Part shown: one piece after another, positions 1 through 64,000 of the stretch | How positions within the stretch are numbered: position 1 is the first letter of the stretch | Layout of the letters: each line of letters starts with the position of its first letter | Source of the DNA: an uncultured Gemmatimonadales bacterium | GTDB taxonomy: Bacteria; Gemmatimonadota; Gemmatimonadetes; Gemmatimonadales; GWC2-71-9 | Assembly (NCBI GenBank): GCA_963810185.1 | Contig: CAWEMJ010000007.1 | Coordinates: forward strand, 220,447-284,446 | Direction of reading: 5' to 3' | Length of the DNA stretch: 64,000 nt | Made by a program: the position numbers and the translations under genes | The notes under the pieces: model-generated | What the model saw: only the letters and a program-made list of their open reading frames with translations | Database searches by the model: none | What the model was told of the DNA's origin: nothing

Positions 1-958
1 ACACGGCGGTACCGCCCAGTTCCTCGGCCAGGCGAAGCGCCTCCTGTGCCGCCTCCCGGTTCCGGGCCGGCATGGTGGCGTGACGCGGCAGCTCCACGTA
101 GAGCGCCGTCCAGGGCGCGCGGAGCATTCCGGCCAGTCGGCGCGCACTCCGCACCAGCCGGAGACTCCGCTCGGAGGGCGAGACGCATACCAGCAGGCGT
201 TCGGAGGCCGCCCACGGCTCGGCGATCCCGGCCGACGCGCGATAGCCGCGCATCTGCTCGTCCACCCGCTCGGCGGTGCGGCGGAGCGCGAGCTCGCGAA
301 GCGCGATCAGGTTGCCGCGTCGGAAGAAGCGGTCCAGCGCTCGCTGCGCCTGCTCGGGGAGGTACACTTTCCCCTCGCGGAGCCGCTGTTCCAGCACTTC
401 CGGCGTCACGTCCACCAGCTCGATTTCGTCGGCCTCGTCCAACACGGCGTCCGGTACGGTCTCGCGCACGGTCACGCCCGTGATCTGGGCCACGACATCG
501 TTCAGACTCTCAAGGTGCTGGACGTTCAGCGTGGTGAAGACGTCCATGCCGGCATCCAGCAGCTCGTGAATGTCCTGGTAGCGCTTGGCGTGACGAGCAC
601 CCGGCGCGTTGGAGTGCGCCATCTCGTCCATCAGGATCACGCCGGGCCGTCGGGCGAGCGCGGCGTCGAGGTCGAACTCCTCGAGCGTGGTGCCCCGGTG
701 CGCGAACGCTTTCCGCGGCAGCACCTCGAGCCCCTCTACCAGCGCGGCAGTCTCTCGCCGGCCGTGGGTTTCCACCACGCCCACCAGCACGTCCTTCCCA
801 CTGAGGCGGGCGGCACGCGCCGCCTCGAGCATGCTGAAGGTCTTGCCCACGCCGGGAGAGGCACCCACAAACACCTTGAGCCGCCCCCGTCGGGAGCGGC
901 TCTCCTCCTGCTGGACACGGGCCAGCAGCGCGTCGGGATCGGGGCGCGTTCCCGTCAT
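1..958 (-). CDS. kdpD: Sensor histidine kinase KdpD, N-terminal part (runs off the left edge)
   Basis: Not in the ORF track because it is open to the window edge. My reverse-strand translation from the ATG at 958 gives MTGTRPDPDALLARVQQEESRSRRGRLKVFVGASPGVGKTFSMLEAARA...VLVGVVETHGR...MDEMAHSN...TTLNVQHLESLND. This is the P-loop KdpD N-terminal domain followed by a Usp-like segment. It lies directly downstream of kdpC and the porin gene. Confidence 0.85.
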   Translation of the reverse strand, partial: MTGTRPDPDALLARVQQEESRSRRGRLKVFVGASPGVGKTFSMLEAARAARLSGKDVLVGVVETHGRRETAALVEGLEVLPRKAFAHRGTTLEEFDLDAALARRPGVILMDEMAHSNAPGARHAKRYQDIHELLDAGMDVFTTLNVQHLESLNDVVAQITGVTVRETVPDAVLDEADEIELVDVTPEVLEQRLREGKVYLPEQAQRALDRFFRRGNLIALRELALRRTAERVDEQMRGYRASAGIAEPWAASERLLVCVSPSERSLRLVRSARRLAGMLRAPWTALYVELPRHATMPARNREAAQEALRLAEELGGTAV

Positions 959-986
959 GCGGTGCCGCAGTGGGAGTTGGAGTACA

Positions 987-2057
987 TCAGAACCGAACCG
1001 AGAGCGAGGTGACGATGAACCCACCCGTCTCCGATCCGGCAGGGGCGCCCTGGTCCGGCCAGACTGGATCCGACGAGGTGAAGCCGCGCAGTTCCGTCCG
1101 CCACTTCAGATACTCCTCGGGTTGTACGTCGACCCCGATCGAGCCGCCGATGGTCCGAAAGCCATCCGGGGTGCCGGTGAAGATTAACACCTGATCCCGA
1201 TCGGAGTGCCCCTCCACCCGGCCGACCACGGCCACCTTCTTCGAGAGCGCCTTCCGGCCGATGATCACCGCGCCGTACCAGGTCTGGCTGGACGCATCCG
1301 GGACCGTCTGCGCCCCGACGTCGAACGTCCCCCAGAAATCCCAGCCGTGCCCGGCCGAGACCTTGGCGAGCAGCTGATTGTAGTACCGGGTACGAGCCGG
1401 CAGCGTGTCGAGCTGCTCATTGCCCGCGTAGAACGCGTACGCCAGGGCCAGCGCCGGCGTGGCCTGCCAGTCGACCCGGGCGATGAACGACTTGTCGGGG
1501 TTGTTTTCCGACACGATCTGCCAGCCGTTCACCACGTGGAACTGCGCGGTCACCTTCGACGAGGCGGCCCAGGTCACCTTGGCGCCGGTCACGAAGTACG
1601 GGGTATAGTCCGCCAGCAGTGAGCGGGTGTAGGTCGGGTTGTCCCAGGAGATGAACCCTTCCCAGCCGATCGGCGAGAAGTAGATGCCCCCGTCCACCCA
1701 GAGCTTGGGGGACACTCGCACCCCCACCCACGCCTCCTGGATGATGCGTGCGAGGTCGTCTCCGCTGACGCTCCCGACGTTGGGCTCGCCGGCGTAGTTG
1801 GCCTGCACCGACGTCCCGGCCTGCAGCGCCACGCGCCCACGGACCTTTTCGCCGGTCAGTTTCGCCTCGAGGAACGCCAGGTTGACGTTGAATTCGTCGT
1901 GCCGCGCCGGCTGGGTGGTGAAGGGCCGGTCGAATGCGTCGGGCTGGCCGAAGTCCCAGGCGAAATAGGTGTCGATGAACGCCCCGAACACGACGGCCGG
2001 CTTCGGCGTCGTGTCCTGCGCGGTCAGCACAACGGCCACCATCGCCAGCGAGATCAC
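987..2057 (-). CDS. Porin-like outer-membrane beta-barrel protein embedded in the kdp locus
   Basis: 356-aa ORF with a short signal-like N-terminus (MISLAMVAVVLTAQ), alternating aromatic and polar beta-strand pattern, and a C-terminal ...VTSLSVRF ending in Phe, typical of OMP barrels. The GTG start overlaps the kdpC TGA (GTGA). Confidence 0.7.
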   Translation of the reverse strand: MISLAMVAVVLTAQDTTPKPAVVFGAFIDTYFAWDFGQPDAFDRPFTTQPARHDEFNVNLAFLEAKLTGEKVRGRVALQAGTSVQANYAGEPNVGSVSGDDLARIIQEAWVGVRVSPKLWVDGGIYFSPIGWEGFISWDNPTYTRSLLADYTPYFVTGAKVTWAASSKVTAQFHVVNGWQIVSENNPDKSFIARVDWQATPALALAYAFYAGNEQLDTLPARTRYYNQLLAKVSAGHGWDFWGTFDVGAQTVPDASSQTWYGAVIIGRKALSKKVAVVGRVEGHSDRDQVLIFTGTPDGFRTIGGSIGVDVQPEEYLKWRTELRGFTSSDPVWPDQGAPAGSETGGFIVTSLSVRF

Positions 2058-2629
2058 GGGACATCTCCATCGAGCGACAGGTTGACCAACAGGACGTTCA
2101 CGCGCGGCTCGCCGAAGACGCCAAGGAATCGCCCTTCGGTGTGGGAGGCGATGATCGCCTCCACCGACGCCGGGCTCATGCCCCGCGCCCGCGCGATGCG
2201 GGGCACCTGCACCGCCGCCGCGGCCGGCGAGAGGTGCGGATCGAGCCCGCTCCCGGACGTGGTCACGAGATCCACGGGAATCGGGCCGGTCAGCGTGGAG
2301 TCCGCCGCGCGGAGCGCCGCGATCCGGCCGGCCACGGCATCGCGGAGCGCCGGGTTGCTCGGGCCGAGGTTCGACCCGCTCGAGGCGGCTCCGTTATTGG
2401 GGATGGGACTGGTGGCCGACGGGCGCGACCAGAGGTAGCCCGGTGCACTGAACGGCTGGCCGATCAGGCGAGAGCCGCGGGCCGTGCCCTCCACCTCGAC
2501 GAGGCTGCCGTTGGCCTCGGACGGAAAGAGCAGTTGGGCCAGGCCGGTGATCGCCGCCGGATAGAGCACCCCCGTGAGGAGGGTCATCAGGGCGACGAAC
2601 ACCAGCGCGGGACGCAAGAGGGTGCGCAT
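2054..2629 (-). CDS. kdpC: K+-transporting ATPase subunit C
   Basis: 191 aa with an N-terminal TM helix, then LIGQPF...GYLWSRPSA...SGSNLGPSNPAL...VDLVTTSGSGLDPHLSPAAA, which are canonical KdpC motifs. It follows kdpB. Confidence 0.9.
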   Translation of the reverse strand: MRTLLRPALVFVALMTLLTGVLYPAAITGLAQLLFPSEANGSLVEVEGTARGSRLIGQPFSAPGYLWSRPSATSPIPNNGAASSGSNLGPSNPALRDAVAGRIAALRAADSTLTGPIPVDLVTTSGSGLDPHLSPAAAAVQVPRIARARGMSPASVEAIIASHTEGRFLGVFGEPRVNVLLVNLSLDGDVP

Positions 2630-2638
2630 GTCAGGGCC

Positions 2639-4705
2639 TCACGCCAGCTTCAGGGCGACGAGCAGGACGTCGATGAGTTTGATGCCGATGAAGGGCGCCA
2701 CCAGGCCGCCCAGGCCGTAGACCAGCAGGTTTCGGCGGAGCAGCGACGCCGCGCCGAGCGGCCGGTAGGACACGCCCTTCAGCGCCAGCGGAATCAGGAA
2801 CACGATGATGAGCGCGTTGAAGATGACCGCCGAGAGCACGGCGCTCTCGGGCGTGGCCAGGCGCATCACGTTGAGCGCGCCGAGCGCGGGGTACGTGCCG
2901 ACGAAGGCCGCCGGGATGATGGCGAAATACTTCGCCACGTCGTTGGCGGTGCTGAAGGTAGTGAGCGCTCCGCGCGTCATCAGCATCTGCTTCCCGGTCT
3001 CCACCACCTCGATGAGTTTCGTCGGGTTGCTGTCGAGGTCCACCATGTTGCCTGCTTCCTTGGCTGCCTGGGTGCCGGAGTTCATGGCTACCGCCACATC
3101 GGCCTGGGCCAGCGCCGGCGCGTCGTTGGTGCCGTCGCCGGTCATCGCCACCAGCCTCCCCTCGGCCTGGTACTTCCGGATCAGCGCCAGCTTCTGCTCC
3201 GGCGTGGCCTGCGCCAGGTAGTCGTCGACCCCTGCCTCCGCCGCGATGGCCGCGGCCGTCAGCGGATTGTCGCCGGTGATCATGACCGTCTTGATCCCCA
3301 TCGAGCGCAATTCGCCGAACCGCTCCTTGATCCCGCCCTTGACCACGTCCTTGAGTTGGATGACGCCGAGTGCGCGCGCTCCATCGGCCACCACCAGCGG
3401 CGTGCCGCCGGTCTTGGCGATGGCGGTCACTGCGGCGTCGACGTTGGCCGGCACCCGGCCTCCGGCTTGTCGGACCCAGCTCACGATCGTCTCCGCGGCG
3501 CCCTTCCGGATCTGGCGACCGTCCAGGTCCACGCCGCTCATCCGCGTCTCCGCGGAAAAGGGAACGAAGCGCGCGCCCAGCGCGTGCACGTCCCGCTCGC
3601 GGATGCCGAACTTCTCCTTGGCCAGCACGACGATGCTCCGTCCCTCCGGCGTCTCGTCCGCCAGGGAGGCGAGTTGCGCCGCGTCGGCCAGCTCCTGTTC
3701 CGTCACGCCCTCGGCCGGCATGAAGGCCACCGCCTGGCGGTTGCCCAGCGTGATGGTGCCGGTCTTGTCCAGCAGCAGCACGTCCACGTCGCCCGCCGCC
3801 TCGACCGCGCGGCCCGACATGGCGATCACATTCTTCCGGATCATGCGGTCCATGCCGGCAATGCCGATGGCCGACAACAGCCCGCCGATCGTGGTGGGGA
3901 TGAGGCAGACCAACAGCGCCACCAGCACGGTGAGGGTGATGGGGGTGCCCTGCCCCGCCGCCGCCACGCTATAGATCGAGAACGGCAACAGGGTGGCCAC
4001 GGTGAGCAGGAAGATCAGGGTCAGCCCGGCCAGCAGGATTTCGAGCGCGATCTCGTTGGGAGTCTTTTTGCGGTGCGCCGCCTCGATCAGCCCGATCATC
4101 CGGTCGAGGAACGACTCGCCGGGGTTGACGCTCACGCGCACGACGAGCCAGTCGGAGAGCACCCGCGTCCCGCCGGTCACCGCGCTCCGGTCCCCGCCGC
4201 TTTCACGAATGACGGGCGCGCTCTCGCCGGTCACTGCGCTCTCGTCCACCGAGGCGACCCCTTCGATGATCTCCCCGTCCGCCGGGATGTACTCTCCCGC
4301 CGTCACGAAGACCGCGTGGCCCTTCCGGAGGTCGGCCGCGGCCGTCATCTGGAAATCGAGGTGATTCGCGGGGTCCGTGAGTCGCTTCGCCTGGAGAGCG
4401 GTGCGGGTGCGCCGGAGCGCGTCCGCCTGGGCCTTGCCCCGCCCTTCGGCCAGCGCTTCCGCGAAGTTGGCGAACAACACGGTGAGCCAGAGCCAGGCGC
4501 TGACGCCGAGGATGAACCAGGGGCTTTCATCCCCGATGCCGCGGAACGATGCCCCGGCCAGGACCAGGGTAAACAGGCTTCCGACCAGCACGACAAACAT
4601 CACCGGATTCCGCAGTTGGTGGCGCGGATGGAGCTTCGTGAAGGAGTCGCGGAGCGCCCGCCGGGTCGTGCCCGGCGCCACGAGGGAAGGCGAGGAGCGG
4701 GTCAT
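2639..4705 (-). CDS. kdpB: K+-transporting P-type ATPase subunit B
   Basis: 688 aa with the P-type ATPase motifs [17 protein letters not shown] and [16 protein letters not shown]. Typical KdpB N-terminus ([11 protein letters not shown]). Confidence 0.97.
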
Positions 4706-4708
4706 GGC

Positions 4709-6451
4709 TCAGTGTCCCATCAGCATGAGATGTTCGACGATCGGACCGAGGGCCAACCCTGGCAGGTGCGCCAGCGCGCCCACCAGCAGCACCGTGCCGA
4801 GCAGCAGGGCGACGAACAGCGGCGTGTGAGTCGGCAAGGTCCCCAGCCCCGGCGGCACCGATTTCTTGCCCGCGAGCGAACCGGCTATGGCCAGCGTCGG
4901 CACGATGATCCAAAACCGGCTGACGAACATCGCGATGCCGAGAGCCAGGTTGAAGAACGGCGTGTTGGCGTTGAGGCCCGCGAAGGCGCTCCCATTGTTG
5001 TTGGAGGCCGAGGTGAGGCCGTACAGGACTTCCGTGAAGCCATGCGCCCCGGGGTTGAAGATCGAGGCGGTGGCGGAAGGGAGCACGACGGCGACGGCGG
5101 TGCCGATCAGGAGCAGGGCGGAGGGGAGCAGGACGATGACCGCGGAGAGGGTCACCTCGCGCGCCTCGATCTTCTTGCCGAGGTACTCCGGCGTGCGCCC
5201 CACCATCAGCCCCGCGATGAACACGGCCAGGATCACGAAGATCAGCATGCCGTAAAGCCCGGAACCCACTCCGCCGAAGACGACTTCGCCCAGCTGCATC
5301 AACCAGAGCGGCCAGAGTCCACCGAGCGGAGTGAAGGAGTCGTGCATCGAGTTGACGGAGCCGTTGGACGCCGCGGTGGTCGCGGTGGCCCACAGGGCGG
5401 AACTCACCGGACCGAAGCGCGCCTCCTTCCCCTCCATGTTGCCGCCGGGCTGGACACCGGACGGAGCCTGGTCCGCGCCCACCGCGGTGAGCACCGGGTT
5501 GCCCGCCTGCTCCGATGACATCGTGGCGACGGTGAGCGCCGCGAAGATGATGGCCATGGCGGCAAAGATGGCCCACCCTTGCCGGTCGTCCTTGACCATC
5601 CGGCCGAAGGTGAAGCAGAGCGCCGCTGGAAGAAGGAGGATGGCCAGCATTTCCAGCAAGTTGCTGAAGGGGGTCGGATTCTCGAGCGGATGTGCCGAGT
5701 TCACGTTGAAGAACCCGCCGCCGTTGGTGCCGAGTTGCTTGATCGCCACCTGGCTGGCGGCGGGCCCGACCGCAATGGCCTGGGTGGTGACGAGAGAGGA
5801 ATCCGCCTGGAACGGCTGGACCAAGGTCACCGCCCGGCTGGCGGCCATGGTCTGGACGACGCCCTGCGAGACCAGCAGCAGCGACAGTACCACCGCGAGC
5901 GGGAGCAGCACGTAGAGCACGCTGCGGGTCACGTCCACCCACGCGTTACCCAGTGTGCTCGCCGTGCGCCGGTGCAGCCCGCGGATGAACGCGGCGAGAA
6001 CGGCCATGCCGACCGCCGCCGAGACGAAATTCTGCACCGTGAGCGCCAGCATCTGCGTCAGGTTGCTCATCGTCGTCTCGCCGCCGTACGCCTGCCAGTT
6101 CGTGTTGGTCACGAAGCTCATGGCGGTGTTGAAGGCGAGCGCGGCGGGGACGCCGGCGAAGCCCGCCGGGTTCCCGGGCAGGACGCCTTGCAACCGCTGA
6201 ATGGCGTAGACCGCCACCAGGCTCACGGCGCTGATGGCCAGGACGGCGAGCGTGTATTCCCGCCAGCCCATTTCCTTCCCCGGGTCGACGCCCAGGAACC
6301 GGTAGAAAAGGCGTTCGACCGGCGCGAGCGCCCGCTGGGCGAGTTTCGCCTCTCCGGTGTAGACCCGCGCCATATAGTGACCCAGGGGCAGCCCGAGTCC
6401 GATCAGCAGCGCCAGATAGCCACCGAGCTGGAGCCACGCGAAGGAGGTCAT
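4709..6451 (-). CDS. kdpA: K+-transporting ATPase subunit A
   Basis: ORF 4709..6526. I place the start at the internal ATG 6451 (MTSFAWLQLGGYLALL...), which has GGAGG 8 nt upstream and overlaps the kdpF stop (ATGA). Polytopic membrane protein with KdpA-like selectivity-filter segments (NTNWQAYGGE, GTNGGGFF, SNNGSAF). Confidence 0.95.
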   Translation of the reverse strand: MTSFAWLQLGGYLALLIGLGLPLGHYMARVYTGEAKLAQRALAPVERLFYRFLGVDPGKEMGWREYTLAVLAISAVSLVAVYAIQRLQGVLPGNPAGFAGVPAALAFNTAMSFVTNTNWQAYGGETTMSNLTQMLALTVQNFVSAAVGMAVLAAFIRGLHRRTASTLGNAWVDVTRSVLYVLLPLAVVLSLLLVSQGVVQTMAASRAVTLVQPFQADSSLVTTQAIAVGPAASQVAIKQLGTNGGGFFNVNSAHPLENPTPFSNLLEMLAILLLPAALCFTFGRMVKDDRQGWAIFAAMAIIFAALTVATMSSEQAGNPVLTAVGADQAPSGVQPGGNMEGKEARFGPVSSALWATATTAASNGSVNSMHDSFTPLGGLWPLWLMQLGEVVFGGVGSGLYGMLIFVILAVFIAGLMVGRTPEYLGKKIEAREVTLSAVIVLLPSALLLIGTAVAVVLPSATASIFNPGAHGFTEVLYGLTSASNNNGSAFAGLNANTPFFNLALGIAMFVSRFWIIVPTLAIAGSLAGKKSVPPGLGTLPTHTPLFVALLLGTVLLVGALAHLPGLALGPIVEHLMLMGH

Positions 6452-6540
6452 TCGAACGCCTCCGGATTCAGCAGCGCCACCAATAGATAGATGAAGAGCC
6501 CGAGCGCAAGCACTCCAGCGATCCAATAGAGAACGGTCAT
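6448..6540 (-). CDS. kdpF: K+-transporting ATPase small subunit F (30 aa)
   Basis: Below the ORF-track size cutoff, so I translated it by hand: MTVLYWIAGVLALGLFIYLLVALLNPEAFE. It is a single TM helix with a KdpF-like ending. A GGAGG lies 8 nt upstream, and its TGA overlaps the kdpA ATG. Confidence 0.7.
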   Translation of the reverse strand: MTVLYWIAGVLALGLFIYLLVALLNPEAFE

Positions 6541-6632
6541 CGGGTGCCTCCGCGCCGTTCGCAGAGGCGCAGGAAGCCCCTGGTCAGGACCAGGAGGAAG
6601 GCGGTGAGCGCGATGATTGCCAGGTCCAGCAT
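6537..6632 (-). CDS. Hypothetical 31-aa single-TM peptide, ATGA-coupled upstream of kdpF
   Basis: Hand translation: MLDLAIIALTAFLLVLTRGFLRLCERRGGTR. Its TGA overlaps the kdpF ATG (cgATGAcc). There is no Shine-Dalgarno, and a perfect 8-bp hairpin sits 8 nt upstream. Speculative. Confidence 0.25.
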   Translation of the reverse strand: MLDLAIIALTAFLLVLTRGFLRLCERRGGTR

Positions 6633-6733
6633 GGATCGAGTCCGTGTGGGAGACACGGACAAGCTACGGCGGGCTGCGTCAGGGAGGGGTAAGGAGAGGT
6701 GAAGCGGGTGTTAGGAAAGCATCAGGATCGCAC

Positions 6734-8368
6734 CTATGGTCGGCGCCGCCATCCCGGCGCCACCGGCGGCGTGGACATCGACGCCCGCCGCAGCAGTTCG
6801 AGATGCGGGGCGAGCACATCAGCCAGCTGCTGCGCCAGCGCAATGTCTGCCCGCGTGAACGCGTCCGCGCCGGCGGCCAGCAACGTGAGGCAGCCGAAGA
6901 TTCGCCCCGCCACGCGGAGCGGCACCACCAGCGCGGCGGTGGGCTGCCCCGAACCCATGTCTGATTCGAGCTGTCGGCGCGCGGAGGCATAGGCATGCGG
7001 CAGTTCCCCGCGCAGCACCCTCCCCAGTTCGGTTCCGGCCACGGACACCAGCGGCAGGTCGGGCAGCGGGCGCGAGTCGCCCGACGCGACGATCACCACC
7101 TCGTCGGCCTCGCCCAGCCGCAGGGCAAACTCGACGCGATCGAACGGCAGGACCGTTGATGCCTCGCGGGCAAAGAGCCGGGTGGCCGCGCCGACATGGG
7201 CCGTGGTCGCCAGCACCTCGGCGATCCGTCCAAGGTGCGCGGGCACGTTGCGGAGCACGCTCAGGTGGGAGCGCATCACCTGCACCTGCCAGGCCAGCAG
7301 GAAGCTGTCCACCCGCACGGCGACGAGCGGTGCCACCTGTCGCAGGAGCTCGAGATCGTCGGGCCGGAAGAACTCGGGGCCATTGCCTCCGAGGAGGAGA
7401 TACCCCGCCACGCGGGTCTGAGAGAGCAGGCGCACGCCCACGACGGAACGCGCCAGCGGCGAGCCCCTGCCCTGCCCCGGCGCATCGGGACACCACGACG
7501 GCGTGCCCTGCTGCGCGTTGGTGTCGCCCACCAGGATATCGTCGGCGTCGCCAAACCTGGCCGCCGGATCGAACTGGCCCTTGGTCACGACAAGCGCCGG
7601 ATCAGACCAGAAGGTGCCGGGTCCGTGGCGGTCGAATCGGTAGTGCTCCTGCGCTGACGCGTCGGGCACGAGGATCTGGATCTGGTCGTGCGGCAGCATA
7701 GGCTGGAGCGCCTGTGACACGAACTCGGAAAATTCCCGCGGAGTGCGCGAGGCCGATTCGGCCAGGCCAAGCTTGGCCAGCAGCTCGTGCAGTTCCACGA
7801 GCTTCCGTCCCGGCTCGGACCGGCGGCGCTCCGGCGGTGGCGGGGAGCCATCCTCGCGCGGCGGCGCCAACGGTTCCCTGCCCTGCCGCGACACGCGCGC
7901 CAGCGTCGGCCCGAGTGAGTCCGCCACGTTGCGGAGCAGCACTGCTTCCGGCAAGCCGTAGCGGGCGGGACGGAGATCGGCGAGCAGGAGGAGCCCCACA
8001 TCCCGGTCGCCGTGGGCCACCGCCATGCAGACCGCCGACGCGTAGCCGGCAGTCCGGATTCGCTGCTCCATGGTGTAGAGCTCGTCCTGGCCCAGATGCG
8101 GGGCGGGAGACGGAACTTCGAGATTGTCCTGCGCCAGCGCGGAGGGGCCCACCAGCACCGCCGGACCCTCTGGTGGATAGACCCAGAGCGCCATCAGGTC
8201 GTGCGGGAGCTCGGGAGCCAGCAAACCGGAAAGCGCCTCGAGCCAGGTCTCAAGGGCGACCGCATCCCACGACCCTCCCTTGAGGCGCAGCAACGGAACC
8301 CTCACATCGAGGGCTTCGATCTCGCCACCTTGGGAGGAGGATCGGAATGAGTCGCGGTGGTCGTTCAT
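6734..8368 (-). CDS. Multi-GAF-domain protein with no recognisable output domain
   Basis: ORF 6734..8434; the likely start is the internal ATG at 8368 (MNDHRDSF...). Repeated GAF-like segments are present (e.g. ...VCMAVAHGDRDVGLLLLADLRPARYG..., ...RVAGYLLLGGNGPEFFRPDDLELLRQVAPLVAV..., ...VPLRVAGRIFGCLTLLAAGADAFTRADIALAQQLADVLAPHLE). Confidence 0.75.
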   Translation of the reverse strand: MNDHRDSFRSSSQGGEIEALDVRVPLLRLKGGSWDAVALETWLEALSGLLAPELPHDLMALWVYPPEGPAVLVGPSALAQDNLEVPSPAPHLGQDELYTMEQRIRTAGYASAVCMAVAHGDRDVGLLLLADLRPARYGLPEAVLLRNVADSLGPTLARVSRQGREPLAPPREDGSPPPPERRRSEPGRKLVELHELLAKLGLAESASRTPREFSEFVSQALQPMLPHDQIQILVPDASAQEHYRFDRHGPGTFWSDPALVVTKGQFDPAARFGDADDILVGDTNAQQGTPSWCPDAPGQGRGSPLARSVVGVRLLSQTRVAGYLLLGGNGPEFFRPDDLELLRQVAPLVAVRVDSFLLAWQVQVMRSHLSVLRNVPAHLGRIAEVLATTAHVGAATRLFAREASTVLPFDRVEFALRLGEADEVVIVASGDSRPLPDLPLVSVAGTELGRVLRGELPHAYASARRQLESDMGSGQPTAALVVPLRVAGRIFGCLTLLAAGADAFTRADIALAQQLADVLAPHLELLRRASMSTPPVAPGWRRRP

Positions 8369-8537
8369 GGTGCGGCATAGTGCACTTTGCATGCCTCGGC
8401 TTGCAGTCACACAACGTAATGATATACAAAACAATGGGTTACGCCAGCTTTTGTTATCTCAATCGCGGTGCGATCTTTACCGCCTCATCTTGCAAATGCC
8501 TGCTGGACAAGAACTTCAGCCCGGATACAGATGGCTG

Positions 8538-8566
8538 TTGACATACCCCCCACCCCTATATATCTT
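8538..8566 (+). promoter_or_regulatory. Candidate cop promoter with embedded C-tract operator (ATA-C6-A-C4-TAT)
   Basis: TTGACA at 8538-8543. Possible -10 elements are TATATA/TATATC/TATCTT at 8557-8566 (17 nt spacing to TATCTT). The spacer is a C6-A-C4 tract flanked by ATA...TAT. It lies 116 nt upstream of copZ in an AT-rich intergenic island, and csoR is in the same operon. Confidence 0.4.
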
Positions 8567-8651
8567 GGATCGCCTTTTCGCCGCTGCGGCCCGCAGTCAG
8601 TCGCCCTCGCTCTCTCTGGGCAAATGATTCTGGAAGGGCCACAGACATAGT

Positions 8652-8669
8652 TAGTAGTACTCACTACTA
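8652..8669 (+). promoter_or_regulatory. Perfect 7-bp inverted repeat TAGTAGT-ACTC-ACTACTA immediately upstream of copZ
   Basis: Read directly: 8652-8658 TAGTAGT, 8659-8662 ACTC, 8663-8669 ACTACTA. It ends 12 nt before the copZ ATG at 8682. Confidence 0.35.
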
Positions 8670-8681
8670 TGTATTGGAATC

Positions 8682-8900
8682 ATGGAAAATCTCACCCTCC
8701 ACATCGAAGGCATGTCCTGCGGGCACTGCCTCAACGCCGTCAACAAGGCGCTTGCCGCCCTCGACGGCGTGAAGATCGATTCGGTCAAGATCGGGCGGGC
8801 GGAAGTGCGGTTCGATGCCGCCAAGACCGATCCCGTCCGGATTGCCGCCGCCATTTCCGAAGAGGGCTACCGCGCCACTCCGGCCCCCGGCCCCGCCTGA
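8682..8900 (+). CDS. copZ: Copper chaperone CopZ (HMA domain)
   Basis: 72 aa. [24 protein letters not shown]... carries the GMxCxxC heavy-metal-associated motif. It lies directly upstream of copA. Confidence 0.9.
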
Positions 8901-8913
8901 GCTGGTCGTAACG

Positions 8914-11238
8914 ATGCCGGCCACCACCGAACGCGCCACCATTCCCGTCACGGGAATGACCTGTGCCGCCTGCAGCGCCCGCATTCAGCGCACGCTCGAG
9001 CGCACCCCCGGGGTGGCCTCCGCCAACGTGAACCTGATGACCAACTCCGCCACCGTGGAGTGGAATCCGGCGCTGTCCACCATCGACGCCCTCGTCACGA
9101 CCATTCGAGACACCGGTTACGGCGCGGAACTGCCCCGCCCCGAGGCCAACCCCGGCGACGAAGAGACCGCCGATGAGCGGCGTCTTGCCGCCGAACAGGC
9201 CACGCTCCGCCGGAAGGTGACGGTCAGCCTGGTGGCCGCCGCCGTCGCCATGGTCATCGGCATTCCGCTGGGTGAAGCCGCGGCCGCCGAGGGCGCGGCT
9301 GATCCGCTGATGCACCTGATGATGCCGCTGGGCGACGCCCTCCGCGCGGTATCGCCAGGCCTCTTCTCCGTGACGGCCGGCACCTGGCGCTGGACGCTCC
9401 TCGTCCTGACGCTGCCCATCGTGTTCTGGGCCGGCCGCCATTTCTACGTGCGCGCCTGGGCCGCCGCGCGGCACGGCGGCGCCGACATGAACACCCTCGT
9501 CTCCGTCGGCACCGGCGCCGCCTTCCTGTTCAGTCTGGCCATGACGGTGGGCGCGCCGTACTTCCTGGCCCGCGGCGTCGAGCCGCACGTGTACTACGAA
9601 GCCGTCATCTGGATCATCGCGCTCATCCTCCTCGGCAATTACCTCGAGTCTCGCGCCAAGGGCCGCACCTCGGCGGCCATCCGCAAGCTGGTGGCCCTCC
9701 GTCCGGACACCGCACACGTGATGCGGGGCGGGGAAGTGGTCGACGTTCCGCTCGACCAGGTCCGCACCGGCGACCTGCTCCTCGTCCGCCCCGGCGAGAC
9801 GATCCCCGTGGACGGTGTCGTCGTGGAAGGCACCACCTTCGTGGACGAGGCGATGCTGACCGGTGAGCCGACTCCGGTGGCCAAGCAATCCGGAAGTACC
9901 GTCGTGGGCGCCACGCTCAACCGTGCCGGCGCCATCCGGTTCCGCGCCACGCGGGTAGGCGGCGACACCGTGCTCGCGCAGATCATCCGCATGGTGCGCG
10001 AGGCCCAGGGGGCCAAGGCACCGATCCAACAGCTCTCCGACCGCATCGCCGCCGTCTTCGTGCCGGTGGTCATCCTCATCGCCCTCGGCACCTTCGCCGC
10101 CTGGTATTTCGTGGGGCCGGAGCCGCGTGTGGTCCGCGCACTCGCCGCCGCCGTCACGGTGCTGATCATCGCCTGCCCATGCGCCATGGGGCTCGCGGTG
10201 CCCACAGCGGTCATGGTGGCGACGGGGCGCGGCGCGGAGCGGGGAGTGCTGTTCAAGGGCGGCCATATTCTCCAGCGCACCGCCGAGCTCCAGGTCATCG
10301 TGCTCGACAAGACCGGCACCATCACCGCGGGCAGCCCGGCGGTCACCGATGTCTGGGCGCTCGGGGCAGGGAACGACTCCGCCATGCTGGCGGCCGCCGC
10401 CGCGCTCGAGAAGATGAGCGAGCATCCCCTTGGCGAGGCCATTGTGGCGGCGGCACGCGCGCGCGGCTTGGCCATCCCGACGGTCACGGAGTTCCAGGTG
10501 ACGCCGGGGAAGGGTGCGGTCGGCGTCGTGGAGGGCCAGGGCGTGCTGGTGGGCAACCGCGCGATGCTCGCCGACTGGGGTGTCGACCCGGCGCCGCTCG
10601 CCGCCGAGGCGGACCAGCTCGCCGCCAGCGGCGCCACTCCCGTGCTCGTGGCCATCGGCGGCGAGGCCGCGGGGATCATCGCGGTGGCCGACCCGATCAA
10701 GCCGACCAGCGCTGCCGCCGTGGCCGCGCTCCGCGCGCTCGGACTCGAGGTCGTGATGCTCACTGGCGACGTCCGCGGCACGGCGGAGAGCGTCGCGCGT
10801 CAGATCGGGATCGAGCGGGTCGTGTCCGAGGTACTGCCGGAACACAAGCGCGATGAAATCCAGCGGCTGCAGGGGGAGGGGAAAGTCGTGGGGATGGTGG
10901 GCGACGGACTCAACGACGCCCCGGCGCTCGCCCAGGCCGACGTCGGCATCGCCATTGGCACCGGCACCGACGTGGCGGTCGAGGCGGGCGACGTCACCCT
11001 CATGCGCGGCGACCTGGCCGGCGTGCCCGAGGCGGTGCGACTCGCCCGGCGCACCCTGCGCGTCATCAAGCAGAACCTCTTCTGGGCCTTCGCCTACAAC
11101 GTGGTGGGCATTCCGGTGGCGGCCGGGGCGCTCTATCCGATGTTCGGACTCCTCCTCACCCCGACCATGGCGGCCGCGGCCATGGCGGTGAGCAGTGTGT
11201 CCGTGGTCTCCAACAGCCTCCGCCTCCGGAGGGCCTGA
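8914..11238 (+). CDS. copA: Cu(I)-translocating P1B-type ATPase
   Basis: ORF 8815..11238. I place the start at ATG 8914 ([24 protein letters not shown]), just after the copZ stop. It has one HMA domain, the CPC transmembrane motif ([13 protein letters not shown]), DKTGTIT and [16 protein letters not shown]. Confidence 0.95.
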
Positions 11239-11609
11239 TGCGCGCGTCCACGCCCGACCACGACCTCCCAGCCGACGAATCCCACGCGCCGTGTGCCTGC
11301 GCCCGCCCCGGTGACGGCACCCACGCGGTGGCGGTGGACCCCGCGCTCAAGGAAGCGGCCTTGAATCGGCTCAAACGGATCGAGGGGCAGGTGCGGGGCC
11401 TGCAGCGGATGCTGGAGGACGAACGTTACTGCGCGGATGTTCTGACGCAGATCTCGTCGGTCCACGAGGCGCTCCGCGGGGTCGCCCGGATTCTGTTCCG
11501 GAACCACCTGGAGCACTGCGCCGCCACCGCCATTCGCTCGGGCAGCGAGGAGCAGACCGGCGCCATGTATGATGAGTTGGTGGAGTTGTTGTACCGGAGT
11601 GCGAGATAG
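11238..11609 (+). CDS. csoR: CsoR/RcnR-family metal-sensing transcriptional repressor
   Basis: 123 aa. LNRLKRIEGQVRGLQRMLEDERYCADVLTQISSVHEALRGVARILFRNHLEHC is the DUF156/CsoR core with Cys-His-Cys ligand positions. Its ATG overlaps the copA TGA (TGATG). Confidence 0.85.
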   Translation: MRASTPDHDLPADESHAPCACARPGDGTHAVAVDPALKEAALNRLKRIEGQVRGLQRMLEDERYCADVLTQISSVHEALRGVARILFRNHLEHCAATAIRSGSEEQTGAMYDELVELLYRSAR

Positions 11610-11628
11610 GCAGGGCAGGGGGACAGAC

Positions 11629-11659
11629 GGGCCGCGGGGCAGTTACTGCCCCGCGGCCC
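11629..11659. terminator. Bidirectional hairpin between convergent csoR and the MFS gene
   Basis: Perfect 15-bp palindrome GGGCCGCGGGGCAGT-T-ACTGCCCCGCGGCCC (11629-11659). It overlaps the last codons of the MFS gene. There is no clear U-run. Confidence 0.5.
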
Positions 11660-13217
11660 CGCGGCCCAGCGGCCCCGCCACGACCACGGGATGTGTCGCC
11701 GTCGTCCGCGCGATGACAAACTCCATGTCCCGAAGCACCGTGCCCACGCCAAGCAGGAGCACCATGCCGCCGGCAATGATGGCCGCCGGCAGGATGAACA
11801 TGGCCCGGTCGATGCCGAAGCGGTCGGAGAGGAAGCCGACCAGTGGGAGTGCGATCGCGTCGCCCGCAACGTGGATGAAGAGCAGGTAGGCGCCCACCAC
11901 GGTGGCGCCGATCCGGGCCGGCGCCACGTCGAAGACCGCCGCGATGACGGGGCCATTGTAGAGCGTGAGGAAGAAGAACGCCACCGCGAACACCGGCACG
12001 AACAGGCGTAGGTCCCGCACTGACAAGAGCCAGATGGCCAACGGCCCCCCGACGAACAGCCCCAGCGACGACACCAGCATCCGGCCCCGCCCGGTGTACT
12101 TCCCAAGCCAGTCGGCGATGAACCCACCGGCAAGGGTGCCCGCGGTGCCCGCCAGCAGTCCCCACTGACCGAGCAAGAGCGTCCCCTGCGCCACACTGAG
12201 TCCCAGCGCACGCGACATGAAGGTCGGCGCCCACCCCACCAGGCCGTTCATGCCGAACGAGACCAGCGCGCCACCCACAAACAGGTACTTCAGCGTCGGC
12301 GTGCGGAAGACGGTGTCCACTGCAATCTTCATCTCGCCGAGCGCGTCGTTCATGCTCTCAGCCGGCAGGAAATCGAAAATCATGTCCTTCCGGCGATTGG
12401 CCCGGACCACCAGGACCAGATTGCCGGCGAGCCCGAGCCCGATGCCGGTGGCCAGCGCGGCCATGTCGAGGCTCGAGGTAGCGCCGTAGCGGCTGTCGAG
12501 GATCCACGCCGCGATGGCGCCGAACGCCGATCCGAGGAGGAACGGCCACGCCACCTTGAACGCACCGGTGGCGCCCAACTCGAGCTGCCGCCAGTACTGC
12601 CGTACGGTGAACACCGGGGGTGGCCGGTTCGGATCGGTCAGCCGCGCCACGAGCGCCGCCAGGAGAAATCCCGGCACGGCCACGGCCATCATGGCAATGC
12701 GCCAGCCGTAGAACTGCTCCAGCTGTCCGGCGATGGCGATGCCGACGACCCCACCGATCGGGATACCGGCCGAGAAGACCCCCATGGCCACGGCCCGCCG
12801 GCGACCCGGGAAGTAGTCCGCCACGAGCGAGGCGGCGGCGGCGGTGAACGCCGCCGCGCCGACGCCAACCGCGGCCCGCGCCAGGAACATCCCCCAGAAG
12901 CCGCGCGAAAGGCCCGCAAGAAAGGCGAATGCGCTCCAGACCACGACACCCGCGGCGGCCACCGCGCGCCGGGAACGCAGGTCGCTCAGGACGCCGAAGG
13001 GAAAGACCGCCACCGAAAACAAGAGCACGAAGGCGGAGGCGATCCACCCGATATGAGTATCAGTGAGGTGAAGATCGAGCTCGATCGGGGGGACGAGGGC
13101 GAATATGACGTTGCGGTTGACGTAGCTCAGCAGGTTGAGGAGTGCCAGCAGCGCGAGCGCGTACCAGCCGTACGCGCGCGTCGGTCCTGGTGCAGTCGGG
13201 GGACTGCTAGTGGCCAC
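11643..13217 (-). CDS. MFS transporter (spinster-like)
   Basis: 524 aa with about 12 predicted TM helices. MFS signature region ...[44 protein letters not shown]...LSDLRSRR. Last gene of a five-gene overlapping operon. Confidence 0.85.
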
Positions 13218-14352
13218 CCCGATCTCCCTTGGCGTCGTCGGCCCGCTGGTTTCGGAAGGACAGGGCGGCGCGGTACTCCGTCACCAGGCGCTCCATCATC
13301 GCGTCGCGCCGGTCGTAGAGCCGCTTGACCGGCCGCGGTGCCACCCGCTGCAGTGCGTAGGCGGTTAACAGCGGCAGGGTGATCGTGTTGTCGGCGTAGC
13401 AGACCACCGTGCCCGGGAGCTGATCGGGGTCGATCTTGCCCCAGCTGACCGCCTCGTTGGGCGTCGCGCCCGAGAGGCCGCCCACATCGGGGCGGGCGTC
13501 GGTCATCTGCAGGAAGTAGTCGTGCCCGCGTTCATCGATGCCGAGCACCTCCTGGATTTGCGGCTCGGTCTGGAGCATGAAGTTCTTGGGGCTCCCGCCG
13601 CCCGCGATGAGCACCCCGCTCTTTCCGCCGGTACGCTTGGCCTCGAGCACGATGGCCGCCGTCTCGTTCACGTCGGCGCTCACGTCGAAGCGGAGCAGGC
13701 TCCCCGCCAGCGCCTGTTCGGCCACGTTCATCCCGATCGAACTGTCGCCGGGGGAGCTGGTGTAGATCGGCACGGCAAGTTCGTGCGCCGTGGAAAGCAC
13801 CGAGCGCTTCGAGAGCCCGAGCGCCGCCTCCCGCTCCCGGAGGTAGCCGCCCAGCAGGTAGTGGTACTCCGCGGAGCTCATGGCGCGCTGGAACTCCGGC
13901 CGTGCCGACACCTCCCGCACAAAGGCGTCGGTCGACAGAAGCACATTGTAATCGAAGAAGATGTCGTAGATGCGTACCACGCCCTTGTCGCGGAGCTCGA
14001 CGTCGTCGGCGTCGTGGCGGCCGCGGTGAAGCGCGAGGCCGAGCGCAAAGTGCGCGTCGTGGTACAGGTTGGCGCCGGTCGAGATGATCCAGTCCACGAA
14101 TCCCGCCTCCATCAGCGGGATGAGGCAGCTCATGCCGATGCCGGCCGGCGTCATGGCGCCGGTCAGGCTCATCCCCACGGTCGTATCGGGCAACAGCATC
14201 CGGGTGGTGAAGAGCTGGCAGGCCTCGCGGAGCCGTCCGGCGTTGTAGGCCAGAAAGGCGTTGTCCACCAGGTCGGCCACCTGCTCCGCGCCGGTGATGG
14301 CCTTGGGGTCGATCCGCTGGCCACGGAGGTAGGGGCCCGAGGGACGTGTCAT
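13207..14352 (-). CDS. Deoxyhypusine synthase-like / homospermidine synthase-like protein
   Basis: ORF 13207..14409. The preferred start is ATG 14352 (MTRPSGPY...), with GGAG 9 nt upstream and no overlap with LOG. DHS-family segments are present: [39 protein letters not shown]...IYDIFFDY...[14 protein letters not shown]. Confidence 0.85.
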
Positions 14353-14377
14353 GCCGTACTCCGGTCTGGACGGGTGG

Positions 14378-15121
14378 TCAGGTCCGCTTGGCGCGGGCGT
14401 CGAGGACAATCCGGACCGCTTCTTCCGGGTCGTCCGTCACGTGGAACAGCGTCAGGTCGGCTGCGTCGATGTTCCCCGCGCCCGCCACCGTGCGCGAGAG
14501 CCACTCCACCATCCCGTCCCAGTACGCCCGGCCGAAGAGGATGACGGGAAAGGACTTCACCTTGCCGGTCTGGATCAGGGTGAGCGCCTCGAAGAGCTCG
14601 TCCATGGTACCAAAGCCGCCGGGAAAGACGATGAAGGCGGTGGCATACTTGACGAACATCGTCTTGCGGACAAAGAAGAACTTGAAGAGCAGGTTCTTGG
14701 TGAGATACGGATTGTTCCCTTGCTCGAAGGGCAGCTCGATGTTGCACCCGACGGACTCCCCTCCCGCCTCCTTGGCGCCGCGGTTGCCTGCCTCCATGAT
14801 CCCGGGGCCGCCGCCGGTAATGACCGGGATGCCGTGATCCGCAAGGAGGCGCCCCACCGCCACCGCTTCGCGATAGTAGCGGTCGTCGCCCTTGGTCCGG
14901 GCCGACCCGAAGATGGACACGCCGTCCTTGATCGGCGCGAGGTTGTCGAATCCCCAGACGAACTCCCCCATGATCCGCAGCACGCGCCACGAATCGCTGA
15001 TCTTGAGGGCGTCAGCCCGCTGCCGCTCCGCGTCGGTGGCAAACCGGTCGAAGAGCAGTTCGTCTTCGGTCAGGCTGCGGTCGATGGGGCGCCTGGGCGG
15101 AATCGGGACGTCAGCGGCCAT
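14378..15121 (-). CDS. LOG-family (TIGR00730-type) Rossmann-fold nucleotide N-glycosidase
   Basis: 247 aa. VSIFGSART...[18 protein letters not shown]...[10 protein letters not shown]...[22 protein letters not shown] are the PGGxGTxxE and GGGxGxM LOG motifs. Confidence 0.9.
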
Positions 15122-16268
15122 GGGTCAGGCACTCCAGCAGGGCCCGGTGGTCATCGGGCACGTTATAGAAGAAGGGTGACACACGCACGTGACCCGGGCG
15201 GGCGTCGACAATGAACCCCGCCTCGGCCAGCCGGCGCACGTCCGCCGCCGGGTCGGGGGATGGGAGCATGACGATGGCGCTGCGGTCGTCCGCATGCGCT
15301 GCCACTCGCGGGACGAATCCGTGCGCCAGGGCGGCGGCGATCAGGTCTTCCGTCAGTGCGGCCGTGGCGGCACGAATGGCGGGCACGCCGATTTCCTCGA
15401 TCACGTCGAGACCACCGAGCTGGGCGTATACCGGCATCAGTGGCGGAGTGCCGGCCTCGAGCCGGCGAGCATCATCGTGCAGCTCCAGCGCGCGCGGATC
15501 GAACCGGAACTGTTCCCGGTGGGCAAACCATCCAGTCACCGTGGGGGACAGGGTCGGTGTCACATCGGGCCGTGCGTACAGGAACGCCACGCCGGTCCCG
15601 CCGAGGAGCCACTTGAGGCCGCCGCCCAAATAGAAGTCGACGCCCAGCGCCTGCACGTCCACGGGAAGTTGCCCGGCGGCCTGGTAGCCGTCCACCAGGC
15701 AGAGCGCACCGGCGCGGTGCGCAATGGCCGAGAGTGCCGCCGCGTCCTGGATGGCTCCGCTGGTGAAGAACACGTGGCTGGTGGCCACCAGCGCCGTGCG
15801 ATCATTCACCGCACGTTCGAACATCTCCAGCGGCACGGTGATCCCGTCCGGGCTTTCCAGTACCACGACCTCGACGCCGTCCCGCTGTTTGGCCATCCAT
15901 TGGTAACCGATGGTGGGAAAATCGAGGCTGGTCACCACCACCCTCGGCCGCGCGCGGTAATCGAGGGTCGACGCCACCACCCCGAGCGCGCTCGACACGT
16001 TGGGATGGAGCGCGACCGACCCGGCGGGTGCATGGATCAGCCTTCCATACCTGGTGCGCAACTCATCCAGCGCCGCCCACCAGGTTTCGTACCAGGCCGA
16101 GGCCCCGCGGGTGTCCCAGAGATCGAGATACTCGTTGACTCGTGCCCGCGAACGGCGAGAGAGTGCGCCCAGCGAACAGCTGTTCAGGTAAATGCAGCGC
16201 TCGAAGATCGGGAATTCGGCCCGGGAGCGCGCGGCGATGGACTCGGGCATGTCGCTACTGATTCCCAA
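15111..16268 (-). CDS. Class-V aminotransferase-fold PLP-dependent enzyme
   Basis: 385 aa. IYLNSCSLGALS...SHVFFTSGAIQD...VDGYQAAGQLPVDVQALGVDFYLGGGLKWLLGG, a kynureninase/cysteine-desulfurase-like fold with the putative PLP lysine in GGLKW. Confidence 0.85.
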   Translation of the reverse strand: MGISSDMPESIAARSRAEFPIFERCIYLNSCSLGALSRRSRARVNEYLDLWDTRGASAWYETWWAALDELRTRYGRLIHAPAGSVALHPNVSSALGVVASTLDYRARPRVVVTSLDFPTIGYQWMAKQRDGVEVVVLESPDGITVPLEMFERAVNDRTALVATSHVFFTSGAIQDAAALSAIAHRAGALCLVDGYQAAGQLPVDVQALGVDFYLGGGLKWLLGGTGVAFLYARPDVTPTLSPTVTGWFAHREQFRFDPRALELHDDARRLEAGTPPLMPVYAQLGGLDVIEEIGVPAIRAATAALTEDLIAAALAHGFVPRVAAHADDRSAIVMLPSPDPAADVRRLAEAGFIVDARPGHVRVSPFFYNVPDDHRALLECLTHGR

Positions 16269-17328
16269 AGGTCCAGCTCAGCCCGGAATTAATGCCATAG
16301 TCGTTGCCCGACGTCCCTGCGGGGGGCTGGGTGTCCCAGTTGCCGTAGAACGAGAGGTTCCAGTTGATGGTGCCGAAGAGCTTCAGAAAGTAGGACGCGT
16401 TGGTATTGAAGAAGAAGCGGCCTGGCTCGGTGAGGGAGGGGATCGCGTCGACGGTCAGGCTCAACGTGGTCCGTTTGAATTTCACGTAGTTGAGCTTGCC
16501 GAGCAGCATGATACCGACTAGTTCCTGCGATGTGGCCGTGGTCACGGAGGATTCGTAGTTGGTCGTCTGATAGACCAGCCCCCCGACGACGCTCACCCGC
16601 ACGTTGCTCGTCTTCTTCAGATACCGGCCGATACCCGCGCCCAGGTTGGCCTGGAGGCTGATCTGCTGCTCGGCGCTCTGGAGGCCGCTCCCGAAGCCGG
16701 TGTAATACCAGTTGTTCCAGCGCATGAGGTGAGCCCCGACGAGACTGAGGTTGTTCCGTGTCGATGCCGTGGCGCCGGTGCTGTTGGAAAAATTGGAGTT
16801 GAAGGTGAGGGCAGCACTCCACCGGGGGCGCGGGTAGTTGACGTTGGACGCGATGTTGTAGGTGGTGGTGTTGTTGCCCTTTGCAAAGCTGATGCCCGAC
16901 GTCAGGTTGCCGTTCAGGCGGCCGAAGAATGTCGTGGACGTCCGGCTCAGCCCGGCGATGCGTGACTTGTCGAATGTCAGCTGCGGGCCATCCGGCTGCG
17001 CGATCTCGACCAGGACCGAGTCGCTCCCCTCCACCGGATGCACCGAGATGTGTCCCGTGTAGACCGAGCCGTCGTCGAGCTCCACCAGAAAGAGCTGCGG
17101 GCTTTCGATGCTCGCAATGCGCGACCAGTTCACGGTAATGGTCCCGTCCACGTAGTCGAGCGACACGTAGACAGCCCCCGCGTCCATGGTCTTGATCTCG
17201 CAGGTCATCCGGTCGCCGTTCTTCATGAAAATCATGTCCGTCTTCGGCCCGAGGGCCATCGGCGGATTGAAGAGGAGGGCGGCGCCCAGCAGGGCGGTTC
17301 CGAAGAGCATGCAATCTCCCGATACCAA
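16255..17328 (-). CDS. DUF481-like outer-membrane beta-barrel protein
   Basis: 357 aa with a signal peptide, an N-terminal soluble module (IFMKNGDRMTCEIKTMDAG...) and a C-terminal barrel ending ...GINSGLSWTFGNQ. First gene of the operon. Its G+C is noticeably lower than that of its neighbours. Confidence 0.7.
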   Translation of the reverse strand: MVSGDCMLFGTALLGAALLFNPPMALGPKTDMIFMKNGDRMTCEIKTMDAGAVYVSLDYVDGTITVNWSRIASIESPQLFLVELDDGSVYTGHISVHPVEGSDSVLVEIAQPDGPQLTFDKSRIAGLSRTSTTFFGRLNGNLTSGISFAKGNNTTTYNIASNVNYPRPRWSAALTFNSNFSNSTGATASTRNNLSLVGAHLMRWNNWYYTGFGSGLQSAEQQISLQANLGAGIGRYLKKTSNVRVSVVGGLVYQTTNYESSVTTATSQELVGIMLLGKLNYVKFKRTTLSLTVDAIPSLTEPGRFFFNTNASYFLKLFGTINWNLSFYGNWDTQPPAGTSGNDYGINSGLSWTFGNQ

Positions 17329-17384
17329 TTGCGCGAGGCGGACTGCCCCGGCGCTTCACGCAGGAAGAATACTACCACACCTGC

Positions 17385-17732
17385 ATGCGCAGTCCCCAGT
17401 CCTCGGTCCTCATATATATTCCCCTGATGCCCCCCACGTCCGACCACCTCGAACATCCCGGCGCCGCGCGCTACCGCGGCTCGTGGGGCGGCCTTCTGTT
17501 GGGCGCCGCGCTTCGCGCCGCCGTCAACCCGCGGCTCGCCTGGGACCTGCTTCGGGCGGGCTGGGCCTTTCGCCGGCGGCGCTGGTGGGCCGACCCACCC
17601 TTCCTCCCAGTGCCCGACCGTACCTACCTCCGCTGGCGGATGTACACCGCCTATGGCGCCGAGGACGCCGTACCCCCGCTTGAGGACATGCTTCGGTTTG
17701 TCCGCTGGCGTCGGGAAACCATGGGTCTCTGA
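17385..17732 (+). CDS. Hypothetical Trp/Arg-rich protein upstream of queG
   Basis: 115-aa ORF; an alternative start is ATG 17427 (MPPTSDHLE...). Third-position G+C is high, consistent with coding. I recognised no family. Confidence 0.4.
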   Translation: MRSPQSSVLIYIPLMPPTSDHLEHPGAARYRGSWGGLLLGAALRAAVNPRLAWDLLRAGWAFRRRRWWADPPFLPVPDRTYLRWRMYTAYGAEDAVPPLEDMLRFVRWRRETMGL

Positions 17733-17748
17733 GCACCACCCGCCGCTC

Positions 17749-18708
17749 GTGACCCTGACCGCCCCTGAGGTGAAGGCCCGTGCCGCCGAGCTCGGCTTCG
17801 TCGCCTGCGGCATCACCGACCTGGGTCCCTCGATTCGCGCCGCAGCCCTCACGCGTTGGCTCGACAAGGGCTACGGCGGGAACATGCGCTACATCAATCG
17901 ACAGGCGAAGAAACGGAAAGACCTGAGGCTGATCGACCCGGTAGCACTCCGCGCCATTGTTATTCTTGATAACTACTACTATCAGGAATCAATCCAGCCG
18001 CGAACCGAACCCAAGGTGGCAATGTATAGTCGTAGTATTGACTACCATCTGGTTACGCTCAATAGAATCAATCAATTAGCTACATGGCTCACCGACCACG
18101 GCGCCCGGACGGCACGGACATACGTAGACACTGGCCCCGTCCCGGAGCGGGAGCTCGCCGAACGCGCCGGACTCGGCTGGATCGGCAAGAACACCATGCT
18201 CCTCCGCCCCGGGCTCGGCTCCTGGTTCGTCATCGGGAGCATCTTCACCGACCTGCCGCTCGACATCGACCCTCCCTTCGAGACCGATCACTGCGGCAGT
18301 TGCACCAAGTGCCTTGATGCCTGCCCGACCGATGCCTTCGTCGAGCCCTACGTCCTGGACGCGACCAAGTGCATCTCCTACCTCACAATCGAGTATAAGA
18401 ACGAGATCCCCGCCGAATTGGCCGGCCAGTTAGGCGGCTGGGCGTTTGGTTGCGATGTGTGCAATGACGTCTGTCCCTGGAATCTGCGTTTTGCGACGGA
18501 ATCGACCGTTCCCGAGTTCCGTCCCAGGGGTGATTTGCGAGGAGCTGGCGAGGACTTCTTCGATCGAATGACCGAGGAGGAGTTCCAGTCGAAGTTTGGC
18601 GACACGCCCTTGGCCCGGCCCGGCCTCGAGCGGATGAGGCGTAACTGGCGAAACGCGTGGGCCAGCCTGCAGGAGGCTCAGCGCCGCGCGGCTGCCGAGC
18701 GCCAGTAG
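17749..18708 (+). CDS. queG: Epoxyqueuosine reductase
   Basis: ORF 17653..18708. The probable start is the in-frame GTG at 17749 (VTLTAPEVKARAAELGF...), just after the upstream stop. Two ferredoxin-type clusters (CGSCTKCLDACPTDAF, GCDVCNDVCPWN), CISYLTIE, and a typical QueG length. Confidence 0.85.
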   Translation: MTLTAPEVKARAAELGFVACGITDLGPSIRAAALTRWLDKGYGGNMRYINRQAKKRKDLRLIDPVALRAIVILDNYYYQESIQPRTEPKVAMYSRSIDYHLVTLNRINQLATWLTDHGARTARTYVDTGPVPERELAERAGLGWIGKNTMLLRPGLGSWFVIGSIFTDLPLDIDPPFETDHCGSCTKCLDACPTDAFVEPYVLDATKCISYLTIEYKNEIPAELAGQLGGWAFGCDVCNDVCPWNLRFATESTVPEFRPRGDLRGAGEDFFDRMTEEEFQSKFGDTPLARPGLERMRRNWRNAWASLQEAQRRAAAERQ

Positions 18709-20075
18709 GCAAAGACCGGTACGCCAAGCGCGAGCAGACCCACCCCGCGCACTGCATTGCCCGGGTTAGATAGGACGGACCCCACCACCACGTAGCCTGC
18801 CGCAGCCACGAAGACCCAAAGCGCGAGCGGATATCCCGGCACCCGAAACGGTATGCCTGCCATGCCGTCGCGCCGGCGGAACACAAGCAGCGTGGCCGCC
18901 GTGAGTCCGAAGAAGATCCAGTCGGCAAAGACCACATAGTCGAGCAGGGCGCCGTACTGCCCCGAGTACACCAGCGCCGCCGACCACACCCCGAGAAACA
19001 CGATGGCCGGCACCGGCGTCCGGAACCGCGGATGCAGCCGGGCGAACCCCTCGAAAAAGAGCCCGTCGGCGGCCATCGCCTGGAAGACCCGCGGTGTCAC
19101 CAGGATCACCAAATTGAGGAAACCGAAGGTCGAACAGGCGATGCCCGCCGTAATGATCACACGTCCCGCGGAGCCGAGAAGAACTTCCATCGTGTCGGCG
19201 GCGGGAGCGGTGCTCGCGGCGAGCCCGTCCACTCCCAGCGCACCGAGGTACGCCACGTTGGCCAGGACGTACACCAGCACCACCGCCATCACGCCCAGCA
19301 CCAGCGCCCGCGGCAGGTTCTTTTCCGGCTCGACCAGTTCCTCCGCAATGAAATTGGTCTGTTGCCACCCGCCGTACGCGAAAAGCACCGGCACCAGCGC
19401 CGCGGCCACCGCGCCGACCATCGCCCCCATGCCCTGCGGCACGGCAAGCGCGGCGCAGCTCACGCACGGCGGGGCGGGGTGGCCCAATGCGCGAAGGCCT
19501 GCCCCGACCACCATAGCGATGGCGGCGAGCTTCAGGACGGTGAAGACGTTCTGCGTGACAGCACCGAAGGTGACGCCGAGGCAGTTGATCAGTGTCAGCA
19601 GCAGGATGGCCGCCACCGCCACCGGCCGGACCAGTGCCGGTGAAAAGCCCACCAGTGCGGCGGAATAATTGGAAAAGGTGACCGCCACCGCGGCGATGGC
19701 ACCGGGGGCCATGATGAGGAGCAGCGCCCAGGCATAGAGAAAAGCGGGCAGAGGGCCGAAGGCCTCGCGCAGGTAGGCGTAGCCGCCTCCCACCTTGGGG
19801 CGGCGCTGTCCCAGTTCGCCGTAGATGAACGCCCCGATGAGCGCCACCACGCCGCCGCCGATCCAGACACCAAGGGTCGCGGCGGGAGTGCCCACCCGCT
19901 GCGCCACGATGGACGGATTGAGGAAGATGCCAGACCCGATGATTCCGCCGATGACGGACATGGTGCCGGAAAAGAGGCCCAGGCGACGCGCATAAGTGAC
20001 GGCCACAGCGACTCCGGAAGAGGGACGGCGAATGTACGGCGGGGTGGGGGTGGGCGCCAGCGGTCCGGCAACCAT
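18678..20075 (-). CDS. APC-family amino-acid permease
   Basis: ORF 18678..20228; the likely start is ATG 20075 (MVAGPLAP...). MSVIGGIIGSGIFLNPS...YGELGQRRPKVGGGYAYLREAFG; 12-TM APC signature. Confidence 0.85.
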   Translation of the reverse strand: MVAGPLAPTPTPPYIRRPSSGVAVAVTYARRLGLFSGTMSVIGGIIGSGIFLNPSIVAQRVGTPAATLGVWIGGGVVALIGAFIYGELGQRRPKVGGGYAYLREAFGPLPAFLYAWALLLIMAPGAIAAVAVTFSNYSAALVGFSPALVRPVAVAAILLLTLINCLGVTFGAVTQNVFTVLKLAAIAMVVGAGLRALGHPAPPCVSCAALAVPQGMGAMVGAVAAALVPVLFAYGGWQQTNFIAEELVEPEKNLPRALVLGVMAVVLVYVLANVAYLGALGVDGLAASTAPAADTMEVLLGSAGRVIITAGIACSTFGFLNLVILVTPRVFQAMAADGLFFEGFARLHPRFRTPVPAIVFLGVWSAALVYSGQYGALLDYVVFADWIFFGLTAATLLVFRRRDGMAGIPFRVPGYPLALWVFVAAAGYVVVGSVLSNPGNAVRGVGLLALGVPVFAYWRSAAARR

Positions 20076-20152
20076 GAAGGCTGGGGGTTGGGTAAATTGA
20101 GCGGTGTCTGGCGGGCTCCGCCGCCGCCGCGTCCCCTGTCGACTGGAATCGT

Positions 20153-20545
20153 ATGGCACCGCGAGCCAAGAAGTCACCGAAGACCACCGCCCAGGCGACA
20201 GCGGAGGGCGAGGCTGTCGGGCCCGCACTGCGCTTCCATCAATCGGCGGAGTCGCGCGCCAGGATGCTGGCCGTGCTCACCGCGCTCGAGGAAGCCGACG
20301 ACCCGGAAGACCACCGCGATGCGCTCGCCGACCTGGTCGCCGAACTCACCGAAAGCGGCATGGATTATTACTACATGCGGGCGCTCAAGCTCGCCAAGAC
20401 CGGCTACGTCGCCCAGCAGTCGGCACGGATGGGCATTTCAGGCGCCGTGACGATGATCAGTTCGGTCAGTCGACGCTTTATCGTGCGCATGGACAAGGCC
20501 CAGCTGCTGACGGTGGCCGCCCACATTCGCAGCCTCGCGGACTAG
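20153..20545 (+). CDS. Hypothetical protein
   Basis: 130-aa ORF with coding-like composition and high third-position G+C. No family recognised. Confidence 0.55.
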   Translation: MAPRAKKSPKTTAQATAEGEAVGPALRFHQSAESRARMLAVLTALEEADDPEDHRDALADLVAELTESGMDYYYMRALKLAKTGYVAQQSARMGISGAVTMISSVSRRFIVRMDKAQLLTVAAHIRSLAD

Positions 20546-20552
20546 GTGTTCC

Positions 20553-20912
20553 ATGCCCCATCTCTATAGCGTCGCCGTGTTCGTGACCGACCTCGACCGG
20601 GCGCTCCTGTTTTACCGTGATCACCTCGGGCTTCCTCTGCTGAGACAGGGATCCTTCGGCGCCGAATTTCTCGAGGGCGAGACCCGCCTCGGTGTGCATC
20701 CGGCGGTGCACCCCGATGCGCAGGCCCTGGTGGGTCGTCACACCGGGATGACCTTTCACGTGGAGGAGCTGCTCGATTTCTGCGAGCGGCTGCACCAGCG
20801 CGGCGTGACCTTCGTGTCCGAACCGACCCAGCAGGGCTTCGGCATCATGGCCATGGTGGCCGATCCCGACGGAAACATCATCGCCCTCTGGGAGGACAAG
20901 GTCCCCGAGTAG
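20553..20912 (+). CDS. VOC-family (glyoxalase/bleomycin-resistance/dioxygenase) protein
   Basis: 119 aa. HLYSVAVFVTDLDRALLFYRDHLGL...GMTFHVEELLDFCERLHQRGVTFVSEP...ADPDGNIIALWE, a typical VOC fold. Confidence 0.85.
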   Translation: MPHLYSVAVFVTDLDRALLFYRDHLGLPLLRQGSFGAEFLEGETRLGVHPAVHPDAQALVGRHTGMTFHVEELLDFCERLHQRGVTFVSEPTQQGFGIMAMVADPDGNIIALWEDKVPE

Positions 20913-20929
20913 GGCATTCCGCCCCGAAA

Positions 20930-23236
20930 TTGGATGTGCAGCACCCCGCGCGTCGTTCGTCCAACCTGTTATCAACAAACCACTTCGACAGACACCGCAG
21001 GGTCGGCACGTGGGTTGCCTCGCTCTCCCCCTCTGACCCCTCTCGATCCGGACCGGTCTCCGTGCGATTCTGTGTGCCCCGTCACCTGCGCCCTGCCACA
21101 CTTCTGTCCGTCGGCCTCCTGGCCCTCCTGACCGCCTGCGGCGGGAAGGACACCACCGGCCCCACGGTGGGGTCGCTCGCCATCGGCGTCACCGGCCTTC
21201 CAGGCACGGCGACACCCAGCGTCACCGTATCGGGGCCCGACGGTTTCTCGCAGATCGTGGGCCCCTCGGCTGCGACGCTGGCCGACCTCCCGCCGGGCAC
21301 CTATACCATCGTGGCGGCAGGGGTGAGCGACGGAGGCACCTCGTACGTACCCCTCCCAGCCACCCAGACCGCGCGCGTCACCGCCGGCGGCGCCGCCAAT
21401 GCCTCCGTGTCCTACACCGCCACACCGGGCTCGCTCAGCCTCACGGTGAGTGGGCTTCCCGGAAGCGTGAACGCCGCCGTGACCGTGTCCGGACCGTCGG
21501 GCTACTCGTCCGCGCACACCGGCAGCGTCGTCCTCTCCGGGCTGGCGCCCGGCACCTACACCGTCTCGGCCGCGGTGGCCGGCACCGCCACCCTGTATGA
21601 CCCGAGCCCACTCACCCAGAGCGTGGCAATCACGAGCAGTGCGGCCGCCGCGGCCGCCGTCAACTACGTGCAGCGCGCCTCCGTGTCGTTCAACCTGCGG
21701 ATTGACGGGTTCCATGTAACCCAGAGCGTGCAGACCTACGATCGATCGGTGCCGCTGGTCTCGGGGCGGAACGGATTCCTGAGGGTGTTCGTGGTGGCCA
21801 ATCAGGCGAACACGACCGCGCCGGATGTGCGCGCCCGCTTCTACCGCGCGGGCACGCTGATTCAGACCCTGACCATCGCTGCTCCTGGTGCCAGCGTCCC
21901 GACGGACACGGCCGCCAGCCAGGCCACCCTTTCGCGAACCTGGAACGCCACGCTCCCGGCCACACTGCTTCAGCCGGGACTCGACATCGTGCTGGACGTG
22001 GACCCGACGAATCTCATTCCCGAGGCGAGTGACGCCGACAACAGCTACCCCACGAACGGCACGCCGCTCAGCCTCAACCTGCGAACGGTCGCCCCGCTGG
22101 ATCTGCGCTTTGTTCCGATCCGCCGCACTGCCGACAACACCACCGGAAACGTGACGGCGGCCAATGCTGCGCAGTTCGCCGACCAGACAGTGCGGGTACA
22201 TCCACTGGCCGCCGTGAATGTCGACGTGCGGGCGGCGTACACGTACACTGACACGGCGCAGATCCAGTCGGGCGATGGCAACGGGGTCTGGCTCCGGATT
22301 CTGAGTCAGATGAGCGCGTTGCAGGCGGCCGAGGGAGGCACGAAAAATTATTACGGTGTGATTGCAGTCCCCTACGGCAGCGGCATTGCAGGATACGGAT
22401 ACGTGCCAGGCCGTTCCGCGGTCGGCTGGGACAAATTGCCGAGCGCGTCGGGCGTGGCGGCGCACGAGCTGGGGCACAATTTCGGGCGATCCCACGCGCC
22501 GTGTGGCGGTGTCAGCTCTTCGGATCCGAACTACCCCTATGCCGGCGGCGTGACCGGGCAATGGGGCTACGATCTGGTCGCCGGCACCCTGAAGCCGCCC
22601 ACCAGCACCGATCTCATGGGGTACTGCGGCACCACCTGGATCAGCGACTACACCTATGTCGGCGTGCTGAATCAGCGCGGCCCCGCGCCCGCCATCCAGG
22701 TCGGAACGGTTCGCGAGCCGACCCTGATCGTCTGGGGGCGGATCCGCGACGGGGAGGTCGTGCTGGAGCCGGCGTTCGAGGCCACCACCGAGGCCCGGAT
22801 GCCGCTGACCGCCGGTCCGAATCTCCTGCAGGGCTTCGACGCCGCCGGGGGCGAGGCGTTCCGGCTGGCCTTCAGCGCCACGCCGGTGGCCGACGCCCCG
22901 CATGACGAGGCGCACTTCGCCTTCGCCGTGCCGCTGCGGCTGATCCGCGGGTCGCTGGCGCGGCTCCAGCTCGACAGCCGTGGCCAGCGCGCAGAACTGG
23001 CGACGACTGGCGCCCGCGCGGCAGGCCGCGTGTCCAGCCTCCGGGTGGATCGTTCCGGCAACGCGACCACGGTCCGCTGGAACGCCACCGACTATCCCCT
23101 TGCCGTCGTTCGCGACGCCAGCGGGCGGATCCTGTCCCTGGCCCAGGGCGGGAGCGTCACCCTCGACAACTCCCCGGACGCGCTGGACGTGACGCTCTCG
23201 GACCGGACCCGAAGCCGCACCGAGCGCATCCGCTAG
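20930..23236 (+). CDS. Secreted lipoprotein with tandem Ig-like repeats and a metzincin (HExxHxxGxxH) protease domain
   Basis: Lipobox LLALLTAC-GG. The real start is probably GTG 21062 or 21074 rather than 20930. Two similar modules of about 85 aa (SLAIGVTGLPGTATPSVTVSGPDGF...PPGTYTIVAAGV / SLSLTVSGLPGSVNAAVTVSGPSGY...APGTYTVSAAVA). Zinc motif HELGHNFGRSH followed by DLMGYC. Confidence 0.75.
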   Translation: MDVQHPARRSSNLLSTNHFDRHRRVGTWVASLSPSDPSRSGPVSVRFCVPRHLRPATLLSVGLLALLTACGGKDTTGPTVGSLAIGVTGLPGTATPSVTVSGPDGFSQIVGPSAATLADLPPGTYTIVAAGVSDGGTSYVPLPATQTARVTAGGAANASVSYTATPGSLSLTVSGLPGSVNAAVTVSGPSGYSSAHTGSVVLSGLAPGTYTVSAAVAGTATLYDPSPLTQSVAITSSAAAAAAVNYVQRASVSFNLRIDGFHVTQSVQTYDRSVPLVSGRNGFLRVFVVANQANTTAPDVRARFYRAGTLIQTLTIAAPGASVPTDTAASQATLSRTWNATLPATLLQPGLDIVLDVDPTNLIPEASDADNSYPTNGTPLSLNLRTVAPLDLRFVPIRRTADNTTGNVTAANAAQFADQTVRVHPLAAVNVDVRAAYTYTDTAQIQSGDGNGVWLRILSQMSALQAAEGGTKNYYGVIAVPYGSGIAGYGYVPGRSAVGWDKLPSASGVAAHELGHNFGRSHAPCGGVSSSDPNYPYAGGVTGQWGYDLVAGTLKPPTSTDLMGYCGTTWISDYTYVGVLNQRGPAPAIQVGTVREPTLIVWGRIRDGEVVLEPAFEATTEARMPLTAGPNLLQGFDAAGGEAFRLAFSATPVADAPHDEAHFAFAVPLRLIRGSLARLQLDSRGQRAELATTGARAAGRVSSLRVDRSGNATTVRWNATDYPLAVVRDASGRILSLAQGGSVTLDNSPDALDVTLSDRTRSRTERIR

Positions 23237-23242
23237 GGCGTT

Positions 23243-23297
23243 CCCCCGCTCCACCTGCTGGAGAGGGGGACAGGGGGTGAGGCGGCGGCCCCGCCTC
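23243..23297 (+). terminator. Two tandem GC-rich hairpins after the metzincin gene
   Basis: Hairpin 1: CCCCCGCTCCA-cctgc-TGGAGAGGGGG (23243-23269, one mismatch). Hairpin 2: GAGGCGG-cggcc-CCGCCTC (23279-23297), followed by cccgcTATTTT. Confidence 0.5.
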
Positions 23298-23313
23298 CCC
23301 GCTATTTTCCGTC

Positions 23314-24063
23314 ATGCGCCGCTTCCTGCAGACTCTGGGCTCCGCGTGGGCCTGGCTCGCCATCGCCATCGTGATCATCCTCTGGTTCCCCACGATGTGC
23401 GTGGTGTATGTCGTGACCCTCCCGTTCGACCGGGGTCGCTACGCCGTCGGCTGGTGGTTCCGTCGCATGGGTGTGGCGATGTCCGCGGTCAACCCCTACT
23501 GGCGCTTCAGCCGAGCCGGGATGGCCGTCACCGACCCGCGCCGGCCCTACGTGGTCGTCTCGAACCACGAGTCTTTCGCCGACATCCTGCTCATCTGCCA
23601 TCTCCCGTTCGAGATGAAATGGCTCTCGAAAGTGGAGATCCTCGGGATCCCGTTTGTTGGCTGGATGATGCGAATGGCGGGAGATATTCCCCTCAAGCGG
23701 GGATTTGGCCCCAGCGCAGTCGAGGCGATGGAGCGCTGCCGGGAGTCGCTGCGGAACCGGGTTTCGGTGATTTTCTTTCCGGAGGGGACCCGCTCGGTGG
23801 ACGGCACCATGCTGCCGTTCAAGGACGGCGCCTTCCGTCTGGCCATCGAGGCCGGCGTCCCGATCCTGCCGCTCGCCGTGGCGGGCACCCGCACGGCGCT
23901 CCCCAAGCACGACTGGCGCTTCAACCCGGCGCGCGCCGTGGTCGAGGTGCTGCCGCCGATCGCAACCGAGGGACTCACGCTGGCGGATCTGCCCCAACTG
24001 AAGGAGCGCGTCCGCACCACCATCCAGGTGGCGCGCGACGCGCTCCGCGCCCGGCTCGCCTGA
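23314..24063 (+). CDS. plsC: 1-acyl-sn-glycerol-3-phosphate (lysophospholipid) acyltransferase
   Basis: 249 aa with an N-terminal TM helix, the HX4D motif (NHESFADILL) and FFPEGTRS. Confidence 0.85.
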   Translation: MRRFLQTLGSAWAWLAIAIVIILWFPTMCVVYVVTLPFDRGRYAVGWWFRRMGVAMSAVNPYWRFSRAGMAVTDPRRPYVVVSNHESFADILLICHLPFEMKWLSKVEILGIPFVGWMMRMAGDIPLKRGFGPSAVEAMERCRESLRNRVSVIFFPEGTRSVDGTMLPFKDGAFRLAIEAGVPILPLAVAGTRTALPKHDWRFNPARAVVEVLPPIATEGLTLADLPQLKERVRTTIQVARDALRARLA

Positions 24064-24066
24064 GCG

Positions 24067-24531
24067 TTACTTCCCCGCCAGCGCCTTCTTGACCCGCGCC
24101 CGCATGTGGTCGACAATGGTGCGGCCCATCGGCACTTCGGTGGCCACCCACTCCGCGTTTGCGAACGACCGCGGCGAGGACGCCGCGCGAATCTCCGCCA
24201 GGTAGGGCTCCACCCGCGCGTACAGCAGCAGCCCCTCGCCGTTGTTCTCCACCAGGAAATCGCCGTGGATGATTCCGTGCCGCGCCATCCGGTACACCAT
24301 CTCCCAGTAGGTGGACACCTGGCGATAGGCGCGGTTCAGCGGGTGGTCTGGCGCCAGGACCGCCACCGCCTCCTTGGCGTTCTTGGGCAGGAACTCCCGG
24401 GTGAGCTGGTCGCGCGCTTCGCGCAGGACCGGCTCACGGCGCAGATCGTAGAGCTTGAGGATGAGGTCCGCGTCGAGATGGTCGGGGGCGTCCTTCTGCA
24501 TGCCGTCTCCAGGGTGAATGGCGAGAGTCAC
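24067..24531 (-). CDS. Hypothetical protein
   Basis: 154-aa ORF with coding-like composition. Family not recognised. Confidence 0.6.
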   Translation of the reverse strand: MTLAIHPGDGMQKDAPDHLDADLILKLYDLRREPVLREARDQLTREFLPKNAKEAVAVLAPDHPLNRAYRQVSTYWEMVYRMARHGIIHGDFLVENNGEGLLLYARVEPYLAEIRAASSPRSFANAEWVATEVPMGRTIVDHMRARVKKALAGK

Positions 24532-24541
24532 CGCGTGCGCT

Positions 24542-24952
24542 TCATTGTCCCGCGAGCGCGTCGGCCACGCGCGCCAGGCGGGTTCTCGCCTCGGTCGCGA
24601 CAGCCCGGAGCGCCGGGTCCTGGTCCATGCCGCCGACCGAGAGCATCACGTCGGGATCGGCGATGCGGACCACCGAGCCGGGGCCGGATGCCTCGACCGT
24701 CACATTACACGGCAGGAGGAGCCCCGCCTCCGCGTAGTGACTGAGCGCCTTGTGCGCGAGCGTCGGATTGCACGCGCCCAGGATTGCGTAGGGCCGGAAC
24801 TCCACGCCGAGCTTCTCCTTCAGCGTGGCATGGACGTCGATCCGGGTCAGGACGCCAAACCCCTCGGCCTTGAGCGCCGCGGTCACGGTCTCGATGGCCC
24901 GGTCGAACGGCTGCGCCAGCGTCGCCTCAAAGGCGAGCGATGTCGTCGTCAT
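24542..24952 (-). CDS. DUF302 domain protein
   Basis: 136 aa. FDRAIETVTAALKAEGFGVLTRIDVHATLKEKLGVEFRPYAILGACNP matches the DUF302 pattern. Confidence 0.8.
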   Translation of the reverse strand: MTTTSLAFEATLAQPFDRAIETVTAALKAEGFGVLTRIDVHATLKEKLGVEFRPYAILGACNPTLAHKALSHYAEAGLLLPCNVTVEASGPGSVVRIADPDVMLSVGGMDQDPALRAVATEARTRLARVADALAGQ

Positions 24953-25434
24953 GTTGCACGTCCCTTCTTTTGATAGGTACCCATCAACTCGGCCTGGCCG
25001 AGCTCGTGCCCGGCCATGGCCACCAAGAGAGCTGCCTTGGTGGGCGTGCCGAGATCCGGCAGCACCGTGTCCAGCGCATAGAGTTTGTGGAAATAGCGAT
25101 GGCGACCAATCGGCGGACAGGGCCCGCCGTAGCCGGTGCGCTTCCAGTCATTCAATCCCTCACGGGTCCCACCGGGCAGCTCACCAGGGGTGACGCCTTC
25201 CGGCACTCCACCCGACTCGGTCGGAATATTGTACAGCACCCAATGGACGTAGGTCATCTTCGGCGCCGCGGGATCCGGCGCATCGGGATCATCGACGATC
25301 AGCGCCAGGCTCCTGGTGCCCGTGGGAACACCGGTCCAGGAGAGCGCAGGCGCCAGATCCTTCCCCTCGCAGGTGCAGCGCGATGGGATGTCGCCGCCGT
25401 GGACGAACGTCGTGGAAGCGAGCGTGAGCGACAT
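24949..25434 (-). CDS. YbhB/YbcL-family PEBP (Raf kinase inhibitor-like) protein
   Basis: 161 aa. ALIVDDPDAP...YVHWVLYNIP...GYGGPCPPIGRHRYFHKLYALD are canonical bacterial PEBP motifs. Confidence 0.85.
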   Translation of the reverse strand: MSLTLASTTFVHGGDIPSRCTCEGKDLAPALSWTGVPTGTRSLALIVDDPDAPDPAAPKMTYVHWVLYNIPTESGGVPEGVTPGELPGGTREGLNDWKRTGYGGPCPPIGRHRYFHKLYALDTVLPDLGTPTKAALLVAMAGHELGQAELMGTYQKKGRAT

Positions 25435-25450
25435 GCGGCGTTCCTTTCGA

Positions 25451-27127
25451 TCAGACCCCGACCGCGTTCAAAGCCTCCTCGGCTTCGGCCCTGGCCACGC
25501 CGATTGGCGCGCGCACGGTGGCGCCCTGCTTGCCCGGCACGAGGCTCATGGCGTATTCGGCGAGCGCGGTAATCGTGAGACTCGGGTTCACGCCCGGATT
25601 GGCCGGCACGATCGAGCCGTCGATGGCATAGAGGCCCGGATACTCGTGCACCTGGCAATCGAGGCCGACCACGCCCTCCGTCGCATTCTGGCCGAAGGGA
25701 CAGCCGCCCAGGATGTGCGCCGTCATCGGGATGCCGAGCAGGCTTTCGTTGATGGAACCGGCCGGGATGCCATTGATCTTCTCCGCGAACCGCTGCGTCA
25801 CCTTGCGGCTGACCTCGATGGCGGAGGGATGCCCGCTCGCCGGATCAGGGTGAGACACCAGCCCGAGGCGGAAGAGGGTAAAGAGACTCCGCCCGAACCG
25901 GAAGCGCAGCTTGGTGTCGTCGGTCTGCATCGCGAGGATGATCGTGGTGCGCTGGGCCCACCGCGGAAGGAAGTGCGTCCGCGCAAAATCGACCGGCCGG
26001 GAAACAATGCCCCACAGCGAGAGCGCGACCCGCGTGAGCCCGCCGCCCGAGTCGATGATCGGCCCGGTCAGCAGCCGCATCAGCGACGAACCCGGGGAGT
26101 AACGCACCGGTTCGATGGTAGTGATCGCGTCGGCGTGGACGATGGAGGTGATGGCGATGCCCTGGGAGTAATCCGACGCGTCATCGCGGGCGATGACGCC
26201 GAGCAGCGATTCGTTGTTGGTGCGGACCAGGTCGCCGAGGCGCCCGGAGATACGGGGCAGGGAACCGGTCACGTCGCGACAGCGGAAGAAGAGGCGAAGC
26301 GTGCCGAGCGCGCCGGCGGCGGCGACGACGTTCCGGGTGCGAACCCGCTTCTCCCCCTTGAACCAAAGCGCGGAGGAGGAGCGATACACCACCTCATACC
26401 GGGCTCCATCGGCCTGGCCGTCTGGCAGCGGAATGATGTCCCGCACCTCGGCCTCAGCTTCCACTTCGGCGCCCCACTTCTCGGCCAGGTAGAGATAGTT
26501 CTTGACCAGCGTGTTCTTGGCGTTGTAGCGGCACCCCACCATGCAGCCGCCGCAGTGAATGCAGCCGGCGCGGGCGGGGCCTTCGCCGCCGAAGTACGGG
26601 TCGGGCACCTCCTCGCCCTCGTCGTCCGGCACGCCGAAAAAGGTGCCGACCGGCGTCAGCTGCCAGGTGTCCGCCGTCCCGAGTTCCCCGGCGATTTCCC
26701 GCAGCAGGACATCGGCCGGCCAGGTGCGCGGGTTCACCGCCACACCGAGCATGCGGCGCGCCGTGTCGTAGTGCGGCTGGAGCAGGGCCTTCCAGTCGGC
26801 GAGGTGCCGCCACGCCGGCGCGGAGAACATCTCGTCGCCCGGCGCCATGAGCACGTTGGCGTAGCCCAGGCTTCCTCCGCCGACCCCGGAACCGTGCAGG
26901 ACGAACACGTCCCGGAAGGGGCTGATCTGCAGGATGCCGAAGCAGCGGAGCGCTGGGGCCCAGAGGGACTTCCGGACGTTCCAGTTGGAACGCGCAAAGT
27001 CCTCGTCGCGGTAGCGCTTGCCCCGCTCGAGCACCCGCACCCGGTAGCCCTTCTCCGTCAGGCGAAGCGCCGAGACGCTGCCGCCAAACCCGGAGCCGAC
27101 GATGACAAAATCCAGAATGCCCGACAT
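25451..27127 (-). CDS. GMC-family FAD oxidoreductase (cholesterol-oxidase-like)
   Basis: 558 aa with an N-terminal FAD fold (DFVIVGSGFGGSVSALRLTEKGYRVRVLERG) and a C-terminal GMC region (HILGGCPFG...IDGSIVPANPGVNPSLTITALAE). Confidence 0.85.
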   Translation of the reverse strand: MSGILDFVIVGSGFGGSVSALRLTEKGYRVRVLERGKRYRDEDFARSNWNVRKSLWAPALRCFGILQISPFRDVFVLHGSGVGGGSLGYANVLMAPGDEMFSAPAWRHLADWKALLQPHYDTARRMLGVAVNPRTWPADVLLREIAGELGTADTWQLTPVGTFFGVPDDEGEEVPDPYFGGEGPARAGCIHCGGCMVGCRYNAKNTLVKNYLYLAEKWGAEVEAEAEVRDIIPLPDGQADGARYEVVYRSSSALWFKGEKRVRTRNVVAAAGALGTLRLFFRCRDVTGSLPRISGRLGDLVRTNNESLLGVIARDDASDYSQGIAITSIVHADAITTIEPVRYSPGSSLMRLLTGPIIDSGGGLTRVALSLWGIVSRPVDFARTHFLPRWAQRTTIILAMQTDDTKLRFRFGRSLFTLFRLGLVSHPDPASGHPSAIEVSRKVTQRFAEKINGIPAGSINESLLGIPMTAHILGGCPFGQNATEGVVGLDCQVHEYPGLYAIDGSIVPANPGVNPSLTITALAEYAMSLVPGKQGATVRAPIGVARAEAEEALNAVGV

Positions 27128-27218
27128 GTATGCCTTTCACGGACGTCGGTGTTCCTTCTTCACCCCTCAACCGACCGGCTCCTTCACGGCCATCGAATCC
27201 AGCCACCAGTCCAGCTAC

Positions 27219-28121
27219 AAGAATTCGCTTCCCGAACGCCGACTCCAGCAGTTCGACGGCCAGCACCGCCGAGCGGTTGCGCTCGTCGAGGATTGGATTG
27301 ACCTCCACCACTTCGAGTGACGTCATACTCTTCGAGGACGAGATCAGTTCCATGATCGTGTGGGCCTCCCGGTAATCGAGCCCACCCTTGACCGGCGTCC
27401 CGACGCCCGGGGCCAGCGCCGGATCCACGGCATCCAGGTCGAAGCTGACGTGCAGGCAATCGGTGCCGTCGGTGACCCGGGCCAGCGCGTCGCTCATGAC
27501 GGCATGAATCCCGTCCCGGTCGATTTCCGACATGGTGTACACCCGGATGCCCAGGTCGGCCAGGTGTTTCCGCTCCCCATCCTCGAGGCTCCGGATCCCC
27601 ACCAGCGCAATGTGCTGCGGGTCGATCTTGGGGCCGGCTCCTCCCACGCCCGAGAGCTCCTTCGGCCCGAGGCCGAAGAGGGCGGCCAGCGGCATGCCGT
27701 GGATATTGCCGGAAGGCGAGGTCTTGGGGACGTGGATGTCGCTGTGGGCGTCGATCCAGAGCACGCCGAGCTTTTTCTGCTGCTTGCGGCAGTACGACGC
27801 GACGCCGGAAATCGTCCCGATGGCGATCGAGTGATCCCCACCCAGCACCAGGGGAAATCGCCTGCGCTCAAGGATCCGCTCGATCGCCTTGGCGAGCAGG
27901 CCGGAGGCCCGGGCGATCTCCCCGAGGTATCGGGCATGTCGGCTCCCGATGGGGATCTCTTCCATGTTCTTGATGTCGAGGTCGCCGCCGTCGAAGACGC
28001 GGTGACCCCGGGCGGCGAGGGCGGCTGCGACGCCTGCGATCCGGAGCGCGGATGGACCCATGTCCACGCCACGCCGACCGGAACCGAGGTCCATCGGAAC
28101 GCCAAGGAGTTCGATATTCAT
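27219..28121 (-). CDS. rocF: Arginase; homologous core of 301 aa, but the ORF itself continues to 26454
   Basis: MNIELLGVPMDLGSGRRGVDMGP...GGDHSIAIGT...WIDAHSDIH...SFDLDAVDP...EVNP...LLESAFGKRIL carries the ureohydrolase Mn-binding motifs. The end coordinate given is the conserved C-terminus. In frame there is no stop until 26454 (see finding). Confidence 0.85.
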
Positions 28122-28170
28122 CCGACTACGCTACCTACAACGGCGAGGGGCCGCAACGTGGGGAAGCCGC

Positions 28171-28437
28171 TTACCGCAGCATCACTTCGGCCTCTTCCTC
28201 CATCCGCTGCAGCCGGGTGTAGTAGTCGCGCAACTCCAGCAGGTGCGCGAGCGCGATCTTGCCGGTGAGCCGGAGGTCGTCCCCCGTGACGTTGGTGACC
28301 ACGTTCCGCACGCCGTGCTCCAGTTCCACCTCCAACCCCATCCGGAACTGCTCCAGATCCACAGCGGCCCAGTTGATTCCGATCTCGTCGCCTACACGCC
28401 GGGCCTCCTCGGCCGAAAATATCCGCTGGCTGACCAT
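28171..28437 (-). CDS. Small conserved hypothetical protein (resembles DUF5661-type proteins; from memory)
   Basis: 88-aa acidic ORF: FSAEEARRVGDEIGINWAAVDLEQFRMGLEVELEHG...IALAHLLELRDYY. Confidence 0.55.
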   Translation of the reverse strand: MVSQRIFSAEEARRVGDEIGINWAAVDLEQFRMGLEVELEHGVRNVVTNVTGDDLRLTGKIALAHLLELRDYYTRLQRMEEEAEVMLR

Positions 28438-28566
28438 GGGTCCCCCTCCCGAATGCCGACCGGCGCTTGCCCGTCAGCCACCCCCGCAGTGGCAGGGGTG
28501 GACTCGAAGGATGAGCGCGGCGGTCGTGAAGGGGTGGTGAAGGAAGGGGGAGAGTGTCTTGGCCGA

Positions 28567-29118
28567 TCAGGCACCGAGACCGGGCAAGTAGCGCTCAGCC
28601 AGCACCCGGAGGTGGTGCCGCTCATGGCCAGTCAGGATCCAGGCCAGCGCCCGGGCCGAAACTGGGTGCCCGCTCGCGGAGCCCACCCGGGGCCACGCCT
28701 CGGCATCGAACGAGTGGAAGAGGGCCAGGGTGCTCTGCCGGACGGCAAAGAGCTCGGCGGCGATGTCGGCCAGCGGCCGACGGTCAAACGTGGCGAAGGG
28801 CATCCAGGCGTTCTCGTCGAATCCCGGCAGCGGGGTGGCGTCCCCCCGCGCAATGCGGAGTGCGCGGTAGGAAAACACCCGTTCCGCATCGGCGATGTGC
28901 CCGATCACCTCCTTGATGCTCCATTTCCCCTCGGCATAACGGAATCCAGCCTTGGACTCGGGGACCCCGTCGAGCACGGCGGCCGTCGAATCCCGCTGCA
29001 CCGCGAGGGTGGCCAGCAGGTCTCCGGCCGGCACCTCAGCGACGTAGGGCTGATAGAACGCGTTGTATTCGGAATCGGATGGGCGGGCGGGGGAGTGGCT
29101 GGGCAAGGAGACCTCCAC
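28567..29118 (-). CDS. DinB-superfamily protein
   Basis: ORF 28567..29289. I prefer the in-frame GTG at 29118 because 29119-29206 is an AT-rich divergent promoter region and the 5' extension overlaps the + gene at 29207. WSIKEVIGHIADAERVF...GHERHHLRVL gives the DinB His triad. Confidence 0.7.
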   Translation of the reverse strand: MEVSLPSHSPARPSDSEYNAFYQPYVAEVPAGDLLATLAVQRDSTAAVLDGVPESKAGFRYAEGKWSIKEVIGHIADAERVFSYRALRIARGDATPLPGFDENAWMPFATFDRRPLADIAAELFAVRQSTLALFHSFDAEAWPRVGSASGHPVSARALAWILTGHERHHLRVLAERYLPGLGA

Positions 29119-29206
29119 ATCACGGGGGCGCCGTCTGGCGAAACGGCCAAAGACGGGACAATATAGATAACGCAATCGCTTCCACCCCACAGAACGGAGT
29201 CCAGGG

Positions 29207-29647
29207 ATGGCCGGTTCCAACGGCGGCAAGTGGGTGGCGGTGCTCGGGAGGTTCCTAGCGGCGCTGATTCTGGTGTACGGGACCTTCAATCCGCTCGGCC
29301 GGTCGTGGTTCCACTGGGCCCTCCTGCCAATCGCTCAGGATCCGGGCAGCGTACTGCACATCGGCCCGGTCAAGGTGCTGGTGGGGTTGATCCTCCTGAT
29401 CGGTTGGGTCTTCTTCATCCAGGCCACCCGCCGCTCCCTCGGCACGGTCGGCGTAGTACTGGGGCTGGCGCTCTGCGGCGTGCTCATCTGGCTGCTCATC
29501 AGCTGGCATGTGCTCTCGCCAGACAGTACTTCGGGCATCGTCCACCTGGTACTGATTTCCGTGAGCCTCATCCTGGCGCTCGGCTCCGGCTGGTCCATCA
29601 TTACCCGCAACGTGACCGGGCAGGTGGATACCGATGAAGTGACGTGA
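29207..29647 (+). CDS. Hypothetical 4-TM membrane protein
   Basis: 146 aa with four hydrophobic helices (VAVLGRFLAALILVYG, VKVLVGLILLIGWVFFI, VGVVLGLALCGVLIWLLI, IVHLVLISVSLILALG). Confidence 0.6.
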   Translation: MAGSNGGKWVAVLGRFLAALILVYGTFNPLGRSWFHWALLPIAQDPGSVLHIGPVKVLVGLILLIGWVFFIQATRRSLGTVGVVLGLALCGVLIWLLISWHVLSPDSTSGIVHLVLISVSLILALGSGWSIITRNVTGQVDTDEVT

Positions 29648-29671
29648 GGAGACGCACTCCGCCCTCCGTCC

Positions 29672-30592
29672 TCAGCTCTCGGTCCTCCCCAGGGCCGCCG
29701 GCGCCTTCACCCGCCCAACCGCGCCGGCCAACGCAATCAGGGTGAGCAGGTAGGGGAACATCAAGAAGAACTGATAGGGCACGTCGAGTCCGGCGGCCTG
29801 CAGCGCAAACTGCAGCGCCGTCGCCAACCCGAAGAGCAGCGCCGCCAGCCCAGCCCCCACCGGGTTCCAGCGTCCCAGGACCACGATCGCAATGGCGATG
29901 AACCCCCGCCCCGCCGTCATCCGCTCGGTAAAGGTGCCGACCTGCGCCAGCACCAGCGTGGCGCCTGCCAGGCCGGCACAAGCTCCCCCAGCCAAGACTG
30001 CCACCACCCGCGTCCACCGCACCGAGACCCCGGCGGCTCGCGCGGCCGCAGGGTCCTCCCCGGCCGCTCGGAGCGCCAGCCCGAACCGGGTCCTGAACAA
30101 CACGAACCACGTGAGTGGAATGAGGCCGATGGCCAGGTAGGTCGTGATCGGCTGCAGGAAGAACGCGGGGCCAACGATCGGAACGGCGGAAAGGCCGGGA
30201 ATGGCGAGAGCCGGCAAAGTCGGAAGCGACAACCCGACGCCCGACGGCCCGTAGAACTGCCGGTAGATCGTGCCGGTCATCCCGACGCTGACCAGCGTCA
30301 CTGCGGTGCCGGTGATGATCTGGTTCGCGCCCGCTCCGATGGCTACGGCGGCAAACAGCGCGGCCACGAGGACGCCTGCGAGCACCCCGAGTCCGAGCCC
30401 GGCAGCGGGACCCGCCAGCGTGGCGCCGATGGCCCCGCCCAGCGCGCCGAAGAGCATGGCCCCCTCGACCCCCAGGTTCACGACCCCCGACCGCTCGGTG
30501 AGTGTCTCGCCCGTGGCGGCCAGCGCCAGCGGCGTGGCAATGCCGACCGCCGCCACGAGCACATCCGCCGCGATCGCCACTGGATCCATCAC
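29672..30592 (-). CDS. ABC transporter permease (BMP/nucleoside-type, second permease)
   Basis: 306-aa polytopic protein with branched-chain/ribose-type permease composition. 4-nt overlap with the upstream permease. Confidence 0.85.
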   Translation of the reverse strand: MMDPVAIAADVLVAAVGIATPLALAATGETLTERSGVVNLGVEGAMLFGALGGAIGATLAGPAAGLGLGVLAGVLVAALFAAVAIGAGANQIITGTAVTLVSVGMTGTIYRQFYGPSGVGLSLPTLPALAIPGLSAVPIVGPAFFLQPITTYLAIGLIPLTWFVLFRTRFGLALRAAGEDPAAARAAGVSVRWTRVVAVLAGGACAGLAGATLVLAQVGTFTERMTAGRGFIAIAIVVLGRWNPVGAGLAALLFGLATALQFALQAAGLDVPYQFFLMFPYLLTLIALAGAVGRVKAPAALGRTES

Positions 30593-31647
30593 GACACACC
30601 GTCCACCGGACTCGCTGCCACTGGCCGACGGAGTCCACGGCGCGCGGCGGCATCGCCCAGCAAGAGCACGAGAATGATCACGCCCTCAACCACGTACACC
30701 GCCACGGCGGGAATCCCTGCGTCCCGCTGCATGGCGCCGGCCCCCGCCTCGAGCGCGGCGAACACGATGCCGGTCAGCACGATGGCAGCCGGCCGAAGCC
30801 GTGCGAGCAACGCCACGCCGATGGCGGTAAAACCGTAGCCGGGAGAGAGGTTCTGGTAGAGCGCGTACGAGACACCGCTCACCTCGAACGCGCCCGCCAG
30901 CCCGGCGAGCGCCCCTGATCCGAGCAACGCCAGCGCAATCATCCGGCCGGCCGGCACCCGTCCACTCACTTCGGCCGCGCGCGGACCCTCGCCGAGTGCA
31001 CGCAGCCGAAACCCCCACCAGGTGCGCGCAAACACCCATGCGAGCGCTGCCGCTGCCAGGAGCGCCACCACAAACCCGGCGTGCAGCCTCGTCCCCGGCA
31101 GGAGCGGGAGGCGGGCAGCCTCGGCAATCGGCGCGCTCTGCGGGTAGATGCCGGAGGGTTCCTGCAGTGGCCCCTGCACCATGTAACTCACGAGCGCGTC
31201 CGCCACGAAGTTGAGTAGCAGGGTGCTGATCACCTCGAGGACGCCGAAGCGGAACCTGAGCACGACCGGCAGGGTCATCCATGCCGCACCAGCCGCGAGG
31301 CCGGCCAGCGCTACCGCCGGAAGCGCCACCCACGTTGGCCATCCGCCGGCGTGCACTCCTACCCAGGTGGCCGCCATCGCACCGGCGTAGAACTGTCCCT
31401 CGGCACCGATGTTGAGCGCGCCACCGCGCAGTGCCAGCGCAAACCCCAGTCCGATCAGAATCAGCGGGACCGACCGAAGCAGCGTCGCCCCGGTGAAAGC
31501 CCGCCACGATCCAAAGGCGCCGTTCCACAACGCGGCCAGGGCCGCCGCGGCGTCGTACCCCGCCAGATGGAGTCCCGCCGCGAGGACGAGCAGTCCGGCA
31601 GCGAGCGCCACCGCCGCGGTGCCCAGCCCACGGAGACTACCGCCCAT
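30589..31647 (-). CDS. ABC transporter permease (BMP/nucleoside-type, first permease)
   Basis: 352-aa polytopic protein. It overlaps the ATPase stop by 11 nt. Confidence 0.85.
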   Translation of the reverse strand: MGGSLRGLGTAAVALAAGLLVLAAGLHLAGYDAAAALAALWNGAFGSWRAFTGATLLRSVPLILIGLGFALALRGGALNIGAEGQFYAGAMAATWVGVHAGGWPTWVALPAVALAGLAAGAAWMTLPVVLRFRFGVLEVISTLLLNFVADALVSYMVQGPLQEPSGIYPQSAPIAEAARLPLLPGTRLHAGFVVALLAAAALAWVFARTWWGFRLRALGEGPRAAEVSGRVPAGRMIALALLGSGALAGLAGAFEVSGVSYALYQNLSPGYGFTAIGVALLARLRPAAIVLTGIVFAALEAGAGAMQRDAGIPAVAVYVVEGVIILVLLLGDAAARRGLRRPVAASPVDGVS

Positions 31648-33097
31648 TCGACGACTCGTCTCGAAGCATCATGTGACCGAGTCGCTGGCGGTCCGCCCCG
31701 ACGGGCGCCTCAGAAATCACCCCGGCGGCCGCGACCAGCACCCGGTCGCCCAATTCCAGCACTTCGTCGAGATCATTCGAGTAGATCAGCACCGCCGCCC
31801 CGGCGGCCGCCGCCGCGCGCAGGCGGCCGTGGACTTCCGCCGCGGCCTGCACGTCGAGCCCCCGGGTCGGATTCTCGGCGACAAGCACACGGGGCCGTCG
31901 CTCGAACGCCCGTGCGATCAGCAGCTTCTGCTGGTTGCCACCGCTGAGGCTGCCGGCCGCCGCCTCCGGCCCGGCCGCGCGGACGCTGAAGCGCTCGAGC
32001 AGCTCCGCGGTACGTCTCTTGGCCGCCGCCCAATTCACCCGCCGCACTCGGCGCCCCACGATCCACGCCGCCGAGCGACCGATGCCGAGCACGATGTTCT
32101 CGGTCAGGGTCAGGGAGGGAATCAGCCCCTCGGTAGTGCGGTCCTCCGGGACGAAGGCGATCGGCCGGGCCACTTCCAGCAGCCCGCGGAACGGCCGCCG
32201 CAATCCCGCGACCGCGCGCAGCAGCTCACGCTGGCCGTTCCCCTCCACCCCCGCCACCGCGACCAGCTCCCCGCCCCGTATCGCAAAGGAGGCATGGCGC
32301 AGCCCAGTGCCGGACTCCGCCTTCACTTCCAGCGCGTCGCATTGCACCAGCACCGGACCGTCACGGAGCGCCCTCTCCCTTGGAGGGACAACAAGCGCGC
32401 CGCCGATCATCGCCGCCGTCAGTGATCCCGCGGTCAGCTGAAGCCGGGGCGCCGACAGCACGACCGCGCCGCGCCGGAGCACCGTGACCTGGTCGGCAAT
32501 GGCCAGCGCTTCGTCCAGCTTGTGGGTCACCAGCACCACCGCACCACCCGCCCCCACAAAGCCGCGGACGAAGCGGAACAGTTCCTCCGCCTCGGCGGGG
32601 GCCAGGACCGCGGTCGGTTCGTCGAGCAGGAGGACTCGCGCCTCGGAGGCCAGCGCCTTCACGATCTCCAGGCGCTGCTGCAGGGCGACGGTAAGCTGGG
32701 ATGCCGGAGTCATCGGATCGAGCGGGAGGGAAAGCCGCTTCGTGAGGTCCTTCACGCGCCGCCGAAGCTGGGCGGGCGCCACAGGCCACCCTGCCGCGAG
32801 GGCGATGTTTTCCATGACCGACAGCGCGGGCACCGCCGTGGAATGCTGATGCACCATTCCGATGCCGCACCGGCGGGCGTCGCGCGCCGAGCGGAAGCGA
32901 ACCGGCGCCCCGTCCACCAGGATCGCCCCTGTGTCAGGGCCCAGCAGCCCATCCGCGATGTGCATGAGAGTGGACTTGCCTGCGCCGTTCTCGCCGAGAA
33001 CGGCATGCACCTCCCCTGCCCGCACCTCCAGGCCTACACCACGAAGCGCCGGTATGGAGTCGAAGGACTTGGAGATGCCGGTGAGTGAGAGCAGCAT
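31637..33097 (-). CDS. ABC transporter ATP-binding protein with duplicated ATPase domains
   Basis: ORF 31637..33553. The real start is ATG 33097 (MLLSLTGISKSFDSIPALRGVGLEVRAGEVHAVLGENGAGKSTLM). There is a second Walker/signature set (LSGGNQQK). The 5' extension is an out-of-frame overlap with the NIF3 gene. Confidence 0.9.
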   Translation of the reverse strand: MLLSLTGISKSFDSIPALRGVGLEVRAGEVHAVLGENGAGKSTLMHIADGLLGPDTGAILVDGAPVRFRSARDARRCGIGMVHQHSTAVPALSVMENIALAAGWPVAPAQLRRRVKDLTKRLSLPLDPMTPASQLTVALQQRLEIVKALASEARVLLLDEPTAVLAPAEAEELFRFVRGFVGAGGAVVLVTHKLDEALAIADQVTVLRRGAVVLSAPRLQLTAGSLTAAMIGGALVVPPRERALRDGPVLVQCDALEVKAESGTGLRHASFAIRGGELVAVAGVEGNGQRELLRAVAGLRRPFRGLLEVARPIAFVPEDRTTEGLIPSLTLTENIVLGIGRSAAWIVGRRVRRVNWAAAKRRTAELLERFSVRAAGPEAAAGSLSGGNQQKLLIARAFERRPRVLVAENPTRGLDVQAAAEVHGRLRAAAAAGAAVLIYSNDLDEVLELGDRVLVAAAGVISEAPVGADRQRLGHMMLRDESSNGR

Positions 33098-33168
33098 GAT
33101 TGGTAGGGATGGCAGCGGGGTTGGGGGGAAGCCGGGACCGCCCAGCAGCCCCGCTGCTCCCGGCCCTA

Positions 33169-33945
33169 CTACATCCCCGTCGGATGCCGATGAAACTCCC
33201 ACGGCAATTCGAACCGCAGGCCGAGGTGCTGGGCGAGGGCCTGCACGCCCACCTGCTCGGTGGCATAGTGCCCGGCGTAGATCACGTTCACGCCAAGTTC
33301 CATCGCATCGAAGTAGGTGTGATGGGCCCCCTCGCCGGTGATCAGCGTGTCGACGCCGGCGGCCAGCGCCTCTGCGATGAACCCGCCACCGCTGCCGGTC
33401 ACAATGCCCACCCGGTGCGTGGTCCCGGGGCCACCCGGAATCAGCCGTGCGTTGGTCGTGAGCTGTTCGTCGATCCGGTGGACCAACTCGTCCCGCGGCA
33501 GGGCCAACTCGCCGTACACACCGAGTCGCTGGCCCCGGTACTCGCCGAACCATCCTTCGAGTGCGACGTCGAGGCGGCGGGCCAGCACGATGTTGTTCCC
33601 CACGTCGGGGTGCAGGTCGAGCGGGATATGCGCCGAGTAGAGCGCGATGTTCCGGTCGAGCAACGCGCGGACGCGCCGATACCGTCGCCCGGTAAGCGGC
33701 ACGTTGCCGTCCCAGAGGAGTCCGTGGTGCACCAGGAGCAGGGTTCCGCCGGCACCACCGCTCGGGGCCGCGCTCTCGATGGCCTCGAGTGACGCATCCA
33801 CGGCCGCCACGATGCGATCCACCGTCCCACGGTTCTCCAGCTGCAGCCCGTTGACGGCGTTACCCTCGTCGGGGACGTCCCGCACCCGAAGGTAGGTATC
33901 GAGATACTCGGTCATGTGACCGAGCGGAATGGCGGATTCGCTCAT
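33169..33945 (-). CDS. NIF3-family dinuclear-metal-centre protein (GTP cyclohydrolase 1 type 2 homologue)
   Basis: 258 aa. VNGLQLEN...LLLVHHGLLW...LYSAHIPLDLHPDVGNN...TGEGAHHTYFDA are NIF3/YbgI motifs. Confidence 0.85.
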   Translation of the reverse strand: MSESAIPLGHMTEYLDTYLRVRDVPDEGNAVNGLQLENRGTVDRIVAAVDASLEAIESAAPSGGAGGTLLLVHHGLLWDGNVPLTGRRYRRVRALLDRNIALYSAHIPLDLHPDVGNNIVLARRLDVALEGWFGEYRGQRLGVYGELALPRDELVHRIDEQLTTNARLIPGGPGTTHRVGIVTGSGGGFIAEALAAGVDTLITGEGAHHTYFDAMELGVNVIYAGHYATEQVGVQALAQHLGLRFELPWEFHRHPTGM

Positions 33946-34901
33946 GGGACATCCTGCCGTTTGATGCTGTCCTCGGCGGCGCGGACCCGCGCGGCGAGAG
34001 CCGCGGGTACCAGCGAGTCGAGGGCAGGGTTGGGGACATACTGCACCACGCCGCTCGCGAGCCCAAACGACTCGACCTTCGGCATGAACGTACCGCCCTG
34101 AACCTCGCGCGCCACCAGCAGGAGAGCCCGGGGCAGATCGATGACCGCCGAGCCGAGGACCCGCGCCGGCGCCAGCGAGCTCTGGTCGGCGTTGGCGCCG
34201 AAGACGTAGACGCCCGGCGCTTCCTTGGCCGCCTGAAAGACGCCGATGGCGGCGGCGTCGGCGTTGTGGTGCAGCATGTCTGCGCCAACGCGAATCAGCG
34301 CCCGCGCCGCCTCCCGGCCCAGGGCGGCGTCATCCCAGTTGTTGAGATAGCTGGTGCGGCTCTGCACCTGGGGATTGACGGCACGGGCCCCTGCCACCCA
34401 CGCCTCTGATGCGTCCCGGACCGGCGGGAGCTCCACGCCGCCCACGAACCCGATGGTCCCGGTCTTCGTGAGCCCACCCGCCACCATCCCCGCCAGATAG
34501 CTGGCTTCGCTGAGCCGGAAGATCAGCGGAGCCACGTTCCCCTGGACTCGCTCCCCGGAGGTGATGATGAACACGACGGAGGGGTAGTCGATGCTGACCC
34601 GCTCCGCCGGGCCCTGGAACTCGAACCCGTGGCCGAAGACGAGGTTGTAGCCCTGTATCGCATAGGTCCGGAGCGCCTCCTCCTGCTCGGCGGGGGTGCG
34701 CGCCTCGACATGACTCACCGGGACGCCGAGAGAATCATGGATCTGAACGAGCCCGGTGTAGGCCCCGGAGTTCCATGCGGCGTCCGCAATCGAGCCCGGT
34801 GTGACGAGTGCCACACGAAAAGGCGCCGGCGCCTCCCGTGTGGCACACCCAGCCACCAGGACGCCGGCGACGAGCCACCTCAGCACGGCACGCCCGGTCA
34901 C
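33942..34901 (-). CDS. BMP-family (PnrA/Med-like) ABC substrate-binding lipoprotein
   Basis: 319 aa with lipobox LVAGC. FRVALVTPGSIADAAWNSGAYTGL...GYNLVFGHGFEF...GFVGG, a basic membrane protein family pattern. Confidence 0.85.
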   Translation of the reverse strand: MTGRAVLRWLVAGVLVAGCATREAPAPFRVALVTPGSIADAAWNSGAYTGLVQIHDSLGVPVSHVEARTPAEQEEALRTYAIQGYNLVFGHGFEFQGPAERVSIDYPSVVFIITSGERVQGNVAPLIFRLSEASYLAGMVAGGLTKTGTIGFVGGVELPPVRDASEAWVAGARAVNPQVQSRTSYLNNWDDAALGREAARALIRVGADMLHHNADAAAIGVFQAAKEAPGVYVFGANADQSSLAPARVLGSAVIDLPRALLLVAREVQGGTFMPKVESFGLASGVVQYVPNPALDSLVPAALAARVRAAEDSIKRQDVP

Positions 34902-35302
34902 TCCTCGGAGCCTGGCCCCGACAGCGTGCCCATCTTGATCGATCCGTTCACGCTCCCCCCCTCGAGCACCACGATCCGTCGCGTAAACACGTCGCCCTGC
35001 ACCTCGGCAGTGGCCTGCACCTCGACCCGGTCCGACGCGTGCACGTTGCCTTCCACCCGGCCGCCGATGACCGCCTCGGCGGTGTAGAGGTCGCCCTGCA
35101 CCAGCGCGCCCGGCGCGATGAGCGCCTGCGTGTTGGCGCGGATGGTCCCCTTCACCTTGCCCTCGATCTTTACGACCCCTTCCGTGGACAGGTCGCCCAG
35201 AACGGTCAGGTCCTTGGCAATGATGGACAGGGTCGTGTGGTCGGTGCGCCGACGCATCTGGTTGGCTTCGGCTTCGCGCGGAGTGCTTGAGAAAATGGCC
35301 AT
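34898..35302 (-). CDS. Bactofilin (polymer-forming cytoskeletal protein)
   Basis: 134 aa. IIAKDLTVLGDLSTEGVVKIEGKVKGTIRANTQALIAPGALVQGDLYTAEAVIGGRVEGNVHASDRVEVQATAEVQGDV is the DUF583 beta-helical repeat. Confidence 0.85.
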   Translation of the reverse strand: MAIFSSTPREAEANQMRRRTDHTTLSIIAKDLTVLGDLSTEGVVKIEGKVKGTIRANTQALIAPGALVQGDLYTAEAVIGGRVEGNVHASDRVEVQATAEVQGDVFTRRIVVLEGGSVNGSIKMGTLSGPGSEE

Positions 35303-36099
35303 TAGTGGGAGTCCTCCTTCACCATCGTGAGGGGATCGATCGTGACATCGCCCCGACGGATTTCGAGATGCAAGTGGGGGGCGGTCGATCGCCCTGAATT
35401 GCCGGACAGTCCGATGACATCGCCTGCGCTGACCAGCGCACCCGGGCTGACCAATGCCCGGGACAGGTGACCGTACTTGGTCTGGTAGCCCTCTGGATGT
35501 CCGAGCAGAATGAACTGCCCGTATTCCGGATCGGCGCCGACGTCCAGCACCGTCCCGCCGCCGACCGCCCGCACCGGGGTGCCGATGGTGACGGCGATAT
35601 CCAACCCGGTGTGCTCCTCCTCGGCGCCGCCGGCGGGCACCAGCCCACGGGTGATGTACCCGGCGGCCTCGAGCGGCCAGTGATTGGGCAGCGAACTGCC
35701 TGTCTCCAGCGCCCTTCGGCTGCCGGGTGGCGCCGCGTTGACCGGCGGCGCCAGCGGAAGCGAATAGGCGAGGGCGATCGGGTCGGGAACGATGTCTGCG
35801 CCGACCATCTCGCGCAGCCGCCCATACCGGCGTTCTGCGCTGTCGAGCGCGGCGGCCAACTCCCGCACCTTCGCCGTTTCGGCCTCCAGCCGCGTCACGT
35901 CCTCACGCAACCGAGGCACGCTGGCCGCCGCCTTGAGAAGCGGCGCGTAGATCGTGCCCAGGATCAGTGCCCCCATCAGGCACACCGCGCCCACCACCAC
36001 AAGGACTCGAAAGAGCCAGATCGGCATCCGGAACGTGCGCGAGTCCAGCTCCCCGTCCCGGTGCACCATGACCGTGATCTGGGGGCGCGGCGTCTTCAT
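35302..36099 (-). CDS. M23-family (LytM/EnvC-like) peptidoglycan metalloendopeptidase
   Basis: 265 aa with an N-terminal TM helix, a coiled-coil segment, then HTGLDIAV...GTPVRAVGGGTV...GHLS...GNSGRSTAPHLHLEIR. Confidence 0.85.
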   Translation of the reverse strand: MKTPRPQITVMVHRDGELDSRTFRMPIWLFRVLVVVGAVCLMGALILGTIYAPLLKAAASVPRLREDVTRLEAETAKVRELAAALDSAERRYGRLREMVGADIVPDPIALAYSLPLAPPVNAAPPGSRRALETGSSLPNHWPLEAAGYITRGLVPAGGAEEEHTGLDIAVTIGTPVRAVGGGTVLDVGADPEYGQFILLGHPEGYQTKYGHLSRALVSPGALVSAGDVIGLSGNSGRSTAPHLHLEIRRGDVTIDPLTMVKEDSH

Positions 36100-36973
36100 C
36101 CCTCGAACGGGGTGCCGAGGATCAGCTCGAGCAGTCGGGCCAGATCGTCATTGGAGTAGTAACTCAGTTGTACGATGCCCCGACCCTTGCGGCGCTGGGT
36201 GACCCGCACGTCGGTCCCCAGGTGCTTGCGGAGCGCATCTTCGACGCGCTGCACGTCGGTGCTTACCGGACCCGGCTCCGCCCGCTTGGTGACGGGACGC
36301 TTGGCGGCCGCCGGCCCCTGCCTGACCCGCGCCTCCATTTCCCGCACCGACCATCCATCGGCCACGGCTTGGCGCCCCAGTTTGACGATCAGCTTGACGT
36401 CGGTGAGCCCGAGCAGCGCGCGTCCATGCCCCGCGGAAAGGGCCCCGTGATCCACCAGGTCGCGCACGGCCTCGGGAAGCGCCAGCAGGCGGAGGAGATT
36501 GGCCACCGTCGAGCGGTCGCGGCCGACCAGTCGCGCCACTTCGGCCTGGGGCACCCCGAACTGTTCCTGCAGCCGCTGGTACCCGAGGGCCTCGTCGATG
36601 GGCGAGAGGTTGTCACGCTGCAGGTTCTCGATCAGCGCCAATGTCAGGAGGGTCTTGTCGTCGGCCTCCTTGATGATCGCGGGAATCCGCGTCCATCCCA
36701 GGCGCTGGACGGCACGCCACCGGCGCTCACCCGCGATCAGCTCGAAATTGGAACCCTGCGGACGCACCACCACCGGCTGCAGCAGGCCCGACGCCTCGAT
36801 CGATGCGACGAGCTCCTTCAGCGGTTCCTCATCCACCCGCGTGCGCGGCTGAAACGGGTTCGGCCGGATGGCCGTGACCGGCAACTCGCGGAACGTCCCT
36901 TCCTTTTCCGCCAGCTCTTTCGACACCGGCCCGAGCAGCGCTTCGAGGCCCCGGCCGAGACGACGGGCTTCAC

Positions 36974-36977
<4 letters not shown>
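36096..36977 (-). CDS. parB: Chromosome partitioning protein ParB/Spo0J
   Basis: 293 aa. RRLGRGLEALLG...IRPNPFQPR...GLLQPVVVR...IAGERRWRA...NLQRDNLSPIDEA...HTH VARLVGRDRSTVANLLRLL. Confidence 0.95.
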
Positions 36978-37768
<791 letters not shown>

Positions 37769-37967
37769 GACCGGGGTGCGCGCCTGGGGTCGAAGACGTA
37801 AGGGCAGGGAGGACTGGAATATAGCCGACTTGCGGGCCGGAAGTCGAATGGCACTCACGCGGAGGCGCGAAGACGCGAAGTTTAGTGTTTCACTATTATC
37901 ATATAACAGCTTGATAAATAACGACTTATGCAATTGCGGCCGCGAATAATATTTCTTGAGCTGGGGG

Positions 37968-37983
37968 CGTTTCACGTGAAACG
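37968..37983. promoter_or_regulatory. parS: parS centromere-like site 1 (CGTTTCACGTGAAACG, perfect palindrome)
   Basis: 14/16 match to the canonical tGTTtCACGTGAAACa parS consensus. It lies 200 nt upstream of parA. Confidence 0.85.
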
Positions 37984-38000
37984 GCTAGGTCCGCCGACGT

Positions 38001-38016
38001 TGTTTCACGTGAAACG
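38001..38016. promoter_or_regulatory. parS: parS centromere-like site 2 (TGTTTCACGTGAAACG)
   Basis: 15/16 match to the parS consensus. It lies 33 bp (centre to centre) from site 1. Confidence 0.85.
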
Positions 38017-38068
38017 GGCCTGTGATTGGAGTGTGGCGCCTCGCGTCTTCGCGCGATCCTCCAAGCCA

Positions 38069-39919
38069 CTAGGCGCGCTGGCGGAGCACGGCGAAGGCGA
38101 GATTCTGGAGATCGGCCGGGGAGACGCCGGGCACGCGGCCCGCCTGACCAATCGATGTCGGCTGAACGGCGGTGAGTTTCTCCCGGGCTTCCCAGGAGAT
38201 CGTCTGGATCAGGTGATATGCGAGTCCCGCCGGCAAACTCACCTCATCGAGTTCGGCAAGCCGCGCCGCGGCCGTCCGTTCCTTGGCGAGATATCCCTCG
38301 TACTTGATCTCGATGTCGGCCCACTCCGCGTCCTGCGCCTCGACGCTGCTTCCGGCAGCGGACAGGAGTGCCGCGAGAGCGACGCCCGGCCTCCGGCAGA
38401 GTTCCCGAATGCGCGTCGGCTCATCGATGGGTGACTCGCCGGCCTGCTCCAGGATCGGATTGGCTATCTCAGGGGAAATCGCGGTCGCGACCGCCTCCAT
38501 TGAGGCTCCTTCTTCCGCCTCGAGTCGCGTCTCGGCGGATCGTATCTCCGCTTGGTTGAGTAACCCAAGCCGTCGAGCCAGCGGATACAGCCTGCGGAGC
38601 GCATTGTCTTGCCTCAAGAGGATCCTGAATTCCGCCCTGCTGGTGAAGAGTCGGTACGGCTCATCCACCCCGCGGTGAACCAGGTCATCCACCAGCACGC
38701 CGACCATCGCCTCGTTTCGGGAAAGGACCACCGGTTCCTCCCCGCGCACGCTCAGCGCCGCGTTCAGCCCGGCGAGCGCGCCCTGTCCCGCCGCCTCCTC
38801 GTAGCCCGTGGTACCGTTGACCTGTCCGGCAAAGTACAGCCCGGGAAGCGCGCGGGACTCCAGGGTCTGGTGCAGCTGTGTCGGGGGGAAATAGTCGTAC
38901 TCGATGGCGTAGCCCGGTCGAGTCATCTCGACTGATTCGAGACCGGGGACGGCGCGGAGGAAGGCCAGCTGAACGGCCGCCGGCAGCGAGGTCGACAGCC
39001 CATTGACGTAGAGCTCTTCGGTGTCCAACCCCTCAGGCTCGAGGAAGACCTGATGGCGGAGCGCGTCCGGAAACCGAACCACCTTGTCTTCCACCGAAGG
39101 GCAGTAGCGCGGCCCCCGACCACTGATGGCCCCGCCGTAGAGCGCCGACTCGAGGAGGTGGCGCTGGATGATGTCCTTCACCTCGGGTCCGGTCCAGGTC
39201 AGGTAGCAGGGCAGTTGCCTCGGATGATCGACGCGCTCGAAATGGCTGAACCAATAGGAACCGGCATCGCCGTCCTGCCGAGTCAATCGCGTCAGATCAA
39301 CCGTCCGTCCATCGATCCTCGGTGGGGTTCCAGTCTTGAAGCGTTCTCTCGTAATACCATGTGCCGTAATAGCTTCCGATATTTCTACCGATGGGGCTTC
39401 ACCGGCGCGCCCGCCTGGAATCAGTGAGTCGAGCCCCACGTGGATTGCCCCGCGAAGAAAGGTGCCGGTGGTGAGCACCACCGCACCGGCTTCGATGGTG
39501 TGGCCTTTCTTGGTGACGACCCCGGCGACTCGCCCGCCGCGAATCACGAACGAGGTCGCAGTGCCCTGCGCGAAGCTGAGATTCGGGCGCGCCTCGAGCA
39601 GTTGCCGAACCGCGCCGCGATACAGCGCCCGGTCGCACTGCGCCCTGGGCGACCACACCGCGGGTCCCTTCGACCGATTGAGCATCCGAAACTGGATTCG
39701 TGCCAGGTCGGTCGCACGCCCCATCACGCCGCCCAGCGCATCCACCTCGCGCACGACCGTGCCCTTGGCAATTCCACCGATGGCGGGATTGCACGACATC
39801 TGCCCGATGGTCTCGAGGTTCTGGGTCAGCAGGAGCGTGCGCGCGCCGGCCCGCGAAGACAGCGCGGCCGCTTCGGCGCCGGCGTGTCCGCCGCCGATGA
39901 TGATCACGTCGAAGTGCAT
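38069..39919 (-). CDS. mnmG: tRNA uridine-5-carboxymethylaminomethyl modification enzyme MnmG (GidA)
   Basis: 616 aa. MHFDVIIIGGGHAGAEAA...SCNPAIGGIAKG...GPRYCPSIEDK-like (GPRYCPSVEDKV)...FAGQVNGTTGYEEAAGQG. Confidence 0.95.
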   Translation of the reverse strand: MHFDVIIIGGGHAGAEAAALSSRAGARTLLLTQNLETIGQMSCNPAIGGIAKGTVVREVDALGGVMGRATDLARIQFRMLNRSKGPAVWSPRAQCDRALYRGAVRQLLEARPNLSFAQGTATSFVIRGGRVAGVVTKKGHTIEAGAVVLTTGTFLRGAIHVGLDSLIPGGRAGEAPSVEISEAITAHGITRERFKTGTPPRIDGRTVDLTRLTRQDGDAGSYWFSHFERVDHPRQLPCYLTWTGPEVKDIIQRHLLESALYGGAISGRGPRYCPSVEDKVVRFPDALRHQVFLEPEGLDTEELYVNGLSTSLPAAVQLAFLRAVPGLESVEMTRPGYAIEYDYFPPTQLHQTLESRALPGLYFAGQVNGTTGYEEAAGQGALAGLNAALSVRGEEPVVLSRNEAMVGVLVDDLVHRGVDEPYRLFTSRAEFRILLRQDNALRRLYPLARRLGLLNQAEIRSAETRLEAEEGASMEAVATAISPEIANPILEQAGESPIDEPTRIRELCRRPGVALAALLSAAGSSVEAQDAEWADIEIKYEGYLAKERTAAARLAELDEVSLPAGLAYHLIQTISWEAREKLTAVQPTSIGQAGRVPGVSPADLQNLAFAVLRQRA

Positions 39920-39961
39920 CTGGACAAGATAAGGGGGGGGTAAGGTCTGAGAGCTGGGAAA

Positions 39962-40333
39962 GGCCGGCTCGGGTTGAAGTACGTGGGAGAAGCAATCGCG
40001 AGATGTGGTCGTCGGAGTCGCGATGTAGGCTGAAGGTCAGCGAAGGAAATGGTCCGGAGGGCCGTCAGTTCGCGTCCCCCGGAGCGACCGCGGCGTGGAG
40101 GGGGCGCGAACTGGGTTGGCCCGGAGGGCCAGCCCGAGCCGACCGACCAGGGCACCGATGCGCGCGCCCCTCGACCAGCCTGCGCCTCCGGCACTGGAGT
40201 TCACACCGGTCGGACAAATCCAGCAGAGATGCTACCTGTGAACTCACGTGCCTCCGGAGCAGTCCGGTCTTCGGGGCGCTGCCCGAGGGAAGCCGGCGGA
40301 GAGATTGGCCCGGAGGAACATCCCGAGCCGGCC
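39962..40333. ncRNA. Candidate large structured RNA or regulatory leader (class unknown, strand ambiguous)
   Basis: 430 nt with no credible ORF. A 12-nt perfect long-range complement (39962-39973 GGCCGGCTCGGG / 40322-40333 CCCGAGCCGGCC) closes a domain of about 372 nt that contains at least three strong hairpins and a 30-nt direct repeat (26/30 identical). Details are in the finding. Confidence 0.3.
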
Positions 40334-40349
40334 GGTGATACGTTCGACT

Positions 40350-41663
40350 CTACCCCGTTCGAATCCAGCGGAAGATTTCCACGACCGATGCCCGCTTGCC
40401 GTACATCAGGATCCCCACCCGGTAGATGCGTCCGGCCACCCACGACACCGCCAGCACGCCGAGGGCGGTGAGCCCAGCCGAGGCGAGCACTTCCGTGAGC
40501 GGCAGCGGACTCAACGAGTATCGGACGGGAGTCACAAACGGGGCGAAGAGCGGAATCATGCTCATCGTCCGGGCGAGCGTCCCATTCGGCTCGTCGAGCA
40601 GCGAAAACATCAGGAGGAGCCCCACGACGATGCACAGCGTGACCGGGAGCGCCGCCTGCTGGGCCTCCTGTTGTGTACTGCAGGTGGCCGCCACCGCGGC
40701 GTAGGCCCCGGCATAGAGGAAGAAGCCGAGCACGAAAAAGGTCAGGTAAACGACCAGCAGGCTGCCGCTGATGGCAGGGATGGGCATGCTCATCGCATCA
40801 GAAGGCGCCGCCCCCAGCAACCCCGCGATGGCCACCCGCTGCGACGTCAGCACCTTGGCGGTTCCACTCCAGATGCCCAGCTGCAGCAGCGCCACTGACC
40901 CGACACCCAACACCTTGCCAAGCATCAATTCGAAGGGACTGAGACTCGAGACGAGCACTTCCATGATCCGGTTGCTCTTCTCCTCGAGGACGGAACTCAT
41001 GACCTGCGTTCCGTAGAGCAGCAGCGCAAGGTAGAGCATGAACGACATCACGTATGCCAGAATGAACGAGGACTCCCCGCTCTCGCCGCTCACCTGGCCG
41101 TTGCTGACCCGCGCGGTCTCCAGGGACACCGGCGCAGTGGCCACGACCAGGATGGCGGGGTCCACCCCTGCTCGGCCCAATCGTTCGCCGATGACGGCCT
41201 GGCGCAGGATGCGCTGGAGATCCCCCATCTCCGACAGGCTGCCGACGTTGCTCCCGTAGTAATGCATCCGCCCGGTCTCGATCACGCTGTCGGTAACGAG
41301 CAGCACCCCGACAAGTGCCTCGGTCCCGGCGTCCTTGACGCCGGTGACCCGGATCAGGGAATCGAGCGGCGCCAGGTTCCCGACTCCCGCCGCGAGCCGT
41401 GTCACCTGGAAGCGCGGCGCCGCATCTGGTCCCAGCCCCCGTCGCGCCGCCGCCAATGCCTCCGTCACCCGCACCCCGAACTCCCCACTCGCCGCGTCGA
41501 CCACGACGACCCGTTTCGGGGCCCGATCCCTCGATTCCATCAGCATGGGAAAGACGAACAGGAACCCCATCAGGACGGGGCCCAGCACCGTGCTGATCAC
41601 GAAGGCCCTGGTGTGCACCCGGACCATGAATTCCCGGCGGATGACCGCGATGAGCTTACGCAT
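40350..41663 (-). CDS. ABC-2-type transporter permease (NatB-like)
   Basis: ORF 40350..41750; the likely start is ATG 41663 (MRKLIAVIRREFMVRVHTRAFVISTVLGPVLM), overlapping the ATPase stop by 8 nt. A large extracytoplasmic loop is followed by five C-terminal TM helices. Confidence 0.8.
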   Translation of the reverse strand: MRKLIAVIRREFMVRVHTRAFVISTVLGPVLMGFLFVFPMLMESRDRAPKRVVVVDAASGEFGVRVTEALAAARRGLGPDAAPRFQVTRLAAGVGNLAPLDSLIRVTGVKDAGTEALVGVLLVTDSVIETGRMHYYGSNVGSLSEMGDLQRILRQAVIGERLGRAGVDPAILVVATAPVSLETARVSNGQVSGESGESSFILAYVMSFMLYLALLLYGTQVMSSVLEEKSNRIMEVLVSSLSPFELMLGKVLGVGSVALLQLGIWSGTAKVLTSQRVAIAGLLGAAPSDAMSMPIPAISGSLLVVYLTFFVLGFFLYAGAYAAVAATCSTQQEAQQAALPVTLCIVVGLLLMFSLLDEPNGTLARTMSMIPLFAPFVTPVRYSLSPLPLTEVLASAGLTALGVLAVSWVAGRIYRVGILMYGKRASVVEIFRWIRTG

Positions 41664-42612
41664 GAGCCGACTCCCGGGCCGGGGCGATGGCCGCCTGTTG
41701 GCCGACCTTGGCGATGAAGATGGACTGCAGCGACGGCTCCGCCACTTCAAAGCGACTCAGCCCGACACCGGCATCCATCAATGCGCGAAGCAGCCGATCG
41801 GAACTGGCGCCGATGGCCAGTTCCGCCTCGGCGGTGGCGCCCGAGTCGTCGGCTCGCGCCACGAGGCTCCGGTCGGCCAGGACCGGCACCGCCTTGGCGC
41901 TGTCATGTGTGAATGAGAGAAACACATGCCGGGTGCCGCCCTCGGCCTTGATGTCCGCAATCCGGCCGTCGACCAGTTTCTCCCCTCTCGCGATGATCGC
42001 GATCCGGTCGCACATCTGCTCGGCCTGTTCCATGATGTGAGTCGAGAAGAGCACCGTCCGTCCGGACCGGGCAATCTCCACCACCACGTCCTTCATCACC
42101 TGCAGGTTGACCGGATCCAGCCCGCTGAATGGTTCATCGAGGATGACCAGGTCGGGGTCGTGCAACAGCGTGCCGATAAACTGCACCTTCTGCTGCATTC
42201 CCTTCGACAGCTCCTGCACCTTGCGCTTCCCCCAGTCGGCGAGGCCCAGACGGTCAAGCCACCGGAGGGCCCTGGCCCGGGCGTCCTTGCGGCGCAGTCC
42301 CTTGGCCTCACCGAGAAAGATCAGGTGCTCCAGGACCTCCATGCGGGGGTAGAGCCCCCGCTCCTCCGGCAGAAAGCCGATCCGCGCCGAGAGCTCGCGA
42401 CCGGTCCCTGGTCCGCCGAAAAGGGTCACCGTCCCCTCATCGGGTTCGAGGATGTGCATGATCATGCGGATGGTGGTGGACTTGCCGGCACCGTTCGGGC
42501 CGAGGAGGCCGAAGACCCCGCCGGCGGGAACCTGAAGCGACAGGGAGTTCACGGCGGTATGTCCGGCGAATCGCTTGGTGACACGATCCACGGCAACGAC
42601 GATGTCAGGCAT
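41656..42612 (-). CDS. ABC transporter ATP-binding protein (ABC-2/NatA-like)
   Basis: 318 aa with Walker A GPNGAGKST, signature LSKGMQQK and Walker B LVILDEPFSGLD. Confidence 0.9.
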   Translation of the reverse strand: MPDIVVAVDRVTKRFAGHTAVNSLSLQVPAGGVFGLLGPNGAGKSTTIRMIMHILEPDEGTVTLFGGPGTGRELSARIGFLPEERGLYPRMEVLEHLIFLGEAKGLRRKDARARALRWLDRLGLADWGKRKVQELSKGMQQKVQFIGTLLHDPDLVILDEPFSGLDPVNLQVMKDVVVEIARSGRTVLFSTHIMEQAEQMCDRIAIIARGEKLVDGRIADIKAEGGTRHVFLSFTHDSAKAVPVLADRSLVARADDSGATAEAELAIGASSDRLLRALMDAGVGLSRFEVAEPSLQSIFIAKVGQQAAIAPARESAHA

Positions 42613-42751
42613 CGGCGGAGGTCCAGGGCAGGGGAGGTTGGAGCGAGTCGAACGCGCGATGTAAGAGAGGAGGTCGGGGGCCGGATGGCAAGTGAGCCGG
42701 GCCGGTCTGGCCCCTCTGGCAGGATGGAAAGCGGCTTTGTATGTTCGCCGT

Positions 42752-42967
42752 ATGCCCTACACTATCCAAATCGACCGGACCCTCTGCCGGGGATATGGGG
42801 ACTGCGTCGGACTGGCGCCGGAGGTGTTTGCGCACGACGAGGAGACCATCTCGATCGTCGTGGACCCGGAGGGCGCCGAGGACGAACTGATTCTGGACGC
42901 CGCCCGCGCCTGCCCGGTTGACGCCATCACCCTGGTGGACGAGCATGGGGACCAGGTCTGGCCTTAG
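42752..42967 (+). CDS. Small ferredoxin (single-cluster type)
   Basis: ORF 42692..42967; the likely start is ATG 42752 (MPYTIQIDRTLCRGYGDCVGLAPEVF...AARACPVDAITL). CxxxGxC...CP pattern as in 3Fe-4S/4Fe-4S mini-ferredoxins. Confidence 0.8.
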   Translation: MPYTIQIDRTLCRGYGDCVGLAPEVFAHDEETISIVVDPEGAEDELILDAARACPVDAITLVDEHGDQVWP

Positions 42968-43245
42968 CCAACCACCTCAGCCAGCTGTCGAATCCCCCGA
43001 ACTTCGGCCTCCGGGATCAGTTTGTTTTTCGTCGTGGCCCGCACGCCGAACTTCAGGGTCCTTTTCAGGTAGTCCTCGCGAGTCCCCTCCGTTACCCCGT
43101 CCTCGTAGCAGCCCGCATCGTGCAATAGCACCCCCTTGGGGGTGACTGAATCGAACCGGCCCACCCAGAGTTCCGTGGCGGTGTCCAGCACGACCGTGAC
43201 GCCGTGCAGGTCATGGTGCCCCGGATGGAAGACGTGGCCGCTCAC
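42964..43245 (-). CDS. Hypothetical 93-aa protein, GTGA-coupled to the bacilliredoxin gene
   Basis: Only the C-terminal third of ORF 42964..43536 looks coding. The in-frame GTG at 43245 overlaps the upstream TGA (GTGA). VSGHVFHPGHHDLHGVTVVLDTATELWVGRFDSVTPKGVLLHDAGCYEDGVTEGTREDYLKRTLKFGV... No family recognised. Confidence 0.5.
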   Translation of the reverse strand: MSGHVFHPGHHDLHGVTVVLDTATELWVGRFDSVTPKGVLLHDAGCYEDGVTEGTREDYLKRTLKFGVRATTKNKLIPEAEVRGIRQLAEVVG

Positions 43246-43676
43246 GCGCCGACGGAATGGCTGCAGTGGGTGTCGAACGCCTTGATCAGGTCGGCCGCGA
43301 TCAACTGCGGGCTCCGCCCCTCGATCTGGTGGCGGTGGACGAAGTGCACCACCTCGCCGTCGCGGAGGAGGGCCATCGACGGGGAACTCGGCTGGTACTC
43401 CCCGAAGTAACTCCGGGCCCGCGCCACGGCGTCGAGGTCCTGGCCGGCGAAGACGGTGACGGTCCGATCCGGCAACACCCCGTGTGCGAGCGCCAGCTTG
43501 ACAGCGGGTCGGGCGTTGCCGGCGGCGCAGCCGCACACCGAGTTCACGAAGACCAGGGTGGTGCCGGCGGCGCTGCCGATGGCGGCGTCGACATCGGCCA
43601 CCGTGCGGAGCTCCGCGGCCCCCATCTGGGTCATCTCCGCCCGCATCGGGGCTACCAGTGATTCAGGATACGGCAT
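43242..43676 (-). CDS. brx: Bacilliredoxin (BrxA/BrxB, YphP/YqiW, DUF1094 family)
   Basis: The likely start is ATG 43676 (MPYPESLVAPMR...). GTTLVFVNSVCGCAAGNARPA...TVFAGQD...PSSPSMALLRDGEVVHFVHRHQIEG aligns closely with my recollection of B. subtilis YphP, including the CGC active site. Confidence 0.85.
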   Translation of the reverse strand: MPYPESLVAPMRAEMTQMGAAELRTVADVDAAIGSAAGTTLVFVNSVCGCAAGNARPAVKLALAHGVLPDRTVTVFAGQDLDAVARARSYFGEYQPSSPSMALLRDGEVVHFVHRHQIEGRSPQLIAADLIKAFDTHCSHSVGA

Positions 43677-43727
43677 TGTCGTTTCGTCTCCGGGGTTCAA
43701 TTGAGCGGGCCCGCACGGGCCCGGGAT

Positions 43728-44183
43728 TCATTCGGTCGTGATCGGTTCGCCGGCGCCGGCCAGCGCCGCCTTCAGGGTATGCCAGGCGAGACTGGCGCAC
43801 TTCACGCGCACCGGATATTCGGACACCCCGGCAAGCGCCTGGAGCTTGCCGAGCGCCTTTCGTTCCGCGGCGCCCTCAAGCCGGCCAGTAACCAGCTTCT
43901 GGAATTCGTCCGCCAGCGCCATCGCGTCCGCACGCGACTTCCCCTTGACCGCGGCCGTCATCAGCGAGGCGCTGGCCTTGGAAATCGCGCAGCCGTTGCC
44001 GAGAAAGGCCACGTCCCTTACGGTGTCTCCCTCCACATCCACCCACACCGTGAGCCGGTCGCCGCAAAGAGGATTGTGTCCGTCTGCGTGACTGGCCGGC
44101 GGCGGCAGTTCGTGGAAATTTCTCGGCGTCTTGTTGTGGTCGAGGATGACGCTCTGATAGAGCTCGTCCAGATCGCGGCTCAC
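43728..44183 (-). CDS. sufU: SufU Fe-S cluster sulfur-transfer/scaffold-like protein
   Basis: 151 aa. LYQSVILDHNKTPRNF...NPLCGD...GNGCAISKASASLM...VKCASLAW are the IscU/SufU cysteine motifs. Confidence 0.9.
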   Translation of the reverse strand: MSRDLDELYQSVILDHNKTPRNFHELPPPASHADGHNPLCGDRLTVWVDVEGDTVRDVAFLGNGCAISKASASLMTAAVKGKSRADAMALADEFQKLVTGRLEGAAERKALGKLQALAGVSEYPVRVKCASLAWHTLKAALAGAGEPITTE

Positions 44184-45442
44184 GCAAAGACCTCCCGGGC
44201 CCGGTGCAGTCCCCGAACCAGCACGTCGATTTCTTCGAGGGTGTTGTAGAAGGCGAACGACGCCCGCGCGGTGGCATGAACGCCGAAGCGTTCCATGACT
44301 GGCTGGGCACAGTGATGCCCGGCGCGGATAGCGACGCCATCGGCGTCCAGAATGGTCCCGAGATCGTGCGGATGTACGCCCTCGAGGGTGAAGGAGAGCA
44401 CGCCCGCCTTTTCGCGCGCCGTACCGATCAGCCGGACCCCCGGCACCGCACGCACCAGCTCCGTGGCGCGGCTCAGCAGTTCGTGCTCCCAGGCGCCGAT
44501 GGCCTCGAACCCAATGCCCCGGATGTACCGGAGCGCGGCGCCCAGGCCGATGACCTCGGCGATAGCCGGCGTCCCCGCCTCGAACTTGGCCGGCAGGGCG
44601 GCATAGGTGGACCCGGAAAAACTGACGGTGTGGATCATGTCACCGCCGCCCTGCCAGGGCGGCATGGCGTCGAGCAGGGCGGTCCGACCCCACAGGACTC
44701 CAACCCCTGTCGGTCCGAACACCTTGTGACCCGACCAGGCATAGAAGTCACAGCCGAGCGCCTGAACGTCCACTCGCATGTGGGGAGCGGCCTGGGCGCC
44801 GTCCACCAGCACCACCGCGCCCACCTCATGGGCCAGGCGGGTCATCTCCGCCACCGGGTTGATGGTGCCGAGGGCGTTGGAGATGTGCACAACGCCGACG
44901 ATGCGGGTCCGCGGGCTCAGCATGTTGCGGTAGGCGTCGAGGTCCACTTCCCCCGCATCGGTGATCGGGATGGCCCGGACCACGGCACCGGTCTGCCCGG
45001 CCACCAGCTGCCAGGGGACGATGTTGCTGTGGTGCTCCATCGTGGTGAGCAGGATTTCATCACCGGGGCGGAGCGTCGTCCGTCCGTAGCTTTGCGCAAC
45101 GAGGTTGATCGCTTCCGTGGTGCCACGGACGAAGATGACCTCGTGCGAGGCCGGTGCGTTGAGGAAATCGCGCGCCTCGTCCCGCACCGCGTCGAACGCC
45201 AGCGTGGCCCGTTCGCTCAGGAAGTGCACCCCGCGGTGGATGTTGGCGTTCTCCTCCGCGAGGAACCTCCGCACCGCGTCGATGACCACCAGCGGCTTCT
45301 GCGACGTGGCGGCGTTGTCGAAATACACCAGCGGCTTCCCGTCCACCCGGGTTCCCAGGATGGGGAAGTCGCGGCGGATGGCGGCGACGTCAAGCGTCGC
45401 GGCGGGGCTGCGGGGCAGGGGGGCCGTACCGGCGGTCGCCAT
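44180..45442 (-). CDS. sufS: Cysteine desulfurase SufS
   Basis: ORF 44180..46537. The real start is ATG 45442 (MATAGTAPLP...IRRDFPIL...VYFDNAATSQKP). HHSN, SGHKVFGPTG and RAGHHCAQP motifs are present. The 5' extension is an out-of-frame overlap with sufD. Confidence 0.95.
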   Translation of the reverse strand: MATAGTAPLPRSPAATLDVAAIRRDFPILGTRVDGKPLVYFDNAATSQKPLVVIDAVRRFLAEENANIHRGVHFLSERATLAFDAVRDEARDFLNAPASHEVIFVRGTTEAINLVAQSYGRTTLRPGDEILLTTMEHHSNIVPWQLVAGQTGAVVRAIPITDAGEVDLDAYRNMLSPRTRIVGVVHISNALGTINPVAEMTRLAHEVGAVVLVDGAQAAPHMRVDVQALGCDFYAWSGHKVFGPTGVGVLWGRTALLDAMPPWQGGGDMIHTVSFSGSTYAALPAKFEAGTPAIAEVIGLGAALRYIRGIGFEAIGAWEHELLSRATELVRAVPGVRLIGTAREKAGVLSFTLEGVHPHDLGTILDADGVAIRAGHHCAQPVMERFGVHATARASFAFYNTLEEIDVLVRGLHRAREVFA

Positions 45443-45444
45443 GT

Positions 45445-46776
45445 TCAACGCTTCTCCTGCCCCGCTGCCTTGCTGCCTCGCTGCCCCGCCTTCAACAGCC
45501 ACTCCCTCATCAGGTCCTCGAGATGATCCACCACCGGGCGGCTCCGGATTTCCTCCAGCACGTCCGCCGCGAAGGCATAGGTCAGGAGGGTGCGTGCCTC
45601 GGCCTCGGGAATGCCGCGACTGCGACAGTAGAAGAGCGGCACGTCGTTCAGGCTCCCGACCGTGGCTCCGTGGGTGCACTTCACGTCGTCGGCAAAGATC
45701 TCGAGCTGCGGCTTGGTGTCCACCTTGGCCGTTTCGGAGAGGAGCAGATTCTTGTTGGTCTGCTTGCCGTCGGTCTTCTGGGCCACCGGATGGACGTACA
45801 CCTTGCCGTTGAACACCCCGTGGGAGTATCCGTCGAGGATGCCCTTGTACACCTCCCAGCTGGTGCAGTTGGGGGCGGCGTGCTCGATCCGGGTCTGGTG
45901 GTCGACGTGCTGCCGGCCTTCGCCCAGGTACAGCCCGTAGAGCGTGGCGTGCGCCCCCGGTCCGGCCAGCGTGGTGTAGATGTTGGTCCGGGAGAGCGCC
46001 GCGCCCTGCGCGAACGAGAAGGAGTTGAGATAGCTGTCCCGCTCCTGGCGCACCTCGAGCGTGGCGAGGTGAAAGGCCTGGACGCTCTCCCGCTGGATCT
46101 TGCAGTGATCGAACCGCGCGCCGACACCCAGATTGGCCTCGGTGACCGTGTTGGTCAGTGCCACGCCCTCGGCCAGCGCCACGTAGCTCTCGACCACCGA
46201 CGCCACGGCGTTGGCGCCCAGCACCACCACGTTGCGCGGATACACGGCGCCGCGCACCGCGCGGCTGTCGGCCACGAAGAGCACATGAATCGGCGTGCTG
46301 ACCGCGGTGCCAGCAGGCAGGACGATGGCGTAGCCGTCCACGAACGCCGAGGCGTTCTGCCCGACGAGCGCCGCGGCGGCCGGTTGGCGGGCCAGCGTGC
46401 CCAAGGTGCCTTCCACCAGTTCCGGCGCGTCGAGTAGCAACTCGGCGAGCGGGCCCACGCGGGCGCCGGCCGGCAGGCCGGTCAGCTGCGAGAGCGCCGG
46501 CTGGAACCGGCCGTTGGCGAATACCAGCCTCGGCCACTCCGCATGCCCGAACAGGAATGGGGCGAGGTCGGCCGCCGTCAGGGCACCGGGCGCGCGGACC
46601 GGACCGAGCTCCGCCTTGGCGATCGGGGACAGGTCGGTGAAACGCCAGTCTTCATCGCGGGGGGTCGGGAGGCGGAGCCCCTCAAACCGGGCCGCGCCGT
46701 CGCGCCGGAGGGCGAGCACCCATGCCGGCTCGGCGCCGCGAAGCGCCGGGGCCACGGGAGTTCCGGTGGCGGTCAC
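45445..46776 (-). CDS. sufD: Fe-S cluster assembly protein SufD
   Basis: ORF 45445..46806. The likely start is GTG 46776, overlapping the sufC TGA (GTGA). Typical SufD C-terminus (TKPQLEIFADDVKCTHGATVG...LFYCRSRGI). Confidence 0.9.
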   Translation of the reverse strand: MTATGTPVAPALRGAEPAWVLALRRDGAARFEGLRLPTPRDEDWRFTDLSPIAKAELGPVRAPGALTAADLAPFLFGHAEWPRLVFANGRFQPALSQLTGLPAGARVGPLAELLLDAPELVEGTLGTLARQPAAAALVGQNASAFVDGYAIVLPAGTAVSTPIHVLFVADSRAVRGAVYPRNVVVLGANAVASVVESYVALAEGVALTNTVTEANLGVGARFDHCKIQRESVQAFHLATLEVRQERDSYLNSFSFAQGAALSRTNIYTTLAGPGAHATLYGLYLGEGRQHVDHQTRIEHAAPNCTSWEVYKGILDGYSHGVFNGKVYVHPVAQKTDGKQTNKNLLLSETAKVDTKPQLEIFADDVKCTHGATVGSLNDVPLFYCRSRGIPEAEARTLLTYAFAADVLEEIRSRPVVDHLEDLMREWLLKAGQRGSKAAGQEKR

Positions 46777-47531
46777 GCGACGGCCCCTGCCGCTTCGGTG
46801 AGCCACTCGTAGCCGCGCTCCTCGAGCTCGAGCGCCAGTTCCTTGCCGCCCGACTTCACGATCCGGCCGCCGGCCAGCACGTGCACGTAATCCGGCACGA
46901 TGTGGTTGAGCAGCCGCTGGTAGTGCGTCACCACGATGGTGGCGCTGTCGGGGCGACGGAGCGCGTTGACGCCGTCGGCCACGATCTTGAGCGCGTCGAT
47001 GTCGAGGCCGGAATCGGTCTCGTCGAGGATGGCCAGCGACGGCTCCAGCACCGCCATCTGGAGGATCTCATTCCGCTTTTTCTCGCCGCCCGAAAAGCCG
47101 GCGTTGACGGCCCGGCTCATGATCTCGGGGCCCCATTCGACGAGCTTGAGCTTCTCCTCCAGCAGGTCGAGGAAGTCCATCGGATCGAGTTCCTCGAGCC
47201 CGTGCGCGGCGCGCTTGGCATTGTAGGCCGCCCGGAGGAAGTAGGCGTTGGTCACGCCGGGAATTTCCACCGGATACTGGAAGGCCAGGAAGACGCCGGC
47301 CTGCGCCCGCGCCTCGGGTTCCATGTCCAGCAGATCCTGCCCCTTGTACGTGACCGACCCCCCGGTGACTTCGTAGGCGGGATGGCCGGCGAGCACCTGG
47401 GCGAGCGTGCTCTTCCCGCTGCCGTTGGGGCCCATGATGGCATGCACCTCGCCCGCATTGACGGTGAGCGTGATGCCCCGGAGGATTTCGGTGCCGCCGG
47501 CGGTGGCGGTCAGGTCTTTGATGTCAAGCAC
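46773..47531 (-). CDS. sufC: Fe-S cluster assembly ATPase SufC
   Basis: Embedded in ORF 46773..49025. Start at GTG 47531 (VLDIKDLTATAGGTEILRGITLTVNAGEVHAIMGPNGSGKSTL). FSGGEKKRNEILQ and ILDETDSGLD motifs are present. Confidence 0.95.
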   Translation of the reverse strand: MLDIKDLTATAGGTEILRGITLTVNAGEVHAIMGPNGSGKSTLAQVLAGHPAYEVTGGSVTYKGQDLLDMEPEARAQAGVFLAFQYPVEIPGVTNAYFLRAAYNAKRAAHGLEELDPMDFLDLLEEKLKLVEWGPEIMSRAVNAGFSGGEKKRNEILQMAVLEPSLAILDETDSGLDIDALKIVADGVNALRRPDSATIVVTHYQRLLNHIVPDYVHVLAGGRIVKSGGKELALELEERGYEWLTEAAGAVA

Positions 47532-47575
47532 GTGCTGTTCTCCCGGATGGCGCCCGCTCGGCGGGCGCCGGTGAC

Positions 47576-49008
<1,433 letters not shown>

Positions 49009-49012
<4 letters not shown>

Positions 49013-49716
49013 GCGGTGACTCCATGGGACCGACCGATGCCGATGGGGACCGGCGGCGTGAACTGCACTTGGTATTCGCAGGCGGCGCATCCGTCGAGCA
49101 CGTGGGCCTGCAGGTCCACGGATGCCCCGAGCGCGGCGCTCAGAAAACGCTCTTCCGCCGCGCAGATTTCCGGAAAGCGTTCGGCCACGGCGCGAATGGC
49201 ACAGTTGTGCTCGGTGAGCGTGCCCCCCTCCGCCGATCCCTCCCAGCCCGGCATGAAGCCGTCCTCCTGGAGGAGACGGGTCACCGCCGCGAGCCGCCGT
49301 TCCGCCGGCAACTCGGCGAGGCCGCTCGGGAGCCGCCGGAGCAGGGCCGCATACCTCGCCTCGAGCGCCCCGACGACGGCATCGCGTCCATCGCGCTCCA
49401 CCAGCGTCTCGAGGACATCGGTCAGCGCGGACTCGTAACGGCGCGGGAACACCTGCTCCCCCGCCATGGAAAGGCGATAGGCAAAGACCGGGGCGCCGAC
49501 CCCGCGCTGCTCCCGTTCGTGGGACAAGAGGCCACCGACCTCGAGCTCCTTGAGGTGATGGCGAATGGCGTTGAGCGAGAGCCCCAACCGTCCGGCGAGA
49601 TCCTTGGCCGTCAGCCCCGGACTGAGCTTGAGCTCCACGAGAATGGACGCTCGAGGTCCCTTGTAGCCGACCGGCAGTGCGGCAGAGGCCCGGAGATGAG
49701 CAATAGGTATCGCCAT
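49009..49716 (-). CDS. sufR: SufR-like winged-helix Fe-S cluster biogenesis regulator
   Basis: 235 aa with an N-terminal ArsR/DeoR-type wHTH ([35 protein letters not shown]) and a C-terminal Cys cluster (EHNCAI...PEICAAEE...GCAACEY). It is the first gene of the suf operon and overlaps the sufB start by 4 nt. Confidence 0.8.
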
Positions 49717-49725
49717 GATGGACGA

Positions 49726-49754
49726 ATTCTAGGCCCTGGTTTGGCGATTGTCAA
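49726..49754 (-). promoter_or_regulatory. Candidate sigma70-type sufR promoter (TTGACA-17-TAGAAT), placing the TSS within about 3 nt of the ATG
   Basis: On the minus strand, TTGACA is 49754-49749 and TAGAAT is 49731-49726, with exactly 17 nt between them. Only 9 nt separate the -10 from the ATG at 49716, and there is no SD. Confidence 0.4.
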
Positions 49755-49908
49755 GTTCGCGTGGTATAATTGGTGTGAATTCTCAATGCCTTACATAACA
49801 TCATGTTAGCCGATAGCACCCAGAACGCCATCGACATGTAGCAGTGGTGCCATGAGAACCGACGAGTTCCGTGACCTGCCCAGCAGGCAAATGTAAATCG
49901 TTTCCAAA

Positions 49909-49922
49909 CAACGAGTTTGTTG
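49909..49922. promoter_or_regulatory. CAAC-N6-GTTG palindrome (cyanobacterial SufR-box pattern); extended form AACAAC-N6-GTTGTT
   Basis: aAACAACgagtttGTTGTT read at 49906-49924. It lies 193 nt upstream of the sufR ATG and 79 nt upstream of the def ATG. Confidence 0.3.
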
Positions 49923-50000
49923 TTAGGGGTCGCATATACTACTACTAAAATGTCCGGCGTGCTCTCTTGTTTCCTCCCCTCGGAAATGCAAGATTAGGCC

Positions 50001-50573
50001 ATGACCATCCACCGCATCCGTCTCCTCGGCGACCCGATTCTCCGCACCCGGTGCGAACCGATCACCAAACCACGTTCCACGGCGGTGCGGGTCATCCTCG
50101 ATGACATGCGCGAGACGCTCCGGGACTGGCAGTCCCGGTTTGGGAGTGGTCGCGCCATCGCCGCGCCCCAGATCGGGGCACCGGTCCGGATGGTCTATGT
50201 GGAGATGGACAAGCCCTGGCCGCTCATCAATCCCGAGATCATCGACATCGGCACGGAAGACTTCACCGTCTGGGATGATTGCTTCTCGTTCCCGAACTTG
50301 ATGGTCCAGGTGTCGCGGGCGTACCGGATCCGCGTGCAGTACCAGGATATCAAGGGGGAAACGCACGAGGTGGAGCTGGAAGGAGACCGCGCGGAACTGC
50401 TGCAGCACGAGATTGACCACCTCGACGGCGTCCTGGCCGTGGACCGGCCGCATGGGCTCGATCCGTTCTGCCTCCGGGAGGAATGGAACCGACTCCACGC
50501 CGCGGACGGCCGCTATGGCGAGCCGGAGCCGAGACACGCCCACTACGCCACGCCGCTCAGCGGACTGATCTGA
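50001..50573 (+). CDS. def: Peptide deformylase
   Basis: 190 aa with motif 1 GRAIAAPQIG, motif 3 QHEIDHLDG, and a divergent motif 2 (DDCFSFP instead of EGCLS). Confidence 0.85.
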   Translation: MTIHRIRLLGDPILRTRCEPITKPRSTAVRVILDDMRETLRDWQSRFGSGRAIAAPQIGAPVRMVYVEMDKPWPLINPEIIDIGTEDFTVWDDCFSFPNLMVQVSRAYRIRVQYQDIKGETHEVELEGDRAELLQHEIDHLDGVLAVDRPHGLDPFCLREEWNRLHAADGRYGEPEPRHAHYATPLSGLI

Positions 50574-50579
50574 CGAGCC

Positions 50580-52706
50580 CTAGAACCAGCGGCCGATCCG
50601 TACGAAGACGTTGTCGATGCCGGTGCTCGTGATTCCGTAGGCGGCCTGGATGTCGCCGATCGGCGTGCCGGCCGCCAATCCCACCCGGACGCCGCCCAGC
50701 CAGTCGGTATCGGCAAAAAGATCTCCGCCATTCGCGCTCCGTCCGACCGCCGCCAGGACTTCCCAACGCAGCGTGCCCCGAATCGGATGGGACACGTTCA
50801 GTCCGCCAAAGACCTCGCGATCCCCTCGGAGCTGTTCGACGGCCAGCCCCGGAAACCCCTGGGCTCCCCCAAGCGGAAACTGGTCCTGCAGCGGCAGGTC
50901 TTCGCCCCAGCCGAGGCGGGCAATCGGGGTCAGTGCCAGCTTCCCCGCCTCGAACGTGTACGAGGTCGTGAGCCCGATGCTCTGGTAGGTGGCCGACCAG
51001 ATCAGCACGCCATCCGTCTTCCACGCACCCCGGGGCCGCCGCGCAAAGAACCGGACCCCGGCACTGGATCCGTTGAGCAGGGAATCGTTGCCCGCGGCCG
51101 TGGTGTCTCCGTCCTTCCAGCGTCGCCCGTCGAAACCCACCCCGAGGACCCACCCGGCCGCCAGTCCCTGCTCGACTCCTGCGAACAGGACACCCTGTCG
51201 CGTGTCGGTGCGTCCCGCGTCGGTGCCGTCGGCGTCGTAGAGCGTGATCGCCTGGTTCTCGAGGCGCACGGTGGCCGTTGGGGCGAGCCAGGTCTGGCCG
51301 GCGCCGATGTAGCGCCGGAGTCCGAGCGCCAGGTCGTTCAGGAGCGTGCCGACTCCCAGGGTGGCACTCCCTTCCCATGCGTGGCCGAAGAGCCGACGGT
51401 CGAGATACATCATGCCCGCGCGCGCGCCAAGATCCCGGTCGTACGCGAGGGTCACGCCAGCAAGCTTGGACGGGGCCGGCTGCACGGTGGCGTGAAACGC
51501 GACTCGCCCTCCGGGCGCGGCGACGGGGTGCAGCCAGAGCGCCGTGTAGGCCCCGAGCTGGTTGACCGCGTGCACCTGGCGGGCCAGGGTGGCTGCGTCG
51601 ATTGTCGCCCCTGGGTTGAGGCCGAGGAACGACTCCAGCACCCGAACGTCGGTCGGTGCGCCCCCGGCCAGCGTGAAGGTCGCCACCCGGGTGGGAAGCA
51701 CTCCGGTCGGCACCATCCCCGTCGGCAGGCAGCTGGCGCCAGCCAGAACCGAGTCCGCGGCACGTCGGCCGCGGCGCCGGATGGAATCCACGGCGGCAGG
51801 AGCGAAGTCGAGGTTCTTGAATTCCTTCAGCTCCACCCGGATGTAGACGTCTTCGGGGCCGAGCGAGTCGATCGGCTGGACGAACAGGAACCCGGCGAGC
51901 TGATCGGCGACGGCCAGGGTGCCGGTCTCGAGCTCCTTTTCCGTCAGGAGCGGCGACGTGACGTCGGACACGATGATTCGCGTGACGCCGGGAAGCCCCC
52001 GGGCCACGGCGACCGGCACGTTGGCGGAAAGGCCTCCGTCCACCAGGAGACGCCCATCGATGTTCTCCGGCGGAAACAGCAGTGGAACCGACATGCTCGC
52101 CCGAACCGCCTGCGCGAGGTCGCCGGAGGAAAGCACCACGGTGTCGCGGGTCACGAGATCGGTGGCCACGGCGCGGAACGGAATCGGCAGCCGATCGAAG
52201 TCGCCCAGGGCGAGCAGGTTCGACCGGAGGAGGAATGCGGAGAGCAGGGCATTGGCGTCGGCCTCGTCGACGCTCGGGCTCTGGAGCACAAACCCATTCT
52301 TGCCGTTCGCCCAGGTGAGCAGGGGGGAGAACGGTTCCCACGCCAGCGGGCCAGCGGGTGCGGTAGGGGAAAAGAGCGAGGTGGGTCCGGACGAGGCCGT
52401 GAGTGAATCCGCCTGGCGCGCGCGCACGCCTCCGGCGTACAGCGCGCCGATGATCGCGCCCATGCTGGTGCCGACCACGTAGTCCGGCCGGATGCCGAGG
52501 CTGTCCATTGCGGCGAGCACGCCGAGATGCGCGAGCCCCTTCGCGCCGCCGCCCGAGAGGACCAGGGCGGTCTTGCCGGGGGTGCAGGCGGGCGCCTGCG
52601 CGACCAGCGGCGACGCCAGCACGACCCCGCCAAGGACCGCCGAAGCCAGCCACCCCTTGCGCCGCGGGAAGGAAGGCCGCAATACTTGCCGCAGGACTTG
52701 CCGCAC
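50580..52706 (-). CDS. Patatin-like phospholipase fused to a POTRA/Omp85 (surface antigen D15) barrel; PlpD-like type Vd autotransporter architecture
   Basis: ORF 50580..52826. I prefer GTG 52706 because the 5' extension overlaps divergent fdx[18 protein letters not shown]...[17 protein letters not shown] (GxGxxG and GxSxG). The C-terminal beta-barrel ends ...VFVRIGRWF. Confidence 0.85.
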
Positions 52707-52749
52707 CCCCTGTGCGGCGGACCTTCTTCCCGAGGGAGCGGCTGGCACG

Positions 52750-53013
52750 ATGACGTACGTGATCACGGAACCCTGTATCGGCGTCAAGGATCGGGCGTGT
52801 GTCGATGTCTGCCCGGTGGATTGCATCTACGAAGGCGAAGACCAACTCTACATCAACGCGGACGAGTGCATCGATTGTGGTGCCTGCGAACCGGAATGTC
52901 CGGTGACCGCGATCTTCCCGGAAGAGGACGTCCCGCCGCAATACACCGCGTTCATCGAGAAGAACCGCGAAGTATTCGAAGGCGACAACCCGCCCGGCCG
53001 GCCCGACCGGTAA
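52750..53013 (+). CDS. fdxA: 7Fe-type ferredoxin (FdxA-like)
   Basis: Start at ATG 52750: [29 protein letters not shown]...[18 protein letters not shown]. 87 aa. Confidence 0.9.
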
Positions 53014-53034
53014 GGACACACCCCGGTCGACGAT

Positions 53035-53067
53035 GCGGCGCTGCCCCAACGGGCGGCGCCGCTTTTT
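53035..53067 (+). terminator. Rho-independent terminator of fdxA
   Basis: GCGGCGC-tg-CCC-caac-GGG-cg-GCGCCGC followed by TTTTT (53063-53067). It starts 22 nt after the TAA. Confidence 0.75.
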
Positions 53068-53295
53068 GCGTTGAACCCCAACGTTCACTCGACTGGCGAC
53101 CCCCGGCAAGTGGTCGTACCCAGGCAACGCTGGCGGCACGCTGGGGGATGGACGCGAGGCGGCCCCGGAACCGTACTGCTTGGCCGCGGTCCCGGAGCCG
53201 TAGGGTAGGTAGGATTACTGAAGCGACGGAGGCCGGCGTGATACCAACCGAACCGGCGCCTCACTGACTTAGACGCCCGAGGCCGCCAAATGGTT

Positions 53296-54519
53296 TCATC
53301 CGGCCGGAGGCGGGGGTTCTTCGAGGCGGGCCAGCAGCATCTGCAGGTGCTGATTGAACGCCGTCGGCTGCTCGAGGGGCGCCAGGTGTCCGGCGCCCGG
53401 AATGATGGCCAACTTGGCGCCCGGAATGGCCTTGGCCATCCCTTCGGCATCTTTCGGCGGAGTCAGCGCATCCTCGGCGCCGACCACCACGAGGGTGGAC
53501 AGCCCCCCCAGCGTGGTGAGCAGCTCCGTGGAGTCGGGCCGATCGCGCATGGCGGCCAGTGCGCCGAGGATGCCGGGCACCGGCGCGGCGGCCATCATGG
53601 CACGGACCTCGTCGCGAAGCGAGTCGGGCGCGCCCTTGGCCAACAGCTTGGGGAGCATCTGCTCGGCGATGAGCGGAGCTCCCCCCTCGCGCGCGACCCC
53701 CATGGCGGCCTCACGTCCCTTGCGCCCTTCGGCGCTGTCGGCCTGCGCCCGGGTGTCGGCGAGCACCAGCGCGCGGACGCGGGGGCGGTGACGGCGCAAA
53801 AATTCGAACGCCACATAGCCGCCCATCGACAAGCCGGCGAGCACCACGTCGTCCACGCCGATGGCATCGAGCAGCGCCGCCAGATCGTCGGCATAGGTGG
53901 CCATGCTGTAGCCGAGATCGGGCGCGTCGGAACGGCCGAGCCCGCGCAGGTCGGGAATGAGCGTGCGCCAGCCCGGAAACGCCCCCGCCTGGTGACGCCA
54001 GAGGCTGCCATCCAAGGGGTATCCGTGGACGAAGAGCAGGGCCGGGCCACTGCCGCGGTCATCGAGGGCCAGCTCCACGCCGTGGACGCTGACGCGGCGC
54101 TGTGAGGCGGCCGCGGGCGGGAGGGTCGGGAGGAGAAAGGCGGCCACTGCCGGCGGAATCGGAACGGCGCCGCCCGCGCGATCGACGCAGACGAACACCG
54201 ACTCGGCGGTGGCGATCAGCAGGTCGTCCGATTCGCGGCGGGCCACTTGCCGCATGGAGAAACTGGTCCTGCCCAGGCGGGTGACCGCAAGCTGGAAGCG
54301 GAGCGAGTGGCCGGGATAGGCGGGCGCGTGGTACTCGATGACGGCGCGGCGGACAGCGGGCCAGACGCCCTCGCGCTCGAAGAGGTCCATGCCGGGGCCG
54401 CCGGCAAGCATCTGCCAGCGCGCCCGCTCGAAATACGCGAGGAACGAGGCCTGATTGAGGTGCCCGAACGTGTCGCAGTCGCCCGGGTAGACGGTGAAGA
54501 CGACAGGCGCGTCGCTCAT
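53296..54519 (-). CDS. Fusion protein: 4HBT/YbgC-type acyl-CoA thioesterase (N-terminal) plus alpha/beta hydrolase (C-terminal)
   Basis: Start at ATG 54519 (GGAGG 8 nt upstream): MSDAPVVFTVYPGDCDTFGHLNQASFLAYFERARW... (hotdog fold). Then LLFVHGYPLDGSLW...GLSMGGYVAFEF...GAGHLAPLEQP (nucleophile elbow and catalytic His). Confidence 0.8.
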   Translation of the reverse strand: MSDAPVVFTVYPGDCDTFGHLNQASFLAYFERARWQMLAGGPGMDLFEREGVWPAVRRAVIEYHAPAYPGHSLRFQLAVTRLGRTSFSMRQVARRESDDLLIATAESVFVCVDRAGGAVPIPPAVAAFLLPTLPPAAASQRRVSVHGVELALDDRGSGPALLFVHGYPLDGSLWRHQAGAFPGWRTLIPDLRGLGRSDAPDLGYSMATYADDLAALLDAIGVDDVVLAGLSMGGYVAFEFLRRHRPRVRALVLADTRAQADSAEGRKGREAAMGVAREGGAPLIAEQMLPKLLAKGAPDSLRDEVRAMMAAAPVPGILGALAAMRDRPDSTELLTTLGGLSTLVVVGAEDALTPPKDAEGMAKAIPGAKLAIIPGAGHLAPLEQPTAFNQHLQMLLARLEEPPPPAG

Positions 54520-54587
54520 CAGGTATCCTCCCTGTCGGTCATCCACCCGCACGACTGTACCGCGATCACCCTGCCTGAGAGCCGCTC

Positions 54588-54758
54588 ATGCCACCGACCA
54601 CCGACTACATCCGCCACGCCGCCCGGCTCGCCCGGAAGGTTCAGCTGGACGCCACCCTGGGCGGCGCACCGGCACCCGACGCCGAATTCTACAAGACCCT
54701 CGCCAAGGCGCTCGAGGAAATCGCCGCCGGACTGGAACTGGTGTCCAAGCGCGAGTGA
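54588..54758 (+). CDS. Hypothetical 56-aa protein (below the ORF-track cutoff)
   Basis: Hand translation: MPPTTDYIRHAARLARKVQLDATLGGAPAPDAEFYKTLAKALEEIAAGLELVSKRE. High third-position G+C. It fills an otherwise empty 207-nt gap between the divergent upstream gene and the convergent downstream gene. Weak SD. Confidence 0.3.
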   Translation: MPPTTDYIRHAARLARKVQLDATLGGAPAPDAEFYKTLAKALEEIAAGLELVSKRE

Positions 54759-54759
54759 C

Positions 54760-56031
54760 TCAGGGGCCGGTGCCGCGCGTGAGCGGATACATCCGGACCC
54801 GCTCCTGGCCATGGCGCTGGCGCCAGACCCCAAGCACGTAGTCGGCGCCGATCTCGTCCACCCGCAGCCCCTCCGGCGTGGTCACCGTTCCCAGCCAGGT
54901 GCCATCGGGGGCGAAGACGTTCCACGTCGAGGCCGAAGCAGGCGGGTTCAGTGGCGTCGAGACCCAAAGGGCACCCGTGCGGTCCACCAGCATCCGTCCG
55001 AACGCCGGCTTCTTGGCCGGGAACGGCGCTTTTTCGAGGGTTCGAATCAATCCGCTGTCCAGGGGCGTGTTCAACGTCTTCGCGCCCGTCCTCAGCCGGG
55101 TGATGGCCGCGGCGGTGTAGTCCTTGGACTCCTCCGGGGTCACCGCCTCGCGCGCGATGGACGCCCGAAGCAGCCCGACGGGCGTGCCATTGGGTCCGAT
55201 GGAGGCCACCTCGAAGCTTGCACCCGTGCCGATGAGCATCGTGTCGGCGCGGAGGGCGGCGACGGTCACGAGGCCGAACGGTACGGGAAAGGACGACGGC
55301 GGTCCCTGCGGCCGGACCGGCACGCCCCACGATTCGCCCTGCGGAAACTGTCCGAGCGCCTCGCGCGGGAGGCCGTCGAGACCAAATCGCATGTACGCGG
55401 CGGAGTCCCGGATCACGGTGCCTGGCTTGCCCGGGAACGGGTTGGCGGGCCGCCCCAGGCGGAAGAGCACCGAACCGTCGGGATACGACGCGATCGGCTC
55501 GGCCGCGATCTGCGGATCGGCCGGCGCCAGGGACGCCACCCGGATGAATTGGCCCTTCCCGTCGAACAGCGCGAAGCGGCGGGCGACAAAGTCGTAGGCG
55601 ACCACGGTATCTGCCGGCCCACGACCGATCCAGCCCAGGCCGTGGAATTGACCGGTTTCGGTGCCACGGCCACCCGCGGTCGTCAGCAGCTTTCCGCTGG
55701 CGTCGAAGTACCGGATGGTCTGCTGAGACCCGTCGGCGACCACGATCCGACCGTCCGCCAGGCGGACAACCGGCGCCACTCCCATGAACGCCTGCTCCGG
55801 ATCGCCGAGATCTACGGAAGGTGAATCGGCGACCGTCCACTGCGGCGTCGCGCCCCACGCTGGCGCCGTGTCGTCGACGATCCGAAGCCCAGCTGAATCC
55901 GCGACCAGCGGCCCGGTGTCAGCCTCGGGTACGATCGCCGGCGTGTCACGGCAAGCGACCAGGAGTGCCAACGTGCTGGTGGTCCAAACAACCGAGCGGA
56001 GGAAATGGCGAGAGAGGGGTCGAGACATCAT
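54760..56031 (-). CDS. Beta-propeller (NHL/6-bladed-like) lipoprotein
   Basis: ORF 54760..56136; the likely start is ATG 56031 (MMSRPLSRHFLRSVVWTTSTLALLVAC). Repeated blade-like segments are present (RLADGRIVVADG..., IRYFDASGKLL..., GDPVGVA-like). Confidence 0.7.
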   Translation of the reverse strand: MMSRPLSRHFLRSVVWTTSTLALLVACRDTPAIVPEADTGPLVADSAGLRIVDDTAPAWGATPQWTVADSPSVDLGDPEQAFMGVAPVVRLADGRIVVADGSQQTIRYFDASGKLLTTAGGRGTETGQFHGLGWIGRGPADTVVAYDFVARRFALFDGKGQFIRVASLAPADPQIAAEPIASYPDGSVLFRLGRPANPFPGKPGTVIRDSAAYMRFGLDGLPREALGQFPQGESWGVPVRPQGPPSSFPVPFGLVTVAALRADTMLIGTGASFEVASIGPNGTPVGLLRASIAREAVTPEESKDYTAAAITRLRTGAKTLNTPLDSGLIRTLEKAPFPAKKPAFGRMLVDRTGALWVSTPLNPPASASTWNVFAPDGTWLGTVTTPEGLRVDEIGADYVLGVWRQRHGQERVRMYPLTRGTGP

Positions 56032-56182
56032 GGCTCCAGAGGGCGTGCGGTCATGGGCTTCGGTGAGTGAACAGCGCGGAAATCTAGACGGAGCAGAGAG
56101 ATAAGTCAGGCCCACGTAATGATAGTGACGCATCACCTACCTGATACCGTGGTGACACTTTACGAGAAATGGGGTAGTTGCG

Positions 56183-57415
56183 GTGCTTGTCCGGTCCCGG
56201 CACTATTCGCACATGTCTTCCCACCCTGATGCATCGACCCACCCCGGCAATGCGGAATCATCCGCCGAGATCGAGGTCGTGGCCGATCAGGCCGCCTTCG
56301 ATCGTCTCCTCGAGTCGCTGGCACGCGAACCGCTGCTCGCGGTGGACACCGAGGCCGCCAGCTTCCACCGCTACGAAGACCGGGTGTATCTCCTGCAGAT
56401 CTCCTCGCGGGATCGCACCGCCGTCGTGGATCCGCTGGCCGTGGACAGCCTCGAGCGATTCGCCGCGCTGCTGGCCGACCCGCGGATCGAAGTCATCTTC
56501 CACGACGCCGACTATGACCTGCGCCTCCTCCAGCGCCAGTACGGGATCCGTGCCGCACGTCTCTTCGATACGCGGGTCGCGGCCCAGTTTCTCAACGAAC
56601 CCGGCATTGGCCTCGCGGCCCTGCTGGAGAAGTATTTCGGCGTGACCCTGAACAAGAAGTACCAGCGCGCCGACTGGTCCGCGCGCCCGCTGTCGAGCGA
56701 AATGCTCGCGTACGCGGCCACCGACACCCGGCATCTGCCCGCCCTCCGCGACGAGCTCCGAGGGCAACTCGACGCACGCCAGCGCCTGGCCTGGGTGGAG
56801 GAGGAGTTCGGCTTGTTGGAGGGGGTGGCGTGGGCGCCGGTCGATCCCGGTGAGTCGGCGTATCTCCGACTCAAGGGAGCCAAGGCGCTCAAGGGGCGGG
56901 AATTGGCGCTGCTCCGGGCACTCTACGACTGGCGCGAGGGAACCGCGCGCCGACTCGACCGCGCGTCGTTCCGGATCCTGAACAACGAGCCGCTGTTCGC
57001 CATGGCCACCCAGCCGCCGAGGACCCTGGAGGAACTGCAGCGCGTGCGGGGGGTCGGGCCGGAGACCATCGCACGGCGGGGGTCGGAAATCCTGGACGCC
57101 ATCGAGCAGGCGATGGCCATTCCCGAGCGCGACCTCCCCCGGCTGCCCCGGCCACCGCGCCGCGCGCCCGATCCCGCCGCGGACGCTCGGTTCGAGCGAC
57201 TCAAGGCGGCGCGAAACCTGATCGCCACCCGCCTTGACCTGGCGCCGGGGGTGGCCTGCCCGAATGGAACGCTGGAGGAGATTGCGCGGCAGGCCCCCTC
57301 GAGGCTCGAGGACCTCGAGACGATTCCGGCGCTTCGGCGCTGGCAGCGGATGGAATTCGGGAAGGAACTGCTCGCCGCCGTGCTGGAGCCGCCGCGGCGC
57401 CGGCCAGGAGGGTGA
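56183..57415 (+). CDS. rnd: Ribonuclease D (DEDDy 3'-5' exonuclease plus HRDC)
   Basis: 410 aa (alternative start ATG 56213). LAVDTEAASFHRYEDRVYLLQIS...FHDADYDLRLL...YAATDTRHL, followed by HRDC-like repeats. Confidence 0.85.
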   Translation: MLVRSRHYSHMSSHPDASTHPGNAESSAEIEVVADQAAFDRLLESLAREPLLAVDTEAASFHRYEDRVYLLQISSRDRTAVVDPLAVDSLERFAALLADPRIEVIFHDADYDLRLLQRQYGIRAARLFDTRVAAQFLNEPGIGLAALLEKYFGVTLNKKYQRADWSARPLSSEMLAYAATDTRHLPALRDELRGQLDARQRLAWVEEEFGLLEGVAWAPVDPGESAYLRLKGAKALKGRELALLRALYDWREGTARRLDRASFRILNNEPLFAMATQPPRTLEELQRVRGVGPETIARRGSEILDAIEQAMAIPERDLPRLPRPPRRAPDPAADARFERLKAARNLIATRLDLAPGVACPNGTLEEIARQAPSRLEDLETIPALRRWQRMEFGKELLAAVLEPPRRRPGG

Positions 57416-57418
57416 CGG

Positions 57419-57736
57419 CTAGCCGAGGAAGGCCCGCACCCGCGGGTCCATCCGGTCCGGCGTCCAGTAAGGCTCCCACACCAGCTCCACCTCGACGCTG
57501 TTGACGCCCTCGAGGAGTCCCACCGTCGATTCGACGTCGCCCATGATCTCCGGCCCCGAGGGGCACCCCGGCGAGGTCAGGCTCATCGTAATGTGCACGT
57601 CGCCCGCCTCCGAGACCGTCACATCGTAGATCAGCCCGATATCCACGACATTGAGTCCGAGCTCAGGGTCCTTGACGCCCTTGAGCGCCTTCCGCACCAG
57701 ATCTGCCGTCAGCATGGTCCACCTCCCACCTGACAA
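57419..57736 (-). CDS. DUF59/MIP18-family Fe-S cluster assembly factor (SufT-like)
   Basis: 105 aa. VKDPELGLNVVDIGLIYDV...ITMSLTSPGCPSGPEI...VELVWEPYWTPDRM. Confidence 0.85.
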   Translation of the reverse strand: MSGGRWTMLTADLVRKALKGVKDPELGLNVVDIGLIYDVTVSEAGDVHITMSLTSPGCPSGPEIMGDVESTVGLLEGVNSVEVELVWEPYWTPDRMDPRVRAFLG

Positions 57737-57805
57737 ACTATCGCCCGCGACCTCCGCGCGTCAACGCACACCGTACGCGGCACTCGTGGTCGCATGTCGG
57801 CCGCG

Positions 57806-58543
57806 CTACCGCGGCGGAGGCGCCCGGAGCGAACCGGGCGGCAGGGCGTAGAGCAATCGGGCCGTGGCCCGGTCCCGGGCAGAGGGCACCGTCACGCGCG
57901 TCACCGGGTACATCACGTCGGTGGCCTCGGCTGAGTGGGGCAACCCGAAGGCGTGTCCGAGCTCATGGACGGCCGCACCGAGCAACGCCTCGTCGGTGAA
58001 CAGCGAGTCACCCGCGTTCCGGGTGGCGAGCCAGACGTAGGCGTGGACCACCGGCCCGGCGTTGGACCAGCGGAGGTCGGTGACGCCAGCCTGGTTGCCG
58101 TTGCCGAAGTTGTCGCGCCAGCGAACGACGATATCCGCGTCGGCGCTGTCGCCGGTGAACGAAAACCAGAGCCCGATGTCGGCGGCCTGCCATCGGGAGG
58201 CCGCCTCGCGGACGAAATCGGCCATCCGCACGCCATAGTCGGGCGACCCGCCCTCGAGAATGGCGATGCGATACGGCCGGCCGCCGCGATCGGACCACCG
58301 GCGAACCAGGGAATCGGTGCTCGTGAGCATGGAATCGAGGTAGGTTTGTCCTGCATCACGCGCCAGTAACGCCTGCGCTGCGAGCCGCGCGCTGTCCGGG
58401 ACCGCCGAGGCGGCCGAGTCGAGGTCCGCAGCGCGTGCCCCGGCGGCGACTGGGCGGGCACGCCCCGCCTGCGCGCGACGCCAGGTGCCGACGAGGAGCA
58501 GGAGGACCAGCGCCACCAGAACCAGGGTCAGGAATCGTTGCAT
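57806..58543 (-). CDS. Matrixin-like (M10-type metzincin) zinc metalloprotease with signal anchor
   Basis: 245 aa with an N-terminal TM helix (FLTLVLVALVLLLLV) and HELGHAFGLPHS followed by DVMYP (Met-turn). Confidence 0.75.
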   Translation of the reverse strand: MQRFLTLVLVALVLLLLVGTWRRAQAGRARPVAAGARAADLDSAASAVPDSARLAAQALLARDAGQTYLDSMLTSTDSLVRRWSDRGGRPYRIAILEGGSPDYGVRMADFVREAASRWQAADIGLWFSFTGDSADADIVVRWRDNFGNGNQAGVTDLRWSNAGPVVHAYVWLATRNAGDSLFTDEALLGAAVHELGHAFGLPHSAEATDVMYPVTRVTVPSARDRATARLLYALPPGSLRAPPPR

Positions 58544-58672
58544 CAGACCGGAAATATGGGCCGGAGTGCGAAAAAGCCGCTACATCGGGTGGCGGCGCAG
58601 GCAGGGCCCCCCTAACATTGGCTGGGTCGGGCCCGTCTCTCACCTCCCCGTTGCCGAGGAGAAGCACTCGCT

Positions 58673-60934
58673 GTGATCATGAGGTTGTTCGCGCGGGCCG
58701 TCGTGAAGTATCGGTGGGCGGTCATCGGACTCTGGGTGATCATCGGAACACTCGCGGTCATTCAGGCGCAACACACGCCCGAGCGCCTCGACCTCCGGGG
58801 CGGCAGTACGCGCGAGACCGAAGCGGTGCTGGCCGACCGACTCCTGCAGAGCCGGTTCAGTCGTTCCGTCGGTGAGTTCTTCGCCATCACCCTCGAGGCG
58901 CCGAGTCCGATCGACCGACCCGGTCCGGCGGCGGTGCTCGATTCCCTGATCGCGGTGCTGCGCCGCGAGCCCTACATCCGCTCGATCCTCTCGTTCCCCA
59001 CGCTCGGCGATTCCCTCTTCCTCAGCGACGATGGCCGCACCACCCTCATCGTCGCCGCCTTGACGGTGCCAGGCGCGGAGGCCGGCGAATACGTACTGCC
59101 GGCGCGCAAGGCGATCCACCGCGCGCTCTCGGCCTTCCCGGACGCCGGGGACTACCGGGTGATCGTGACCGGACGCGCCGCCCTGGACCTCGACATCCGC
59201 GCCGTGAGCGCGGACGACAGTCGCCGGAGCGAGCTGCGCGTCCTCCCGCTGACCCTGATGGTGCTGGTCCTCGCCTTCGGCGCGCTCGTTGCGGCGCTGC
59301 TTCCCGTGGCGGTCGGGATCCTGGCCATCTTCGTCGCGCTCGCCCTCATCGGGATGATCGCGCTCTATACGCCGATGTCCGTCTTCGTCCTCAATCTCAC
59401 GACGATGATCGGCCTCGGCGTGGGGATCGACTACTCACTCCTCATCGTGACCCGGTTCCGCGAGGAACTGAAGCGCGGCCTCCGGCGGCATGAGGCGGCG
59501 CGCCGGACCCTCGCCACCGCCGGCTCCGCCGTCATGACCTCCGGGCTGACCGTGCTGGTCGGGTTTGCCGCCCTCCTGATCCCGCCGATGGTGGAAACGC
59601 GGAGCATCGGCTTGAGCGGACTGGTGGTCGTGGCGGTGGCGGTACTGCTCTCCACCACGCTGCTGCCGGCGCTGCTGGCCATTCTCGGCCGGGCCATCGA
59701 CACGCCGCGGTGGCTGGCCAAGCGGCTCACCTGGTACCACGCGCCGACCATCTGGGAACGGTGGGCCCGCTCGCTGAGCCGGCACCCGTACCGCGCGCTC
59801 ACGCTCGGCGGGCTGGGGATCGCGCTGCTGACCGCTCCCGTCTTCCTGCTCAAGATCGGCCTCCCCTCGCGCCACTGGTGGCCGAGCGCCACGGAAGCCG
59901 GCCGGGGAGCGGAAACCCTCGCGGCCATGGGCGCCTCGGGGGTGATGCTGCCGATCCGCGTGCTGGTCGAAGTGCCGGAGGGTGAAACGATCACCACCGC
60001 GACCCGCCTCCGCGGACTCCGCAACCTGACCGACTCGCTGGCGGCGGATCCCAGGGTCGGCCGGGTGACCAGCCTGACGACAGCCCGCAAGGGGGCGTCG
60101 CTTCTCGAATACTCGGTGCTCTACAGCGACCTCCCCGCCGCGCGCGCCGAGATGGGGGACTTCCTCGATGCTTACCTCGGCACCGACCAGCGGATCGCGC
60201 TGGTGGACGTCTTCCCCGCCGACACGACGAGCCTGACCACCTCGATGGATCTGGTGCGCGACATCCGCACGATCGGGCAGGAGCCGATCCGCGGGCTCAA
60301 GGGCACCACGATCATCGTCGGCGGGTACACGGCGGCGGCGACCGACTTTCAGGACGACCTGTTGCACGTCTTCCCGCTGCTCATCGCCGTGGTCCTCGGC
60401 GTGACGGCCCTCATGCTGGCCATCGCGTTCCGCTCCGTGCTGGTGCCGATCAAGGCGATCGTGATGAACAGCCTGTCCGTCAGCGCCACCTTCGGGCTGA
60501 GCGTCCTCGTCTTCCAATACGGGTGGGGGGCGGGACTTCTCGGACTGGACGGTCCGACCTCGGCGATCTACGTGGTCGTCCCGGTGATGGTGTTCGCCAT
60601 CGTGTTCGGGCTCAGCATGGACTACGAGGTCTTCCTGTTGAGCCGGATCAAGGAGGCGTACGACCGCACGGGCAAGAACGACGAAGCGACGATGGAGGGT
60701 CTCTCGGCCACGGCCTCGGTCATCACCTCCGCCGCCCTCATCATGATCCTGGTGTTCGGCGCCTTCGCCTTTGCGCGGGTGCTGATGGTGCAGTTCCTCG
60801 GCTTCGGCCTCGCCGTGGCGGTGCTGCTCGACGCCACGCTCATCCGGATGGTGCTGGTGCCCGCCTTCATGCACCTGGCTGGGCGCTGGAACTGGTGGCC
60901 GGGAGTGAGGAAGGGACTGAAGGCCGAAGACTGA
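58673..60934 (+). CDS. MMPL-family (RND superfamily) transporter
   Basis: 753 aa with two 6-TM bundles separated by large periplasmic loops. GVGIDYSLLIVTRFREE and GLSMDYEVFLLSRIKEA are duplicated MMPL motifs. Confidence 0.85.
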   Translation: MIMRLFARAVVKYRWAVIGLWVIIGTLAVIQAQHTPERLDLRGGSTRETEAVLADRLLQSRFSRSVGEFFAITLEAPSPIDRPGPAAVLDSLIAVLRREPYIRSILSFPTLGDSLFLSDDGRTTLIVAALTVPGAEAGEYVLPARKAIHRALSAFPDAGDYRVIVTGRAALDLDIRAVSADDSRRSELRVLPLTLMVLVLAFGALVAALLPVAVGILAIFVALALIGMIALYTPMSVFVLNLTTMIGLGVGIDYSLLIVTRFREELKRGLRRHEAARRTLATAGSAVMTSGLTVLVGFAALLIPPMVETRSIGLSGLVVVAVAVLLSTTLLPALLAILGRAIDTPRWLAKRLTWYHAPTIWERWARSLSRHPYRALTLGGLGIALLTAPVFLLKIGLPSRHWWPSATEAGRGAETLAAMGASGVMLPIRVLVEVPEGETITTATRLRGLRNLTDSLAADPRVGRVTSLTTARKGASLLEYSVLYSDLPAARAEMGDFLDAYLGTDQRIALVDVFPADTTSLTTSMDLVRDIRTIGQEPIRGLKGTTIIVGGYTAAATDFQDDLLHVFPLLIAVVLGVTALMLAIAFRSVLVPIKAIVMNSLSVSATFGLSVLVFQYGWGAGLLGLDGPTSAIYVVVPVMVFAIVFGLSMDYEVFLLSRIKEAYDRTGKNDEATMEGLSATASVITSAALIMILVFGAFAFARVLMVQFLGFGLAVAVLLDATLIRMVLVPAFMHLAGRWNWWPGVRKGLKAED

Positions 60935-60952
60935 AGACGGAGGGCTTCGACG

Positions 60953-63790
60953 CTAGCGCTTGGCCTCCAGCCAATTTTTCCCCACTCCGACATCCACCAC
61001 CAGCGGCACGTTTAGCGTCGCCGCGCCCTCCATCAACGTCTTGACCAGCGGCCGCACCCGCTCCACCTCATCCTCTGGCGCCTCGAAGACCAGCTCATCG
61101 TGCACCTGCAGGAGCATCCGGGTGCGGAAGCCCTCGCGGCGGAGTGCGTCGTGGATACGCCGCATGGCCACCTTGATCAGGTCGGCGGCCGACCCCTGGA
61201 GGGGGGTGTTCTGCGCGGTCCGTTCCGCGAACGCCCGCACGTTGAAGTTCTTGTCGCGGATGTCGGTGATGTAGCGCCGGCGGCCGAGAAAAGTCTCGAC
61301 GTACCCCTGCTCCCGCGCGACTTCCACCTGCCGGTCGAGGAAGGCACGTACCCCGGCGAACCGCTCGAAGTACTGCGCGATGAACGCCTTCGCCTCCTCC
61401 TGCGAAATGCCGAGCTGCTTGGAGAGGGCAAAGGGGCCCTGGCCGTAGATGGTGCCGAAGTTGATCGTCTTGGCGCGGGCGCGCATCTCGGAGGTCACCT
61501 CGGCGAGCGGCACGCCGAAGATGATGGCCGCCGTCTGCCGGTGGATGTCGTCCCCCTGACGGAACGCCGTGGTGAAGGCGGGGTCACCGGAGAGGTGCGC
61601 CATCAGGCGGAGCTCGATCTGCGAATAGTCCGCGGCCACGAAGAGGCAGCCGGGACCGGGGATGAAGCCGGCGCGGATCTCCTCGCCCCGGGGGGTTCGG
61701 ACCGGAATGTTCTGCAGGTTCGGGTCCGACGAGCTCAGGCGACCGGTAGCCGCGCCGGTCTGGTTGAAGCTGGTGTGGATCCGCCCGGTGGTGGCGTTGA
61801 CGCGGGCCGGAAGAACCTCGACGTAGGTGGAGCGGAGCTTCTGCAACTCCCGGTACTCCAGGATCAGTCGCGGGATCTCGTGCCCCATGGCTGCCAATTG
61901 CTCGAGCACGTCCGCGTCGGTGGAGGGACCGGTGCGCGTCTTCTTCAAGATCGGCATCTGGTGCTGTTCGTAGAGCACCTGCCCGAGCTGCTTCGGCGAG
62001 TTGAGGTTGAAGGTGGTGCCCGCCGCCGCCTGGATTTCAGCCTCGAGCCGAGCCAGCTCGACGGCCATGTCGCGCGAGAGCCGCTCGAAGAGCGGCCGGT
62101 CGATGCCGATCCCCGCCCATTCCATGTCCACCAGCACCTCGACCAGCGGCATCTCCAAGTCGTCGAACAGCGGCGCGAGCGCCATCTCCCGGAGCTGCGG
62201 GGCGAAGATGTCGTGCAGCGCCAGCACGGTGGCGCTGTCGGCGCCGCAGTACGCCGCGGCCTCCGCCACCGGCACCTCGGCAAAGGGAATCTGGGCCGCT
62301 CCCTTGCCGGTAAGGTCGGTGTAGCTCCGCATCCCCCGGCCGAGGTGCTCGAGGCTGAGCGCGTCGATGGCGTGGGAGCGCCGGCCCGGATCGAGGACGA
62401 AGCTGGCGAGCATGGAGTCGTAGGCGACGCCGCCGAGCTCGACCCCCGCCCGCCGCAGCACCTGCCAGTCGTACTTGATGTTCTGCCCGGCCTTCCGCAC
62501 CGTGGCATCGCGCAGCAGGTCGGCAACCGGCTGGCAGGCGGGGTCGGTGATCGGGGGCAGGTTCTTCACCGGGGCCGGCGCGGCGAGCTCGCCGCCACGC
62601 GGGCGGTGCCCGAAGGGGAGATACCAGACCTCGGTGGCGCTCGCGGCCAGCGACAACCCGATCAGGTCCGCATCGTGCGGCTCGAGCGAACTGGTCTCGG
62701 TGTCGAGCGCCACGAGCGGGGCCCTTCGCAGTCGCGACGCCAACGCGACGAGGGCACCGACGTCATCCACGATGGTGACGCGAAGATCATCTGCGGTGCC
62801 CTCGGCAGGGCCGCGGGGCTGCGGGGCAGTGGATATCTCCGCTGCGACCGCCCCGCCGCCCCCCTGCCCAGCTGTCCCGCCCAGTCCCAGTCTCCGCGCC
62901 AGCCCGTAGAACTCGAGCTCCGCCAGCACCCGGGCGAGCGCCTCGCGGTCCGGCTCCTGCCGCGCCATCCGCGCCGGATCGAACAGGATGGGCACGTCCT
63001 TCTGAATCGTCACCAGCTCGCGCGACAACCGGGCCAGTTCCGCGTGCTCCAGGAGCGCCTCGCGGGCGCGTTTCCCCGGAACGTCCGCCGCATGCGCGAG
63101 GATCGCATCCAGGTCTCCGTATTCCTCCAGCAGCTTGCGGGCGCCCTTGTCTCCGATGCCCTTCACGCCGGGGACGTTGTCGGAGCTGTCGCCGACGATA
63201 GCCAGATAATCGGTGACCTGCCGCGGCGGCACACCCAGTCGATCGGCGGCGTTGGACTCGTCGACGTAGGTCTCCTCCACCGCACCGGGCCCACCCCGGC
63301 CCGGGTTGAGGAGCGCCACGCGCGGCCCGATCAGCTGGTAGAAGTCCTTGTCGCCCGAGACGATCACCACCTGGATGTCGCGTGCGGCGGCCTGGACGGC
63401 GAGGGTGCCGATCACGTCGTCGGCCTCGTAGCCCTGCACCGCCACCAGCGGGACGCGCCACGCGGCCAGGAGCTCGGTGACCCGCTCGACCGCGGTGTCG
63501 AAATCGGCCTGGAGCTCCTCATCGAGCTTTTCGCGGGTGGACTTGTAGTCGGGATACTTGCTGGTGCGGAAGGAGTCGCCGGCGTCATGGACCCAGGCCA
63601 CGTAGTCCGGACGGTGGGTGTCGAGCATCCGGGCCAAAAAGTTGGCCACGCCCCACGCTGCCGAGGTGTTTTCGCCCTTGGCGGTGCGGAGCGGCCGGGT
63701 GATCATCGCGAAGAAGGCGCGATACACGAGGGCGAAGCCGTCCACCAGGAACAGCCGGGCTGGGCCCCCGCCGGGCGGCACCCCCGTCAC
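60953..63790 (-). CDS. polA: DNA polymerase I
   Basis: 945 aa with a 5'-nuclease domain (LFLVDGFALVYRAFFA), a 3'-5' exonuclease domain (LDTETSSLEP) and polymerase motifs A, B and C (DYSQIELRLMAH, RRxAKTINFGxxYG, QVHDELVFE). Confidence 0.97.
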   Translation of the reverse strand: MTGVPPGGGPARLFLVDGFALVYRAFFAMITRPLRTAKGENTSAAWGVANFLARMLDTHRPDYVAWVHDAGDSFRTSKYPDYKSTREKLDEELQADFDTAVERVTELLAAWRVPLVAVQGYEADDVIGTLAVQAAARDIQVVIVSGDKDFYQLIGPRVALLNPGRGGPGAVEETYVDESNAADRLGVPPRQVTDYLAIVGDSSDNVPGVKGIGDKGARKLLEEYGDLDAILAHAADVPGKRAREALLEHAELARLSRELVTIQKDVPILFDPARMARQEPDREALARVLAELEFYGLARRLGLGGTAGQGGGGAVAAEISTAPQPRGPAEGTADDLRVTIVDDVGALVALASRLRRAPLVALDTETSSLEPHDADLIGLSLAASATEVWYLPFGHRPRGGELAAPAPVKNLPPITDPACQPVADLLRDATVRKAGQNIKYDWQVLRRAGVELGGVAYDSMLASFVLDPGRRSHAIDALSLEHLGRGMRSYTDLTGKGAAQIPFAEVPVAEAAAYCGADSATVLALHDIFAPQLREMALAPLFDDLEMPLVEVLVDMEWAGIGIDRPLFERLSRDMAVELARLEAEIQAAAGTTFNLNSPKQLGQVLYEQHQMPILKKTRTGPSTDADVLEQLAAMGHEIPRLILEYRELQKLRSTYVEVLPARVNATTGRIHTSFNQTGAATGRLSSSDPNLQNIPVRTPRGEEIRAGFIPGPGCLFVAADYSQIELRLMAHLSGDPAFTTAFRQGDDIHRQTAAIIFGVPLAEVTSEMRARAKTINFGTIYGQGPFALSKQLGISQEEAKAFIAQYFERFAGVRAFLDRQVEVAREQGYVETFLGRRRYITDIRDKNFNVRAFAERTAQNTPLQGSAADLIKVAMRRIHDALRREGFRTRMLLQVHDELVFEAPEDEVERVRPLVKTLMEGAATLNVPLVVDVGVGKNWLEAKR

Positions 63791-64000
63791 GACTCTCCCC
63801 GGCGCACGCGGGAGAGCACGCGCTCATAGGCCGTGCGCGAGTCGGAGGTCAGTCGAAAGCGCGACACGCTGGATTGGTCCTCGAACACGACCTCCAGCCG
63901 AAGCGCCGTGTAGGTCCACCGGATGATGCGGCCCTGCGCCGTCGAGCTGCCGTTGTAGATCTCTTCCGGCTCGCCGAGCGTGATGAACACCATCCCGCGG
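63787..64000 (-). CDS. GWxTD-domain protein, C-terminal end (gene continues beyond the right edge)
   Basis: The frame is open to the window edge. The C-terminus ...FITLGEPEEIYNGSSTAQGRIIRWTYTALRLEVVFEDQS...RFRLT resembles the end of GWxTD proteins (from memory). 4-nt overlap with the polA start. Confidence 0.55.
   Translation of the reverse strand, partial: RGMVFITLGEPEEIYNGSSTAQGRIIRWTYTALRLEVVFEDQSSVSRFRLTSDSRTAYERVLSRVRRGES

Follow-up and report, generated by a model that had tools for sequence, protein, structure and literature searches.

The window analyzed here, a 64,000-nucleotide stretch from a soil Gemmatimonadales bacterium with a GC content of about 67%, carries a run of five ORFs on the minus strand at positions 11643-17328 (Table 1). 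Read 5′ to 3′ on that strand, the genes encode a DUF481 outer-membrane protein, a PLP enzyme, a LOG protein, the deoxyhypusine synthase (DHS)-like protein SpeY, and an MFS transporter. All five ORFs were recovered where an earlier sequence-only reading had placed them. Their GC content at the third codon position is 0.81-0.91, which is typical of real genes, and Pfam and NCBIfam matches bore out the domain families that had been proposed.

Organization of the operon

Table 1. Features of the speY locus (window coordinates).
Feature	Position	Strand	Evidence and remarks
DUF481 outer-membrane β-barrel protein, first operon gene	16255..17310	-	PF04338 65 bits, 1.3e-17, residues 145-353
Class-V-fold PLP enzyme, kynureninase-like, accessory	15111..16250 (alternative TTG start 16268)	-	PF00266 (Aminotran_5) 124 bits, 9e-36
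LOG, type-II (hexameric-type), putative nucleoside 5′-monophosphate phosphoribohydrolase	14378..15121	-	PF03641 121 bits; TIGR00730 153 bits (cutoff 96.35)
speY, DHS-like, core gene	13207..14352	-	PF01916 (DS) 226 bits; NF001980 554.2 bits (cutoff 450; model positions 1-348 of 350)
MFS transporter, Spinster-like N-terminal half, accessory last gene	11643..13217	-	PF07690 (MFS_1) 148 bits, 5.8e-43
Divergent intergenic region, 116 nt	17311..17426	.	contains AATATATAT tract; read from sequence

The genes are tightly packed, with junctions of −11, +25, −11, and +4 (or −14) nt. The PLP stop and the LOG ATG overlap by 11 nt (15111-15121), the LOG stop is separated by a 25-nt gap from the speY ATG at 14352, which has GGAG 8 nt to its 5′ side, and the speY stop and the GTG start of the MFS gene, the latter preceded by GGGAG, share 11 nt (13207-13217). 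The DUF481 stop lies 4 nt before the PLP ATG at 16250; with TTG at 16268 as the start the two genes overlap by 14 nt. The start of the DUF481 gene is most likely ATG 17310, preceded by GGGAG at 6 nt, and not TTG 17328, to which the longest ORF reaches. For speY the start is 14352 and not 14409, and public data contain a 100% identical protein of 381 aa. The overlapping or near-abutting arrangement of five minus-strand genes described earlier was thus confirmed from the ORFs and from the junctions read in the sequence.

No sigma-70-like promoters were found within the operon, and terminator-like hairpins occur in it at chance level (5 found, 3.2 ± 1.8 expected), which makes it plausible that the five genes form a single transcription unit. 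Rfam gave no matches. On one side the unit meets convergent csoR/copA genes (plus strand, end at 11609), and on the other a small ORF and queG run divergently from about 17427, also on the plus strand; the homologue of the small ORF occupies 17523-17729 of that strand. The promoters of the operon and, in the other direction, of the small ORF and queG presumably lie in the divergent intergenic region. A consensus sigma-70 match was not found in it.

Properties of the encoded proteins

The DHS-like protein is assigned to the SpeY family by its match to NF001980; no archaeal or eukaryotic DHS model reaches its own cutoff with it. Its NEAVSWGK segment aligns with DEAVSWGK of human DHS, and the catalytic Lys (K329 in human DHS, K299 in CdmS) and the Glu six residues upstream (E323 and E293, respectively) are kept. 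This EAVSWGK-type Lys/Glu motif is present in 79 of 80 related loci. At the positions of human Asp243, Asp316, and His288 the protein has Met (in PGDSSIGM), Leu (in GGLSGA), and Phe. CdmS likewise has hydrophobic residues, Phe204 and Leu286, where eukaryotic DHS has the spermidine-binding D243 and D316 (PMC10981699). Archaeal DHS also carries Leu at the Asp316 position, and the residue test separates SpeY from eukaryotic DHS only. The sequence-only reading had regarded the function of bacterial DHS-like proteins as only partly understood, but the family was characterized in 2024-2026: SpeY converts two agmatines to bis(guanidino)homospermidine (G44G), from which homospermidine is formed by a separate ureohydrolase or iminohydrolase (PMC10981699; PMC13625781). 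All members tested, from diverse phyla, make G44G (PMC13625781), itself a distinct guanidino-polyamine (PMC10981699). Judging from family membership and the residues given above, the protein studied here presumably performs the same agmatine to G44G chemistry. Its gene is orthologous to those in the SpeY/CdmS clusters of Anabaena, Thermus thermophilus (TTHA1570), Winogradskyella, Caldilinea, and Rhizorhabdus (PMC13625781, PMC10981699).

By its sequence, the LOG protein is a canonical type-II LOG, with TIGR00730 and the hexameric LOG of Seo and Kim (2017) defining the reference class. It is about 55-60% identical to characterized type-II LOGs and shows full-length similarity (E 1e-64 to 1e-75) to 5ZI9 (6.8e-75), Corynebacterium glutamicum Cg1261 (5WQ3, 5e-69), and T. 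thermophilus Tt1465 (1WEK, 3e-64). The alignments to 5ZI9 and 5WQ3 begin at residues 16-34, and the N-terminal extension is present in the sequence. The protein shares with type-II LOGs the PGGxGTxxE motif, the catalytic residues Arg and Glu, and the adenine-binding Phe and Asp; FFVRK and the second motif segment align with Arg155, Asp177, and Glu178 of Cg1261. Every type-II LOG catalytic motif is kept, as it is in 57 of 58 speY-linked LOGs. The type-II LOGs that have been assayed act on AMP as phosphoribohydrolases and do not decarboxylate lysine (PMC5379747), which together with the class identity and motifs agrees with the earlier remark that the protein is not a lysine decarboxylase. What sets the Gemmatimonadota LOG apart from other LOGs is its phylum-wide translational coupling to a polyamine synthase; a literature report of any LOG in such a context was not found.

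The PLP enzyme aligns over its full length with the nearest solved structure, Pseudomonas fluorescens kynureninase (1QZ9, 4e-32). In this alignment the PLP lysine, within GGLKWLLGG, is matched; it is kept in 21 of 21 orthologues, and the pyridine-binding Asp is also kept; fold and both residues are common to kynureninase and SufS/CsdA. Unlike these enzymes, the protein falls far below the family cutoffs. Assignment as a kynureninase was rejected on a TIGR01814 score of 82.1 bits (cutoff 246.4) and assignment as a SufS/CsdA cysteine desulfurase on a TIGR01979 score of 95.9 bits (cutoff 475.1), with other desulfurase models far below their cutoffs as well. The enzyme belongs to an uncharacterized subfamily that, among the loci examined, occurs only beside LOG-speY in Gemmatimonadales.

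The transporter is clearly an MFS_1 protein, and the six helices of its N-terminal half resemble Spinster-type proteins most. The nearest solved structures are the Hyphomonas Spns homologue HnSpns (6E8J, 3.9e-21) and human SPNS2, to which only residues 14-193 align (E about 1e-20 to 1e-21), the rest of the protein being unaligned. Known Spns substrates are lipids. Orthologues of the transporter diverge fast (41-58% identity). The DUF481 protein matches the full Pfam model of the DUF481/Escherichia coli YdiY barrels and also carries a signal-like segment at the N terminus and one more domain, of about 120 aa; to our knowledge the family has no known function.

Gene neighborhood in Gemmatimonadota and beyond

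Synteny was surveyed in 59 Gemmatimonadota species representatives (GTDB), with the loci assessable for each gene as denominators. Of 56 loci, 54 have LOG as the gene immediately upstream of speY, and two lack it there. The two genes are spaced by −35 to +100 nt in 52 of 58 pairs, with a 4-nt start/stop overlap in 17 species; one locus has a 1.8-kb insertion between the genes. The PLP gene immediately precedes LOG in 21 of 49 species and is absent from the 28 others that keep LOG-speY. The MFS gene immediately follows speY in 25 of 56 species and in none of the 54 metagenomic loci from outside that clade. Every combination of presence and absence of these two genes occurs, which reflects independent loss, and LOG-speY alone is the commonest form. 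The four-gene form PLP-LOG-speY-MFS occurs with overlapping junctions in 14 species (SpeY identity 73-90%), and one subclade carries a longer version of the operon, with added genes for an ATP-grasp ligase and a Peptidase_Mx metallopeptidase. A DUF481 homologue was present at none of the 59 loci and among relatives only at the metagenomic locus L006; this relative and L004 each miss a different gene of the five. DUF481 is a lineage-specific and probably recent addition to the operon.

The sequence-only reading had held that its five-gene pathway would be refuted if the genes were not syntenic in related genomes; as a set they are not, and the refutation largely applies. The units that survive the comparison are the LOG-speY pair across Gemmatimonadota and the four-gene form. 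Outside the phylum, LOG-speY adjacency was seen in 1 of 17 genomes, which is probably mis-binned, and in 0 of 61 metagenomic loci. The surroundings of the pair have turned over: upstream neighbors include PLP, DUF481, phosphodiesterase, and NDH-2 genes, and downstream ones MFS, csoR, greA-like, and other genes. In 30 of 34 loci queG lies within 8 kb upstream, and csoR/copA share the same block in 11. Because queG is also conserved nearby, much of the LOG-speY synteny is inherited.

No arginine decarboxylase (ADC) or agmatinase/iminohydrolase-type gene was found in the operon or, in the 59 related species, up to 8-10 kb away. A tblastn search with E. coli SpeA and SpeB gave no match in 87 loci, the Gemmatimonadota flanks among them; it covered SpeA- and SpeB-type genes in flanks. 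For pyruvoyl-, SpeD-, and AAT-fold ADCs and AguA the coverage was by Pfam scans or reading by eye of 14 of the 20 commonest neighbor gene clusters, among which no such enzyme was identified. The only hit in the window, and its only arginase-fold gene, lies at 27207-28121, about 10 kb from the operon, and encodes a true arginase (TIGR01229, 306 bits). Since genes for the ADC and for a ureohydrolase or iminohydrolase acting on G44G are missing from the operon and from related loci, the pathway is not self-contained, contrary to what had been proposed.

This arrangement differs from published speY clusters, in which speY occurs with an ADC and speB/DUH, or with aguA/DIH and aguB, and never with LOG (PMC13625781, PMC10981699, PMC10407285). 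At the Gemmatimonadota loci a type-II LOG is the conserved neighbor, and the optional PLP, MFS, and DUF481 genes are in no published speY cluster. A dedicated hydrolase is expected to travel with speY (PMC13625781); none was seen at these loci, a point that counts against the reading favored below. No paper combining LOG with DHS came up in a full-text literature search, in keeping with the earlier statement that no pathway with this gene set has been described.

Function and origin of the gene set

The locus is probably a speY-centered operon with variable accessory genes and not a fixed five-gene pathway. Agmatine would be supplied by an arginine decarboxylase encoded elsewhere. The NAD-dependent SpeY would oxidize one agmatine, keep the resulting 4-guanidinobutyl group bound to its catalytic lysine through an imine, transfer it to a second agmatine, and reduce the adduct to N1,N9-bis(guanidino)homospermidine (G44G). 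Trimming of G44G to homospermidine would fall to a ureohydrolase or iminohydrolase whose gene lies elsewhere. LOG is predicted to cleave nucleoside 5′-monophosphates to base and ribose-5-phosphate; it appears translationally coupled to speY throughout Gemmatimonadota, and the two most likely represent co-expressed housekeeping functions instead of a shared reaction sequence. The PLP enzyme and the Spinster-like MFS transporter would be order-level accessories, gained and lost independently, of which the transporter most plausibly carries a polyamine or its precursor over the inner membrane. DUF481 would have joined the operon recently and in this lineage only.

The sequence-only reading had seen a self-contained pathway in which the PLP enzyme, LOG, and SpeY make or modify a polyamine-like compound that the MFS and DUF481 proteins export over both membranes. 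That reading stands as to the genes, the families they belong to, and how they are packed; it does not stand as to the fixed pathway. Overlapping junctions, conservation of the four-gene form, and the status of G44G as a polyamine in its own right are consistent with it, and the ATP-grasp and Peptidase_Mx extension suggests polyamine tailoring. However, the DUF481 gene is missing from all species representatives, PLP and MFS come and go separately around the more common bare pair, and all four partners are missing beside closely related SpeY genes outside the phylum. Neither the ADC nor the G44G hydrolase was found at the locus, and the intact nucleotide-binding and catalytic residues of LOG make a new amine-directed activity unlikely. 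We consider such a pathway improbable. The persistent four-gene form and its extension could still belong to an extended pathway for a modified polyamine. A functional coupling in which LOG, the kynureninase-like enzyme, or both produce, trim, or tailor a guanidino-polyamine derived from SpeY and the MFS transporter moves the product, with both LOG-speY and the four-gene or extended forms being functional, is likewise improbable.

At the other extreme, LOG-speY may be a frozen accident of ancestral gene order, of no consequence for selection or function, in an operon pieced together from unrelated genes. The conservation of queG, which has no polyamine link, and of csoR/copA in the same block points in this direction, as do the loci with a missing or displaced LOG and the lack of adjacency in other lineages with SpeY proteins 50-73% identical. 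Yet the pair has stayed tightly overlapped while its immediate neighbors changed repeatedly on both sides, which argues for selection on LOG-speY and hints at a functional link. A purely historical explanation is in our view an unlikely though appreciable alternative. The gene directly upstream of published speY genes is usually a recruited ADC (PMC13625781, PMC10407285), with precedents derived from ODC and SpeD in other phyla, and in Sphingomonas a type III PLP enzyme occupies this position. The PLP enzyme or LOG could by analogy be a neofunctionalized arginine decarboxylase that supplies agmatine, and the failure to find a SpeA-type ADC in any Gemmatimonadota flank would fit, within a search that covered SpeA- and SpeB-type genes in flanks. 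We nevertheless hold this to be very improbable. We know of no α-decarboxylase in PF00266, and the PLP gene is absent from more than half of the species with LOG-speY. LOG has neither PLP nor a pyruvoyl cofactor, its nucleotide motifs are intact, and its assayed type-II relatives lack decarboxylase activity (PMC5379747).

Gemmatimonadota are an abundant soil phylum, and the physiological role of bacterial type-II LOGs is still unclear. The SpeY-dependent route to homospermidine has been elucidated only lately; on the current view it spreads as a module that combines speY with a dedicated G44G hydrolase. The new point is the phylum-wide LOG-speY coupling: Gemmatimonadota break the module pattern, with speY unlinked from ADC and hydrolase and tied to a type-II LOG. 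If the coupling is nothing but inherited gene order, the locus would hold an ordinary polyamine gene with variable neighbors, and would warn against inferring a pathway from one tidy operon. Should tailoring of the SpeY product prove true, it would reveal a polyamine branch that replaces the ADC-SpeY-DUH module and a bacterial LOG role unrelated to cytokinins. A functional coupling of the pair would in any case provide a testable handle on the role of bacterial LOGs and on polyamine synthesis in this phylum.

Gene organization of the speY operon

An ORF listing of window positions 9000-20500 recovered the five minus-strand genes delimited by the sequence-only reading, and its five domain calls were confirmed by Pfam and NCBIfam searches. 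Third-position GC of the five ORFs was 0.81-0.91, in a window of about 67% GC, and we therefore consider them real genes. Direct reading of the junctions showed a 4-nt gap between the DUF481 and PLP enzyme genes, or a 14-nt overlap with a TTG start, and 11-nt overlaps at PLP/LOG and at speY/MFS, the latter with GGGAG upstream. The LOG and speY genes are separated by 25 nt containing GGAG. The DUF481 start is most likely the ATG at 17310, preceded by GGGAG, and the speY start is fixed at 14352 by a public 381-aa protein that is 100% identical. Near-identical public proteins carry source names that assign the organism to Gemmatimonadales. A promoter scan gave no sigma-70-like promoters within the operon, terminator-like hairpins were at chance level, and no Rfam family matched anywhere in the window.

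Features of the window discussed in the text
Feature	Position	Strand	Family match
kdpA	4709-6526		
GAF-domain protein	6734-8434		
copA	8815-11238		
csoR	11238-11609		
MFS_1 transporter	13217-11643	−	PF07690
DS-domain protein (speY)	14352-13207	−	PF01916
LOG	15121-14378	−	TIGR00730, 153 bits (cutoff 96)
Class-V PLP enzyme	16250/16268-15111	−	PF00266
DUF481 barrel	17310/17328-16255	−	PF04338
Small conserved ORF	17427-17732	+	no Pfam match
APC-family amino-acid permease	18678-20228	−	
GMC oxidoreductase	25451-27127		
Arginase	28121-27207	−	TIGR01229, 306 bits (cutoff 228)

The operon is bounded downstream by the convergent csoR/copA pair, whose synteny with speY extends to 11 related species and which belongs to a stretch of metal and ion homeostasis genes (4709-11609). 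Upstream, a 116-nt divergent region is followed by the small conserved ORF (ca. 86-101 aa) and queG. Homologues of this ORF occur in the related loci L011-L017, L022, L054 and L066; in relatives it is the first gene of a unit with NDH-2 and queG, of which the NDH-2 gene is missing from the window. The APC-family permease gene is convergent with queG and also adjoins queG in L006, a metagenomic locus. Some members of this family carry arginine/agmatine or polyamines.

Family assignment of the encoded proteins

The DHS-like protein scored 554 bits against the NF001980 equivalog model ('homospermidine biosynthesis protein', cutoff 450) and fell under the cutoff of all NCBIfam models for true DHS. 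By these scores it is a member of the SpeY family. [quoted passage not shown] As the core enzyme and pathway are already known, the earlier view of bacterial DHS-like proteins as only partly understood is outdated. Alignment to human DHS showed that the catalytic lysine and glutamate are kept in the window protein (EAVSWGK), with Asp243, Asp316 and His288 replaced by Met, Leu and Phe; the first two replacements parallel Phe204 and Leu286 of CdmS. The SpeY motifs are kept in 79-80 of 80 loci. Formation of G44G from agmatine by the window SpeY is predicted at the family level, with these residues in support.

LOG-DS fusions were sought among long SpeY homologues and none was found, only inteins and probable read-through DS-MFS fragments. 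Inteins interrupt homologues P0122 (645 aa, 68% identical to the window protein) and P0137 (725 aa, 48%) past residue ca. 295-310, close to the GGLSGA...SWGK active-site region; both carry a splicing domain and P0137 additionally an HNH endonuclease. The public fragments P0126 and P0207, 86-87% identical to the window, consist of a C-terminal SpeY part joined to an N-terminal MFS part. Rather than true fusions they are probably artefacts, caused by read-through or a frameshift at the 11-nt overlap of speY and MFS.

The LOG protein matched 5zi9 (E 7e-75), Cg1261 (5wq3, 5e-69) and Tt1465 (1wek, 3e-64). It is a type-II LOG that has the N-terminal extension, a 12-residue motif and both catalytic residues, Arg and Glu. 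The catalytic motifs are kept in 57 of 58 speY-linked copies. Upstream of LOG and divergent from it, on the opposite strand, Gemmatimonadaceae have a gene for a type I phosphodiesterase/nucleotide pyrophosphatase (PF01663; loci L044, L046, L049, L050, L053, L057, L060, L066, L067, L071, L072, L074 and L081), a further nucleotide-cleaving enzyme beside LOG.

Among solved structures, the PLP enzyme comes closest to P. fluorescens kynureninase, with a full-length match at 4e-32 in which the PLP lysine is aligned. Since it scores far under the kynureninase and SufS cutoffs, it represents an uncharacterised class-V subfamily; the PLP lysine is kept in all 21 linked enzymes. The N-terminal half of the MFS protein is most similar to Spinster-type transporters. 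In one Gemmatimonadales subclade (L029, 10601-12630; L031, L033, L036, L038, L039, L043) the operon continues past MFS in the same orientation with, in this order, mutually overlapping genes for a D-Ala-D-Ala-ligase-like ATP-grasp protein and a multi-zinc-ribbon Peptidase_Mx protein, both absent from the window. This extension could represent polyamine-tailoring chemistry.

Conservation of the LOG-speY pair

Scanning a single genome for each species yielded 80 loci with SpeY 66-90% identical, including 59 Gemmatimonadota species. The locus search used a 7-sequence SpeY alignment, a 17-sequence alignment (A1) being too diverse; a profile search of 5.8 billion proteins with A1 returned only already known close Gemmatimonadales proteins. 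All synteny counts were made by tblastn with the proteins of the window because gene calling based on third-position GC took opposite-strand ORFs at several loci.

LOG lies immediately upstream of speY on the same strand in 54 of 56 assessable Gemmatimonadota species. The PLP enzyme gene immediately precedes LOG in 21/49, MFS immediately follows speY in 25/56, and DUF481 was found nowhere in the speY locus (0/59). The complete PLP-LOG-speY-MFS set occurs in 14 species, and every other combination of presence and absence was also seen. Two metagenomic relatives differ from the window: L004 (SpeY 89% identical) has PLP-LOG-speY-MFS without DUF481, and in L006 (92%) the order is DUF481-LOG-speY-MFS, the PLP gene being absent. 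The LOG-speY gap is −35 to +100 nt in 52 of 58 pairs, with a 4-nt overlap in 17. Insertions of 1.8 kb (L021, 5919-7767) and 0.5 kb (L082, 7475-7986) separate the two genes, and L025 and L028 have no LOG upstream of speY. An apparent 170-370-nt spacer in Gemmatimonadaceae raised the possibility of a leader or riboswitch, which was rejected: the spacer vanished once LOG was followed as far as its stop codon and speY was taken from its in-frame start, the SpeY proteins concerned having an N-terminal extension.

In lineages other than Gemmatimonadota (Eisenbacteria, Acidobacteriota, Cytophagia and others; SpeY 67-73% identical) LOG was adjacent in 1 of 17 genomes, and this sole contig, with Gemmatimonadaceae gene order, is probably mis-binned. 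Locus L067 (DAISJF010000194.1, labelled Rhodanobacteraceae; SpeY 70% identical) has the Gemmatimonadaceae-type phosphodiesterase, LOG, speY order and looks like a mis-binned Gemmatimonadota contig. In a further sample of 80 metagenomic outgroup loci (SpeY 50-73% identical) LOG was upstream of speY in 0/61 and MFS downstream in 0/54; a few had SpeB- or SpeA-like neighbours. Plasmid-borne speY/DHS genes are distant (at most 32% identity) and lie beside rocD or an ODC-like PLP enzyme gene; a plasmid search found none beside LOG.

Interpretation of the locus

In tblastn, no Gemmatimonadota flank gave a match to E. coli SpeA or SpeB. The sole match in the window, ca. 10 kb from the operon, was rejected as an agmatinase because it is a bona fide arginase. 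The arginase ORF lacks a stop at the expected C-terminus and continues for ca. 250 codons to 26454, crossing the start of the adjoining GMC oxidoreductase gene; loss of the stop codon or an indel in the assembly could account for this. On polyamine profiles of Gemmatimonadetes, the literature search gave only a citation of Hosoya et al. 2006.

The reading that we favor, and hold to be reasonably probable, is that SpeY would convert agmatine to G44G by a DHS-type NAD and lysine-imine mechanism, with unlinked enzymes providing agmatine and completing homospermidine. LOG, translated together with SpeY, would be a canonical phosphoribohydrolase of nucleotides, and we can name no chemistry that connects its reaction with that of SpeY. 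The PLP enzyme and MFS protein would be dispensable accessories, the latter plausibly transporting the polyamine or a precursor of it, and DUF481 a recent gain in the window lineage.

That the gene order is frozen synteny, wholly without meaning, is rather unlikely. In 30 of 34 Gemmatimonadota loci, queG is found no more than 8 kb upstream. The whole block is thus inherited, and adjacency alone is weak evidence for shared function. However, immediate neighbours on both flanks were repeatedly replaced while the LOG-speY overlap was retained, which argues against pure inertia. The integrated synthesis-and-export pathway of the sequence-only reading seems improbable: SpeY requires agmatine and homospermidine formation a G44G hydrolase, and since no SpeA or SpeB homologue was found in the flanks the operon is not self-contained. 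Participation of LOG, the PLP enzyme or both in the metabolism of SpeY-derived polyamines is similarly doubtful. An arginine decarboxylase hidden in the PLP enzyme or LOG would supply the missing agmatine step, and we give this very little credence. For LOG, a decarboxylase role was rejected because of the intact nucleotide-binding motifs and of published assays in which Cg1261 and Tt1465 were active as AMP phosphoribohydrolases and had no lysine decarboxylase activity (PMC5379747).

Published speY clusters hold genes for arginine decarboxylase, speB/DUH or aguA/aguB. No paper that combines LOG and DHS came up in a full-text search, in agreement with the earlier view that the gene set is undescribed. 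The phylum-wide coupling of LOG and speY in Gemmatimonadota, of uncertain meaning, appears to be new.
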